A stretch of DNA of 64,000 bases from Podarcis bocagei (lineage: Eukaryota): the NCBI GenBank assembly GCA_964188305.1, contig OZ076893.1; one strand, given 5' to 3'. The notes under the pieces are model-generated. The model saw only the letters and a program-made list of their open reading frames with translations, was not told the DNA's origin and made no database searches. A program made the position numbers and the translations under genes. How positions within the stretch are numbered: the first letter of the stretch is position 1; every line of letters starts with the position of its first letter. Below, piece after piece: positions 1-64,000 of this stretch.

Positions 1-52
1 GGCCATTTGTGATGCCCCAGCACCCAAGAGCAAGACTGAACTTCAGGCCTTC

Positions 53-2092
53 TTGGGACTATTGAACTTTTACCATTCCTTCCTTCCCCACAAGGCGGCG
101 GTAGCAGAGCCCCTACACAGACTCCTGGACAAGCGGGCCCCTTGGGTGTGGGGCCAGCGCCAGGAGGCTGCATTCCAGGCAGTCAAGGACTTGCTTGTCT
201 CAAACTCGGTCTTGGCACACTTCGACGAGAGGCTGCCGGTGGTGCTAGCATGCGACGCCTCGCCCTATGGCATTGGCGCTGTCCTGGGACACCAACTCCC
301 AGATGGAAGAGAGGTACCGGTGGCATACTTTTCCCAGACACTCAACGCAACCGAGCGGAACTACTCGCAAATAGACAAGGAGGGTCTGGCAATCGTGAAG
401 GGAGTAAAAAAATTCCATGATTTCTTGTACGGGCGGCCCTTCACCATGGTGACTGACCACAAGCCGTTGCTTGGCTTGTTTGCCCCCGAAAAGCAGACCC
501 CCCAAGTGCTGTCTCCTCGCGTCCTCAGGTGGTCAATTTTCCTTGCCAGCTACCAGTATGCACTGATTCACCGCCCGGGGAAGGCAATGGGCCATGCGGA
601 CGCCCTCAGCAGGCTACCACTACTGGAAACAGGCCCCGACCCAGCACCTGCACAAGAGGTTATGAGCCTGGAGCTGCTTCCCGACCGCCCCATTCAGGCA
701 CAAGAAGTTGCACACCATTCCAAGAAAGATAGGGTCATCTCCTGGGTCCTGGACTGGGTGTGGAGGGGATGGCCCAGCAGCAGCCCTGGGCTGGAATTCG
801 CTGGCTACACAACCCGCAAACATGAACTGTCGGCCCACAAGGGGTGCCTGTTATGGGGAAGCAGGGTCGTGGTTCCCCAGCCCCTCCGCAAAAGGGTCCT
901 CACAGCCCTACACGAGACACACCCAGGGGTAGTAAGAATGAAGGCCCTTGCCAGGAGTTATGTGTGGTGGCCAGGGATCGACGGAGAGATAGAGGCCTGG
1001 GTCAAACACTGCCAGGCCTGCCAAGAATCCCGCCCAGATCCCCCAAGGGCCCCAGTCCAGTCCTGGGAGTCCGCCCGAGCACCATGGTCACGCCTGCATG
1101 TGGACTTCGCTGGCCCCTTTCAGGGGAAAACATTCTTCATAGTGGTGGACTCCTACACCAAATGGCTGGAAGTCGCACTGGTACCATCCACTTCCGCGTC
1201 CGCAGCCATCCGGGTACTACGCAGGCTGTTTGCAACCCATGGGCTCCCTGACACTCTCGTCTCAGACAACGGGACTGCATTTACGTCAGGAGAATTCCAA
1301 ACCTTCACAGCGCAGAACGCCATCCGCCACATCCGTTCGGCGCCATTCCACCCTGCCACCAATGGCCAAGCAGAACGCATGGTGCGGACCACCAAGGACA
1401 CCCTTCGCCGCATGACGCAAGGGGATTGGGAGTACTGCCTTGCCACATTCCTCCTAGCACAGCACAGCACCCCCAGCTCAACGACTGGCCGGAGCCCTGC
1501 TGAACTACTAATGGGTCGGCGCCTTGCAATCAGATTGGACCGCCTTCACCCCGATAGAGCTCAGGATGAGGTAGTGGTGGGGGAAGGCAGGAACCCCCGG
1601 ACCTTCAAGGCTCAGGACCCAGTGTACGCAAAGAATTTTGGGGCAGGCCCAGCATGGGTACCTGCCACAGTCACCAGGGTCACTGGCCCCGTGTCGTACG
1701 AGGTGCTAACGGATGGGGGGCAATGCTGGCGCCGCCACTGCGACCAGATACGGCGACGATTCCCAGGAGAAAACCAGGAGGAGGAAAGGTCAGAGGAGTC
1801 CCAAGGGAACAGAGGGGCAGTGAGGCCCATAGAGCAGGAGGGGCCAGCAGGAGAGGCAGAATCAGTAAATACAGAGAGGACCCGCAAGGCCGAAAGGACA
1901 CCGGAACCAGAACCACGACTGAGCGAGCCGGTTGCACCAGACCAAACAACCCCATCACAGCCAGCATCCTTGGAACACGAGCCAGAACCTGAACCCCGGA
2001 CCAGGGAACACCATAGGCCGCAACGCACACGTAGGCCGCCGGCGTACCTCGAGGACTATGAATGCGACCTCCCGGGCAGGACTGGAACTTAG
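53..2092 (+). CDS. pol: Gypsy pol polyprotein, C-terminal part: end of RT, RNase H, integrase (5'-partial)
   Basis: RNase H motifs DASPYGIGAVL, YSQIDKEGLAIV and TDHKPL; integrase HHCC (HETHPG...CQAC) and DDE (LHVDFAG, VSDNG, AERMV); RT-RH-IN order is Gypsy-type; no internal stops. Confidence 0.93.
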   Translation: MGLLNFYHSFLPHKAAVAEPLHRLLDKRAPWVWGQRQEAAFQAVKDLLVSNSVLAHFDERLPVVLACDASPYGIGAVLGHQLPDGREVPVAYFSQTLNATERNYSQIDKEGLAIVKGVKKFHDFLYGRPFTMVTDHKPLLGLFAPEKQTPQVLSPRVLRWSIFLASYQYALIHRPGKAMGHADALSRLPLLETGPDPAPAQEVMSLELLPDRPIQAQEVAHHSKKDRVISWVLDWVWRGWPSSSPGLEFAGYTTRKHELSAHKGCLLWGSRVVVPQPLRKRVLTALHETHPGVVRMKALARSYVWWPGIDGEIEAWVKHCQACQESRPDPPRAPVQSWESARAPWSRLHVDFAGPFQGKTFFIVVDSYTKWLEVALVPSTSASAAIRVLRRLFATHGLPDTLVSDNGTAFTSGEFQTFTAQNAIRHIRSAPFHPATNGQAERMVRTTKDTLRRMTQGDWEYCLATFLLAQHSTPSSTTGRSPAELLMGRRLAIRLDRLHPDRAQDEVVVGEGRNPRTFKAQDPVYAKNFGAGPAWVPATVTRVTGPVSYEVLTDGGQCWRRHCDQIRRRFPGENQEEERSEESQGNRGAVRPIEQEGPAGEAESVNTERTRKAERTPEPEPRLSEPVAPDQTTPSQPASLEHEPEPEPRTREHHRPQRTRRPPAYLEDYECDLPGRTGT

Positions 2093-2102
2093 AGGGGAGG
2101 GG

Positions 2103-2472
2103 TGTTATGTACTGAGTTGAATAGGATCCAAACTGCAGCAGTCTGATTGGTCCTAGAACAATAGGATCCAAAATGCAGTAGTCTGATTGGTCCTAGAACA
2201 ATAGGATTCAGAATGCAGCAGTCTGATTGGTCCAAGAACAATGCAGCAGTATGATTGGTTGGCAGGAACCACCCAATCATACTCCAGATACAAGTGAATC
2301 CACAACCTGATTGGCTTACAGTAGAATTCCAGAATTAACCAATCATGTGCAGCCCATTGTGTAAATAATGTATATAAAGCAGATACTTTGAGGGGACTTT
2401 TATTCATTCCTCCTCACCACTATGAGCTGAATAAAGAGCATGAAATCACTTTGCGACTCTGAGTATATTTCA
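2103..2472 (+). repeat. 3' LTR of the Gypsy element, with three 40-bp tandem repeats in U3
   Basis: TGTTATG start directly after the PPT and ...TTTCA end; 40-bp units at 2121-2160, 2161-2200 and 2201-2240, each with CTGATTGG (inverted CCAAT); TATATAAA at 2371-2378; AATAAA at 2430-2435. Confidence 0.9.
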
Positions 2473-2512
2473 ACCCCCCTGATATTTGGGTTTGCCTAAC
2501 CAGAGGACTCAC

Positions 2513-5500
2513 CTGCCGAAATGAGACACATCTGCGTGGGGTATTCAGCCAAGGCTGTGACCGCTTGGGAGCCGTGAGCCTCCACCTTGTACCGGTCTCG
2601 GGTCAGAAACCACTCCACCACCGTCAGGAAGCCCGTTTTGTGCCCCAAAATTAGCAGGAACCTGGGGGGGGGGGAGAGAAGCGTCCTTTGATAAGTATGT
2701 TCAGACAGATATGCACGATGGTATGGCAGCTTCTGGGGTCGGGGGAAGGAAAAGCCCAATCTGAAAAGTCAAATTCAAAAAGAGAATTTTGCTGCAACTT
2801 GGGTTGACTTTATAGATTTTGTGAGTATAGCCAAGCCTAGTCATCTTCTTGCACCAGCACTTTGAACTGTGTGCTTGGCATCATTTCCTAACCCCCCTCT
2901 CCCCGCCCAGGTTCTTGGGTGAACCTGGCTCACCTGGAGAAAACTGCTGCTTGCCTTCTATCACTGTGCCATTGAGAGCGTGCTCACTTATGGCTTATGG
3001 GTGTGGTACGGAAGCTGTACTGCCCAGGACAGGATGGGGTTGTGCAGAGTTGTTAAGGCAGCAGAGAGCATTGTTGGCTGCCCACTCTCCACCTTAGAGC
3101 AGATTTATGCCACAAGGTGCCATAGGAAGGCACTGGACATAGTAAAAGATCCATCGCATCCTGGTCACTGTCTCTTCGAGCTCCTGCCGTCGGGACGGAG
3201 ATACAGGACGATGAAGACAAGAACGAGCCGTCTTAAGAACAGCTTCTTCTCCAGAGCGATCTCGGCCCTGAATGGGAAGCCCGGACTTTGAAAGTCATCT
3301 AATCTCCCTTGCTGTATTATACTGTATTGTTTAAGTAGTGTTTTTATGGAGCAGTCAAGTAATTTCATTGTCCTCGAAGNNNNNNNNNNNNNNNNNNNNN
3401 NNNNNNNNNNNNNNNNNNNNNNNNNNNNNNNNNNNNNNNNNNNNNNNNNNNNNNNNNNNNNNNNNNNNNNNNNNNNNNNNNNNNNNNNNNNNNNNNNNNN
3501 NNNNNNNNNNNNNNNNNNCCACTTAGCACTTCTTTAGTTCTATGAATAGTCTAAGGTTTCATTCTTCTTCTCACTTCAAGCCGCCTCAAAGCATTATTTA
3601 TTTTAAGACTTTGCATGATATTTCATTTCATTTTTTTATGTATATCATGACTTGGTATAGATATTACTTGTAGTTTGATTAGTTTGTCATATTCTATCAT
3701 GATTTTATATGTTGACTCAACACCAAAACAGTGATTGTGCGTGTTTCTAATGGGGAAATATAGTTTTGGTGTTCTACAGCTCCTGCTTTTGAAATGTGAT
3801 GTTTGGGGTTCTTATTGTTAAAATATTAATAAAAAATACAGTATCAATAAATAAAAAACTAGCAGGGGTGGAGGAAAAGGCAGGCAGACATGGGGAATGT
3901 AAAGCACAGAATTCAAGGCCCATGGAAAAGCCGTGTCTGTTGTGGTCTGCTGTGTGTCAGGAGGAGAGCCCAGCTGCCTTGATCCTTCCAGCAGAGCGGG
4001 GAGCCTGGCCACTGCTAGGCAGGGCAGACTCTGGTTTTCAGCATCCCATGTGCCGGGGCGCCTGGAGCTCCTGCTACTGGGAGTTTAGGATTGGAGTTGC
4101 AAGGGAAGCTTTTAATATCTGATAAATTATTGTATTTTAATGTTTTGCTGGAAGCCGCCCAGAGTGGCTGGGGAAACCACCCAGAGTGGCTGGGTGGAGT
4201 ATAAATAAATTATTATTGTTGTTATTATTATTATTATTGATCCCGCAGGCTCTTCTGAGGGTCTGCAGATGAGAGTGAGCTGCCTTTACATGCCAAATTA
4301 ACTCATAAGGGAACTTTGACCAGCAACTGCTTTGCTGCACCCCAGGCAGGATGAAGGAGTCGTTGGGAAGGAGGGTGGCAGCAGCACCTGCCGGAGAGTA
4401 AGACCCACTGGCAGCACTGGCAATGAAGGAGGGGAGAGGGGCTTCTCACAAAAGATGTTAGATTATTTTAGTATGCCACAACTGCTGCTCGTATTTTGTT
4501 AGCTAAAAAGTGGAAAACCCAAGAATTACCAATGATAGAAGAATGGCAGATGAAGATGATGGATTTTTCGGAGCTAGCCGACCTAACCAGAAGAGTCCGT
4601 GACCAGAAGGAGGAGGAGTATCAGGAAGAGTGGATTAAATTTAATGATTACTTAGATAAATATGTTAAGTTAAATTAACTGAAAACAGCTTGCAGATACT
4701 TAATTGGCTTAGGATTTTATTTATGTTAAGTGATGAATTAATATGTTTAATTTCATAATGTGAAGATTTAAGGATGTTAATGTTTAAGTTAAATTTTATA
4801 AGAACTGTGATTTGGAAAACCGTTAAAAGGATATGCAATGAAATCCAACCAAGGGGAAGCGACGAAGTCACTTAACAATGTTAATAAGTGTAATTTTCAA
4901 TAAGGCTATGATTTATGTTTGTTTGTTTATAATGTTGTGAAAACCAATTAAAAAATTTTGGGGAAAAAAGAGAGGGGCTTCTCTCGAGTCCCACCCCGTC
5001 CATCTCACCCGCTTTACCTGTTTTTATCTGGGTGTTTCAGCCACTGCTTCTTGTAGCCCTTGCAATCCACCACATCCAGCCACTGGGAATAGGCCTTCTC
5101 CGGGTCCAGCACGTGGCTGTAGACCAGGAGGCAGCAGGGGGCAGACGCCCAGGTGTGGCCCGGAAGGCTCTTCTTGACCTGCATGGGGTCCTGGGCGCTG
5201 TTGACCCACAGCACGGCCCCATCCTCCATCAGCACAAAGAGGGTCTCCCGGGGCAGGCAGTACGCCACGTCCAGGCCCTGGCGGGGGCTGTCCAGGAAGA
5301 GGATGCCGATGATGACTCCGCTCTGGGCGTCCACCATCCGCACGGTAGAGTCCTGGCAGACGTAGAGGGCGCGGACAGGGAAGCTGCCCAGGGCCTCCAG
5401 GTTGACGCAGCTGATGCGCCGGACGGGGCAGCCCACGGGCGTGTACAGCGAGTAGAGCTTGTTGATCTTCCAGAGGGTCAGGGACGAGCCGGAGACGGAG

Positions 5501-8500
5501 ACGACGTGAGAAAGGGTCACGGCCTTTAGGGTCTCCACGGGCTCCGACAAATGGACCTGGTCCACCTGGTCAATGGTGTTGAGGTTCCAGGTGCGGATGG
5601 TGCCGTCCTGGGAGGCGGAGAAGATGAGGGGCCTCTGAGGGTAGATGGTCACAGCAACGACCGGACCTGGGGGCACAAGGTGGGGGGGCACAAGAAGCTC
5701 AAAGGGGGCCAAAGCCAGTCACAGCTACGTGGGGATGGAGACAGGAGCGGATCAATGCCTTTGCGCATCTTCAGAAGAGCTGCAGGAAGGAGAACAGGCT
5801 CCACCTGGTCCTGCTTTGAGCTCTTGGTTCTCCTTACTGTGGGATGTGAAGCACAAGAGCAGTCAAGTACAACACTCCTAGAGTGAACATGTTTACACAT
5901 GGGGAGGAATGTTTGTCCAGCCAGCAGGTCAACTTCCTGTTTCCTTCTGGGCTGGGACAGACTTCCTCTGCATGTGACTAGAGGTGGGCGTGGCCTCACC
6001 TGTGCAGGTAACGACAAAAGCACAGGGCAGGGCAGCCATCTCTCTCTTTGACTACGTGCATTGAAGAAGCAACATCTGCTTAGCCAAAGATGCTCTTTTG
6101 GCTCCAGCCAAGAGAGGACAAAGGGACTGTCTCCTTATGAGATAGTTTCCAGGTGTATGTTACTTTTCTAAGCTAAGTCTGCCTTCTGTGATCCAACTGT
6201 GAACAGAATGTGAGTAAACTCTGTTTATACTTTTATAGGAGACTGTGCCGTGTCTTATCTTTTATAGAAGCTTTAGAGCGTCTGAGCAAACGCATCTGCT
6301 GTGAGTTTAAAAAGGGGAATGTTACTCTGCTAAATTGTGAACTTGTTAACACAAGCTGGAAAGGCTATTATCAGACAATATATCCTCTCCTGAATCCCTG
6401 AACATTCCCGCACTTACAACCCAGTACTAATTCATATAGCTAGATGTTTTGGCCAGGATAGATATTCAAATGTCCAACGGTGGCTCAGCAGACCTTATCA
6501 AAGACCTAGAGACATTCAACATCAACAACTGCTAGGCACCCTTATGCCTTTTAGCAGCTGCGTGCTAGGCAGAAATTCAACAGGTTCAGCCTCCCATCGT
6601 TGTATTTTCATGTTGGGAAAAACTCTCCCATTGACTTTCTGGCCATAAAACTATCCTGTAGGAGGAAAGAGTGGCTATTGCAGCCCGGGCTGCCCCCATG
6701 ACGATGAGGCACCCCTCTTGGACACGCCACTCCTGCGAGGGAGGCAGGAGCCAGAGGTGTCCCAGCCTAAGGGGGAGAGAGGCGTCGGTCTCTTGCCAAA
6801 GGCCTTCCTAGCGGCTGGGGGGGGGGGATTCTTCAGTTGCCCTTCTCTCCGCATCCTGGCTGAGAGTGACGCACCCACGCTCACCCGTGTGGCCCACAAA
6901 GACCATCTGAATGTGCCAGTTCTTGTCCCAGACCTTGATGGTTGTGTCCCGTGAGGCCGTGATGGCACAGCCGATCACTTCGCAGTAGGTGAGGTCTGTG
7001 ATCACCCTGGGAGAGAAGACGAAGAAGAGCAGCCCGGTTACATCAGGTCCTTCTTGGACTGCGTGGTCTCCAGGATCCCTTACAACTCTACCACTCTATG
7101 ATCTTATGTTTCCATGGACCATGCAGACCCTCCACTTCCCAAAGCAGCTCAGTCAGGAGGCTCTGAGGTATGAGCAGCAGGACACAAACCAAGAACTGCC
7201 CCCCTTTTCAGAGCCCCAGGGTTCAGTCACCACCACCACAACTTGTGGGAGAGAATTCTGGATGTTGCGCTTTGTGCGCGAAGAGACATTCTCTCTCTCT
7301 CTCTCTCCCATCTATTTGGGATCTACTTCCCATTGGCTTCCTTGGATAAATGCCTCCTCAAGTTGCTTTGGGTTGCCTTGGGCAAGATAAAGTAACTAAC
7401 ACATTTAAGAAATCATAAAAACAAATAACGCTGGGGCCACGGGAGGTCAAGTGGAGGTGCTTCTCAGTCATGGGGGTGGGGTGGGGGTCAAACTATTCCA
7501 CTGGGCCATTCTGAAGCTCTCTAAGCGCGTTAATGATTAACTGATGGTGTTCTCTGCTCTTACAGGTGAGTGTTTAACCTTAGGTCACATGATTAAGGTA
7601 TTCAATTGCAAATTTGCCATTTTGAAAGGGAGTTGCCTTTTGGCTCTTTGTTCTCAGGCACAGCGGGAGAAGGAGGTGTAAATTACCCTCTCCGGGAGCT
7701 GTATAGACTTAGGCTGGATCCAGGCTCACGCAAGCTATGGAATAAACAGAGCTTTGATTTTTGCAGAGTGTAATTATGTTATATATTTAAGAAGAAGAAC
7801 CTGTGCTTGAATATGCATACACTTTATACATCTTTCTGGAGGAACCATTGTTTTGTACCTGTTTTTGAAGAAGTTCCAGTTAGTGAAGCTTTGAATCTAT
7901 GGGTCCAGACAATTTGTATTCTAATAGGGTTCAGTTTTTATGCATCCGATTGCTTCAAGCTGCACAATATTAATATCTGCAATAATTATCTCCCTTAGTG
8001 GGTTGTGCAAGCCATCGCTCCGAATGATGCTTTTTATAAAGTAGGGTGTGGGGGCCACTGGAAATGAATTAACGGAACCACGTGGGTGGCAGACCAGAAA
8101 GGTTTGGGAACCGCTGCCTTAAATAGTCCAAGATGGAACAAGAAGGAACCTGCCCCCAAGAGAGCAGCACTGAAAGCCCATCCTTCCATGGGGGCATCCC
8201 GTTCCCAGTGGGGGCCTCTCTCCTTGCTGGGAGGCCGGTTCTCTGCAGGGCCTGAGAGAAGCCTCACCTGTTGTGGAGCTCCTTCTTGAAAGAGAGGAGT
8301 TTCCCATTGGAGATATCCCAGGCAGCAGCGCCCGTCGTGCTGGAGGCGAAGCAGCGCTGGGGCTGCAAGCTGCTTGTGTCCAGGGCGATGTGGGAGAAGA
8401 CGTCTCCGGGCCCCAGGCCCTCGCTCAGGACGACGCGGCACTGCAGGCTCCGGCAGCCGTAGCGGAAGTCCCAGATGGTCAGGTTCCCGTCCCCCACGGT

Positions 8501-11500
8501 CACGATCCGGTTCAGGTTCTCGCTGTAGATCCCGCATCGGATGGGCATGGCGGAGCGGACCTGGGAGAGCAGCTGGAAGCCGGAGTCCAGGACCTGGAGG
8601 CCGCCCTCGTCCCAAGCCACAAAGTGGTTGACCAGGGAGGCGTGCAGGAGTCCCGCCATGGGGGCAGGGGCCCTCAGGCAGCTCTTGTAGGAACCCTCCT
8701 CCTTCAGGGAGTGCAGCTGGTTCTCCGAGTCGAGCACCACAAAGCGATTCCCCCGCACATCATGCGTCACGCACCGCACGGGGCTGCCCAAGGCTGAGCG
8801 ACTCAGGTGCTGCAGGCCGTGGCTCAGGTGGATGGGCTTCAAGTCCTCCTTCTTCATCTGCAAGAGGAAGATGAAGGACAGGCAGTGTTGGTCCCACCAC
8901 CAGCCAGAGCATCTCTCTGCACACACTTATTCCACGCCTGCATGAGCCTCGGGTCCCTTCCAACTCCCTTCCATGTTATGATTCCTTTTCTGGAAGCTTC
9001 ATGGGAGCTGCCCGTTCCTTGGACATGGGCAGAGACCCCTATGGGCACCAGGGGCTCAGGCCAGTGGCAGAGGAAGGGGTGTGTGGCCAGCCCTGGGTGT
9101 CATCACTGGGGGGTGTGGGGGGTGACAAAATGAATTAAAAAAAAATTGGGCTCACAAAACTTTTTAGGAGTGATGTGGTGGCTTAGGTGCTGCAGGTTCC
9201 ATGCTGCCTGTAACAGCAGCGTGGGACTTGTGTCTGCTTACTGCCTCTCCCTGCCCTACAGCTGAGGGGGAGGTGGAAGACCCTCATATCTATGGGACCA
9301 CCTCTCCCGGTATGCCCCACGGAGGACCTTAAGGAAGTCAGATTAGCCTCAACCAGAGCCAGGGCCTTCTCAACACTGGCTCCGGTCTGGTGGAACGCTC
9401 TGTCTCATGAGACCAGGGCCCTGCAGGATCTGATTTCTTTCCGCAGGGCCTGTAATGCGGAGTTGTTCTGCCTGGCCTTTGGCTTGGAATCAACTTGATT
9501 CCCTTCCCCTCTTTCTCTTTCCTTTTCCCTTTCTCCTCCTGTGATGGAACCCTTATTTGGGGACTTCCCTGGCTTTTTTCTGGCCCATGTAGGACCAGTC
9601 TGGATAGTTAGCCTTGATAAAGACTTGACATTTTCATCCCCAAAAAGTTTTTGATTTGAGTTCCTACTGAAATGAGGCTGCATTTTAATGTTGTATTTTA
9701 ATCTTGTTTTTAAGCTGTATTTCAATCAATTGTTTTTATACCGGTGTTAGCCGCCCTGAGCCCGGTCTTGGCTGGGGAGGGCGGGGTATAAATAAAATTT
9801 AATAAAATCTAATAATAATAGAGGCTCCAAGCATCAGAGAGGCTTGACCGCCCCATGGGCGCAGATCACCCCCCCCCAAGCTGCAGGACATGCCCCCGCA
9901 CCCGGCACCCGAGCGGTTAGCTACGCCACTGACTATAGCTGTGAGGTCCCAGGGATCTTGGAGAGCTCTTGGGGAACAGGAGGCCTTGATGGGAAACACT
10001 TTGATGGCAGAACAAAACAGGTTAAGGCAAAGGGAGCGGCAAATATTGTCTCCTTCTGCGAGGGGGCTCAGAATGGGAGGCAGAAGAGTTCAGGACAACC
10101 AACAGGGCTTGGCCCTGACGTTCTCTTTCATGGTCATGGTCACCTACTTAGATTTCTTTAAAAGGATATGTGCCACATTCATGGAGTAAAAGGAGAGCAA
10201 AAGCTGCTCGCTTCAACAGCTGTGTTTTACTGCCACCTGTTGGAGGCAGAAAATGCCTCTGAAGGCCAGGTGCCAGGAATCCCAGGTGAGGAGAGGAGAG
10301 CCCTGAGGGACCTGGGTCTTTCTCGAGGGCTCACCCAGGCATCTTGTTGGCCCCTGATATTCAGAGCACATTTGCAGGGAGCAGGAAGAGAGGAATAAGG
10401 TACCAATGGATAACCATTCAAGGCACTGGATGTTCCCTTCCGCAAGAGGGTTCATGTGAGCCCCTCCAAAAGCCTGTTTGCAATGGCAGGAAACATCTCT
10501 GGGACACCTGAAGCAGCAGGATACTTGAGACAGGTGCATGGTGCTGTTTTCTGAGCAGGTCCGAGCGGCTGGTGCCCTGGCACCTCTCCTCTCCTGATCC
10601 CCAGGTGCTGGGGATTTCACTGAGACACAGCTGCCACACCTGGATCCCCCTGGCCAGACCGGCTTCTTCCCCAAGAAATGTACCAGGTCCAGAGCGCGGC
10701 GGAGGTGTTTCTGGAGTTTGATCCAGTGCAGGTACCCCCTGCTTGGCTGAGCCTTGGGTACCGGCTGTGGCTTATTCTGCTTCTCCTCCTCCGCTTCCAC
10801 CTCCTTCGTATTTTCAAAGGGCTCTGAGGACAGGCGCAGGCGCTTCCTTCGCTCTCCACGAGTGGCTGCTGGAGGAAGGTGGGAGTTGATAACGATGTCA
10901 CTCACAAGTGACCCGTCGGTTCCCTCCACACCCCTGTGAGGTGCTGTTCCGTTTCCCCCTTTTTACAGGAGGTACTCATTTGTACAGGGGGACGCGGGTG
11001 GCGCTGAGGGTTAAACCACAGAGCCTAGGACTTGCTGATCAGAAGGTCGGCGGTTCAAATCCCTGTGACAGGGTGAGCTCCCGTTGCTCGGTCCCTGCTC
11101 CTGCCAACCTAGCAGTTCAAAAGCACGTCAAAGTGCAAGTAGATAAATAGGTACCATTCCGGTGGGAAGGTAAACGGCGTTTCCGTACGCGGCTCTGGTT
11201 CGCCAGAAGCGGCTTAGTCATGCTGGCCACATGACCCGGAAGCTGCACACCGGCTCCCTCGGCCAGTAAAGCGAGATGAGCGCCGCAACCCCAGAGTCGG
11301 TCACGACTGGACCTAATGGTCAGGGGTCCCTTTACTTACTCATTTGTACCTATTTGTCTCTGGGTCTCTCCCTCCCCACACAAGCCCCTGAGAGCATCAC
11401 CCCTCAGGGACCACTCCTGGCTTCGCTCAGCAGCATGATGAGGCTGGTGAACACACCCAGGGGCAGGGTCTGGACCCCCCAGGGCTGCTATAAACACCAC

Positions 11501-11551
11501 CTCCACCCCGATGCAACCCTGCTTACAGCTTCTGCGTTCCGCCTCCATCAT
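2513..11551 (-). CDS. WDR97: WD repeat-containing protein 97 (KIAA1875), 5' coding exons; the gene continues beyond the left edge
   Basis: GT-AG, phase-consistent exons: 11551-11527 (MMEAERRS), 10868-10684, 8857-8268, 7006-6885 (ITDLTYCEVIGCAITASRDTTIKVWDKNWHIQMVFVGHTG), 5666-5018 (SASQDGTIRTWNL, VAYCLPRE), 2661-2513. Resembles mammalian WDR97 as recalled and lies next to MAF1. The first two exons are less certain. Confidence 0.85.
2950..3379 (+). mobile_element. Rex1/Babar-type LINE 3' fragment
   Basis: Translation FYHCAIESVLTYGLWVWYG...DPSHPGHCLFELLPSGRRYR...RLKNSFF is typical of the Rex1/Babar RT C-terminus. Abuts the assembly gap; boundaries approximate. Confidence 0.8.
3380..3518. other. 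Assembly gap (139 N)
   Basis: Run of N. Confidence 1.
4448..4969 (+). mobile_element. 5'-truncated L1-like LINE 3' end with 14-bp TSD
   Basis: ORF2 C-terminus-like peptide ILLAKKWKTQELPMIEEWQMKMMDFSELADLT, AT-rich 3' UTR and A-rich tail; TSD GAGAGGGGCTTCTC at 4434-4447 and 4970-4983. Confidence 0.8.
5838..6412 (+). mobile_element. Solo LTR (575 bp) in a WDR97 intron
   Basis: TGTGGGA...TCCCGCA termini; 5-bp TSD CTTAC at 5833-5837 and 6413-6417. Orientation inferred only from AGTAAA near 6213. Confidence 0.75.
9330..9820 (+). mobile_element. L2-like LINE 3' fragment
   Basis: Degenerate RAFSTLAPVWWNALS peptide and a 3' tail ...GGCGGGGTATAAATAAA(TAA)n; boundaries approximate. Confidence 0.6.
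10987..11336 (+). mobile_element. Sauria-type SINE
   Basis: tRNA-like head GGGACGCGGGTGGCGCTG...GGTTCAAATCC and tail GGTCAGGGGTCCCTTTAC; related copies at about 16306, 59611 and 63178. Confidence 0.85.
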
Positions 11552-12225
11552 CCCTGTAAGTTCTGCCTTGCTCTGGACAGCAGACTCCTCGTAGGAGGGG
11601 TGAACAGAGCAGCTGATCCACACGGAGGATGCTGAAGGGCAAAGGGAACCAAACGCCTTCTTAGAACCTGCTAGGCTGGACTTGGAACCAGCTTTCAAGG
11701 CACGGGGTCCGCACTGGAACCTGGAAAAGTAGCAATAATTTATTTTTTTTAATAATGATGTTATTAAAAGCCCAGCCACCCTGGGTAACCATTAACCATG
11801 AGAGTGTTTCTGTAGAAATGCAGAGGGTTTTCAGCTCATCTGTTGGAAGCGACAAGGCAGAATTGCAAATTATAGTCCATATTTATTGGAGGTACTGTAG
11901 CGTGCCTTTTCATATGTACATCCAGCTCAGTATTCCCCACAACAGTAGGCATGTCATAGGGAATTGGGGAGAAGATCCAGTGAGAGCCACCCAAGGAAGC
12001 CACCCATCCTAGGTCTTATCGCACATCAACCTAAACCATGGATTCTTTAACAAACCATAAAGTCACCATGAGTTTTGTCCCGATGGTGGTGGCGATTTAT
12101 TATTATTATTTCTTACCCTCCCTTCACCATAAGGTCCCAGGGAAGGTTGCAACCATTTAAAATTCAGTATTAAAAACAGTTTAAAACCAATTACCATCAA
12201 AACTAGAGAGCGTCCTATCTCAGCA

Positions 12226-12315
12226 CATAGCTGTCAACTTTTCTCTTTTCTTACGAGGAATCCTATTTGGAATAAGGGAATTTCCCTTAAAAAAAGGAAA
12301 ACGTTGACAGCTATG
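12226..12315. mobile_element. 90-bp hAT-type MITE
   Basis: Terminal inverted repeats (TIRs) CATAGCTGTCAAC / GTTGACAGCTATG; perfect 8-bp TSD TCTCAGCA at 12218-12225 and 12316-12323. Confidence 0.85.
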
Positions 12316-13034
12316 TCTCAGCAGGCAAAGGCCAGGCGAGGTAAAAGAGATGCATGTTTCTTAATAAGATATCAAGATCCATCCCATCGTCAGACAGAAT
12401 CTTTCCAGGGCAGGTTAGATGATGAAATGCAAATGTTTAAAAGCAACGTAAAAACCAGCCTGATCAATTGTTCAATGTACGAGATGCGCTTTCCCTCCGA
12501 GCGGAGCTCAGAATAACAATGACCTGCTAAATGCAAATCCACAAAATGCAGGCCAGTATATCATCAGAAGACCCCAAGGACACACACACACACAGATCTT
12601 AGGGAAAAGCTATAGCACCCATTTCTTACACAGCTTCTCCCCCCTCAAAAAGTGCGGGTGCCCCTCTGGAGGACCACCCTCTGGAGCTCAGGCCCAAACA
12701 CCTGGCAACTCCACTTTCTTCCAGAGTGACAGCCCCATTTCTCCCAGGAAGCCCTCACAAAGGGCAGGCTGCCCCCCTGCACGCATTTCAGGCTGGGGTG
12801 GTGGTGCGCCTGAGGCCCTCCCAGGCCTCAGCTCAGGCTGCCTCCAGGAAGGGCACAGGATCAGGGCCTGGGAGGAGGAGCCGGCACCTCCAGGGGAGCC
12901 CAACCCCATCCCTGGGGGGTGGCAGCAGGAGGAGAGCCTCCCCTCGCCTCCTTTGGCTCCTGGGGCATCACACTGCCCACCCGCCAGCTGGCAGCATTTA
13001 CCTGGGGCCTGCGGAGCCTGGACCTGCCAGCCAC

Positions 13035-13048
13035 GTTGCCATGGAGAC
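13035..13048 (-). promoter_or_regulatory. RFX X-box at the putative WDR97 promoter / first exon
   Basis: GTCTCCATGGCAAC on the minus strand fits the RFX consensus; GC-rich context; strong donor CAG|GTAAAT ending an exon at 13002. Confidence 0.65.
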
Positions 13049-13894
13049 AGGCGTTCTGTTGACTGGCAGGGCAGGCTGGCCTGGTCCTCGGGGCAGGAAA
13101 CGCAGGCGGGCGCAGGGAGCCCTCGGGGCAGGGCGCTGGGCTTGGCACGCCCAGAGGGGGCGCAATGAGATGCCAGCCGGTCCTCAGGAGGGAACAGAGG
13201 TCCCTGCCTGTCTGCACTTGCATGTTGGCCCAGCTATTTATTCACTTATATATTGTGTTTCTGAAGGGACAGGATACCCAAATCCTGTCTGTGGAATCAC
13301 CCCAGGCTTCAATAATCACCCCAGGCCTCAAAACTGTCTCCTAAAATCCACAGCTACAGCTTTTCTGTGGATTCTCACAAGATGCTGTTCCAAAGGCCAA
13401 ATGTTCTTCTTTTATCAGCACGAGGCGGCTTCAAAAAGCTAATGCATAGGCTCTGTTCAAAGCAGGCCTGAGAACTGAATCTTATCTCATTCTAGTTGCA
13501 AGACCTTTGGACATGCTGAAACGCTTTCATTCCCCTTTTCCTGGGAAGGGTGCCAAGAGTCCACAATAGTCCCAGCATAGGAGCTTTCTGTTCATGCTCA
13601 GAGGAACTCAGGGCAGGACTCCTGAGGGAGGAGAAAGGGGAGGGAACTAGAAGGGGTATATATGCTCTGTGCAAATGACTGTGAACTCGTGCATGTTTTT
13701 TGTGAGTTATCACACTTGCTCCTTCTAGCAGTTCATGGATGGTAGAAATAAAAGCCTTTTCTCCGAAACTATTCCTTGAGTGTCTGTTGACTCCCATTTT
13801 CCCTTTCCCGGGCGCAGTATTTTTCCCACCCGAGGGCAAAGCCTCATAAGGCTACATTTCCACCCCACCTTTTCCTTCAAGGATTCAAGGTGGC

Positions 13895-14166
13895 CCACGG
13901 AGCAATGGATCCAAACTACAAGAAAGAAGATTCCACCTAAACATTAGGAAGAACTTCCTGACAGTAAGAGCTGTTCGACAGTGGAATTTGCTGCCAAGGA
14001 GTGTGGTGGCGTCTCCTTCTTTGTAGGTCTTTAAGCAGAGGCTTGACAACCATATGTCAGGAGTGCTCTGATGGTGTTTCCTGCTTGGCAGGGGGTTGGA
14101 CTCGATGGCCCTTGGGGTCTCTTCCAACTCTAGGATTCTATGATTCTATGATTCTATGATTCTATA
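13895..14166 (+). mobile_element. CR1 LINE 3' end
   Basis: CR1-type 3' sequence ending CCAACTCTAGG(ATTCTATG)n. Confidence 0.9.
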
Positions 14167-14886
14167 TGGGTTTTCTTCCTTCTCATGTTCTCCTCACAAC
14201 AGCCCTACAAAGTAGGCCAGGCTGAGAGGCAGCGACTGGCCTCAAGGTCATGCCCAGCCAGCTTCACGGCGAAGCAGGGATTGGGATGCTGGTCTCGCCC
14301 AATCCTGGTAGGGCGCTCTAACCACTGCCCCACCCTGCAACCCAAGGAGGTCTTTGAGGATGAGATTGCCGTCTCTCACCCCAGCAAGGGGTCAGTTTCC
14401 TCAAGAGCCCCGGAAGAGGGAGTTAGGGGTCTTCCTTCTATGACACCTGGGCACCTTTGGGGAGAGGGTGCAATTCAAAAGGGGGCTCCGTATTGTTAGC
14501 AGAGGAGGAGCTTCTTCTCACGAACGCACCAGGAGCAGGAAGCCAGGCTGTGGCCTCCCAACCAGGCTCTGCCCCCTTCAGTGCCCACCTTTCGGAATGA
14601 GTTATTGAAGGGAAGCAGGAGAGGATGGAGAGACTCGCCTGTGAAGAAAAGCTGCAGCGTCTTGGGGAAGGAAGATTAAGGGGTGACATGACAGAAGTTC
14701 ATGGAGAAAGTTGAGAGAGAGAAGTCCTCTCTCTCACACAACCCTGGAACTTGCAGACATCCCACAAAGCTGAATGTTGGGAGATTCAGAAAGTCCTTCT
14801 TCACACAGCGCAGTTAAACCGTGGAACTCCCTCCCCCAGGAGACAGTGGTGGATGGCTTTGAGAGAGAATTAGGCAAAGGGGTACC

Positions 14887-14887
<1 letters not shown>

Positions 14888-14934
<47 letters not shown>

Positions 14935-15225
14935 TAATAATAATAATTTATTATTTATACCCCGCCCATCTTGCTGAGTTTCCCCAGCCACTCTGGGCAG
15001 CTCCCAATCAAGTGTTAAACACAATGCAGCATTAAGTATTAAAAACTTCCCTAAACAGGGCTGCCTTCAGATGTCTTTAAAATAAGATAGTTGCTTATTT
15101 CCTTGACATCTGATGGGAGGGCCTTCCACAGGGCGGGTGCCACTACCAAGAAGGCCCTCCGCCTGGTTCCCTGTAACCTCACTTCTCGCAATGAGGGAAC
15201 CGCCAGAAGGCCCTCAGCGCTGGAT
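14888..15225 (-). mobile_element. L2-derived 3' fragment with expanded (AAT)n tail
   Basis: (AAT)n followed by TTTATACCCCGCCCATC...CCCCAGCCACTCTGGG...CAGGGCTGCCTTCAGATG. Same family at about 19550-19815, 40720-40910, 57655-57880 and 59480-60345; opposite orientation at about 4130-4240 and 21290-21385. Confidence 0.7.
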
Positions 15226-16305
15226 CCCAATGGCTACCAGCCCGAGTGATTCTGCTCTGCCTCCATGGTGGCTCTGCTCTGCACTCCCTGTTCGTTGCGA
15301 GGAATCAATGCTTCCAAAAAACTGCTGCTGGAAACCTGGGTGCTGGCACCCTAGAAACCCCAGCCAGCTCTCCCTTGCAGGGCAACAGCACAAAGCGTAG
15401 GCTAAGGGCCGTGAGCCGCACAGCACTGGCACCAGATCAAGCAGCTGCCCATGGTCTGTGTCCCCAGTGACTTCCTGGAACCAGCAGGAAGAGGAAAAGG
15501 ATGAGCAGGAAGCATTCAGGTGCCACAGGTGACCCCATGCCAGGGCAAACTTTTAAGGAATATTGTGGGACTTCTGTTGGGAAGGGGAATACTGACCAGG
15601 ACGGACACTTGAACCCAGCAGCTGAAACTGAGGCAGGCCCAGTTGAATGCCATTAGCCTTCCCTACCACAAGGAGTCAGAAGAATATAAAATTGCCAGCA
15701 TCCTTTCCTCACAGTGGCTGACCAGATGTCCTTTATTTTCCTTCCTTTATACACCACCTTTATCTTCCAAGGATCTCAAGGCGGCCTGCATGGTTCTCCT
15801 CTCCATTTCATCCTCATAACCACCCTGTGAGGGAGGTTAGGGCTTTTTTGAGAGAGCCCAGCAGGCACTAGAGTTTGTTACACAGTCTCTTTACCTGCCT
15901 GCATTTGTTTTGGGGCAGGAAACATACGGGAGGACGAGGGCAATGTTAATTGGTTGATAATGATTTATGTAGAAAGGTGGGGAGAACATATTATAAATAA
16001 AGGTTGAAATCAAGCTCAGGCTTAGCGCGCAGTCCCCCAGATTACTCCCCCCCCCCAGCACTTGGTGGAGCTGCCCCCATGTCCCACAAATTAAGGCAGA
16101 CCTGGTCTGAAATGCTTGCAGTGCTGCAACTTTGCCCCCTTCTCAGATGTCAGTGGAGAAACAGGAACTTCAGAAGTGAAGAAGCCGATGGAAAACATTG
16201 AGAGTCACCACTGGCAACATCTCTCCCACCCAGTTGGCACCAGTGGATGGAAGCAATCCAAAGCAGAGGGTCTTTAGCCAGAATCCAATTTTGGCACAGG
16301 CTAAC

Positions 16306-16655
16306 ATGGCCATGGTCTAAACCACTGAGCCTCTTGGGCTTGCCGATCAGAAGGTCGGCAGTTCGAATCCCCACAAGGGGTGAGCTCCCCTTGCTCTGTC
16401 CCTGCTCCTGTCAACCTAGCAGTTCAAAAGCACATCAAAGTGCAAGTAGATCAATAGGTACCGCTCCAGCGGGAAGGTAAATGGCGTTTCCGTTTGCTGC
16501 TCTGGTTTCGCCAGAAGTGGCTCAGTCATGCTGGCCACATGACCCGGAAAAACTGTCTGCGGACAAACGCCGGCTCCCTTGGCCTGTAAAGCGAGATGAA
16601 CACCACAACCCCAGTCGTTCGCAACTGGACTGAACTGCCAGGGGTCCTTTGCCTT
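16306..16655 (+). mobile_element. Sauria-type SINE
   Basis: Clear similarity to 10987-11336. Confidence 0.8.
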
Positions 16656-18904
16656 TTCTCTAAACACTGGCTTCCTGGGTGTGGTCTTGCAGGTTCCTCC
16701 TGAAGACGGGGCCTCCAGCTCTGGCCTGAGGCTGCTCCTCCCCCAGTAACCCCATGCAGTGGAGGCGAGGGGGGCAAGCTTCAGATTACACAGACACCCC
16801 CCTTGTTGAGACTTTCTTGTCCCAGCAGGCATTTTAAGGAAGTGTTCTGGTTTATGATACTTTTATTACTTCAATGTCTATATGGTTTTTAGACACCACT
16901 TAGAAATGCTACTGATTAAATGGTATATAACTGTCTTAAATAAATAACACACACACAAACACACATTCAAACCAGTTAGATTGAAAGCTTGACTGTCTAG
17001 GCTCAGTGAAGATACAACTGCCCCACGTCCCTCTACCAAGGTGTGAGCCAGGACTGGCTGACCTTTGCATGTTGCTGGCAGGCTGGAGGAAGAGGCCTCA
17101 GAGTACTGGCGCATGTGGATGATGTCACCACCCCCCAACCCGTGAGCCACACTGTGGTCTAGACCCAGACCCCTGACGTTGGGCCAGTTCAGGGGCAAGA
17201 GTGCCATTTCTCAATCCTCCAGAACTACCCTCTGTCTGTCCACACATGCAATTCACCACTGGGATATCAAGGCAGACTTACCAGGGACAGGGAGAGAATT
17301 CTAGAAATCATTTTGCTCTGTTGTTCTTTGCCTGCCCCAAAGAGAGCGAAAGAGGCTGGGCCAGAAATGCAAGAGCAATCCTGAAGGATGAGGCTGACCC
17401 ACAGAAGCGCACAACACCCCACCTGTTGCGCTCACAGCTACAGCTTCCCGGGAACAAATAAGTTCTGAGAGGACTGTGGGGGGCAGTCACAGAGCAGGCC
17501 CTTCCCTCTGGCACCCTCTCCCCCTAGCCGGATGCTCCTTCGAGGAAACAGAACGATGTCAAGTCTCAGGGAGAAAAATGTTTATAACTGCAACAATAAA
17601 ATTGCTAGGCAACAGAATTAAACAGGAGGTGGCAAACAAGCCAGTGGATCTAAAGGGAAAGAGGCCAAGGGGTGCTCCAAAATCACTTGCTGCCTAGCAC
17701 AGGGGCAAGGGAAGCAGCGGGAAGCAGCAGCGGGGAAGCCTCAAGGGGACCAACGGCAGGCTACTTCTCAAGCCAACCTTTTTTCTGGGGGGGGGGGGAG
17801 GCAAACAGGGGACCAGGCCTGTTGTTCTTGGCAGGTTGCTCCAAATGGTGGGCCTGGAGTGATTTTGCCCAGATGAGAAGCCAAGGGATAGAGGCCCCTA
17901 CAGCCATAGCCCTCTGGAATCAGATCACAAGACTGCAGAAAAGACGGCAAGACACCCCCTGCGCCCCCGGAGGGAATCCAAGTCAGTGCAAGAAAAAGGG
18001 GGGAGCGAGAAAGGGGGGCACTTTCACAGCCCCATAGTATGGTGGCAAGGGCATGAGAGCAGCCCCCTTCTGCTCTGCCAGCACCAATGTTCGTTCCTTC
18101 AGCTCTTGAGCAGAGGAGGTACCAAGCGCTCCCTCCTACCAACCCAGAAATGAGTCCGTTGGGCTACAGAGTGGAGCCTGAAAGGAGGAAGAGGTGGGCA
18201 TCAAGTGGAAGGAGGCTGGCATTGGAAAGGGTCAGGGAGGGTGGACGGGGGAGACATGAGCACAGAGGTTTGGGCTGGAATATAAAAATAAAACTCTATG
18301 AGCCCTTGGGGGAAAGCAAAGCAGCCAAGCCACCAAGGTGCCCAACCCCTGACTTCTGCCAGTCCAGGACACTCGGCACCAATGTCTTTTGCAGTCAAAA
18401 ACAAAGGAGGGGAAGATGCCATCCTCAGGAAATCCAGCTTCTGCATGTTGTGCAGTCTTTAGCAGGTTGTAGCATCTGGAAGTCAGCAGAAAGGGGCCAC
18501 AGACACTTGAAACTGACGGACAAATCTCCAGGGAGGGTCAGTCTGAGAAGGTCCAGCGTCCTGAGGATAGAGAGGCACAGCCCCAAACCCAGACAGGGGC
18601 AGTCTCTCCACCATGGTGGCTGCAGCTGCGGCTGCAGATGAACGGAGGGCATTTGCTCTGACACCACTTGGAACAGAAAAGTGCTTCTTGGGGACCGGAC
18701 AAAGTTTCCAGTGCTGCAGGGGTGCCAAAGCCTGCAGGCGGGCAAAGGGACTGGCTGGCAGCATCCTTGGGAGTCTGGAGGCACCAGCTGGTCAGGCAGC
18801 ATCCACAGGGCCAATAGGCAGAGCAACACGACGATGCCGGGCTAGTCTGGGGGAACACGCTGGAGGAGCCGTCTTCAGAGGGGGCGCAAAAAGAGCCCAA
18901 GAAG

Positions 18905-21825
18905 TCACATGCAGATCACTTGTCTCCTGCAGACAGGAAAGGAGGTCCTCAGCACCCCACGGCCTTTGTCTCCAGCCACAGGGAGAAGCAAAGCCCACCC
19001 AGCACCTCCCTCCCAGGAGGGGCCACCAGCTGAGCTGCAGGCCACACAGAAGTTGCTGCTGTCCCCAGCTGGGACCCTTAGCCTTTTCCAGCTCTGGCAA
19101 ACTCCAGTGGGGGGAGCAGGCCCACAGGGGCTTCTGACCCCAAGCCCCCTCACCTATCCTCCTCAATGCTGGCCCCGTCCTCGTCGCGGGGGCCGGTCGC
19201 CTCCTCCTCCTCCGCATCATCCTCGCTCAGATCCATGTTCAGCTCATTTCCCGCTTCGGGGTGAGGGTATGTGGAGCCACTGCAGAAAGAGAAGCCCACC
19301 ACATTATGTCTCCCAAGGCCTCAAGCTGCCCTTTGGACCAGGAAGGGGACCCAGGGAGCAGGGGGTGGGGAGGCCTCAAAACCTGCCACTTTGGCAGGGA
19401 CCCTGACCTGATGGAACGGCAGGTGAAAAAGACAATCCGCTTCAACCGCTTGTTGTAGAAGAAGTAGTTGAAGGACCACAGGCTGCCCTCTTCTCCGAAG
19501 GGGTCTGAGTCCAGGTCCGGGTTGTAGCTACATTGGCAGAAAAAGCGGAATAATAATAATAATAATGATAATTTGTTATTTATACCCCGCCCATCTGGCG
19601 GGTTTCCCTAGCCACCCGGGCAGCTCCCAACAGAATATTAAAAATGCAATAAAACATTGCTCCTCTCGATGACACCTGCTACTCGTCTGTCGTGATTTCA
19701 TTCCAACAATGTTAAAAACTTCCTTAAAGAGGGCTGCCTTCAGATGCCTTCTAAAAGACAGCTAGTTGTTTATTTCCTTGACATCTGATGTGAGGGTGTT
19801 CCACAGGGCAGGCTGCTAGCAAAGCAGCACCCACCCACCCCTTGGTGCCTGAGAGCAGCACTGGGAGCCCACCTGTAGATGTCACACTCCGAGAGGCAGA
19901 TCTCCTGGTCCACAGCGTCCCACAGGTGGGGCTTCAGGGCGCTGAAATCCTCCCGCACAGCAGAAAAGAGGCTGCAGTTCACAGCGTTCACCACCTGAAA
20001 CAGACCCAGAGGGGAGCTTGGTGAGGGCCTGGTGCTGCAAAGAGGGAGGGGGTGCATGTGTACGTTTGGCCCCCACCATCCCTGCACTGTCCCCAGGTGG
20101 CTACAGCATGGCCCTGCAGCAGCTCAAGCGTGGGAGGCTTCAGGTAGACAGAACGGATGCAGCTCCTCCCAGTCCTAGACCAGGTGAAGGGGCCAGGGAA
20201 GCCCCAGCCTTGAGCTGGACTGCAGAGGGGCATCCTCCAAGAGATAGACAGGTGGGGCCTGTCCAGGACAGCAGATGCAGGTTCCAGCGGGAGAGCTGGG
20301 TGGGATCCAGGGGCATCCAAGCTGGAAAAGGGACCAGGTATGCCAACGGGTTGGCCTGATCCATCCCATACAGGTAACCTTTCCATCAGTCTGCAAAAAT
20401 CCTAGGAGGCAGGAAGCAGGTCCTCAGTAGCACCACCAACCGCAGGGAGGGGTTTCATGCCAGGCGGATGTTTCCCCACCCCAAGCATCTCAGGGGCAAA
20501 CAATGCCCCTTTCTCTGTGGGAAGAGGGCAAAGAATGGGAGGGAGATGGAGCCCTTGGGTCAACGTGAAGGAAATCCTGCTCCACCTTCTCTAGAGGCCA
20601 CTCCCTGGGACCCTGGCACTTTTCAATGCAGTGTGTGTGTGGGGGGGGAGGTGGAGAAGAATTGGAAGGCATCCATGCAAAAAGCAGTGCTGGAGAACTG
20701 CTATCACATGTGGGGCTGTGAGACCCGGGATGACAAGGAGGGCCAAGAGATCTGCTGACTTGTGTGGGGCCTGAAGGCCAGATTATCATAGCAGGGTGGG
20801 GGCTTACCCAGTTGAGACTTGGCTCCCGGCTGAATTCGTGGCTCTTGGCAGCGCTGAAGTCGTAGTCAGGACGGAAGGACTCGTTGAGGGTGGCTATCAG
20901 GTAGAAGAGGGTCTTGCGGCTGCATTTGTCACTGAGGGGGCCCTCCTCATCGCCACTTTGGCTCTTGCTGAGCCTAGCGCACAAGGGACAGGATGTGGTC
21001 AGTTACCTCCACCTGGAGGAAGCCGTGGGCATCAGGCCGTGGCCTTGGAATCTGCCATGTACTTTTCCCAGTGCTAAGGTGCAGGAAGATCTGGGCTGTG
21101 CGGAATCATCTTGACACAACAGCCTCAAAGCACCAGCTGAGAAAGGGCAGGGCCTGGGATGCTCCGGAGAACAGCAGCAGCATTTCATGTAGCATTAAAC
21201 CAAGAATGGGGGACTCCAGTGTTACTGGACTCCCAACTCCCATCGGCCCCAGCAAGCCGAGAACAGGAAGTTCTGAGTTCCCCCGGCAATATTTTTAATA
21301 TTTTATTGGAAGCCACCCAGAGTGGCTGGGGAAACCCAGCCAGGTGGGTGGGATATAAACAAACAACAACAACAACAATAATTATATGGTGAGGCTCTCC
21401 TGGCTTACAGAACTCTCATCCAGCCCACCGACCTGCAAGGCCAAGTGAAGCTGGTGATGATGAGCCAGCTGTGCCTCGTCTGTGTGGGGCGAGGAAGAGA
21501 CAGCGCATACCTGCTGGGGCTGATCCCGGTGGTTTGAGGTGGGGACAAGGCCTCAAGCACGTGGGGCTGCCCTTCCTGGCAGAACTGCTTGAAGAGGTGC
21601 TTGTCGTCCCCGGCCATCTTGCAAGAGTAGCTCTCAATCCTGAGGGAAGACAGGCAAGACTCAGCTGGAGGGGAGGTGGGGGTGGATCTCAGTTTGGAGA
21701 GGCACCCTGGGGGGCCAGTTCAGGAGCTGCCTTGCCACTCACCTGCCAATGATGTGTGCATCTCCCGTTTCCACCGTCAGCTGGGAGTTTAGGGCTTCAA
21801 AACTTGAGTTTTCCAACAGCTTCAT
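18905..21825 (-). CDS. MAF1: Repressor of RNA polymerase III transcription MAF1 (255 aa)
   Basis: Exons 21825-21743 ([11 protein letters not shown]), 21639-21511, 20973-20808 ([20 protein letters not shown]), 19994-19873, 19527-19408 ([19 protein letters not shown]), 19279-19154 (acidic tail), 18926-18905 (RQVICM*). All GT-AG and in phase; 768 nt. Confidence 0.97.
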
Positions 21826-22599
21826 TTTTTGTACCTCCTGGCGCTGGACTAAATTCTCAGTATTACTGCTTCAAGGTTGGAACTTCCTGGCAGTGACAGA
21901 GAGAGAAGGGCCTGTTAATTGACACCTCGGAAGACGTTGGGCTCTGCTGCTGCCCACCCACAAGGGGACACTATACTCAAAGCATATCAAAAAAGCAAAC
22001 AAGGAAGAAGGCCGGCACTGGCTCTGGAAGACCAGCAAGGCAGGGATGCAGATGACACCCCCCCCCCCAGCTCTAGTCAGCACCCGTGAAATACTTCAGT
22101 GGAAAAGGGGAGAGATTTGTGATATCCAAGCCTTGACATCTCCCATCTTGACCTCAACTCCCAAAATGCTACCCAACCATAATTCCATGCACTCAGTTGC
22201 ACTTGGCCTCCAGATCTACGTTAACTAAAGTAACAGTCTCTGTGTGGGAAATTCTCTGAGGAGAATCGTGAGGTTAAGAAGAAAGCGGATGTGGTGCAGG
22301 CGGATGTAAGAGCACTAAAAGAGAAGAGAGAAAAGTTACGTGATCAAATGGTGATCCTAGAAATGTGTCCAAAGAATCCTCCTGGAGATTTCGTGGGGTC
22401 TTTGCTGTTCTGATTTTCTAAGGGAGATGTGATCACGAGAAACGTTCTCGGGGGCTAGCGAGCATTTGCTTTGCTCTCCCCGTGGAGGCTCATGCATAGC
22501 CTGGGTGAGAGGCAAACACGGGTCCTGAAGTCACGTCTGGCTGGGATGGAAAGAGGAGGCGCAGGAGGAGGGGGGAGTTGGAAGGGACCCCAGAGTCAT

Positions 22600-23570
22600 C
22601 TAGCGCAGGAATCAGAAGACCGGCCAGGCCCCCCGAGGAGCTTCGGGGGCTTCAGCCTTGGGGGCGGGAGGGAAGAGGATGAGCGTCAAAGACCCAGAGC
22701 AGATGGGGGGGGGCGGACTCCAACTCCCCGCCGCCCCCGAAGGAGACGGGCCTCCAACTCCGCTTCCCGCCCTGCCCCGCCCTCCCTTCCCCAGGCCGGG
22801 CCTCCGAAAGACTCGGCTTCCCATGATGCCCCGCGGCACCCAGGACGGCGCCCGCCGAGGCGGCCCCCGCGCGGGGCATGCCGGGAAGCGCAGTCCCGCC
22901 CCTCAAGGCCCCGGGCCCCGTTACCCACCTGCCCCGGGCGGGGTCCCGTTACTCCTCCTTCAGGGGCTGCGCGCCGTCGAGCAGCGCAGGCCGCGGGGGG
23001 AACTCGAAGCGGGCGTGGCCGCCTCAGCCGCCGTCGCCTCAGCCGCCGCCTGGGCCCGTCTCCGCCCGGCGGCCCTCAGGGGCCCCGCAGACCCGGCCAT
23101 GGCCCCGCTTGCTCGGCACGACGAGGCCGCTAGTCGAGCGCCCGGCGCGGAGTCGCTTTCCCGGCCGCCCTTCTTCCTCCTTTCCTGTCAGGCGAAGCGA
23201 CCCACTTGACTCTTCGGGCTTCGAGCAGAGGACGACAACAAGAGCGAGCGGCCCCGCCCCGCGCGGGCAGCCATTGGGCGCCAGCCAGGTCCGCCATCTC
23301 CATTGGAGGAAACGGGTGCCCATCACTCGAGCTGACGCATCCCAGTGGCTCCCCTGCACGCTAATCAACGGCCTGTGTCCAGCCCCACCCGCTGGGATAG
23401 AGCCGGGCTCTCATTGGCGCCCGCCTCCAGGCGCTGTCGAGCCGAGCGGGGAACAAAGAAGGGGCGGGGCAGCTGTCACTCAACGGGAAGGGCCACGCCC
23501 CTTTCCCAGAGGGCGGGGGAGGGCGCTCGTGTCCAGCTGCGGAATCGGGACCCGCTTCGCCCAGGAAGCC
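22600..23570 (-). promoter_or_regulatory. CpG island: MAF1 promoter and non-coding first exon
   Basis: Very high GC and CpG; donor GCAG|GTGGGT near 22929; CCAAT boxes (ATTGG at about 23273, 23302, 23414) and GC boxes. Confidence 0.8.
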
Positions 23571-23702
23571 GCAATTCTTTTCCTTCGGGGAAGGCCAAGC
23601 ATTTCAGGCAGTCTTTTAAAAGACCAGCATATTTCATTTCAAAAATTGCCCGCTGCTTTTTCCATATCAAGCAGCCACAAGAAAGATGCTAATAATTTAA
23701 GA

Positions 23703-23948
23703 GAGCCAGTGTGGTGTAGTGGTTAAGAGCGGTAGTCACGTAATCTGGGGAACCGGGTTCGTGTCTCCGCTCCTCCACATGCAGCTGCTGGGTGACCTTG
23801 GGCCAGTCACACTTCTGTGAAGTCTCTCAGCCCCACTCACCTCACAGAGTGTCTGTTGTGGGGGAGGAAGGGAAAGGAGAATGTTAGCCGCTTTGAGACT
23901 CCTGAAGGGGAGTGAAAGGCGGGATATCAAATCCAAACTCTTCTTCTT
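23703..23948 (+). mobile_element. tRNA-derived SINE (Squam/CORE-like)
   Basis: A box GTGGTGTAGTGG, B box GGTTCGTGTCTCC, CORE-like GGTGACCTTGGGCCAGTCAC and (CTT)n tail. Confidence 0.75.
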
Positions 23949-24004
23949 AAAACCTACCTAGGATATATCCGCAGCAAAACCAGCGCAAATTCATTGAAAG
24001 GAAT

Positions 24005-24480
24005 GTTGTTGTTGTTGTTATTTAGTCGTTTAGTCGTGTCCGCCTCTTCGCGACCCCCTGGACCAGAGCACGCCAGGCACTCCTGTCTTCCACTGCCTCC
24101 CGCAATTTGGTCAAACTCATGCTGGTAGCTTCGAGAACACTGTCCCACCATCTCGTCCTCCTTTGTCCCCTTCTCCTTGTGCCCTCCATCTTTCCCAACA
24201 TCAGGGTCTTGTCCAGGGAGTCTTCTCTTCTCATGAGGTGGCCAAAGTCTTGGAGCCTCAGCTTCATGATCTGTCCTTCCAGTGAGCACTCAGGGCTGGT
24301 TTCCTCCGGAATGGATCAGTTTGATCTTCTTGCAGTCCATGGGACTCTCAAGAGTCTCCTGCAGCACCAGAATTCAAAAGCATCAATTCTTCCGTGATCA
24401 GCCTTCTTTATGGTCCAGCTCTCACTTCCGTACATCACTACTGGGAAAACCAGAGATTTAACTATACGGACCTTTGTTGG
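24005..24480 (-). mobile_element. BovB (RTE) LINE 3' fragment
   Basis: Minus-strand peptides VFPVVMYGSESWTIKKAD and FGHLMRREDSLDKTLMLGKMEG; (CAA)n tail. Confidence 0.9.
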
Positions 24481-26134
24481 TGTAGCAGGAACCCCCCACC
24501 CCAATCATTCAGTCTGTACAAACTTCTCACACTCACACACTACATACGCCACACTTCTGTTATAAATTCATAGAAAAATCAACCATACATCGGATTTGCA
24601 CTGTTCCATTTTTGTTTTACTCCATATGACAAGGACTATCAAAGGGGGGTGGCTTGGTTCTGGTCAGCCATAATCCCTTCACCATCCCAGCATATCCACA
24701 GGAGCCCTGCCCAGTTGCTATTTCAACCCTGATGATCCCAGACAGAAGACAATCAAGATCACAAAGAACTTGCATATGGGAGTGGATTCAGCATGGACTG
24801 AAACAAAGGACAATGATCAGATCTTCCCTCTGGGGGCAGGAAACTGCCAACTCCCCTTTGTCACCTGGAAAGTACTCATGGGGAGGGGGAAAGGGGGAAC
24901 CAGCCAGGTGAAAGGACACTCAGGTTACCACCACCACCCCTCCCTCAACCCCTCCTTTCTGTGTTGTATGCATGATGTTTCTGGGGGTGGGCTTGACCTA
25001 GAGGATGGGAATTTCAAAAGTCTTTATAAGACCTTGCACACCATTTTTCTGGGTCCCTCCTCCTGCAAGTGAGGGGAACACCCTGTTGCAACAGTTCAAT
25101 AAAGGCCAAGCCTACAGGCTGCTGTTTTGCTCCAAGTTATCCTGGTTGGTGTCTTTATTTTGTCCAAGGGAGCCCTCGGATTTTTCCGGTAACATTGGCA
25201 AGGTGATGTCAAAAGGAATAATAAAGCTCAATTCTGCTCCAGATGGCTCACTAGTCCAAAAGCATTATAGAGTGACACAGCCCTAGCCTCTGTATTGGAA
25301 TACCAGGGAAGGAATATTAGGTTCGCGTCCCTCAGGAGAGAGTTCCACAAAATTGGTGCCACCACCGACAAGCCCATGGGTCTTGTCAGGGGTGAGTATG
25401 TGGCAGCAAGCCTCTGAGGAAGGGATTTAGCATGGAAGTTGGCTCCCCTGGTAGAAGGCCGTCCTTCAAGCCTGCGATGTGTGTCTGTTGTGGGCAAACA
25501 TATTGCAATCAGTTTTGGTTGCCCTCTTTCATAGAAGACATAGCAGTCAGTCACTAATTATTATTAATAAACATGACAGGACACTAGATCTCCTGTGGCA
25601 ATTTGGATTGCAAACAAATGCAGATGTTAAGTTCTTTCAGAGGGCTGCCCTAAGCAGAAAGCCCAGCTGCAGAGGGGTTCTCGGAGGTGACAGAAGTGTA
25701 ACTCCCCAAACATGCTCCTTTGCCAATGGGGGAAAACGTGCTGGTGGAAGGAGCCCACTGTAGAGCAGGGGGAGCACAGCCCATGCTCCCTGTTGACAGC
25801 GCTGCTCCACATCAGCCTGAGAGCTGGCACAAGGCCTGCCCTTCCCACCAAGCTCCAAGGGGGCAGCAGACTTCGCTCACAAGGTGCCATCATAGCATTG
25901 TAGAGTTGGAAGGGATCCCAAGGGTCATCTAGTCCAACCCCCTACGATGCAGGTAGGTAGCCTTGAACTACAACTCCCATCAGCCCCAGCCAATGGGGCC
26001 AGGAGGGCTGGGTGTTGAAATGCGGAAGGCAGGCAAGTTCTTTCCAGGGGGGGGCCGCAACCATCTTTTAAGAAGCCCAAGTGCCACATCAAACATACCA
26101 TCCAAATACAGTATATACTGTATATAGGAGGGCC

Positions 26135-26449
26135 AAGGCCGGATTTAGGTTTGATGAGGCCCTAAGCTCCTGAAGGTTGCCTTTTATATAGGGCCTTTTA
26201 TATCTCCTTTGTCAGCAACAAATTGTTGCTGTTTTTGGTGCTGAATATATGCTATATGGCAATATATGGACCTAATAGGTCCATACACAACCCAAAACAC
26301 TGTTGCTGTATGAAGGTTTTATTTTATTTTGTTTTTTATCTTCTATTTTGGAAATGTACATCCAGGTTTTTTCCCCTTTAATTTTTTGGGGGCCCCCAAG
26401 AGAGTGGGACCCTAAGCTATAGCTTACCTATAGCTTAGAGGTAAATCCG
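26135..26449. mobile_element. hAT-like MITE (GGCCGGATTT...AAATCCG family)
   Basis: Degenerate TIRs; internal sequence shared with about 47960-48136, which ends AATCCGGCCCTG. Confidence 0.55.
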
Positions 26450-27260
26450 CATCGCACGTGCCGTCCCCATAGATCTCTCGGAGGGCTTGGGCTGAGCGGG
26501 GTCCCCTCCTGGCCCGGAACCTGGGAGTCGGGCCGCGGTTTCCCCCCGGCGGCGGTGGGGAAGGGGACGGAGGCGCGCCGGAAGCGCCCCGCGGGGAGCC
26601 GCGCTCGGCTTCCGGTTCCGGGCGGCGACTCGATGGCGGCGGCGGCGGCGCCGGGCTGCTCGCCGTCCCCGTCGGGCCTGGTGCTGCTGGCCTCGGCCAA
26701 GGCCTGGGTGCCGCGCTCGCCGGACGCGCCCTCGGCCTCGCCGGCCGGCCGGGAAGCGCGGCGCCTCTTCCGGCTCCAGCTGAGCGCCGCGCCCGGCCCC
26801 GAGCGCTTCCGATTCGGCCTGAGGGGCGCGGCGGAGTCGGGGGGCGAAGCGGTGAGAGGGGACGGGGAGGGGGGAGGCGGCGGGACCCCTTCCCGGGTCG
26901 CCCCGGGCTTGGCGTCGCGCCTTCCTTCGCCAGGGTGCTTTTCCTTTCTGTGGGATGATGGCGCATGCTCCTCCTCCTCCTCCTCCTCCTCCTCTCATGC
27001 CCCCCAACAACAACCCTCCGAGGCCGGGCCCCAAGGTCTCGCCCAACCAACAACAACCCTGCGAGGTAGACCGAGGCCGACTGCCCCCCCCCAGGTCACG
27101 CCCACTGAGCTCCGTGGCCCAAGGGGGATTTGAACCCAGGCCCTGGTCCGCCCCTCTGGCCCTGCCGCACAGGCTTGTCTCGCCCGCTTACCAGAGGCGG
27201 CGGCTGCCTCCTTCGCCTCCTCCTCCTCCCTGCCTTTCTTCCCCACAGGCCGTCGAAGCT
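26450..27260 (+). promoter_or_regulatory. CpG island: promoter and exon 1 of the SHARPIN-locus gene
   Basis: CpG-rich; E-box CACGTG at 26455-26460; ETS-like CCGGAAG near 26578 and TTCCGG near 26610, just upstream of ATG 26633. Confidence 0.8.
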
Positions 27261-30200
27261 GCTGCCCCAACCCGTCAGACCGGAGTGGGTGCATTTCAGC
27301 TGCTGGAGGGGGCTGCCCAGCCGGGGGAAGCAGCGCCAGGGGCAAAGCCCAGGCTGTTTGGGGCCTTCTAGCCGCTGTCAGTCTTTGCTGGGAAATGTCC
27401 CTCTTCTCGGAGTGGCGCTGAAGGCTTGCCTCTTTCACAAGAGGCCAGCAAAGTCATCCCTTCCTGTACAGGATCTGTTTCTCCCCCACCCACCCCACAT
27501 TTCACAGGATGTCTCAATGTATGAACAATGCTTAGAAAAAGAATTAGGTGCTTCCTAAGTCTTTATTAATTAAGAACAAACAACATCCAGGGATTTGATC
27601 ATAGAATATCCAGCTCATATATCCAAGCAAGGATCATGGTAGCAGCTTGTTTTCGTTTCCCTTGCACTTCCATTTTGTTAAATGCACTGATTTCTTGGAT
27701 CAAGTAGAAAGGCCTCGACATACCTTAGTCCATTGTGTGCTTCAAGTATGCCTGCTCATAATGTACTACTCATTAAAAACAATGACATCCCCACCTTTCA
27801 GTTGCATACAGCAGTACCCAAAATGGCTTGCAGTCAACATGTTTAACAACAGTTTGAGTCCTTGAGACGGTATTGGTGATCCAGCTCAAGGCATGCTTGG
27901 GGGAAACTGATTATCTGGACCCATTTAAATCCAGTTTCAGGCCTGGGCGCAGCACTGAAACTGCTTTGGTTAGTGGCGTTTGTGGATTGTGCCTCATACC
28001 TTCTTGTTACCCCTATAACACCCTGCCTACCACACACAGGCCTCGCACTCATCATGAGGGGCTGTAAACAAATAGGGCAGAACAGGAAAGGACCTGCAGG
28101 CTCCTCTTGCTTCTGCCAGTGGAGTTCTAAAGACACCCCCTCCCTCGATGCAGTATCCAATGTTCCTGCAAGAGACTTGGGGGTTTTCGAAAGAGGACTG
28201 GACAAATTCACAAAGGAGAGGGCTATTGATGGCTGCTAGTCATAATGGCTAAGCTCTGCCTTTGCAGTCAGAGGCAGTAGTGCTTCTGAATAGCAGTTGC
28301 TGGAAACCACAGGAGGGGAGAGTGTGGCTCTTGGGCTTGAATCCTGCTTGTGGCTTTCCTGGAGGCATCTAGTTGGCCGCTGTAAGAACAGGGTTCTGGA
28401 CTAGATGGGGCATTGGCCTGATTCAGCAGGTTCTCCTCCTGTTCTTAGGAGTTCCACTTGCAGAATGGAACTTTCCCCTCCTCTCTCTCCCCTGCAGTCT
28501 GCCATGCACCCTCAAAATCAGCTCTGGGGGGATGGGAGAACCTCTCAAGCAGTTTTGCACAGAGGGAGGAGAGGGGCAAGTCCTGTTGTGCAAGGAGAGG
28601 TCCATCCTTTGAGCTCTTCAGCAGTGGGAGCAGCTTTCAGCATGAGCGCTGATGAGGGGGAGCCTGATGAGACTTGGCTGAAGAACAGAATGGGTGCTTG
28701 GACCCCCGTGTTGCTTGAGGTAAAGAGGCCTCAACAAGAGCTGGTTGGGGCTATTTGACTTTGGACTCGCCCACTAATGCTTTTCTTCCCCCAGGGCCTT
28801 GTTGAGTACAACCTCAGAGACATTTCCTATGAGGTGAAGACTGCCACGTGTCATGAGCTGAAGTTCTTAGCCCGCCCAGACGACCCCCTTGTTTTCCACT
28901 TTGAGGATGAGCATGAGGCACAGAAGTGGTGGACAGTCGTCAGCAGCTCCCTCCAGGAGCTCCAGAAAGGTCAGCTCCTGCCCCGGAAGGCACTTACAAT
29001 GCCAGGGTCCGGCTTCTGGTAGTGAGAGAGGGCATGGCTTGAATCCTGCTTCCAGGTTTCCCACAGGCATTGGATTGGCCCCTGTGAGAACAGGATGCTG
29101 GACTAGCTGGGCCATCGGCCTGATCCAGCGGGCTAGTCTGATCTTCTTATGTTCTGTGTCTGCCTGCTGGAGCACTTCTTCTAAAGTCTCTTCTCTCCCC
29201 AGCTACTGAGGGAAGCGGTTTGCTGACAGGACGGCCTTCTCCCCTTCCCTTGGCACTTTTCAACTCTCTGTCTGACATCGATGTCTCCCTGCCCTTGGAG
29301 CTTGCCAGGAAAGGTGGGTGGCTGATGGCACAGGACACTTGTCCACTGGCAGTGTGCCCTTGAAGACACATCATAAACATTACTCAGCTGCCAGGAAATG
29401 TGATGTTTGCATATCTGAAATTTCCTTTTACCTGTATCGGGTTAGGCAGCTGGTTTTGTTGCACAGTGGTAATGAGGAGTGGGTGCATTTTGTGAAGTAT
29501 TGTTGAGAAGGTGAATTGAGAGAGAACTTGGTTTCAGTAATTGCCCAAAATCTCCCCCATATTTCTATGGCTTAGAAGCCATTTTGGCAAGCAAGAGGTA
29601 AACAGATGAATAAATAATATCTACTTAAAAAGCAAGCCATGTTTACACTTCCTGTTGAACCTTTCCTTCCCACTGACGCTAATCCACTGGAATGGGGGTT
29701 TCATTTGGTGCCCATGCAAGTATTCAGTTATTGATTGCATTAAAAGCACTTGGTTTGTTTTATTTCCTTCTATGTTGACCTCTTCCCTGGGTGCCTGCTT
29801 GATCCACCACCTCAGTGGTGAGGAGTCACTGGAAATACCCAGGGGCCACATGCAGTTAAGTAGGAGGCCGCATCCAGGGCTTGGGTTGGAGGCTCCCCAG
29901 CCGTGCTTTGCGGTTTGCCCTGTATAACTCACCAGAGCAGCATCAGTGTCCTGAAGGAGTGGCTTCTTGAGCTGGATGAGGAAGAGGGGGCTGCCCTTGC
30001 CACCCAGATTGTGAGCCCCTCCAACTGCCCCAACTTTTTTCATTTTTTTTTTAAAAGTAAAACAGCCAGTCAACATAGATGAAGAGAAGAGTGTCATATA
30101 TTGCATTCCTATCCCACCTTTCCTCAAGGTGGTTGACACAGGTCCCCTCCTCCCCATTTTATCCTCGCAGGAACCCTTTGAGGTGGGTTAGTCTGAGGGT

Positions 30201-33200
30201 GAATGACTGGCCTAGTTCCACACCCGGTGAGCTTTGTGGCTGACTGGGGATTTGAGCCCTGGCCTCCCAGGTCCTAGCCTGAGTTCTGCTGCAACTGAAG
30301 ACAACTAAAACCAATCCAACAGCTGCACGAGGCCTCTGTGTGACTAAGAAAAGAGCAGGGTACAAATGCTCAAAACAGAATAAGATAAGAAAGCTTTTCC
30401 AACTCACTTGGAAGGAAGTCTTGGGTCTGACCACCTGCAGCAGCAAGCCAAGTGTGGGGCAGGGGTGGGGCTGCTTTTGAGAGCTCTTGCTCAGCAGTGG
30501 GTGGCTCCCTAGGAGGTTTTCCATCGCAGACCTTGGAGAAGGGCGGGAGGCGGGAGGCTTGCCCGAGATGGGGGGTGCACAACTTGACCTGGCGGCTCAT
30601 GCCTGGCTTTGTCTCCTCCTCAGAGGACCTGGCGCTCCACCTGTCCACTGCTATTGAGCTCGGGGACGAGGAGGAGGCGATGCGCTGTGCCACGCTGCTC
30701 GCCCAGCAACACGCGGCTCTGCGGATCCTGCTGAAGGAGTCCTGCTACCCCACAAGCGAGATCAGGTGGGAGCGGAGGGCTGGGCAGGGAGCCGGTGTCT
30801 CTGGAGGAGGCTGGGTGGGTTAGGCTGGGTGATTTGGGGCCAATCCCCTGCACGCCTCCTCTTCTGAAGATGGCCGGTTGCGGGACACGCTGTGCTCATC
30901 TCACTGGCTGATTCCCTTCCTTTTAGCATGAAGGTGCAGGTGGAAGACGCCACTTGCTCAACGAGCATCACCACCCGCGTCCACACGTACACCACCATTG
31001 CAGGGCTCAGGCAGAAGGTAACCCGGGCACAGCTTTTCAGAGGCGGGGATGCTGTCTTCTGGCTCCCTCACTGGGGCAGCTTCTGGGGCAAAATGCCAAC
31101 GACTGCCTGGCTGCTTGGCCTGCAGCAGAAGCCTTCAGACTCCCACTGACCCCGTCTCTGCTTCCCCCAGGTCTTTCAGGATTACGGATTCCACCCCAGC
31201 GTCCAGCGCTGGATTATTGGCCAGTGTCTCTGTGTGGATGACCGAACCGTTGGCTCTTACGGGATTCAGAAGGACGGAGACACAGCCTTCCTCTACCTGC
31301 TCTCGGCAAAGGGTGCCCACCTCTCTGAGCAGCGCTTCAAGGAGGACAGGGACTGGGTGGTGCTGCAGCCGCCCCCCTCGCCCCTGGCGGACAACACGGA
31401 TGCCAGGCACAAATTCAGCACCTTGCCCACCTGCCTGCCCAAGAAAAGTGAGTGGGGGCCTCTTAGTTGGGGGGGGGGAGGGGAAGAGGTTGCATCTGGC
31501 TAGAAGCAGGGGGTTCATTTTGGAACCCTCAGAACAGGTTACACCTCTCCCCAACGGCTTTTCTGCATGCAAGTCAAGGCAATTTAAATCAGGAAAACAA
31601 AAGACGAAATTCAGTTACTGAAGTCCAGTTTCTCATTTATTCATATCTTACCTCCTCTGTGGTGCAATTCTGACCACTAATTTACAACTAAATAGTATAT
31701 TGTTAACGTTGTTTTATCCTTCCAGCCAAGCTTTGCATCTCTTTCTTACATCTGGATACACAGCTTGTGACAATGTGTGGTTAAAGGTCCAATCCTAAAA
31801 CAGGGTATAAATTCATAAATGATGCTAATAGGAATCTGTCCCTTTGTGCTGGGGGTGGGCTTAGGTTTGGCTGAGGGAGGGAGGGACATAGGAACTTGTA
31901 TGCTGAGCACTCTTAGCTCCTCCCGCTTCTTGTCCCTGTTGCTCCTTCTTGCTTTGCTCTGCCTTGGACCACCCCCCAAAAGAGGAAACCAACAGCACAA
32001 AAATGACCTGCCCATGACCAGTATAGTGGTACCTCTGGATACGAACGGGGTCCGTTCCAGAGCCCCGTTTGCATCCTGAAGTAAACTTAAGGTGCGTGTG
32101 TGTGGGTCGTGTTTTACCGCTTCCACGCATGCGCGTGATGTCATTTTGTGCGTCTGCACATGCGCGAGCGGTGAAACCCAGAAGTAACACGCTCCGTTAC
32201 TTCCGGGTTGTCACGGAGCGCAACCCGAAAATATTCATCCCGAAGCTACTTCAACCCGAGGTCTGACTGCAGGTGGCAGTCAGGCCCTTTGGGAGTCAGG
32301 AGGACTTTATTTCCTGAAAAGGAAATGTATCTGATTTTTGTTAGAGTGCAAATCTGCATACCTGAGAAATGATCCAACCAGTTTTTCATGTTCATAGAAA
32401 GGCCTCCTTTAATGTATCTGGGAGAGTTTAGAGATTAACCATAGGGACAACATTTATTTGTTTAACTTTATTTAAACAAAGCTTGAGAACAATCATTAAA
32501 ATCTCTCCAATAGTTAACATGCTTATATTCAGACTGATCGATATTAACCTAGCTTTTGTTTAAGAGAAACTTTGCACTTGCGAAGTTCTTAGACCTCCTT
32601 CTTCTAAGTCTCCTTCTTCTGTTGCAGGTGTGAAAAATTCTAACAGGAAGAGGGATGTCGGTGAGAGCAGCCACTTCCTGGGAAAATTCCTCCCTGGCCA
32701 CTCGCGAGCCCCTCCGCCCCCGGCTGCCGCCCCTCCTCCCTCTCCTGTGCCGGTATGTACTCTCTCTGCTAAGTGGTGAAACTCAAGGCAGCCGTCTCGC
32801 CATATATATGCCCCCTCTCTCTTTCCCAGTCCCTGGGCTCCCTGTGGCCTTGTCTCCCCTCACCCCGTAGTCTGCTCAAGAAAGGGGCCAGAGCACCTTC
32901 TGGGGAGGGGGGCCTCATCACCCAGCAGGAAGCACAAGTGGGAGAGGGGTGGTCCTGGGGCACGTGGCTGCATCCTGGGCTATCCTTGCCGGCGCCACGT
33001 CTAGCGGCCTCTTCCTCTTTCTCCTCCTCATCTCCCATTGCAGACTGGCTGGTCTTGCCCCACCTGCACCTTCATCAACAAGCCCACCCGGCCCGGCTGC
33101 GAGATGTGCAGCACAGACCGGCCTGCCAACTATGTGGTTCCCGGGAGCTACAGGCCGGATGAGGTGGAGCTGTGGCGGATGCAGCAGGAGAAGGAGGGCA

Positions 33201-36200
33201 TCTTACAGTACCAGAAGGTAGGTCTGGGTAGCTCCCTTCCTGTGCCTCACAGTCCACTGGAGAAGCTCCCTGCAGGGGTCTGGAGCTTTGCTCTGCTCCC
33301 AGCTCTCTTGGCTCTTTTCTCTAGCTCCCTCTCCTTATGCAGCTCCTTAATGTGGCGTTCCCAAAGCACAGGAAGGATTAGACTCTGATTAATAGAATAC
33401 ACACAAAGGCTTGACCAGCAAGACTCTGGGAGGAGTGTGTATAATAATTCCTGTCCACCCCCTTGGCCCAGGTCGTTTTATTCACAAAAGAACTTTTTAC
33501 ACAGTGCTCATAAGAACCAATCAGATTTCCTCTGAGCGTTTCAAAAAAACCCACGTGGGACAAAGTTAAAGTTAAAACTACAAAGAGCTAATTTCCTACT
33601 TGAGCATGCATATGTAATTCAGAGTAAATAAAAGAGGAAGCAAGGAGGAATGCTTTTAGGAAACTCCGGAGGTCATAAGCAGCAATAAACAGGAGAGGAA
33701 GGATAGGTAGTATTTACCATCTCCTTGTGAACGATTAACAAAGTACATCAAAGCTACCTTCTAGCTTTATGGCCCCGGATGCCTGATGCAGCAGCCGGCA
33801 ACTGGCCTGTGTCCTAGAATGCTGATACGTGCCTGTCAGGCAGAGAGAAAAGGGCAGGAGAGGGAAAATGGCTTAGATGTAGAAGCTTCTGGGATTGGAT
33901 CAGAAATTATTGTCAATGTATCAAACCCAGTCAACGCAATGTTTTCATCACGTACACGATGGCCTGATGCATCTTTTATAATTCCTCATAGTAATCCCAC
34001 CTCTGGATATTTGCACTCCTACACTTAAGAACCCCAAATGTGTCCTGCAGCAGCTGGATGAGGCCAAGGGGAGCCAGTCCAGCCCAGCCGGCTGTTGTCC
34101 TAGTGGACCACCAGCTGCCTCTTCTGGGAAGCCCACAGGCAGGACCTAAAGGCAGCAGCAGCAGCAGCACTCTCCCCACTTGCGATTCCTCCCAGCACCT
34201 GGTGTTATTCAGAGGCCTTTGCTGCCTACAAAAGCGGGCAGGAAACATCGTCATTGTGGCTGGTAGTGGTCCAAGAAGCCAGCTCCCCAGCTGTGTTCTG
34301 GAGGCTTTCAAAAGTATTCCCCACTTGAGAGGCACTTTCTGTTTCAAATTTGCTTGTAGAGTCTCCATGCAGATTCTTCTTAATTCTGGGATTTCTAATT
34401 AGATGATGATAGTAAGTTCAGCTTACTAAATTTATTGATAACTTCACACAACCGAACGGAGTCCCAAAGCTATTTACAAGAGAAGTGCTATAAATTTACA
34501 TCGTAAGAAATGTGCTAAAAAAGTGTGCATCCCAAATCACTTAAGTTCTGCCCTGGGGTAGGTTGCTGCCTGCCCAGAAGCCATTCTGGTCTACGAGTGG
34601 AGTATAAATTAAGGAACAAAACTGCTGAATGGGGTGGAAATGAACATGTCCTGCTTCCGAGGCTGCAGATGCCTGGAGTCCACGTTCAGGATGGTCCTGA
34701 GAGGGAGGTCAGGTTCCCCCTTCCCCTCTGTCATGGCCGACGTCACACCTCTGAGTTTAAACATCTTTGGGCACAATCTCTGCCTGCAAAGGAAGGGAGG
34801 GAGGAAAGAGCCCTGTACCTTTCTCATGAAGTTGTCTCCCAATGCCGTGGTGCTGTCAGCTGGTTGATGGATGGGGAGCTAAGGGTCTAACATACTGGCC
34901 AAATCCTGCTCCCCAACTATGTAGGTGATGTTTAGTTCTTGCTTGATTCATTTTCTTAAATAATGAGATACTAATTATGATTTGGTTGTCCCTTTCAATG
35001 TTTCGTCGGTGGTATATTTTTAGTGTATTGTTTTCATCACATTTCCTGTAAATACAAAAAACATGTTGTTGTCGAGTGCACCAGAAAAAGAATAGAATTT
35101 CAAAATCTCTCGGGCTCCGTCCTTCTCCTTCTGTGCTTTCCAAGGAGGGTGGGCTCTCAGGGAGGGCTGCAGTCCATTCTGGGGTGTGGTGGTGGTGGTG
35201 GTGGTGAAGGTGCATCAGGCTCCAGGCAGCAATCTCTGGCGGCGGCAGCAGTGGTGGCGGCAGCACCTGACGACTCTCTTCTCTTCTTTCTTCTTTCTCT
35301 TGTGGCAGGAAAAAGGAAGGAGAGAAGACGGTTCCGCTGTGCCCTGTGCCCACAGCCTGGGAACCCCGGACGACTTTATCCACCTCTCCTCGGAGTTCTC
35401 ATAGCCCTCCTCAGAGCCGGGGCCGCCATCGCTACCACTGCCCCTCCCAGCCTTGCAGTGGGGACGTGTGTTAGTCCTGGCTGCAGCACCAAGGGCTGCC
35501 AAGATGAGCCAAGCGGACAGTGAAGCCCAAGGGGCAGGGCAGGGGTGGGCTTCTGTGGCTGCCCCCCACCTTCCCCTGCTGAGAACAAGCAGCTGAGAGT
35601 CCTTGCTGGCCCTTGGCGGCTTCACTGGCTGGCCTTTGAGAAAGGCCATATTGGGGGGGGTGTGCTTTGAGAGCTCCCTGCGACAGCAGCAAGAGCTGCG
35701 TCCCACCTGAGCAACTTTTGGGGTGCAGCCATGCAACGTTTGTGGGTTTGCCTAGGCTCCCCCCTTGCCCCTCCATTCCACCTGGGTCTTGGAGTTCAGC
35801 CCATTTCCCAGCTCAACTGGCAGCCGCACAGAGCCTCCCTGCCTCTCGCTCATGGAAGACTGGAGCTGTGTGAGCCTCAGAGGCTGGAGCCAGGTTGGTC
35901 TCCTGGGCCACGAAAGCCCCTGCAGTGGGGCTGCCACTTGAATACCATGAGCTGTTCATAGGTTGTGATCCCCACCATGAAAATGTGTGTGTGTTTGTGC
36001 ACTGTTTGCCCAGCGGAGGCAGTCGATCTGCTGTATTTGACACTGTGCATTGGATCTGTGGGCTGCCTGCCCAACCCATGGAGCCCGTTGCCCTGCCAGA
36101 GCTTCCTTCCTCTTTGCCCCACAGTGCCTTCCTCCCTCATTTGCCTCTGGCTCTCCTCCGCTCTGCCCTCAGGCCTGCACAGCCAGGGTGTCGCTGCTGC

Positions 36201-38938
36201 TTGCCGGGAGCCTCCCGCTTGCTGGCTTTGTGCTCCTCGCTCCGTTGGGGCCTGCGTTGAAGGTCTCTCCTCCCTCTGCCCCCCATGGAGGCTGCTCTCC
36301 CCATGTGCCTTTGACCAGGAGAAGCCATGGCCTGCCCAGCCCCACAGGTCAGGCAGCGTTTGAACCGCAAGGCCAGGCTCTGCCTTGGGGACTTGCTTAT
36401 GCTGAAGCTGGACTAGAAAGAGAGACCCTCTGCCGTGATAGCACTTTGAAAGAGAAATGCTGTAACTCCCTCCCCTGAAGGTGGCTGTTTCTCGGTGGGT
36501 CAGGGGGTGCTGCCGCCTGAGCGTTGGGGGTCTGCCCCAGCTGCTGCTTGTCCCAGCCAGCAGATCTTGGAGCAAGTGGCTCCCCTCGCCGTGGGGCAGT
36601 CGTTGCTGCCCTGGCCCCTGATGGGGCAGCAAACGCCCTTCTCTCCCTCTCTGTACTGAACACTGATTATTCAGCAGCAGAAGTTTCGGGACCTGTTTTG
36701 AAATGGCTTGATTTCTGCATAACGTGTTTGTAAATTTGATTTTTAAAAAAATGAATTGGAGAGCAAATCCTTTGTTCTATTAAATGATTCATTTGGGCTT
36801 GACGGTCCATCCTGGTACTTCTCTGTAGTGTCCTTGATGGGGAAAGGGGGCAGGGGCTGTTCAGGAGGTATGCGTGTGGGTGGGGGGATGAGAGAGGGGG
36901 GGTCCTCCTGATCCAAATAAGTCTCCCCACTGTCCTCTCTGAGCCACAAAGTAGTGACTGAGGGGTCTCTGCTGTGAGCTTCCCCTCAAGAGAATTTCGG
37001 TGAGGCTCTCTTTGCCACAGACGGCCCTTTTGCCTACAAAGGAGTCGCTACAGCCACTTCAAGGGTCGGAGCAGCCTCACTGCTTCGGGGTACATAAAAA
37101 CAAGCCACCAAAAATGGGACAGCAAAAGAATAAAAACGTATCATAAAACTGAGCACTGCCTTAAATTGTTTGCCGGAACAAGGAAGTCTTAGTCATGTGC
37201 CTAATTTCAACTAGCAGGGAGTTCCACAAGTTCAGGCCCACTACACAGAAGGGGCAGGAATTAAGTTGTTGCATGGACAATGAGGTCTGCTTGCACATGG
37301 AGTTTTCCCCCTCCCTTCATATCCCTCACCCGCTAAATCTCTGAAGGGTTGGGGGATACCCCAGAATGTGTTCAGCAGCCCCCCAGAGGCGTGAGGGGAG
37401 AAGTCTTGTTGTGCAAGCAGACCCCCACACCTAGCACCACACTGGATTCCACCCAGTGTTTTATTCTGTCGCGGCTTTTAAAATTTTGCTAAGTTCTGCA
37501 TATTAAATATTTTATGACCTGCTATGAGACATTTTGCAAAAAGTGAGGCACAATTAAACAAGCATAGAGGAGGAGGGAGCCAGCAGAAAGCTCCTTCCGG
37601 GGGTTGGACTAGATGACCCCTGGGTTCTAACTCACTCAGTTCCATAATTATGTGAATGCTGCTGTGATGTGCTTGCCAGACATCTCAGGATCCCGATTCC
37701 CCAAGTGTTGGAGACTGAAAGCAGGAAGAAGCTGTCCTTCTCGTCTGTCGTTTCTAGAGCAGAGAGCCACTTGGAATGTAAACAAGCCCTGTAATAAAAT
37801 TGCAGAAGAATAAAGCACACCCACTGGGTTGGGTCAGCAGCAAAGGCCTTCACAGGCCTGAGCAAGCAGATCCGTCTTGGCAAGATCCTGCGGGTGTCAG
37901 TTGCCCTGGTCAGGGGAGGGTCTTCTGCAGGCGGTGAGGTCACCCCCTTTACAAAGTCTCGTTCTCCGCCTTGCCCCCTCCCCAAAACATGCATGCAGTT
38001 GCTGGACTGCCTTAGAGGGGGTGTTGCAAAAGGCCTCCTGAGATCAGGCACCCAAAGTGTGCATTATCTTCCAACATTCTTGCTGCTCTTCAGAAGGTGA
38101 TGCTTTGGGACACCACCTTCATTTTATGTCTCTTCCCAGAGCGTTTGTTCCAGAGTCTTGTATCCTAGTTTTCCCATCAGGCTTTTCGGGGGGGGGGACC
38201 TGGCACCTTCATTTCTGTCATGGACCGGCTGGATGCAGAGGAGTGGGGCGAGGCTCCAGCCAGGGAACCCCCAGAGGAAGAAGGCTCAGAGCCCGTGAAT
38301 TGGTGGTGGGACAAGGATGCCTGGTCAGAGGGAGCAGACTGGGAGCAGGAGGCGTTGGAGGCTGAAGAGGGAACAGGGCTTAGTGAGCAAGAAGAGGCTG
38401 TGGCAGAGAGCAGTCCAGAAGCAGAGGCAGGAGAGGAGGGGAGACCGGCTGCTGAAGAGTCCAGGGGGTCTCTCCCTCCTACCGCAACCAGCTCCCCTCT
38501 CCGCTGGTCTCCCAGAACATGCAGAGAAACGGAAAGGGCAGAAGAGCTGCCACAGTCTCCGCTTGCTTGAAACAAACTCTGGAGAGGAGGGGACTTTGGC
38601 AGCTGTGGGAAGGCGGGGGTCCTCAGTCCTTGCAACTGCCTTATTGGGGCAAGACCCACTGGGGAAAGTTGCTGGGATCACTGCGCCTGAGCTGTTTTGG
38701 TCCCTTGAATAAAGAGTTAACTTCAACTATACTGGGTTTTTTTTAATTGCTGACCTTCAACCGACTCCGGTTCGTGATAATATCTTTAGGCACCAGGCAA
38801 AAATGTTCCTCCTCCACTGTTAAAACAATCTGCGGCCTGTTAAATGTGCCTGGGGGTGGGCAGGTTGTGTTTTTCTTGTGTTATGCATTTTGCATTTTTA
38901 TGTTGTAAACCACCCTCTGATCTTTGGAGGATAGGTAG

Positions 38939-38992
<54 letters not shown>

Positions 38993-41900
38993 TATAATAG
39001 TAATGGGGCTTCTGCCCCTTTTTGCAGAGTTAGCTGACCCTCCAAATCTCAGCAGCCTGGGTGGTGGGTGTGGCCAGGCGGAGCCCCTACCCACCTTTAA
39101 CCAGGGGACTGGGCAACCACCACCTGCCCCTCTTTGCCCCCTCCAGGCCTTGGAGCAAGAGCGGCAGCAGAACTTCCAGCAGTTGCAGCAGCTGGACGAG
39201 GCGGCGCTGGTGCCCAACCGGGAGGAGATTGAGTGCCGCATCTGCTACCTGAACGTGGAGCCTGGCGAGGGCGTCCTGCTTCGGGAGTGCCTGCACAGCT
39301 TCTGCAGGTAACCTGGCCTGCCTGGGGCAGGAGGGAGCAGGGGTGGGGGTGGAGGAAGGAAGGAAGGGAGGGTTCTGTGGCCTGACCCCGCTGCCGCCCC
39401 CCCTTCTCCCTCTCCAGGGACTGCCTGCGCCAGCTGATCAACTGCAGCGAGGAGCCCCAGGTGGCCTGTCCCTTCCGGGACGACTCCTATGCCTGCAGCA
39501 GCCACCTCCAGGACAGGGAGATCCGGGCGGTGAGTCCGCAAGGCTCAAGGATCCCTCCGGCCGGGTCCCTTGGGCAGGCTGGCGGGGCAGCTCAGCTCCC
39601 CCTTGTCCTGCCACGGTCGTCAAGAGCGGTTGGAGATGCAGAGTGGCATTTTGAGCAGGCCAGCTCCAGAGGTCTTTTTTGCAGAGCTTGGTCCTCCTGC
39701 AGACGGAGGGAGTGGAGGAGGCTGCCATGGCCACATGCTCCTTTGATTTCCACCCCCTTCCGGCCACGGAAGCCAAGGGGTGCCCCCCGGCCAGCCCATG
39801 CCCTGCCCTCCCTCTCTCAGGGGCTCTGAGCCGGCTCCCTGGTCTCCGCAGCTGGTGTCGTGGGACGAGTACGAGCGCTTCCTGGAGCGGCGGCTGGCCG
39901 TGGCCGAGAGCAGGGCCCAGAACAGCTACCACTGCCAGACGGCCGACTGCCTGGGCTGGTGCATCTACGAGGACGACGTCAACGAGTTCCGCTGCCCCAT
40001 CTGCTGGGCCCTCAACTGCCTCGTCTGCAAGGTGAGCCCAGGGGACTGGCTATGGGGCTGGAGGCCCACAGGTGGGTCTTGGAAAGAATGAAGGAGAAGT
40101 GCAGGCAGACTAGATGATCCTTGGGGGTCCCTTCCAACTCTACAGTTCTATGATTCTGGGGGGGGGGCTAGGGTGCTGAAGGTGGCCAGAGCACAGCTGC
40201 CCCCTTCCTCCAGCATCTTGGAGGTCTCCCTCCCCCATTCCGTCTTCTGAGCTGTCAGCAGCCTCCGGACTGTTTTCTAGCATCTTTCAGAAACACTGGA
40301 GGGGAGAAATCTCCTTGAAGGAATCAAGTTAATGTATTTTTCGCTCCATAAGATGCACTAACCATAAGACACAGCTAGTTTTTAGAGGAGGAAAACAAGA
40401 AAAAAAAATTCTGAATGAAAGAGTGGATGTATGATTTTTGAGGTTCATGCTGTGGCCACAGACATGTGATTTGACGGTGAATTTGGGGTAGCCCAATGCA
40501 AAAAACCTGAGGATCCATGGGCTTTTACCTCCTGGACAGCCTCCTTTATCACTCCCGATCGCTTGCTGATCAGCTGCTTCCTTTAACTCCCACTTCCCTC
40601 TTTGTTTGTTTAAGTGTCTTTTCCTTAGCTGGAGCAGTTTTTTGCTCCTCTTCTTTTAATTTCTCTCCTCATTGCTTTAGGATTCCTATTTCCTCTTCTT
40701 GCAAGTTCGCTGTCTTTAATAATAATAATAATTTATTATTTATACCCCGCCCATCTGGCTGGGCTTCTCCAGCCACTCTGGGCAGCTTCCAAAAAAATAT
40801 TAAAATACTGCAATACATCAAACACTAAAAGCTTCCTAAAAGTCTGGTAGTTGTGGTTCTCTTTGACACCTGGTAGGAGGGCGTTCCACAGGGAGGGTGC
40901 CACTACCGAGAACTTCCTTTGCATCCTGGCCCCATGCTTCAGCAGCCCCTGGGGCTCCTGGGCACCGGAGGGCAAGGGAGGTGGTCACGGTAGGGGGCAG
41001 CCTGGGTTGACACATGCAAAGAGCCAGTTTGCAGGGGAAGGGCAAGGCCCCTGGGGGATGCTTCACCACATAAAAAGGCCCTGCAGAGAGGTGTAAGAAC
41101 ATAAAGAGAATTTGCTGGATCCGGCCAATGGGCCTCCTAGTCCAGCCTCTCCAGAGTGGACAAGCAGATGCTCCAAAGAGGAAAGCAGGATCTGACAAGA
41201 GCAACTCTCTCATCTTGCGGGTTCCAGAAACTGGTCTTCAGAAGCATCACTGCCTCCGACTGGCGGCTGAGCAGAGCCCTCCTGGCTGGGCACCATCAAC
41301 AGTCCTGCCCTCCATGAATTTCCATCCATCTTGGTGGCCGTCCCTGCCTCCTGCGGGTGGGAGGTCCACAGTTTAACTAGGTGCTGCCAAGCTCTCCATC
41401 TCCAGGTTGTGGCAGCTTTTGACTTTCCAAGAGCGACAGTTAAAATTGGTGTGAGGCGATGCCTATTCTGCCGTCTGTACGTGTCGGCGTGGCTTAAGAC
41501 GCCTCGGCCACTCGGGGAGGGTCCTGGGGCTGCTGCCCACCCCCAGGCCAGTTTGAGCAGCAGAAAGGAACCCTTTGCAGGGACGCCAGGGGTTTGATTC
41601 TCTGCCCTCCACCCGCAGGCCATCCACGAGGGCATGAACTGCAAGCAGTACCAGGACAAGCTGCAGTTCCAGGCTCACAATGACGCTGCTGCCCGGGAGA
41701 CCAGCAACATGCTGAAGGTGAGCTGGCCAGGAGGGGAGGGGGCTCTATTTCACGGCAGGAGCTGGGGCCTGCCCGCTTCTTCCCACCCCAATGAAACGTT
41801 CAAAGCCCAAGTTCCTTGGCATGATATTCAGCCTTGTTGGCTGGGCTGTGGGCACCGGCCTTGGGATACCTCGAGGGGATCAATGCTGGGGGGGGGGAGA

Positions 41901-42766
41901 TGGGGAGCAGCTCAAAGGGACTGGACAAGGGCCTGTTTTCCCCCTGCCCCAAGACGGGGCTGACGGTCTCCACATGACAGGGGGTTGGACTAGATGACCC
42001 GTGGGAGCCCTTCCCCTCTATGGCTCTATGGCCACCCTCTTTCTGTCTCCGCCAGACGCTGGTGCAGCTAGGAGAGGCCATGCACTGTCCCGTCTGCCGC
42101 ATCGTGGTGCAGAAGAAGGGGGGCTGCGACTGGCTCCGCTGCCCTGTCTGCCAGACGGAGATCTGCTGGGTGACCAAGGGGCCGCGCTGGGGGCCTGGGG
42201 TAAGCGCGGAGGGAGGGAGGGGGCTCAGGACGGAAGCTGGGGCGGGGGCTGGCACACCAGACAGGAGGAGGGGCGAGAGCCAGGCTTTGCTTCCAGAAGG
42301 GACTGAGGGGGGGAGCCTGGACGAAAAGGGGGGCTGGCTGGTTAGCTGCTCTCAATCTTCACAGGGGGGCAGCCAACCCGTCCAACAGATGACGTGGCCC
42401 AGAGTGCTTTGCAGTGTGCAGAGGGTATCCCAGTAGAGAGATAAATGGAGGTGGTGAGGGCGGCCAGAGGATGGGAAGTTTTAAGGGCTTTCTCAGAGGG
42501 AGATGGACTGTGTGCTGAAGCAAGTCTGAGGCCAGCAATGCCCTGCCTTGTGGACTTTGGGAGACAGGCGTCTTGGGAAGGGGGCTTGGATGCCTCGAAA
42601 GCACCAGATCCTTGGGAAGCTCCACTCTGCAGAACTCCCGGGCGGCTGGTCTCCCCCTGATGTGCTTTGTCCTCCTCCCTGGCAGGGTCCCGGTGACACC
42701 AGCGGAGGCTGCCGGTGCAACGTGGATGGGGAAAGGTGCCACCCCCATTGCCAGAACTGCCACTGA
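26633..42766 (+). CDS. SHARPIN: SHARPIN-locus protein with a full HOIL-1L/RBCK1-type RBR domain (PH-LTM-UBL-NZF-RING1-IBR-RING2, 696 aa)
   Basis: 14 GT-AG phase-consistent exons: 26633-26851, 28795-28969 (PH; [11 protein letters not shown]), 29203-29313, 30624-30765 (LTM; [22 protein letters not shown]), 30927-31017, 31171-31447 (UBL; [11 protein letters not shown]...[11 protein letters not shown]), 32628-32752, 33044-33217 (NZF; [10 protein letters not shown]...GCEMC), 39147-39307 and 39418-39529 (RING1), 39852-40031 and 41619-41717 (IBR), 42056-42199 and 42686-42766 (RING2, ending CHPHCQNCH*). 2091 nt; AATAAA at 43299-43304; lies between MAF1 and CYC1. Confidence 0.9.
32024..32269. mobile_element. 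Tigger/pogo-like MITE
   Basis: Termini (C/T)AGTGGTACCTC...GAGGTCTGACTG; inverted homolog of 46483-46728. Confidence 0.75.
33351..34023 (-). mobile_element. Solo LTR (673 bp) just after the NZF exon, antisense to the SHARPIN-locus gene
   Basis: TG...CA termini; TSD CTTAA at 33346-33350 and 34024-34028; reverse-complement homolog of 54220-54889. Confidence 0.8.
35309..35404 (+). CDS. Candidate alternative terminal exon A of the SHARPIN-locus gene (469-aa isoform without RBR)
   Basis: Long polypyrimidine tract CTCTCTTCTCTTCTTTCTTCTTTCTCTTGTGGCAG; read in phase 0 after the NZF exon it gives [31 protein letters not shown]. No transcript evidence available. Confidence 0.45.
   Translation, partial: EKGRREDGSAVPCAHSLGTPDDFIHLSSEFS
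38181..38570 (+). CDS. Candidate alternative terminal exon B (acidic, Trp-rich tail; 567-aa isoform without RBR)
   Basis: Acceptor TTTTCCCATCAG; open for 129 codons in phase 0 ([22 protein letters not shown]...PQSPLA*); AATAAA at 38708-38713 followed by a G/T-rich tract. Confidence 0.5.
   Translation, partial: AFRGGGPGTFISVMDRLDAEEWGEAPAREPPEEEGSEPVNWWWDKDAWSEGADWEQEALEAEEGTGLSEQEEAVAESSPEAEAGEEGRPAAEESRGSLPPTATSSPLRWSPRTCRETERAEELPQSPLA
38938..39004. repeat. (AAT)n microsatellite
   Basis: Direct reading; similar tracts at about 14888-14947, 46990-47054 and 57655-57712. Confidence 0.95.
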
Positions 42767-43642
42767 GCGCCTGCCAAAGGGGCATCAGATGCTGCCAGGA
42801 CTCCCATTGGCAAGGAAGGAGCCTCTGGACCCAGATGAGAAGCGGCCCCTTGGAAGCCGACTCTGGGGAGAGGCCTCAGCAAGGCTGGCTGCTCCCTCCC
42901 CAGACCTTAGAGGATGCAGCAGATGAAAGACCCACCCGCCCCACCCACTGCGGCTGCAGCAGATGCTCTGCCCCCCACTCCCTGCACTGACCTCCGAAGG
43001 GCGGCCACGCTCCCCTGCCTGAGGGAAGAAGGGGCTGCTTTGGCCCTACCCTGCCTCCGCCCCACTGTGCCTTTGAGCCCATCCCTCACCCCTTTTGCAC
43101 TACCAGAACCTCACTCCGCGACCCCCTGGCCAAGGAGACGGGGCTCCCCAAAAGGGGTCCCCCTCCTGGAAGCACCCTCGCTTCAACTGACAGCCCCCGG
43201 CGTGGGGTGCTAAGCTTTGGGGGGGCAATATCAGCACCAAGGAAGGGGGAAGGTGCCCAGGATGTATGCTGCTGCACAGGAGGGGTTAAAACCCCTTCAA
43301 TAAAAAAGAAAAAGTATAAACGCAGGGCATGCGCAGGAGATTTTTTCCGGGGTGTGCGTGTGTGTAACAGCCACTCAAGACAATCCATACGATGTACTAC
43401 CTGGATTTCAACACAGACACCAGCCGCTTATTTCTGGTTGAAGAAATGCGTTTTATTGGGTGCCCACCCAGGGTCCTCTTCCCAAGGCTTTGTGGGTGAC
43501 CGAACGGATGGAGACGTTAAATAACAGCAAATGCATGGAGACGAGCGCCTGTCCGCCTGCCAGTCTGTGCATACATTCCCAGGGCAGTAGAGGCAGCGGA
43601 GCGCAGGCATCAGAGAGAGGTCCGCCCCACCGGCAGCATGGG

Positions 43643-48596
<4,954 letters not shown>

Positions 48597-49549
48597 CTTG
48601 CAGAGGAGCCGGCCAGCCCAGCCGCCCACAAGGCACCGCGCGGCGGAAGGCGGTCCGGCGTCACTTCCGGAGGGGCGGGGCTTCCCGGTCGGAGGCGGAG
48701 ACAGAGACGGGGGGAGGAGTCAGAAGGGACACTGCGGGGGCATCTAGTCCAGCCCGGGAGAGGGGGGCGCCCAGCCTCGGCTTGACAGCTTCCCCGCCTT
48801 CTGGCTGTCGAGGCGGCACCTCCTTCCTGGCCACCTGGAGCCCCGGGTTCGAGTTCTGCGCTCCAGAGCGGGCGGCTCTCCTCGTCAGGCTGGGCTCCCA
48901 GTCCCTTCCTCGTCGAGCTCGAGCCTCCTCCACGCCCGGCAGAGCCCAGCTGCGGAACTCCCTCCCACGCGAGGAAGAAGCCCCTGGCCACGAACTCAGG
49001 CGCAGTAAGAGAGGACCAGGCCCATCCGCGGAGGGGGGGGAGGCTGTGGGTGGCTCTCTCGGATGCAGTCCTGCTTTTGCCTCGCGGCCCCGGGGAGGCT
49101 GGGCTGGCTGGGCCCCGTGGCCGGATCCCGCTTTGGGGCTCTTCTTCCTCGGTTCCCAGGCCAGGCTTTTCTCTTGTTCCCGGAAGTTGAGGCTGCGTGT
49201 CACTCTTCATATTTGTAGCTCTACGGGGAGGGCGAAAGAATCCCCATAGAGCTATGAAAGTGAAGAGAGGGCCTTCTCCTCCTGCCGACGGGACGCTTCC
49301 GCGTTGAGCCGGAGAGGCGCCGCTGAGTCCTTTCCTCAGCTGGAAGCGGGAGGGGGGCCGCCCAAGGCCAGCCCCGCAGTGCGACCCGCTTGGAGTCTCG
49401 CCCGGCTCCCCTTGGCGAGGCTCCTCGGCCTCCAGCGGGAAATGCCAGGCGGGGAGGAGCCGCTCTATGGTGTCACCTCCTTGCGCTTTCTATGTCCCCT
49501 CTAGGAACGGCGTGCTCCGTCGCTTTAACTCCTTCATGACCCTCGTAGG

Positions 49550-50203
49550 GGTGGGCCCATCACATTGCAAACAGAAGGGGAAGAAATGGAGGCAGTGAGA
49601 GGTTTTACTTTCTTGGGCTCCATGATCACTGCAGATGGTGACAGCAGTCACGAAATTAAAAGACGCCTGCTCCTTGGGAGAAAGGCGATGGCAAACCTAG
49701 ACAGCATCTTAAAAAGCAGAGACATCACCTTGCCAGGAAAGGTCCGTATAGTAAAAGCTCTGGTTTTCCCAGTAGGGATGTATGGAAGTGAGAGCTGGAC
49801 CATCAAGAAGGCTGATCGCCGAAGAATGGATGCTTTTGAATTCTGGTGCTGGAGGAGACTCTTCAGAATACCATGGACTGCAAGAAGATCCAACCTCTCC
49901 ATTCTGAAGGAAATCAGCCCTGAGTGCTCACTGGAAGGACAGATCTTGAAGCTGAGGCTCCACGACTTTGGCCACCTCATGAGAAGAGAAGACTCCCTGG
50001 ACAAGACCCTGATGTTGGGAAAGATGGAGGGCGCAAGGAGAAGGGGACGACAGAGGACGAGATGGTGGGACAGTGTTCTTGAAGCCACCAGCATGAGTTT
50101 GACCAAACTGCGGGAGGCAGTGGAAGACAGGAGGGCCTGGCGTGCTCTAGTCCAGGGGGTCACGAACAGTCGGACACGACTATAAACGACTAAACAACAA
50201 CAA
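49550..50203 (+). mobile_element. BovB (RTE) LINE 3' fragment with an open 206-codon RT tail
   Basis: FTFLGSMITADGDSSHEIKRRLLLGRKAM...MYGSESWTIKKADRRRMDAFEFWCWRR...; (CAA)n tail; closely related to 24005-24480. Confidence 0.92.
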
Positions 50204-51701
50204 GGAGTGGAAAAGGAGCCCAGCCAGCTGCCTGCTAGACCCAGCTGCCCATCCACCTCCGTACTGCCGACACTGACCGGCAGCAATGGCTCGCCAGGGC
50301 TTCAGGCGGGAGCCTCTCACCTTTCCCAGTGCCTCCTTTTGTTGTACCTGAAAAGGGAGTCAGTGGAGTCGGTATGTGCTGCTTCTAAGCCTTGCCTTGC
50401 AGCCCCAACCCTCTGCTCCCTCAGCTCAGGCTGGCAGAGGCACAGGGAGAAATCTGCCCAGGAGCAGCTGAGGCTCTTGCCCAAGGGACCTTAGGCTGAA
50501 GGGCAGGTGCACATTCCTGGCCCAATTCAAAGTGTGTAGTGGCTTCCTGTCTGTGAAATGCTCTTCCCCCAGGGAGCTTCGCCTGACACCTTCATTAAAT
50601 GCCTTTAGATGCTAGGTAAAAATGTTCTTCCACTAGGCCTTGGGCTGCATAACGTCTGATACCCGTTTAAATGTGTGTGTGGGGTGTGTGTGTCTTGGTT
50701 TGTTTTGTTCTTTTTTTATAGAGTGAGAGAATCTTGTGTTTTTCTGTTGTGAACCACCCTGAAATCTATGGATGAAGAGCAGTATACAACTTTAATTAAT
50801 ACATAATAAAATAAAAATCTCTAAGCTGTGTACAACATAAAACCAACCAGTATCGTTAGAACAAAACCCAGTAGCATTACAACAAAAAGACAACATGAAA
50901 CCAGTGAACCTGCAGCAGTATAAACGCATGCCCTGTCATCTGGAGCTGATGGGAGTTGCAGTCCAGCCACATCTGCAGGGCCAAAGATGTGCCCCACCCC
51001 CGTTATAACGGGACCAGCTGCTGCTTTGCTTTACTCTCTTAATACATCTTAAGTTCAAGGTTATGGTTGATATTCTGAATTGTTAGCAGACGCCCCAAGA
51101 GCTGTGTTTCTGGTGAGGAGTCAGGATGAAAATAAGTGCAAGCACTGTATCAAAACCTTTTGCCTTTATTTTTATTTAAAGATTGTACACAGCCACTCCC
51201 CCCCCCCCCCAGTATCATCTTGCATTGCTAACATCAGAGCTGGTTGTTGGCCCCACCTGGTCCGCGTGGAAGCTGAAGCCACCGAGAAAAGGACCAGCCA
51301 CACCCCAGGCTGCCCCCCTGCCCCTGAGAGTCACACGCATGACTGAAAGCAGGACCACCACAAAAGAACCAGGACCCAGTTACCCCAGCCCAAGCTCCCT
51401 CTCTCCTGCAAGCTCTGAGCAGCTGCCCAGCCAGCCCCACACCCAGAACTATGAACCGTGGCTGCAGCTGCCGCAGACGTCAAATCCCACAAGACCAGGA
51501 TATTTCCCAAGCAGGCATCCCCTGCAGAGTCCAGCTGATGGCTTCAGGAGGCCTCACCCGCCTGCCCCCGAGTTTCACATTTCTGAAATCACAGTGGCAC
51601 CCAGCAGGATGGAAGGGAAATCTCGCCTGGCCGCCCCAGGGAAGTCCCGTCCAAAGTGGATTGGGGCAGGCCAGTTCAAGCACAGGGGCGGCGTCAGGGG
51701 G

Positions 51702-54700
51702 CTACTTCCAGAAAAGCACATTCCAGAGCAGAAGCCAGCAGGGGTAGACGAAGATGGCGATGAAGGGGAAGACGATGGAGCCGTAGAGGTGGTGGTCCAA
51801 CAGCCCTTCAGCAATCGCCTGCAAGAAGCGCTGCCAGCCCTCCAGCAGGGAGATGGGGTACTCAATGAGCTCCTGGTACAGGAAGATGCAGAAGAGAAGT
51901 GTGGCCGCTGGCGTGACCAGGACCAGCAGCACAGCGTAGAGGTACCTGGGGGAGGAAACGGGGAAAGAAAGCTCTGGGCTCCTGCGGGCACACGGGCAGG
52001 GGCAGGCCCACCCCGAAAGGGCAGGGTGTGTTGTGGGGTTCGTTGTTAAAATTTGCATGCCTCCCTTTGCCTGTAGATCACAGGGCAGTTCACAAGATAG
52101 AAGTACAAGATAAAAACACAGAATACACGATAAAACAAGACGAAAAACGTTTCCAAGTCGCACAGAACAACTTCATCCCTCCCTGCTACTTCAAGATGAA
52201 AACCCAGATGTGACATACTCAATTGCTAGATTTTGCGCTGCCATGATGGATATTCGTCAAAGGGTGGTTTGCGCCACAAACTAGGCCCCAAATGCAAGAC
52301 CTGTGCTCCTTCACACTCCCTCTCTTACAGTCACTTTTAACCGTTTGTACTTGTTTCTATCTTTTTAAGTTATGTATGATATCACCTTTTAACTACTCGT
52401 TTTTATCCCTTACCTCATTTAAGTTTTACGCATTCTATTTATCAGTATTTTTTATCTTATGCAGGTCTGTGACCAAAATAAAGTTTGATACAAATACTGA
52501 GGAACAAAAACAAACGGAGAACCCCCACCTTCCTAAAGCAACCGTTCCTTCTTCAGCCATGGACAGGGTTGAGACACCCACCGCCCTGAAGGACAGGACC
52601 AAGGGTCCAGGGCCACAAATTTGAAAAGCTGAGAAGCTTGCCTGGGGGACACACTCCCCACCCCTAAATTCCGCAACACCCCCACAGAAGGATAATGGGG
52701 AGGACTCTATTCCTGCAAAGCACCTTTTGGACAAAAGAGTCCTATTTGTATCTCCATTTTGAAACTAAGGCCAAACACATCGTCCTGATGTGGGCAGCTC
52801 TGCTTTGCGTGTCCTGAGGAAGCCCAACATACAGAAACAAATTTGGCTCTGCCAAGCATTTGCCTTCTTGCTTCTTCCTCAGGCCCTTGGCTTTCCCCGC
52901 AAAGAACTGGTCCAGAAGAGGGGGAACGCGGCCACTTCATTAGGCCAGGGATGGGGAGGCTGCAAGTGCCCAAGTGATGCCATTAGACAACAGCTGCCAC
53001 CTTCCCTGATGTGTTGGCTGCAGCTGAGGGCAGCTGCGAACTCCCAGCAACACTGAAAGGCCTCTGTCTCCCTTTGTAGTTGGAGGACAGAGCGCAGGGG
53101 GAGGAGTGGCAAGGAGACGCCCCGTCATCTGCCCTGGGCAATTCTGGTGATCCCTGTCCTTTGCAGCCCAGTTCTTGTGGGGTGGGGGCAGAGAGGGAAG
53201 CAGGCAGCAGCCCCAGGGCGTACGTACTTGGGCCCCGTGGGCTGGACAAGGGCAGCGACAGGCACCATGGTGACGGCCAGCAGGAAGCCCAGGGAGAAGT
53301 TGATGAGGGTGATGCAGCCCAGCTGCATGGCCAGGTAGAGGAGCGAGACCAGCTTCAGCGTCATCCAGCCACGGTCGCTTCCCGAGCCCGTCAGGACCCT
53401 GCGGGGCAGAGAGACAGAGCCAGTCTGCAGGCGGCACAGCCACAGCCCCTGGAAAAGAAGAGCAGCAGCAGCCTGGCCCTTGCCCCAGAGAGCGCTGGGC
53501 AATCAGGCACCCCTTCAAGCTCTGCACGTCTCGCCCTCTCCCTGCCTTGTGCCGGGGCAGGCAAGAGTCGCCCCAGGGCCCCCACCTGGCCGGGCCGTCT
53601 CCTCCCCTCCCTCCCCGTCACCTGTGCGTGTTGTGGGGCAACGCCAGCCCCGCCACGTAGATGGCAATGACCGTCAGCACCACAGCCTCTGACTCCGAGA
53701 CGGGGAAGTGGTGTGTGGCCACCTGCTGCCCCAGGATGGGCACGAAGTAGAGGGCCAGCCCCGTGGCGTGGCAGATCAGCAGCGGGGGCACCAGCGTCAG
53801 CAGGCTGGGCTTGGGCTCCTGGGTGAGAGAGGAGGGCAGAGGGGTCAGGAGAAGGGCCCCCTCCCTGGGTGGGAGGGCCAGGAGTCGCGGCTAAGGCTGG
53901 TGGGGGTTTCGGGGGGGGGCAAAAACAACCCCACCCGTTCCCCAAAGAAGAGTTCATTGTGCATTTGGGGATCTCTGCTGGAACAAGGGCAGCAACTGCA
54001 CCGAAAAGCAGGACCACTTTGACCCCCACAGCACGCCTGGCCCAGGGCAGAAGAGGGGAGGGGGCTGGCAAAGCCTGGCTCTTCGGGGCCTGCAGACTCA
54101 GGAGGATCTTCAAGCGCATTTTAGTCTCAAGGTGTCCAGGGAGCATCACATTTCCAAGCCGTTCTCTTCCTCAACCAGCCATGTCTTTTTGGGGTGCTCT
54201 CTCTTTGTTGCCCATGCCATGTAGGGGTGCAGATATCCAGAGTGTGGGGGTCAGGTGGGATTGCTATGAGGAATTATGAACTATGGAGCAAGCCATTGTG
54301 ACAGCAATGAAAGCATGGCGTTGACTGGGTTTGATTCATTGACAATAGTTTCTGATTGAATCCCACAAGTCTCTGCACCTCGGCCATTTGCTTTCTCTAC
54401 GCCTGACAGGCACGTATCAGCATTCTGAAACACAGACCAGCTGCATCAGGTATCCTGGGTCATCCAGATAGAAGGTAGCTTTGATGTAGATCTTAAGGGC
54501 CAGGAAGAGAGTTCACAAGGAGAGGGCAAATGCTGCCATCCTACCTCTCCTGTGTACTCCTGTCTATGACCTCCGGGGTTTGGCTGAATGCATTCCTCCT
54601 TTTATTCCTATTTTATTTACTCTGAACTACATATGCGTGCTCAAGTAGGAGATAGTTTCTTTGTAGTTAACAGAATTTCTTCTGATCTGACTTTGTCCCA

Positions 54701-57654
54701 CGTGGTTTTTTTTGAAATGCTCAGAGGAAATCTGATTGGTTCTTACGAACACTGTGTAAAAAGTCTTTTGTGAATAAAACGACCTGGGCCGAGGAGTGGA
54801 AAGGAATTATCATTATACGCACCCCTCCCAGCCTCGTGTGTATCTTATTAATCAAAGTCCAATCCTTCCTTTACTTTGGAAACACTACAATGCCATGCGC
54901 TGGAAGCAGTCAGTGTGAGAGGACTGACCATTCCAGGAGCAGACAAGCAGCACCCATGTTTTTTTCAGGGGGGGGTGCAGGATTGCAGGAATGGGCTGTG
55001 CAGGGTGACTTCAAGAGGCGAGCAATTCCCACGCAGGTCCTTTCCCACCACCGAGTCCCTTCTCTGCCCCCTCCCCAGGGACCCCGCCACTCCCTGCCAC
55101 ATCATCTCACCTCCAGAGCAACAGCACTAGGACCTTGGTCTCCGTCGCAGAGCCGGTCATCTGGGTCCACATCGTAGCGGCTCAGCTTCATCCACAGGTC
55201 CAGAGCGTGAAGAGGAAGGAGGAGTCAAGGGAAAGGCAGGACCTCAGAGGACGCGATGAGCCAAGCCAGGAACTCCCCTCACCCAAATCCTAGGGGACAC
55301 CAACCAGACATCCCCTCCCCAAGTATCCAGAGGAGCACCAAGGGGGGTGGCCTTCCAGGGTCTAGCTAAGGCGATGCCAGGGAACCTAACACCCCTCGAC
55401 CTCTTGTCGGAACACCTCTGGCATTTGCCAGAGCTCTGCTGAGATGAATGACAAGTGGAGGGAGACGCACAGGGCAGAGTGAGGCTGAGCCTGGCCAGAC
55501 ACACACAGGGGGCACCCAAGGGAGGCCTCTCGCCCACTCATCGGGGCTGCAGCAAACCAGGGCTGCTCCTGAAGGGCTTGGCTGCCAGGCCTATGGGCCG
55601 CAGTTGCTGCATGGAAGAGAGGAGTCCAGAGGGACGCAGCCAGTGACAGGAGAAGCTGTGTTTGCTGAAATTCTTCCTTCTGGCACAGGAACAACATCGC
55701 ACAAGGACGCTGTCCGGCTGAAGGGTAGGGCTGGCAGCCTGGCACCACTGAAGTCTGCTCAGGCCATCTTCCCAACAGGGGATGCCCCAGGCCCTCTCAG
55801 CTTCTGTTCATCCTCGCAGCTGGTCAGGGCAGAAGCTCCAGAGCCTGTCCTGTCCTCTGGCTCCCAAGAGGTACAGAAAAAGCCACCCTCAGGCCAGAGG
55901 ACCCTCGAGTTGGGCTCCCAAGCGCCTCCCTGCAAGGCCCCAACGCTTGGTGGTCAGAGGGAGCCTCTCCTGGAGACAGACGCAGCTGCCTCGGCTGGGA
56001 CCATCAGTCCGTCTGCTTCCCGGGGAGTCCTCCACTATGTGGCCCCCCAGCTGGGCTCCTCAAGTGGGAGCTTCTCCTCTGACCCTCCCTGGATCCCAGC
56101 TCAGAAGCAGCAAGAGACAGAAACTCCCCCAGCCCCTCTCCCTGCTCCCCACACAGAGGAGGAGGATATCTTGAGGACCAGGATGAGGATGAGGAACCCG
56201 AAGGCTGGCATGTAGAGCCCGATGGAGACGAAGCGGGAGAGAGACGGGAGCAGGTAGAAGAAGTACGACTGGTGGAGGCGCTCCAGCAGGTTGTTCAGCT
56301 TCCGGAACATTCCCTCCAGGGTCCTGGGGAAGGGAAGCGACGGGGTGAGAGGCAGAATTCTTGGCTTTGAAAGAGGATGGGACCAATTCATGGAGGAGGA
56401 GGAGAGGGCTATGGATGGCTCCGGGCCAGGATGGTTCTGCTCTGCACCCACAATCAGAGGCAGCAGGGCTTCTGAGAACCAGTTGCTGGAAAGCACAGGA
56501 AGGGAGAGAGCAGCTCCTGGGTTCGAATCCTGCTTGTGGCCTTCTTCCCTTGGGGCCACATAGTGGCTGGCCACTGGGAGAACAGGAGGCTGGACCAGAG
56601 GGCCTCTTCTTTGGCCTGAACCAACAACCAGGCCCCACTTATGCTCTCATGGAACCTCCAAGCCCAGAGGCAGTCTACCTGGATTCCTAGGTTTCCAGGG
56701 GCATTCAGCCACTGGGAGAGCAGGATGCCAGGCTAGAGGGGCTCTTCTTTGGCCTGATCCAGTACCCATGCTCTCCTGAGGCCGGTGTGGGCGTATCCCA
56801 ACCCTTCTCAGCTTCCACACAGGCCAAAGTCTGCTCCCCAAACAGGCTCCTTCGCACCCACGTCCTGCCAAGGCCGCCTACTCACGTGCCAACCATGCCC
56901 ATGTCAAACTTGTACTGGCGGAAGCTGTTGATGCCGCGCAGGGTGATGGCCTCGATGTGGTAGCGCAGGAAGAGCCCGTGGTCCCCCTGCGGCCGGCCGG
57001 AGCCCTGCTTGAGCACCATCAGAAGCATCGTCTGCAGAGAGTGGACGAAGGCCGGCAGGGAGTCCCAGTCGGAGCGCTGCAGCTGGAGGGGAGCGGAGAG
57101 GGGACTCAGGACAATTGGCCCAAAGCAGCTCCCTGCCCTCACAACCCAGGAGCGGAGAAACCCACCCCACGGACAGGACAGGGAAAGAGGCAAGGCCGGA
57201 GCCTCCCCTCCAGCCAGCTGGGGCCGCTTCCCTTGCAGGCCTTTGCCTAGGGGGTCCTGGGCAGGGCCCAAATGGCCTCCCCCTCCAGCAGCCCCCCTGG
57301 GCCCCACCTTGCCCTGAATGGTGCAGAGCAGCCCGTTCTTCTGGCAGAAGGAGTAGAAGAGGTTGACGAGGTCCAGGTTGGGCAGCTGCCCGTTCAGCCC
57401 CTCCACGGCCACGTCAAAGCTGGTGATGACGTCGCTGCTCAGCTCCAGGGAAATGGCGGCCTGGATGGCTCCTGCCCGACCCAACATCCCTGACGAGTGC
57501 ACCTCTGCGGGGGGAGAGAAAATAAAAGCTAATGAGGGTGGTGGCCGTTCGCATCACGGGGCAAGGGGGCGCTGCCCTTCATTCCTAGAGGACAGGAGCC
57601 AGTCGTTCTGCGACAGGGCAGGGCAGAAGCCCGGTGGGGGGGGGGGGTTAGGAG

Positions 57655-57713
<59 letters not shown>

Positions 57714-60700
57714 TTATTATTTATACCCCGCCCATCTGGCTGGGTTTCCCCAGCCACTCTGGGCGGCTTCCAAAAGAATATTAAAATACTATGATACATC
57801 AAACATTGAAAGCTTCCCTGAACAGGGCTGCCTTCAGATGTCTCCTAAAAGCCTGGTGGTTGTTGTTCTCTTTGACATCTGAGCCTTTGTGGCTGGATAA
57901 CAGGACCCTGGAAGAGCTGGCTGGGTGCAGGGACGTTGGGGGTCTGGGCCAGGCCTGGGGAATGCAGACAGCGAAAGAACTGGCAGAGAGACACAGGGGG
58001 CCGCTCTGGAGAAACAAGAGGAGCCCCCCAGCCGCTCCAAGGCAGGTGCTCCAGGCAGACTCCCCCAGGGCGGCTGGGCAACCCCCCCCCCCAGGCAGCG
58101 CCCTCTCACCTGTGACGTTGACGTCATGATACGCCTCCAGCCAGGCCTCCATCCCAATCAGGTCGTGCTCGTTCACCAGGAAGATGATGTCTTTGGCCCA
58201 ATAGATCTGACCTAGGACACAGGGGAAGCTCAGCAGCCCCCATGAACCCCCTGGGCAGGCCCAGCACTGGCACACATCGCCCCCCCCCCCCAAAGGAAGC
58301 AACAGGCAGACCCGGTTCTTCCCTCCCAGCCAGGGGAAGGGAAACTAGGGAGGAAGCTGGATCTTACCCCCGTCTCGTTCTAGGAAATTTCATGCAATAT
58401 ACCGTATTTTTTGCTCTATAAGACTCACTTTTTCCCTCCTAAAAAGTAAGGGGGAAAGTGTGTGCGTCTTATGGAGCGAATGCAGGCTGCGCAGCTATCC
58501 CAGAAGCCAGAACAGCAGGAGGGATTGCTGCTTTCACTGCGCAGCGATCCCTCTTGCTGTTCTGGCTTCTGAGATTCAGAATATTTTTTTTTCTTGTTTT
58601 CCTCCTCCAAAAACTAGGTGCGTCTTGTGGTCTGGTGCGTCTTATAGAGCGAAAAATACGGTAGTTCTGGGAAGGTTGAGATACGGAAAACCCAGGTTTA
58701 AACTTGCACAAATGCAAATGAGCCTATTTGGCCTGGATTCCAACTGGCTTGGATTGCACTCCTCCATTTTTGGGGGAAACAAATAGAGGGGAACAGGGGA
58801 CAACACCCCCCACCCCCGGCCCTCACATCTCTAGTGTAGCAGCGATCAGCTGAAGGATCTCTAAAGGTGTGGCAAAGGGAAGCCCTCAGCCCCACCCCTC
58901 CCAGCTCACCTCGGAAGTGGGAGGCCAGCGCCAGCATCAGCCCCACGGCCTGGTTGTTCTGCTGCCCCACACTGCAGGGGACGCTCAGCACTAAGGACTC
59001 CGTACTGGCTGCCCGGGGAGCCCGCAGGATCCCGTAGACGTTGGTGCCCTTGACCATCTGCAAAGAGAAGGGCAGCCCCAGGGTTCATCTCCCCAGCAGC
59101 GGAACAGCCGCACCCCGGCCCCCCCGCCGGCCCAGGGAGGAGCCTGGAAGCACCTACGTATCTCTCTCGCATCTCGTCGGGGAAAGGCAGTGTGCGGGAG
59201 AAGGGCTGCTTGTAGACCTCCAGGCCCAGGTTCCACATGGTCTTCTCCAGCCAGGCCACCGGCATGCCCCTGGGGAGAGAGGAAGGGGCACCAGGGGCAC
59301 CGGGTGAGGGCCCAGCTCTCCTCTTTTGCCCCACGAGCTTTTACAGCAGTGCCCCCCTTGAGGAGGGAGGGGGTCTCGACAAGGTGGCAGGCGGGCCAGT
59401 TAAGCTGGCTGAGCTATCCTACACTGTGTCACCAGAGTATGAAGAGAGATACAATGAAATCATCTGCATTACACTTTAATGTTAATAATAAGAATAATAT
59501 TTATACCCCACCCATCTAGCTGGGTTTCCCCAGCCACTCTGGGTGGCTCACACCACATATCAGAACATACTCAAACATCATTCCTTAAAAACTTCCCTAT
59601 ATAGGGCTGCAGGGGGACGCGGGTGGCATTGTGGTCTAAACCACAAAGCCTAGGACATGGGTAGGCAAACTAAGGCCCGGGAGCTGGATCCCAATCACCT
59701 TCTAAATCTGGCCTGTGGACGGTCCGGGAATCAGCGTGCTTTTACATGAGTAGAATGTGTGCTTTTATTTAAAATGCATCTCTGGGTTATTTGTGGGGCA
59801 TAGGAATTTGTGCATTTCCCCCCGCAAAATATAGTCTGGCCCCCCACAAGGTCTGAGGGACAGTGGACTGGCACCCTGTTGAAAAAGTTTGCTGACCCCT
59901 GGCCTAGGGCTTGCTGATCAGAAGGTTGGCGGTTCGAATCCCTGCGATGGGGTGAGCTCCCGTTGCTCGGTCCCAGCTCCTGCCCACCTAGCATTTTGAA
60001 AGCATGTCAAAGTGCAAGTAGATAAATAGGGGGAAGGTAAATGGCGGGAAGGTAAATGGGGTTTCCATACACTGCTCTGATTCGCCACAAGTGGCTTAGT
60101 CATGCTGGCCACATGACCCGGAAGCTGTCTGCGGACAAACGCCGGCCCACTTGGCCTATAGGGCGAGATGAATGCTGCAACCCCAGAGACATCTGCGACT
60201 GGACCTAACGGTCAGGGGTACCTTTACCTTTATACAGGGATGCCTTCAGATGTCTTCTAAAAGACAGATAGTTGTTTATTTCCTTGACATCTGATAGGAA
60301 GGCGTTCCACAGGGAGGGTGCAACCACCGAGAAGGCCCCCTGCCTGATGCATTTCAGCACCTGCGTACTTTACATCATGTGCACATTTGTAGGAAAATCT
60401 TGCACTGTCTCCATAAGAAAACCAGGCTTGGGTTTGAGTGGACCTTCAATGGAAGGAAACACTCAACACTGACAATTTATTCTTCATTATATAAGGGTTT
60501 AAAGAGGAGGCAAGGCTTATCCACACCTCAGAAAAGTATCTGCAGAAGGCTCACTTTCTATTGCTATTGTTAAGAGATTGGAAGCCAGCTGCCAAGGTGT
60601 GCCAAGGCCAACCCACCAGGGGCAGAAAGACCCTAAACTGCACTGGGGGCAAAACTGCTTCTTCCCTTCGATATCCCACTCCTGGCAGAATGGAAGACTT

Positions 60701-61246
60701 TCCTTCTTGTAGAGTCAGGGAGCGGTGGGGTTTCTCTCTGGGTCAGCAATGTTGGGGGTGGCACCAAAAGGCCTGCTCTGAGCCACTGGGTTCACCTGGG
60801 GGGCTGCAGAGGCCCGAGAGTGCCAGCCCCGGACGCACTCGGGGTGCGGCCCAGAAGGTCCTCTGCCCCCCAGGGGTCTCCCAAGCCCCTCACTCACCCC
60901 GCCTTCTTCTTGTGGCCGGCAAACTCCCGGGCGTAGGAGAGGGCGCGCTCCCCGTGGACGAAGTGCTCCTCCACCATGGTGGAGCCCATGGCGTTCTCCG
61001 ACATGTAGATGCGCAGCGTGAAAGGGTGGAAGGCCAAGCCCAGGAACCAGCCCAGCCCCACCAGGAAGCTGATGATGCTGCGGAGAGACGGAGAGGGAGG
61101 CCGTTGGGGGGTCAGGGGGGCTGTGCCCCAAGGGAGCCCCCCCCCCCGAGGTCTTGCCCCGATGCTACTCACCAGAGCGGGGTATTGAGGCGGAGCAGGA
61201 GGCGGGAGAGGGCGCGCCGGCGGTAGGGGTCCGAGAGCAGCCCCAT
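51702..61246 (-). CDS. GPAA1: GPI-anchor transamidase component GPAA1 (623 aa)
   Basis: 12 exons: 61246-61173 (MGLLSDP), 61077-60898 ([14 protein letters not shown]), 59269-59158, 59057-58910 ([12 protein letters not shown]), 58211-58110 (YWAKDIIFL), 57504-57308 ([12 protein letters not shown]), 57082-56886, 56323-56170 ([16 protein letters not shown]), 55206-55111, 53818-53622, 53398-53228, 51945-51702 (WNVLFWK*). 1872 nt; minus-strand AATAAA at 51165-51170. Confidence 0.97.
54220..54889 (+). mobile_element. Solo LTR (670 bp) in GPAA1 intron 9, antisense to GPAA1
   Basis: TGTAG...CTACA termini; 6-bp TSD ATGCCA at 54214-54219 and 54890-54895; inverted CCAAT CTGATTGG near 54732; AATAAA near 54773. 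Confidence 0.85.
55207..56169 (-). other. U12-type (minor spliceosome) AT-AC intron 8 of GPAA1
   Basis: 5' site AAG|ATATCCTC; branch site TTCCCTTGAC at 55233-55224; 3' site TTCAC|GCT; splicing keeps the frame (LVLK-ALDLW). Confidence 0.92.
58402..58661. mobile_element. Tc1/mariner-pogo-type MITE
   Basis: TA-CCGTATTTTTTGCTCTATAAGAC...GTCTTATAGAGCGAAAAATACGG-TA; partial relative at about 40333-40520. Confidence 0.85.
59611..60230 (+). mobile_element. Sauria-type SINE inserted in an L2 fragment and itself interrupted by a hAT MITE
   Basis: SINE head at 59611-59655 resumes at 59902 and ends (ACCTTT)2; imperfect TSD TATATAGGGCTGC / TATACAGGGATGC at 59598-59610 and 60231-60243. Confidence 0.85.
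59656..59901. mobile_element. hAT (Charlie-like) MITE
   Basis: TIRs CATGGGTAGGCAAACT / AGTTTGCTGACCCCTG; 8-bp TSD GCCTAGGA / GCCTAGGG. Confidence 0.8.
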
Positions 61247-62110
61247 GGCCGCGCAGAGCTCTCAGGGCCCTGGGGGGCAGAGAAGGGGGGGCAACGCCAT
61301 TAATAACAACAACAATGAGAAGAACAACCACATTCACCCCTCCCGCCCCCCCTTCCCCCTTTCATTGGGCTCAGACCTGGCAGGGACCTGGGTTCGAATC
61401 CCGCCCCCTCTCACCCGCCCCCCCCCCGCCTGGCCTCCCTCGCAGGGCCCTTGGGGGGCCAGACAGGCGGGACGAGGACCCCCCCCCACCGCGAGGGGCG
61501 GGGCGAGGGGAGGTAGGCGGGGAAAACCGGGCCCCGCACCCACCGTCCAGGCGGGGCTCCTTCCGGGGCGGCCGAGCGCACGGGAGCAGCGAGAGGAGCC
61601 GGCCAGAGCGGGCCCGGGCGGAGGGGAAGCGGAAGGGCGGGCGCGGCAAGGAGCCCGCCGGAAGTTCCGCCTCCGGAACGGCCGCTCCAGCCCACGGTGG
61701 ACTCTGTGGTCTGGCGGCGCTTCCGGGCCTAAGAAGGTCGCTCTCCCGAGGGGGGAGGGCACAAGAGGTCCTCCGAGCATGTGCAGAGTGCGCTTGGGGC
61801 CAAGGGAAGCTGCGGTTCCTGCACCGCACAAGCCCGCTCCCAACTCTCCTTCTCCGCCTGGGGGTTGCAATTTCCTTTAATTTTGGAGGCGGGCAGCAGA
61901 AGCAGAGGCCCCTGGCCCCGGACCAGCTGTGGTGCCCCCCCTGCTCCGCCCGGCGCCCTCCCCGGGGCCTCCGCCTCTTGGCTCCTGGTCTTCCAGGCTG
62001 TGTCCTGGGCCGAGTCTGGCAGGTCGGAGAGGGTGGCTTGCTCAAGGGCAAGTCCAGGAAGCCCCCCTGGAGCCCCAGGCCAGCCCCCCCCCCCCCCGTT
62101 TGATGGCGCA
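60850..62110 (-). promoter_or_regulatory. CpG island: GPAA1 promoter with clustered ETS sites
   Basis: CpG-rich; GCGGAAG, CCGGAAGT, CCGGAA and CTTCCGG between about 61629 and 61727; probable non-coding exon above about 61543 spliced to an acceptor near 61269. Confidence 0.75.
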
Positions 62111-63177
62111 GCAGACAGGCCTTCTGCACAAGAGGAGCTCCTCTCCGGGCCAGGCCCTGCTGCGTCTCTCCTTGGAGCACCTGCCACCAACAGAGATCAC
62201 CCGAACATCCCTGGGCAGCTGTGTTTTCCTAGCCTGGGAACGAGCCCACAGCCTCCACTGTGCATGCCATGCTCAGTCCCTGCTGGCGTCTCCAGGTGGG
62301 GCTCGGAAAACTCCTGCCTGACACCCCAGAGATCCACTGAGCTAGGGGGCTGATCCCTTGGTATGAGGCAGCTTCCCACATGCACTTTTTGCTCCTGCCA
62401 GGACACGTTGCCTCCAAGGTCTTTGCTGGGAAATGTTGCAGCTCACTCAGCCTGGCCACGGCTCTTGCATTTATTATCTGCTGACTGTGGTACCTCCGTG
62501 GCACAGCAACAGTTCTCAGACCATGTGGGATGGGGCTATGCTGGTGCCCCTCCTTGAGGTTAATTCCTTTCCCCCGAAGCTTGTGACTGGCATGTGCCCC
62601 TCGCCTGACCCCAGGGCCACTGAAGGAGCTCCTGCCCAGGCTAGCGTCCCCCCACTTGCATTCTTCCACAATGTGGGCTGGAAGGGCCCAAGAAGTGACC
62701 CACTCTGACTCCCCCCACCTGCCCAGGGTAGAACCAGTCATCCACCATGCCAGCCAAGAGCCAAAATGACCTGCAGAGAAGCCCGGGTGCATGTGTCATG
62801 CCACAGGCACCATCCTGTGCAAAGAGCACATGGCATAAGCACTTGCCAACCTTGGTGGGCACTCAGTGTGGATGGGCTGCTTCTGCAGAGAACTGTAGTG
62901 GAAGTTATAGTACATGCTTTGCTAGATCTCCTATCCAGTGTTAGAAACTCACCAGGCATGTTTTGCGACTGGTGCGCTTATAACTGCGACGACAATGTGG
63001 AGATCCCTGGATGCCGGGTTGGTGAATGAGGAAAGCCAAATGTCACTTAGAGAAGGATGTGAAATATTTTCCTTGAAGCTTGAATCTGTTTTATTCTGGA
63101 TTGTTTTATTTGATTTTTAACATGTTGTAAACTGCTTTGAGATTTGTTATTTATAATATAAAGTACTATATAAATTA

Positions 63178-63292
63178 GGGACGCTGGTGGTGCTATGGTC
63201 CAAACCACTCTTGGGCTTGCCAATCAGAAGGTCGACGGTTCGAATCCCCGCTACAGGTTGAGCTCCCGTTGCTCGGTCCCAGCTCCTGCCTA
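63178..63292 (+). mobile_element. Truncated Sauria-type SINE (5' part)
   Basis: Similar to the head of 10987-11336. Confidence 0.7.
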
Positions 63293-63975
63293 CCACCGGT
63301 GGGGGGCAGTGCCTGGGTATCTCATTGTGGCAACCGTAGCCTAGGTTTAAGGTGCCATTTGGGCAATTTGATTATATATCTGAGTTTCTATCACTGGTTA
63401 GCTCTGATAATGCAGGCATGCTTTTCCTCTGAGAGCGCAACTTAATTTCTATGCATGTGTGCAGCTAAGATGAAGGAATGGCCCCATGTAAGCTGTGCAA
63501 AGTGACAGGCCTTTGGACTCCCCTTCTGTGGCCCCCCAGCAGCCAGAGTTGTTCTGGCCAAGTCAAGCATCACAACGGTGTGTTTACTGAAGACACTCGC
63601 ACAGAACCCCGGGTCAGGGGGGGCGAGGCTCACCTGCTCTTAAATCTCAACCAGTCCTGAGGCCAGAGGGAAGCCACGTGACGTGTGCCCAAGTGATCCA
63701 CACTCCGTACTTTCTTTGGAAGAATATTTAATTCTCTGGCATGTAAAAAAGAAGCAACCCTGTACAAAAAGGCTTAGTGCAAAGCACCGCAGGCAGTGCA
63801 ACACAGGCCTGCATCTAGCTGCGCATTCCTCTCCCACAGAGAGCGGCTCAGTTCAGGGAGGAAGGGGGAGATTCTTGGCTGCATCCAGCTGGCGCCACCT
63901 GAGAAAAGGGCAGAGGAGGAGGAGGCATCTTCCACCGCTCTGTGCCCCTCACCCCCAGTGCAGCCGGGAGGGGGC

Positions 63976-64000
63976 TCACTTGCCCAGCAGAGCAGTGACC
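63976..64000 (-). CDS. EXOSC4: Last codons of exosome complex component RRP41 (partial)
   Basis: Minus strand reads ...VTALLGK*, similar to the recalled mammalian EXOSC4 end (ASILLGD*); expected position and strand upstream of GPAA1; candidate ATTAAA at 63727-63732. Only 7 codons plus the stop are visible. Confidence 0.5.

Follow-up and report, generated by a model that had tools for sequence, protein, structure and literature searches.

What does the vertebrate SHARPIN locus encode outside mammals? Mammalian SHARPIN is a non-catalytic subunit of LUBAC, and HOIL-1L, an RBR E3 ligase, makes oxyester-linked ubiquitin. Nearly all of what is known of LUBAC biology comes from mouse and human. The question is raised by a 64,000-nucleotide stretch of DNA from the lizard Podarcis bocagei (the window), in which a first-pass annotation placed a SHARPIN-like adaptor and a HOIL-1L-like ligase within a single gene. 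With a probability of roughly 0.85, we hold that the lizard SHARPIN orthologue encodes a 696-aa long isoform joining the adaptor to a HOIL-1-type RBR, together with a probable 469-aa isoform that ends in an alternative exon (8a) and represents the form that mammals retained.

Structure of the Lizard Gene

An independent reconstruction of the gene, based on its open frames and splice sites, gave 14 exons on the plus strand, and the gene's start codon (26633), stop codon (42766), 33217>39147 junction, and domain order (Sharpin PH, LTM, UBL, NZF, and a complete RING1-IBR-RING2) all reproduce those of the first-pass annotation. All junctions are in-phase GT-AG sites, and the resulting 2091-nt coding sequence, free of stop codons and frameshifts, specifies 696 aa. 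No runs of N occur within 26–43 kb of the window. The start codon lies in a CpG-island promoter region (26501–27000, plus strand; GC 0.78, CpG observed/expected 0.97) that is the sole CpG island between 24 and 46 kb, the islands of the flanking genes aside.

Domains were scored on single exons (Pfam, PDB) and on homologues, rather than on the spliced 696-aa model as a whole, and the Pfam scan that had been suggested as a check gave the family matches named below. Exon 1 (26633–26851; donor GCG/GTGAGA) contains the ATG and the first half of the PH domain, weakly matched by Sharpin_PH, and exon 2 (28795–28969) supplies the second half, which matches Sharpin_PH (E 6e-21) and the solved human SHARPIN PH domain (PDB 4EMO). 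Queried with the PH region, the ESM Atlas returned just generic PH clusters, with scores under the meaningful level. Exon 3 (29203–29313) is a linker recognized by its splice sites and its match to the Phrynocephalus sharpin linker, and exon 4 (30624–30765) encodes the LUBAC tethering motif (Pfam LTM, E 8.5e-21). The UBL begins in exon 5 (30927–31017), placed by splice sites and the spliced model, and continues into exon 6 (31171–31447), which also holds a linker and scores 66.6 bits against the SHARPIN UBL versus 54.1 against the RBCK1 UBL (PDB sequences). A further linker, exon 7 (32628–32752), is defined by splice sites, and exon 8 (33044–33217; donor AAG/GTAGGT) encodes the NZF (Zn_ribbon_RanBP, E 9e-9) and the helix that follows it, ending in phase 0.

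The ligase half starts, also in phase 0, with exon 9 (39147–39307), which encodes a helix and the first half of RING1 (Pfam RING) and has the boundaries of its Anolis RBCK1 counterpart. Splice sites and comparison with Anolis RBCK1 place both exon 10 (39418–39529), the second half of RING1, and exon 12 (41619–41717), the end of the IBR and the helix ahead of RING2. Exons 11 (39852–40031; IBR, also matched by Pfam IBR), 13 (42056–42199; RING2 with the catalytic cysteine, model C646, and W648, matched by Pfam IBR_1), and 14 (42686–42766; the C-terminal zinc cluster through His696 and the stop) match human RBCK1 structures in the PDB with E-values of 1.9e-20, 5e-23, and 5e-9, respectively.

One Gene or Two

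The two halves meet across intron 8, which at 5.9 kb is the longest intron of the gene. This raises the alternative that two genes have been wrongly merged, a short SHARPIN (exons 1–8 plus 8a) and an RBR-only gene (exons 9–14) with its own promoter. The length of the intron favors such a division, and the conserved terminal exon and conserved ATTAAA within it, described below, make a transcription end there plausible. However, an independent promoter for exons 9–14, which the first-pass annotation had named as grounds for abandoning its model, has no CpG or other promoter-like island to match it in 33–39 kb; exon 9 begins without an ATG, and no in-frame methionine precedes RING1. The phase 0 end of exon 8 and homologous proteins that run unbroken over the join also argue against two genes. 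Full-length collinear proteins exist in fishes, coelacanth, turtle, and birds, and the junction is crossed by 27 retrieved protein models, each with at least 58% identity. Podarcis lilfordi ‘sharpin isoform X2’ aligns without gaps over aa 188–696 at 98.6% identity, and a 718-aa sturgeon protein is collinear with the model from end to end at 54% identity, the NZF-to-RING1 join included. Fish ORFs of about 700 aa extend from the PH domain to the RBR on Logan contigs of about 3 kb, which we take to be spliced mRNA, bearing out the earlier suggestion that the architecture is shared with fishes. Finally, the equivalent RBCK1 intron is an ordinary internal intron, and trees of the N-terminal half and of the RBR are congruent. 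We therefore consider a merger of two genes very improbable.

Orthology to Mammalian SHARPIN

The window contains coding exons of MAF1 (19770–21617, minus strand; Pfam Maf1 E 4.9e-18 and 2.7e-10, with supporting ORFs), head to head with the composite gene, and of CYC1 (44133–45006, minus strand; Pfam Cytochrom_C1 E 2.6e-19 and 9.5e-12), tail to tail with it, as expected from the first-pass claim of a SHARPIN locus between these neighbors. The same order surrounds a 403-aa SHARPIN in armadillo, where synteny was read from the gene table, and a 699-aa sharpin in owl; partial synteny is seen in snake and turtle (gene and CYC1) and in gar (gene and GPAA1). A tree of the RBR splits the composite proteins from an RBCK1 clade that includes squamates (100/100), and a tree of the LTM-UBL-NZF region places mammalian SHARPIN, on a long branch (0.69), in the composite clade with 100/100 support that applies to the split from RBCK1, not to branching inside the clade. 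On these trees and this gene order, the lizard gene and mammalian SHARPIN are orthologues by both position and phylogeny, and the lizard gene carries an intact HOIL-1-type RBR.

Many fish and turtle annotations instead name the gene RBCK1 (HOIL-1L), and its RBR is 53–55% identical to that of true RBCK1. The intron positions of exons 8–14 are also identical between the lizard gene and Anolis RBCK1, which we count as evidence of paralogy. That the lizard gene is the RBCK1 orthologue is nevertheless scarcely credible, given that it lies outside the 100/100 RBCK1 clade, groups with mammalian SHARPIN in the LTM-UBL-NZF tree, bears a Sharpin PH domain, and occupies the MAF1–CYC1 interval as mammalian SHARPIN does. 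The true RBCK1 of Anolis is at a separate locus adjoining a RabGAP-TBC gene, neighbors unlike those of the lizard gene, and the PH domain is absent from RBCK1, shark RBCK1 included; HOIL-1L lies elsewhere and lacks a PH domain, as the first-pass annotation had stated.

Because the lizard gene is orthologous by position and trees to mammalian SHARPINs of 370–403 aa that have no RBR, the RBR must have been lost in mammals, as was first proposed and as synteny and both trees now support. The first-pass annotation also took the composite for the ancestral architecture of the two paralogues; on that reading the PH domain, which RBCK1 lacks, may have belonged to their common ancestor. The armadillo SHARPIN–CYC1 gap spans just 1.1 kb, leaving no room for six RBR exons. 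Predicted proteins indicate that the SHARPIN gene is longer than the mammalian one in most non-mammalian bony vertebrates, and the comparisons show that SHARPIN as a pure adaptor and HOIL-1L as the only accessory ligase, the arrangement of mouse and human, is a derived mammalian state.

Integrity of the Ligase Half

Could the RBR exons be a decaying remnant, so that the lizard, like mammals, uses the adaptor half alone? The RBR was indeed lost in mammals and in one teleost paralogue, and a short isoform appears to exist, yet the ligase half is free of stops and frameshifts, its splice sites are canonical, and all 35 conserved cysteines and histidines of the NZF and RBR are retained, catalytic residues included. 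The RING1 C3HC4 zinc ligands (C468, C471, C486, H488, C491, C494, C509, and C518) are all conserved relative to 39 RBCK1 sequences, as is every cysteine and histidine of the IBR in 556–597, and the lizard gene matches RBCK1 at 110 of its 116 near-invariant columns. The catalytic center of HOIL-1 consists of C460, W462, and H510 (PMC11962058). These residues align to the GGC646-D-W648 of RING2 and the terminal CQNCH696-stop of the lizard protein, and the CQNCH ending is identical between the exon 14 product and human RBCK1. The RBR measures exactly 237 residues in every lineage compared. With dN/dS of 0.13 against snake and 0.29 against owl, the RBR exons are, as judged by codon substitutions, evolving under purifying selection. 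Together these observations make a non-functional ligase half highly unlikely, and the lizard RBR would be expected to have E3 activity.

An Alternative Terminal Exon Within Intron 8

Intron 8 houses a candidate alternative terminal exon, 8a (35309–35404, plus strand), of 31 codons followed by TAG, which starts in phase 0 downstream of a pyrimidine tract and CAG acceptor. Exon 8 joined to 8a would yield a 469-aa isoform without the RBR. Length and stop position of exon 8a are unchanged in snake, owl, and turtle (pN/pS 0.24–0.37); the exon is also conserved in gar and is used by protein models of cobra (P0312) and Xenopus (P0338) and by transcript contigs L003 and L004. A search of Anolis RBCK1 intron 8 gave nothing resembling 8a. 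A conserved ATTAAA hexamer (36779–36784, plus strand) lies in the second snake-alignable block of intron 8 and is a candidate poly(A) signal that may serve the short isoform. The conserved putative exon is the new element of this analysis; it had been missed by the first-pass annotation. A nested gene in intron 8 was rejected because the largest ORFs there give no credible Pfam family.

Through exon 8a, the gene thus probably has a second product, a SHARPIN-like isoform with the adaptor half alone. The defining features of mammalian-type SHARPIN, the lack of a catalytic domain and an end after the NZF, are absent from the long isoform and found just in this predicted product. Conservation and the models from other species suggest that both isoforms are expressed in this lizard.

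Proposed Function and Significance

The LTM and UBL are conserved, and the lizard protein may belong to LUBAC, where, as the mammalian complex does, it would bind the HOIP UBA through its UBL and pair its LTM with that of HOIL-1L. The NZF would bind ubiquitin chains, and the RBR would accept ubiquitin from an E2 onto Cys646, with Trp648 and the C-terminal His696 helping to pass it to hydroxyls of Ser/Thr or sugars, as in human HOIL-1. Since squamates have a separate true RBCK1 (the Anolis locus), a LUBAC that contains three RBR proteins can be envisaged. Because true RBCK1 was not retrieved from birds, these animals may have the SHARPIN-RBR isoform as their sole ligase of the HOIL-1 type.

We hypothesize, at what we regard as even odds, that the SHARPIN locus of bony vertebrates other than mammals has two outputs, in that use of the old exon 8a and the intronic poly(A) signal would give an adaptor-only protein and skipping of 8a a second HOIL-1-type, ester-forming E3, and that mammalian SHARPIN is the short isoform left after deletion of the RBR exons. 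The searched literature holds no description of such a locus. In fishes, amphibians, turtles, birds, and squamates, the SHARPIN gene has a HOIL-1-type catalytic center under selection and probably yields an adaptor-only isoform too, and studies of LUBAC or of ester-linked or glycogen ubiquitination in zebrafish and chicken cannot presume the mammalian division of labor.

Comparison With Known Systems

The PH-to-RBR architecture is present in more than 500 database clusters and hundreds of species already have it annotated, among them many fishes, birds, and reptiles; the lizard gene is real and instructive, not new, and its value lies in interpretation rather than discovery. Public naming is inconsistent, with one orthologue called sharpin, RBCK1, RBCK1-like, or HOIL1. 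The non-mammalian ‘sharpin’ of birds and squamates and the ‘RBCK1’ of about 700 aa in fishes form one orthologue group with the full architecture, and no substantive difference separates them from the lizard gene. Zebrafish shrprbck1r, a name that occurs once, in one paper, in the searched literature, presumably belongs here, to judge by its name. A 2010 report by Landgraf in Mol Cell Biol is said to deal with zebrafish Sipl1/Rbck1 and may describe fish orthologues. The literature searched contained no paper describing a composite SHARPIN-RBR protein or its evolution, and no functional study of bird or squamate ‘sharpin’, the ~700-aa fish ‘RBCK1’, or shrprbck1r. An Aplysia immunome paper describes one HOIL1 gene with one isoform lacking the RBR, and is silent on a Sharpin PH domain.

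Like HOIL-1L/RBCK1, the lizard long isoform has the LTM-UBL-NZF-RBR order, the exon 8–14 intron positions, the zinc ligands, and the catalytic cysteine, tryptophan, and C-terminal histidine, whereas HOIL-1L/RBCK1 forms a separate paralogue clade at another locus, without a PH domain or, in Anolis, an 8a-like sequence. With mammalian SHARPIN (SIPL1) the lizard gene shares the locus, the PH-LTM-UBL-NZF order, the LTM-UBL-NZF clade, and a UBL nearer to that of SHARPIN than to that of HOIL-1L. Some mammalian SHARPIN forms even have a tail resembling exon 8a, a similarity that is short, about 28 residues. Unlike the lizard long isoform, mammalian SHARPIN stops shortly past the NZF and lacks its additional 258 residues (helix, RING1, IBR, and RING2). 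A similar truncation is seen in the short teleost ‘sharpin’ (Astyanax 399 aa; Chanos 445 aa), which has the PH domain and LTM (Pfam) and mostly the NZF, no RBR, and an end soon past the NZF, where some species show an EKG[KR]R-like exon 8a start. These short proteins nest inside the teleost composites (99/94) and are therefore a fish-specific duplicate that lost its RBR independently. The two losses, in mammals and in the teleost duplicate, constitute a natural experiment on the role of a second RBR.

Gene Structure and Domain Architecture

The SHARPIN-locus gene (26633-42766, plus strand), rebuilt from open frames and candidate splice sites with guidance from homologues, comprises 14 exons that are all in phase, are separated exclusively by GT-AG introns, and together form a coding sequence of 2091 nt for a protein of 696 aa. 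This model reproduced the first-pass coordinates, with the start at 26633, the 33217>39147 junction, and the stop at 42766. The only CpG island between 26 and 43 kb (26501-27000) spans the proposed start codon. No assembly gaps fall in that interval, and the sole N run of the window, 139 bases, lies at 3380-3518. Domain searches run exon by exon with Pfam identified Sharpin_PH (6e-21), LTM (8.5e-21), and RanBP zinc finger (9e-9) domains, as well as RING, IBR, and IBR_1, while the corresponding PDB searches matched the human SHARPIN PH domain and the IBR, RING2, and C-terminus of human RBCK1 (E 2e-20, 5e-23, and 5e-9, respectively). The UBL scored higher against the SHARPIN UBL (66.6 bits) than against the HOIL-1L UBL (54.1 bits). 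These searches recovered the architecture first proposed from sequence reading, in which a PH domain, LTM, UBL, and NZF are joined to RING1-IBR-RING2 (the RBR).

Exon 8 (33044-33217) encodes the NZF, and exons 9-14 encode the RBR. A misassembly between exons 8 and 9, or a separate gene encoding the RBR, could also place the two halves side by side across intron 8 (33217 to 39147). When the PH exon was used as a phmmer query against 1.8 billion representatives, proteins of 560-726 aa were returned, two of which carry Sharpin_PH, LTM, NZF, RING, and IBR together by Pfam. The UBL was additionally found by Pfam in one of these two, a sturgeon protein (718 aa) that aligns end to end with the window model at 54% identity, with no break at the exon 8/9 join. 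Used as a query, the sturgeon protein returned 516 clusters, the best 120 of which are ~650-745 aa long, nearly all contain Sharpin_PH, and derive from ray-finned fishes, coelacanth, sea turtle, and birds, in agreement with the initial expectation that the architecture is probably not unique to this species. The exon 8/9 junction is spanned by 27 retrieved proteins with at least 58% identity. Among congeners, Podarcis lilfordi "Sharpin isoform X2" aligns without gaps to model residues 188-696 at 98.6% identity, and a Podarcis muralis protein is identical over all 307 compared RBR columns; two substitutions relative to the window are common to both proteins, showing that the window is closely related to them but distinct. 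Fish ORFs of ~700 aa occur on Logan contigs of ~3 kb, which we take to be spliced mRNAs, the gar gene being far longer at 26 kb. Intron 8 is long in the same position in garter snake (5.7 kb), owl (2.9 kb), and turtle (13.6 kb). No start codon was found in exon 9, and intron 8 yielded neither a CpG island nor an ORF of credible family. Together, the continuity across the join, the conserved intron, and the lack of an exon 9 start or intron 8 CpG island make it unlikely that the halves were joined by misassembly or that the RBR is a gene of its own, and favor a single continuous gene.

The annotated "sharpin" model on the garter snake contig L001 is 511 aa long and has no PH domain. PH exon 2 is nonetheless present upstream in the same contig (6550-6720, 75% identity), indicating that the snake gene is also a full composite whose annotation is truncated.

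Several repeats accompany the gene. An inverted repeat pair at 33351-34023 and 54220-54889 (75% identity over ~700 bp), probably an interspersed repeat, has one copy in intron 8, and an (ATA)n microsatellite (38940-38990) lies just upstream of exon 9. Long Ile-run ORFs at ~14.8 kb and 46.9-47.1 kb suggest similar (ATA)n-type repeats there. Two related ORFs, at 49565-50185 (plus strand) and 23954-24289 (minus strand), have in common the stretch HLMRREDSLDKTLMLGKMEG...RTRWWDSVLEATSMSLTKLREAVEDR.AWRALVQGV and resemble the C-terminal portion of the ORF of a LINE-type retrotransposon. The minus-strand ORF is located between MAF1 and the composite gene, the plus-strand ORF beyond CYC1.

Integrity of the Ligase Half

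The window model was aligned with 39 RBCK1 and 15 composite sequences. Over the NZF and RBR, it retains all 35 Cys/His columns conserved in RBCK1 and is identical at 110 of 116 columns with an invariance of 90% or more in RBCK1, so that the RBR first described as intact appears so at the sequence level. The RBR measures exactly 237 residues in nearly every sequence. The catalytic center of human HOIL-1 comprises Cys460, Trp462, and His510 at the C-terminus, with the His serving as the general base in hydroxyl-group ubiquitination (PMC11962058). The lizard counterparts are found in GGC646-D-W648 and in the C-terminal end ...CQNCH696, which is followed directly by the stop. Nei-Gojobori dN/dS for the RBR exons was 0.13 against snake (dS 0.53) and 0.29 against owl, near the values for the N-terminal half (0.11 and 0.26).

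Orthology and Loss of the RBR

The window gene is flanked by MAF1 upstream and CYC1 downstream, both on the minus strand. The order in armadillo is Maf1, SHARPIN (403 aa, gene span 3.6 kb), and Cytochrome c1, with 1.1 kb between SHARPIN and CYC1, and in Ural owl it is Maf1, sharpin (699 aa), Cytochrome c1, and Gaa1. The gene also adjoins CYC1 in snake and turtle, and Gaa1 in gar.

A maximum likelihood tree of the NZF-RBR (55 sequences) separated a composite clade from true RBCK1, the HOIL-1L orthologues, at 100/100. The composite clade holds ray-finned fishes, coelacanth, frog, turtle, birds, squamates, and the window, and the RBCK1 clade holds sharks, rays, chimaera, ray-finned fishes, lungfish, and amphibians together with mammals, alligator, turtles, tuatara, and squamates. 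RBCK1 again stood apart at 100/100 in a tree of LTM-UBL plus NZF (49 sequences), in which seven placental-mammal SHARPINs formed a long branch (0.69) within the composite clade, bearing out the earlier proposal that mammalian SHARPIN lost its RBR. In the same tree, teleost short sharpins were nested among teleost composites (99/94). These short "sharpin" proteins (P0040, P0346, P0342, P0352, and P0378) are 399-445 aa long. Judged from these placements, the teleost short sharpins stem from a duplication of the composite gene specific to fishes, and the RBR was lost at least twice, once in the mammalian lineage and independently in this duplicate.

Anolis RBCK1 lies at a different locus from the window gene, adjoining a RabGAP-TBC gene, but the boundaries of its exons 8-14 are exactly those of the window gene. 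These common boundaries indicate that the ancestor of both paralogs was a multi-exon gene in which the NZF and RBR were already present. PH exons were not found in the Anolis RBCK1 gene or in the 10 kb upstream. In Aplysia, one paper reports a single HOIL1 gene with an isoform that lacks the RBR.

All of the bird proteins retrieved (P0193, P0195, P0199, P0206, P0211, P0215, P0300, P0341, and P0424), which are variously named HOIL1, RBCK1, or sharpin, belong to the SHARPIN-locus composites. Best local matches to the composite have 48-73% identity (71-73% where limited to the RBR half), versus 37-55% for true RBCK1. No birds were found in the true RBCK1 clade among the retrieved proteins, where alligator, turtles, and squamates are present; RBCK1 may be lacking in birds or missing from their assemblies.

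A Conserved Alternative Terminal Exon

When intron 8 was compared between species, only two blocks were alignable with snake, the first of which (35262-35418) was alignable with owl as well. This block contains a pyrimidine tract, a CAG acceptor, and a candidate terminal exon, exon 8a (35309-35404, plus strand), consisting of a 31-codon ORF and TAG. Because exon 8 ends in phase 0, a 33217>35309 splice would yield a 469-aa protein. Exon 8a has a constant length and stop position across snake, owl, and turtle, with a pN/pS of 0.24-0.37 for the whole exon and smaller values at its two conserved ends, and a related exon is present in the gar intron. Exon 8a is joined directly to the NZF exon in protein models of king cobra and Xenopus laevis, and in two sarcopterygian RNA-derived contigs, L003 (SRR6291290) and L004 (SRR6291289), in which spliced exons 1-8 are followed by an 8a-type exon, a stop codon, and a 3' UTR. 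The second snake-aligned block contains a conserved candidate poly(A) signal, ATTAAA (36779-36784), ~1.4 kb downstream of exon 8a and still within intron 8. For the long isoform, an AATAAA hexamer is present at 43299, beyond the stop at 42766. Nothing resembling exon 8a was found in Anolis RBCK1 intron 8.

A similar tail, RREDGS...RSLD..LNLSGDLC, is found at the end of a dog isoform and of the 403-aa SHARPIN forms from armadillo and a bat. This short match suggests that mammals probably retained the short isoform (exons 1-8 plus 8a). At its C-terminus the exon 8a peptide has the acidic-aromatic sequence DDFIHL, which is DDFVYI in another species; a resemblance to an LC3-interacting motif is speculative.

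Proposed Function and Relation to Known Systems

By analogy with mammalian SHARPIN, the UBL of the long isoform would dock on HOIP and its LTM would pair with HOIL-1L. We hypothesize that this isoform could add to LUBAC a second active site of the HOIL-1 type for ester-linked mono-ubiquitination, and that the short isoform would serve as the classical adaptor. The balance between them would depend on whether exon 8a is used, with intronic polyadenylation, or exon 8 is spliced to exon 9.

RefSeq, UniProt, and Ensembl contain the gene with names that do not agree, and the composite architecture is already known as annotation. The fish gene named shrprbck1r in ZFIN is assumed to belong here; if the name is short for "sharpin and rbck1 related", as we suppose, curators had seen the relationship. 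The name occurs once in the portions of the full-text literature searched, where no paper describing the architecture, the mammalian loss, or the alternative exon was found. In a 2022 SHARPIN review, "species" and "evolutionar" are absent and zebrafish is mentioned twice, both times for a knockdown phenotype. The composite is not a new kind of system; what it offers is a neat, correct point about evolution whose consequences can be tested.

Follow-up and report, generated by a model that had tools for sequence, protein, structure and literature searches.

Genes with alternative last exons, such as calcitonin/CGRP, contain an internal exon that carries a stop and a poly(A) signal of its own and competes with downstream splicing, giving products with different C-termini. 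SHARPIN is described in the searchable literature as a non-catalytic adaptor, and we found no paper there on a SHARPIN that bears a RING-IBR-RING (RBR) domain or on two forms of the protein. A short form is described for another gene of the UBL-NZF-RBR family: RBCK2 reportedly acts as an inhibitor of the full-length ligase (Tatematsu et al. 2008, cited in PMC4064560).

The window analysed here, a stretch of 64,000 nucleotides from Podarcis bocagei, is the lacertid SHARPIN locus, with the gene order MAF1–SHARPIN–CYC1–GPAA1. Pfam matches place Maf1 at 20493-21002, Cytochrom_C1 (CYC1) at 44136-45075 and Gaa1 (GPAA1) at 57802-58344, all on the minus strand. SHARPIN, on the plus strand, sits between MAF1 and CYC1, an order also found in the platypus, bat and alligator loci. 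An earlier note on this DNA had proposed that two alternative last exons within one intron switch SHARPIN between adaptor-only forms and a ligase. Our results support this in part: the half concerning exon A, with its acceptor at 35309, is strongly supported, while exon B, at 38181, is rejected. The intron between the NZF and RBR exons very probably holds one genuine alternative last exon, with a 469-aa adaptor as one product and a 696-aa form with a ligase domain as the other.

We rebuilt a SHARPIN coding model of 14 exons in which all introns are GT..AG and the frame is open. The shared 5' part (26633-33217, plus strand) comprises eight coding exons with AG/GT sites (26633-26851, 28795-28969, 29203-29313, 30624-30765, 30927-31017, 31171-31447, 32628-32752 and 33044-33217) and encodes 438 aa, with PH, LTM/UBL and NZF domains and a linker helix. 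Pfam identified Sharpin_PH (PF16764) on 28795-28965 (E 1.3e-20), with a weak match on exon 1, and Zn_ribbon_RanBP on 33044-33217 (9e-9); the ubiquitin match on 31171-31446 was weak. The LTM (PF25393) is carried by the proteins closest to lizard SHARPIN (up to ~98% identity per exon), and tblastn matched the shared exons to Podarcis sharpin models. The NZF exon (33044-33217), whose DNA is 82-88% identical to that of alligator and Crotalus, has a phase 0 donor after 33217, the branch point common to both isoforms. The following intron of the long isoform (33218-39146, plus strand) separates it from the first RBR exon (39147-39307) and holds exon A; at 5929 nt it is the longest of 13, in agreement with the earlier description of a 5.9 kb intron, the gene's longest, at the NZF/RBR boundary. 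An interspersed repeat at 33351-34023 lies outside the gene's coding or splicing logic. It has an inverted copy at 54220-54889 (75% identical), is missing from the orthologous intron of Zootoca and is matched by many short high-depth contigs from elsewhere.

The products predicted from this intron were reproduced (469 aa through 35309, 567 aa through 38181 and 696 aa for the full form), and the poly(A) hexamers lie where they had been reported, ATTAAA at 36779 and AATAAA at 37129, 37793, 37809 and 38708. Four further hexamers occur in the same intron, at 33627, 33684, 37502 and 37553. The intron contains 463 AG dinucleotides, among which a crude pyrimidine score ranks 35309 8th and 38181 only 23rd. 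The two acceptors described as good ones are both present, and any frame will run into a stop sooner or later. Most of the features read from the intron sequence are no more than chance gives. Acceptor 35309 rises above chance because of its RNA junctions and its conservation, and nothing does so for 38181.

Exon A, on the plus strand, begins after an acceptor region (35261-35308) consisting of a pyrimidine tract in which TCTT/CTCTT motifs recur, with CAG as its last three bases. Its coding part (35309-35404) adds 31 codons and a stop at 35402-35404, giving the 469-aa form without the RBR. We compared 6000 letters of the window, ending at position 38929, with contigs assembled from four runs, presumed to be RNA, from four studies and three related species; contigs of this kind carry no information on abundance or on true 3' ends. 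The earlier note had proposed the 33217>35309 junction as a check, and spliced contigs carrying it were found in all four runs. The GT..AG joint is present in contigs of X1, X4 and X14 (reported there as 33215>35307, ‘cut +2’). In run X2 the junction is seen through loose ends, with AAAAAGGAAGGAGA behind 33218 and CAGTACCAGA before 35307. The X14 contig, of 1919 nt, covers 177 nt of sequence on the NZF side and continues for another 1413 nt into the upstream exons. Beyond the NZF exon the contigs extend upstream over another 1.4 kb, and the terminal part of the exon at 32628-32752 is read by one loose end. In the other direction the contigs of the four runs are continuous from 35307 to 36764, 36770, 36797 or 36817. 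This coverage points to a 3' UTR of ~1.4 kb (35405-36800, plus strand, the end being approximate), and the contig ends cluster within ~35 nt of the ATTAAA signal at 36779-36784 (plus strand). Depth past exon A is about zero at 36930-37129. Neither a poly(A) tail nor a read of a 3' end occurred among the contigs of the four runs, and we infer the cleavage site of exon A.

Alignment across species, also proposed earlier, showed acceptor 35309 to be conserved and to mark the only intronic island that extends out to Xenopus. Across 32900-39400 the only blastn matches to Crotalus, alligator and Xenopus were the NZF exon, a segment running from 35261, 35263 or 35277 to about 35406, and RBR exon 1. 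Xenopus and lizards are separated by roughly 350 million years. In both the alligator and Xenopus laevis the exon A ortholog lies within the NZF-RBR intron (alligator, 16357-16449 between 15647 and 20035; X. laevis, 12375-12461 between 10682 and 15864). Lizard, alligator and Xenopus are identical over the initial 17 nt of the exon, and the TCTT/CTCTT motif of the acceptor is visibly common to all three. Against Zootoca the acceptor region (48/48) and the coding part (96/96) are identical over 144/144 positions in an intron that is otherwise ~91% identical, for which the chance, calculated as 0.91^144, is about 1e-6. The ATTAAA hexamer at 36779 and its surroundings are also kept in Zootoca. Exon A is very probably a real alternative last exon, and the support for it is strong.

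The tail encoded by exon A (EKGRREDG…) forms the C-terminus of short sharpin proteins in 12 other species. These are the sauropsids Gekko, Crotalus, Ophiophagus, Alligator, Gallus (X2) and an anseriform, together with a caecilian-like species, Xenopus tropicalis, Rhinoderma (X2), another frog, an unplaced sarcopterygian-like species and the platypus. The 11 residues at its C-terminal end are kept in squamates, alligator, birds, the caecilian-like species and platypus, and the teleost sharpin C-terminus reads QQEKGRRE.... The tail had no Pfam match, and AlphaFold2 predicts it to be disordered (pLDDT <50 at residues 432-460 of the Crotalus protein). It reads L-D-D-F-I-H-L and ends S-E-F-[SC], which may fit the loose pattern of an ATG8-binding motif, F-x-x-L preceded by acidic residues. 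We rejected the tail as a PUB-interacting motif, the core of which is Asp-Leu/Met-Tyr (PMC5031558), as no D-[LM]-Y is present.

Downstream of the intron lie six RBR exons on the plus strand (39147-42766), with AG/GT sites, an open frame and Pfam RING and IBR matches: 39147-39307, 39418-39529, 39852-40031, 41619-41717, 42056-42199 and, including the stop, 42686-42766. Joined to the shared exons they would complete the 696-aa isoform, which ends ...CQNCH. An RBR alignment from chimaera to lizard contains 23 invariant Cys/His columns and retains the RING2 stretch GCDW[LI]RC, presumably the site of the catalytic Cys as in HOIL-1L. Among the fetched sharpin proteins of at least 600 aa, 71 have a distance of exactly 298 residues between the CEMC motif of the NZF and the C-terminus; they include bird, reptile, frog, coelacanth and sturgeon proteins and one from a chimaera. 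The long SHARPIN form is thus predicted to encode a HOIL-1-type RING-IBR-RING ligase domain. NCBI gene models of Podarcis, Lacerta and Zootoca hold the long form, and public annotation in some species holds both. From these gene models and the conservation of the RBR, the long form is probably co-expressed in this species.

The candidate last exon B (38181-38745, plus strand) is ordinary intron sequence. It had been put forward on an AG with a moderate pyrimidine tract at 38181, a 129-codon open frame and the AATAAA at 38708, and there is some contig depth at 38130-38530. If it were a genuine tissue-specific last exon it would give the 567-aa form an acidic, Trp-rich tail, which we regard as extremely unlikely. 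The depth comes from purine-rich look-alike contigs from elsewhere, none joined to 33217; they are short, 90-95% identical, have joints that are not GT/AG and have loose ends on both sides, and the RNA contigs of the four runs contain no 33217>38181 junction. The length of the frame is that expected by chance, since stop-free runs of at least 133 codons occur in 66% of composition-matched shuffles of the intron, and the same intron has six other open runs of at least 123 codons. We found no protein relatives of the frame and no blastn match in Crotalus, alligator or Xenopus. In Zootoca the segment is 88% identical, below the surrounding intron, and indels of +2, -16 and +1 break the frame. Exon A could be a cryptic exon and poly(A) site that is merely tolerated, its protein having no function of its own, and its disordered tail without a Pfam match would fit this, as would two fetched rodent proteins that end before the tail. 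The complete identity to Zootoca within a 91% identical intron, the absence of any other conserved island in that intron and the preservation of the C-terminal end from squamates to platypus make this very unlikely. Lizard and alligator also differ in exon A mainly at third positions (5, 5 and 9 differences by codon position, with 5 synonymous codons).

The opposite reading is that only the short form is made, with NZF-RBR joining limited to computer models or too rare to matter; there would then be no switch, and lizard SHARPIN would already function much as its mammalian counterpart does. Contig depth over exon A was, in each of the four runs, at least as high as over the shared mRNA contig upstream (129-171, 50 and 16 over exon A against 121, 45 and 14 upstream, depths that are unreliable for abundance), and intron depth is lower after exon A than before it. 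The near-full-length proteins known only from run assemblies (Logan: P0015, P0123, P0138 and P0157) are also all short forms. These depths, unreliable as they are for abundance, hint that the short form dominates and that the long form might be rare. The RBR itself argues against the short form being the only product. All six of its exons have an open frame, intact splice sites and phases that fit, and in snake, alligator and frog the first of them matches the NZF exon in conservation. The Cys/His columns and the 298-residue spacing have also been kept across the species compared. Purifying selection this strong requires a translated product, and as the RBR part has no methionine before the IBR, upstream exons are needed to make it. 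A gene with the short form as its sole output is therefore unlikely.

The picture we favour is of two outputs from one donor. Splicing from 33217 to 35309 and cleavage after 36779 would give the 469-aa adaptor, with PH, UBL and NZF domains, the linker helix and, in place of the ligase domain, a conserved acidic tail at the C-terminus that is predicted to be disordered. If exon A is skipped, splicing from 33217 to 39147 would give the 696-aa form with its HOIL-1-type ligase domain. As the two outcomes are mutually exclusive, the choice of 3' end would set the presence of the ligase domain. This choice may be regulated: regulated exons typically have such features as the conserved pyrimidine tract and the purine-rich exon start found here. 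The LUBAC of birds, reptiles, amphibians and many fishes may thus hold a second HOIL-1-like ligase that depends on the choice of 3' end.

Conservation of exon A from frogs to platypus, and probably in teleosts, indicates that the adaptor form is an ancient isoform and not a mammalian invention. The earlier suggestion that mammalian SHARPIN arose by fixation of an intronic last exon gains support from platypus, which has the same tail and lacks the RBR, and from the similar bat locus. In platypus the tail is encoded by the final SHARPIN exon, which follows an intron of 80 nt; a tblastn search of the fetched locus, extending 10 kb beyond the gene, detected no RBR exon, and CYC1 is 1.1 kb downstream of SHARPIN. 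The bat locus is arranged as in platypus, with a tail that is degenerate; it yielded no RBR exon either, and CYC1 is ~1 kb downstream. Its last exon may be homologous to exon A, as a weak peptide resemblance and its position suggest. The exon A homologue is thus the constitutive last exon in platypus and, with that qualification, in bat. The two fetched rodent SHARPIN proteins have a frame that ends shortly after the NZF and ahead of the position where the bat protein enters the exon A homologue. Mammals would retain the exon A homologue as sole last exon, preceded by an intron of ~80 nt. This offers a concrete and simple route to mammalian SHARPIN, in which the early last exon was kept and the ligase exons were lost.

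More tentatively, and with somewhat more doubt than belief, SHARPIN may be a regulated two-output gene throughout non-mammalian jawed vertebrates, giving either an adaptor with a disordered C-terminal docking motif or a second HOIL-1-like ligase. Splicing and polyadenylation would then set the composition of LUBAC, and the mammalian protein would be the short isoform, made permanent when the RBR exons disappeared, and therians would then have lost the motif itself. The analysis does expose a conserved C-terminal motif that is absent from the two rodent proteins. The practical gain is small: the 469-aa form is in no public lacertid gene model, and at least one snake model, that of Crotalus horridus (772 aa), wrongly takes exon A as an internal exon.

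Among known systems, mammalian SHARPIN, a non-catalytic LUBAC adaptor, resembles the short lizard form, sharing the MAF1-SHARPIN-CYC1 locus, the PH-LTM/UBL-NZF architecture and, in platypus, a last exon encoding the lizard short-form tail. Lizard SHARPIN differs in keeping six RBR exons downstream, which makes the adaptor form optional, and in the 33-aa HOIL-1-like linker helix after its NZF, which is shorter in platypus, bat and teleosts. HOIL-1L (RBCK1) resembles the long lizard form in its NZF-linker-RBR arrangement and, we assume, in its ...CQNCH end, but the lizard protein has an N-terminal Sharpin_PH domain and comes from the SHARPIN locus. The same animals have a separate RBCK1-like transcript, whose contigs match only 33056-33109 and then diverge. 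RBCK2 is like short SHARPIN in being made by alternative processing of a gene of the same family and in having no RING-IBR part, but it is a product of the RBCK1/HOIL-1L locus and has no PH domain. Compared with calcitonin/CGRP, the choice in SHARPIN removes a whole catalytic domain, and in mammals the short outcome appears to have become fixed, with the downstream exons lost.

The lizard SHARPIN gene carries an alternative last exon between the parts encoding its NZF and RBR domains. The gene lies on the plus strand (26633-42766, 14 exons, GT..AG at every intron). Pfam searches of its exons returned a Sharpin-type PH domain (E 1.3e-20) and a RanBP/Npl4-type zinc finger, and the exons further downstream gave RING and IBR domains. 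On the minus strand Pfam finds a Maf1 exon upstream of SHARPIN and cytochrome c1 and Gaa1 exons downstream, and the gene order of the window is that around SHARPIN in platypus, bat and alligator. The nearest proteins, up to about 98% identical over single exons, are the 'sharpin' entries for Podarcis, Lacerta and Zootoca, which places the window in a lacertid near Podarcis, although it is identical to none of these entries. Public 'sharpin' or 'RBCK1-like' models of 680-730 aa carry the RBR in squamates, turtles, crocodilians, birds, frogs, a caecilian, the coelacanth, sturgeons and a chimaera. Our literature search found no paper discussing this composite, though it is visible in databases.

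The Podarcis muralis NCBI models X1, X2 and X3 use putative alternative first exons within intron 1 (27737-27968, 28504-28794) that put unrelated sequence in place of the N-terminal half of the PH domain. Only the X1 models of P. lilfordi and P. raffonei use the 26633 start. Elsewhere the window has a run of N (3380-3518), an (ATA)n run at 38935 and three long open frames on the plus strand, a 696-aa frame at its very start (2-2089) and two shorter ones (2923-3288, 49529-50182), which we take to resemble fragments of retroelement polymerases.

The earlier note had proposed that two alternative last exons in the NZF-RBR intron may switch the gene between an adaptor-only and an RBR-bearing product. 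In our rebuilt gene model this intron (33218-39146, 5929 nt) is the longest of 13, and the NZF exon (33044-33217) has a phase-0 end. Joining 33217 to 35309 (exon A), 38181 (candidate exon B) or 39147 reproduces products of 469, 567 and 696 aa respectively, and the proposed poly(A) hexamers were confirmed in position. Taken alone, these coordinates, acceptors, hexamers and open frames are weak evidence. The intron contains 463 AGs, and a crude pyrimidine score ranks 35309 8th and 38181 23rd. Also within it is a roughly 670-nt interspersed repeat (33351-34023), with an inverted copy of 75% identity 21 kb downstream (54220-54889). The repeat is matched by numerous short RNA contigs of high depth that stem from elsewhere. 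As the repeat is absent from the orthologous intron of Zootoca, it is a lineage-specific insertion.

We placed contigs from four sequencing runs, covering three organisms and four studies, on 32930-38929. The runs were chosen among 18 small ones whose RNA status was a guess, no listed run being recorded as RNA. Contigs of runs X1, X4 and X14 contain a GT..AG joint, 33217>35309, that skips 2091 nt, and in run X2 the same junction is visible as matching loose ends on both sides. One 1919-nt contig of X14 spans the NZF exon in full, reaching 329 nt into exon A and 1413 nt further upstream. Another loose end gives the end of exon 32628-32752 immediately before 33044, so the contigs represent spliced mRNA and not DNA. 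Contig cover runs unbroken from 35307 to 36764-36817, around the ATTAAA at 36779, and depth is nearly zero in the 200 nt beyond the contig ends there. Within the intron, 34330-35130 is covered by low-depth contigs only. In all four runs the depth over exon A equalled or slightly exceeded that of the shared upstream mRNA contig, which hints at a predominance of the short form in these samples, contig depths being no measure of abundance.

Exon A is also conserved. We compared the orthologous loci of Zootoca, Crotalus tigris, alligator and Xenopus laevis. When 32900-39400 was searched by blastn against the last three, exactly three pieces matched: the NZF exon, a block from 35261, 35263 or 35277 to about 35406, and RBR exon 1. 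Exon A lies inside the NZF-RBR intron in alligator and Xenopus, as it does here. The entire intron is alignable with that of Zootoca (about 90-92% identity); the 48 nt upstream of the acceptor and 96 coding nt are identical throughout (144/144), with near-identity around the poly(A) signal. The first 17 nt of the exon (35309-35325), the purine-rich GAAAAAGGAAGGAGAGA, are the same in lizard, alligator (locus L003 from 16357) and Xenopus (locus L004 from 12372), and a TCTT-rich tract upstream is common to all three. Because the 17-nt identity takes in synonymous positions, it suggests constraint beyond coding, for example a splicing enhancer. Conservation and the 33217>35309 junction in RNA contigs together bear out exon A as an alternative last exon. 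In a 772-aa Crotalus horridus model, P0212, exon A is treated as internal: ...DDFIHLSSE is followed by 27 unrelated residues before the RBR begins. This is probably a prediction error, but the model independently locates a rattlesnake exon A between the exons for the NZF and the RBR.

The tail encoded by exon A is 31 aa long, begins EKGRRED and has a conserved 11-residue stretch near its end, followed by S or C. Short sharpins ending in it occur in Gekko kuhli (463 aa), Crotalus adamanteus (460 aa), Ophiophagus, Alligator (422 aa), Gallus (isoform X2, 466 aa), an anseriform (477 aa, from run assemblies), a caecilian-like species (497 aa), Xenopus tropicalis (444 aa), Rhinoderma (isoform X2, 483 aa), another frog (462 aa, nine contigs) and an unplaced species closest to coelacanth (500 aa). 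A word search with the tail alone (P0123, residues 437-477) gave four candidates and returned three proteins, none of them new. Teleost sharpins have a shortened linker with QQEKGRRE... straight after it as their C terminus, so exon A is probably older than the divergence between ray-finned and lobe-finned fishes.

The tail has no Pfam match. It is not a PUB-interacting motif of the published type, as it lacks the Asp-Leu/Met-Tyr core (PMC5031558). Nor does it appear to dock intramolecularly: AlphaFold2 gives it pLDDT below 50 and no fold. In that model (mf1419e8de9cc, the Crotalus adamanteus short form, from a 49-sequence alignment) the sole element predicted beyond the NZF is a 20-residue helix directly after it (411-430), with the tail disordered thereafter. 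The helix spans a linker that is retained in sauropsid SHARPIN and shortened in platypus, bat and teleost SHARPIN. Two Gallus models, P0206 (X1) and P0205 (X3), have a different tail after the NZF linker, made of repeated DPSNPTQPSH-like units, so chicken may have yet another terminal exon in the NZF-RBR intron. No RBR-bearing chicken model was among those found; pheasant has one.

The second proposed last exon, exon B (38181-38745), fails on RNA, homology, frame length and conservation. The contigs of the four runs on 32930-38929 contain no 33217>38181 junction. Contig depth over the exon was rejected as expression, since the pieces are short, 90-95% alike, joined non-canonically and loose at either end; we read them as purine-rich look-alikes from elsewhere. 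A word search of proteins with the 133-aa open frame gave no relatives, and a shuffle test showed that a frame of this length is expected by chance (at least 133 open codons in 66% of shuffles). Blastn found no match to exon B in the snake, alligator or frog loci. Against Zootoca its identity, 88%, is under the intron average, and indels of +2, -16 and +1 shift the frame.

The exons encoding the RBR are intact; 23 Cys/His columns stay invariant in an alignment of the RBR from chimaera to lizard, and the distance from the NZF to the C terminus is exactly 298 residues in 71 of the fetched proteins of at least 600 aa. This conservation and constant spacing argue that the long form is a translated, functional product. 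For a start codon the RBR part needs the upstream exons. We infer on good grounds, rather than demonstrate, a switch between short and long SHARPIN. In runs X2 and X4 some contigs match only the 54-nt NZF core (33056-33109), diverge on both sides and continue ...CAERPKGYIL. They appear to derive from transcripts of a distinct RBCK1/HOIL-1L paralogue in these lizards, which would then have two genes for a HOIL-1-type RBR.

For mammals we compared the platypus and bat loci and two rodent proteins. In platypus SHARPIN (465 aa) the NZF exon is followed by an 80-nt GT..AG intron and a last exon encoding the tail, whose DNA is 89% identical to 35364-35399. Tblastn found no RBR sequence in the platypus locus, where CYC1 starts 1.1 kb downstream. 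Bat SHARPIN has the same layout, its last exon reading VTRSEDGPSLPGPRSLDALLNLSGDIH, and the two rodent proteins end a few codons earlier, ahead of the point at which the bat protein enters its last exon. Homology of the mammalian last exon to exon A is solid in platypus, and in bat is suggested by position and weak resemblance. So read, it supports the earlier note's idea that mammalian SHARPIN is the fixed short isoform.

Mechanistically this is an ordinary alternative last exon; new here are the host gene, the age of the exon, its conserved tail and the bearing on the origin of mammalian SHARPIN. The closest precedent comes from the paralogue RBCK1, whose splice variant RBCK2 is likewise RBR-less and, in work cited in PMC4064560, is reported to inhibit the full-length ligase.
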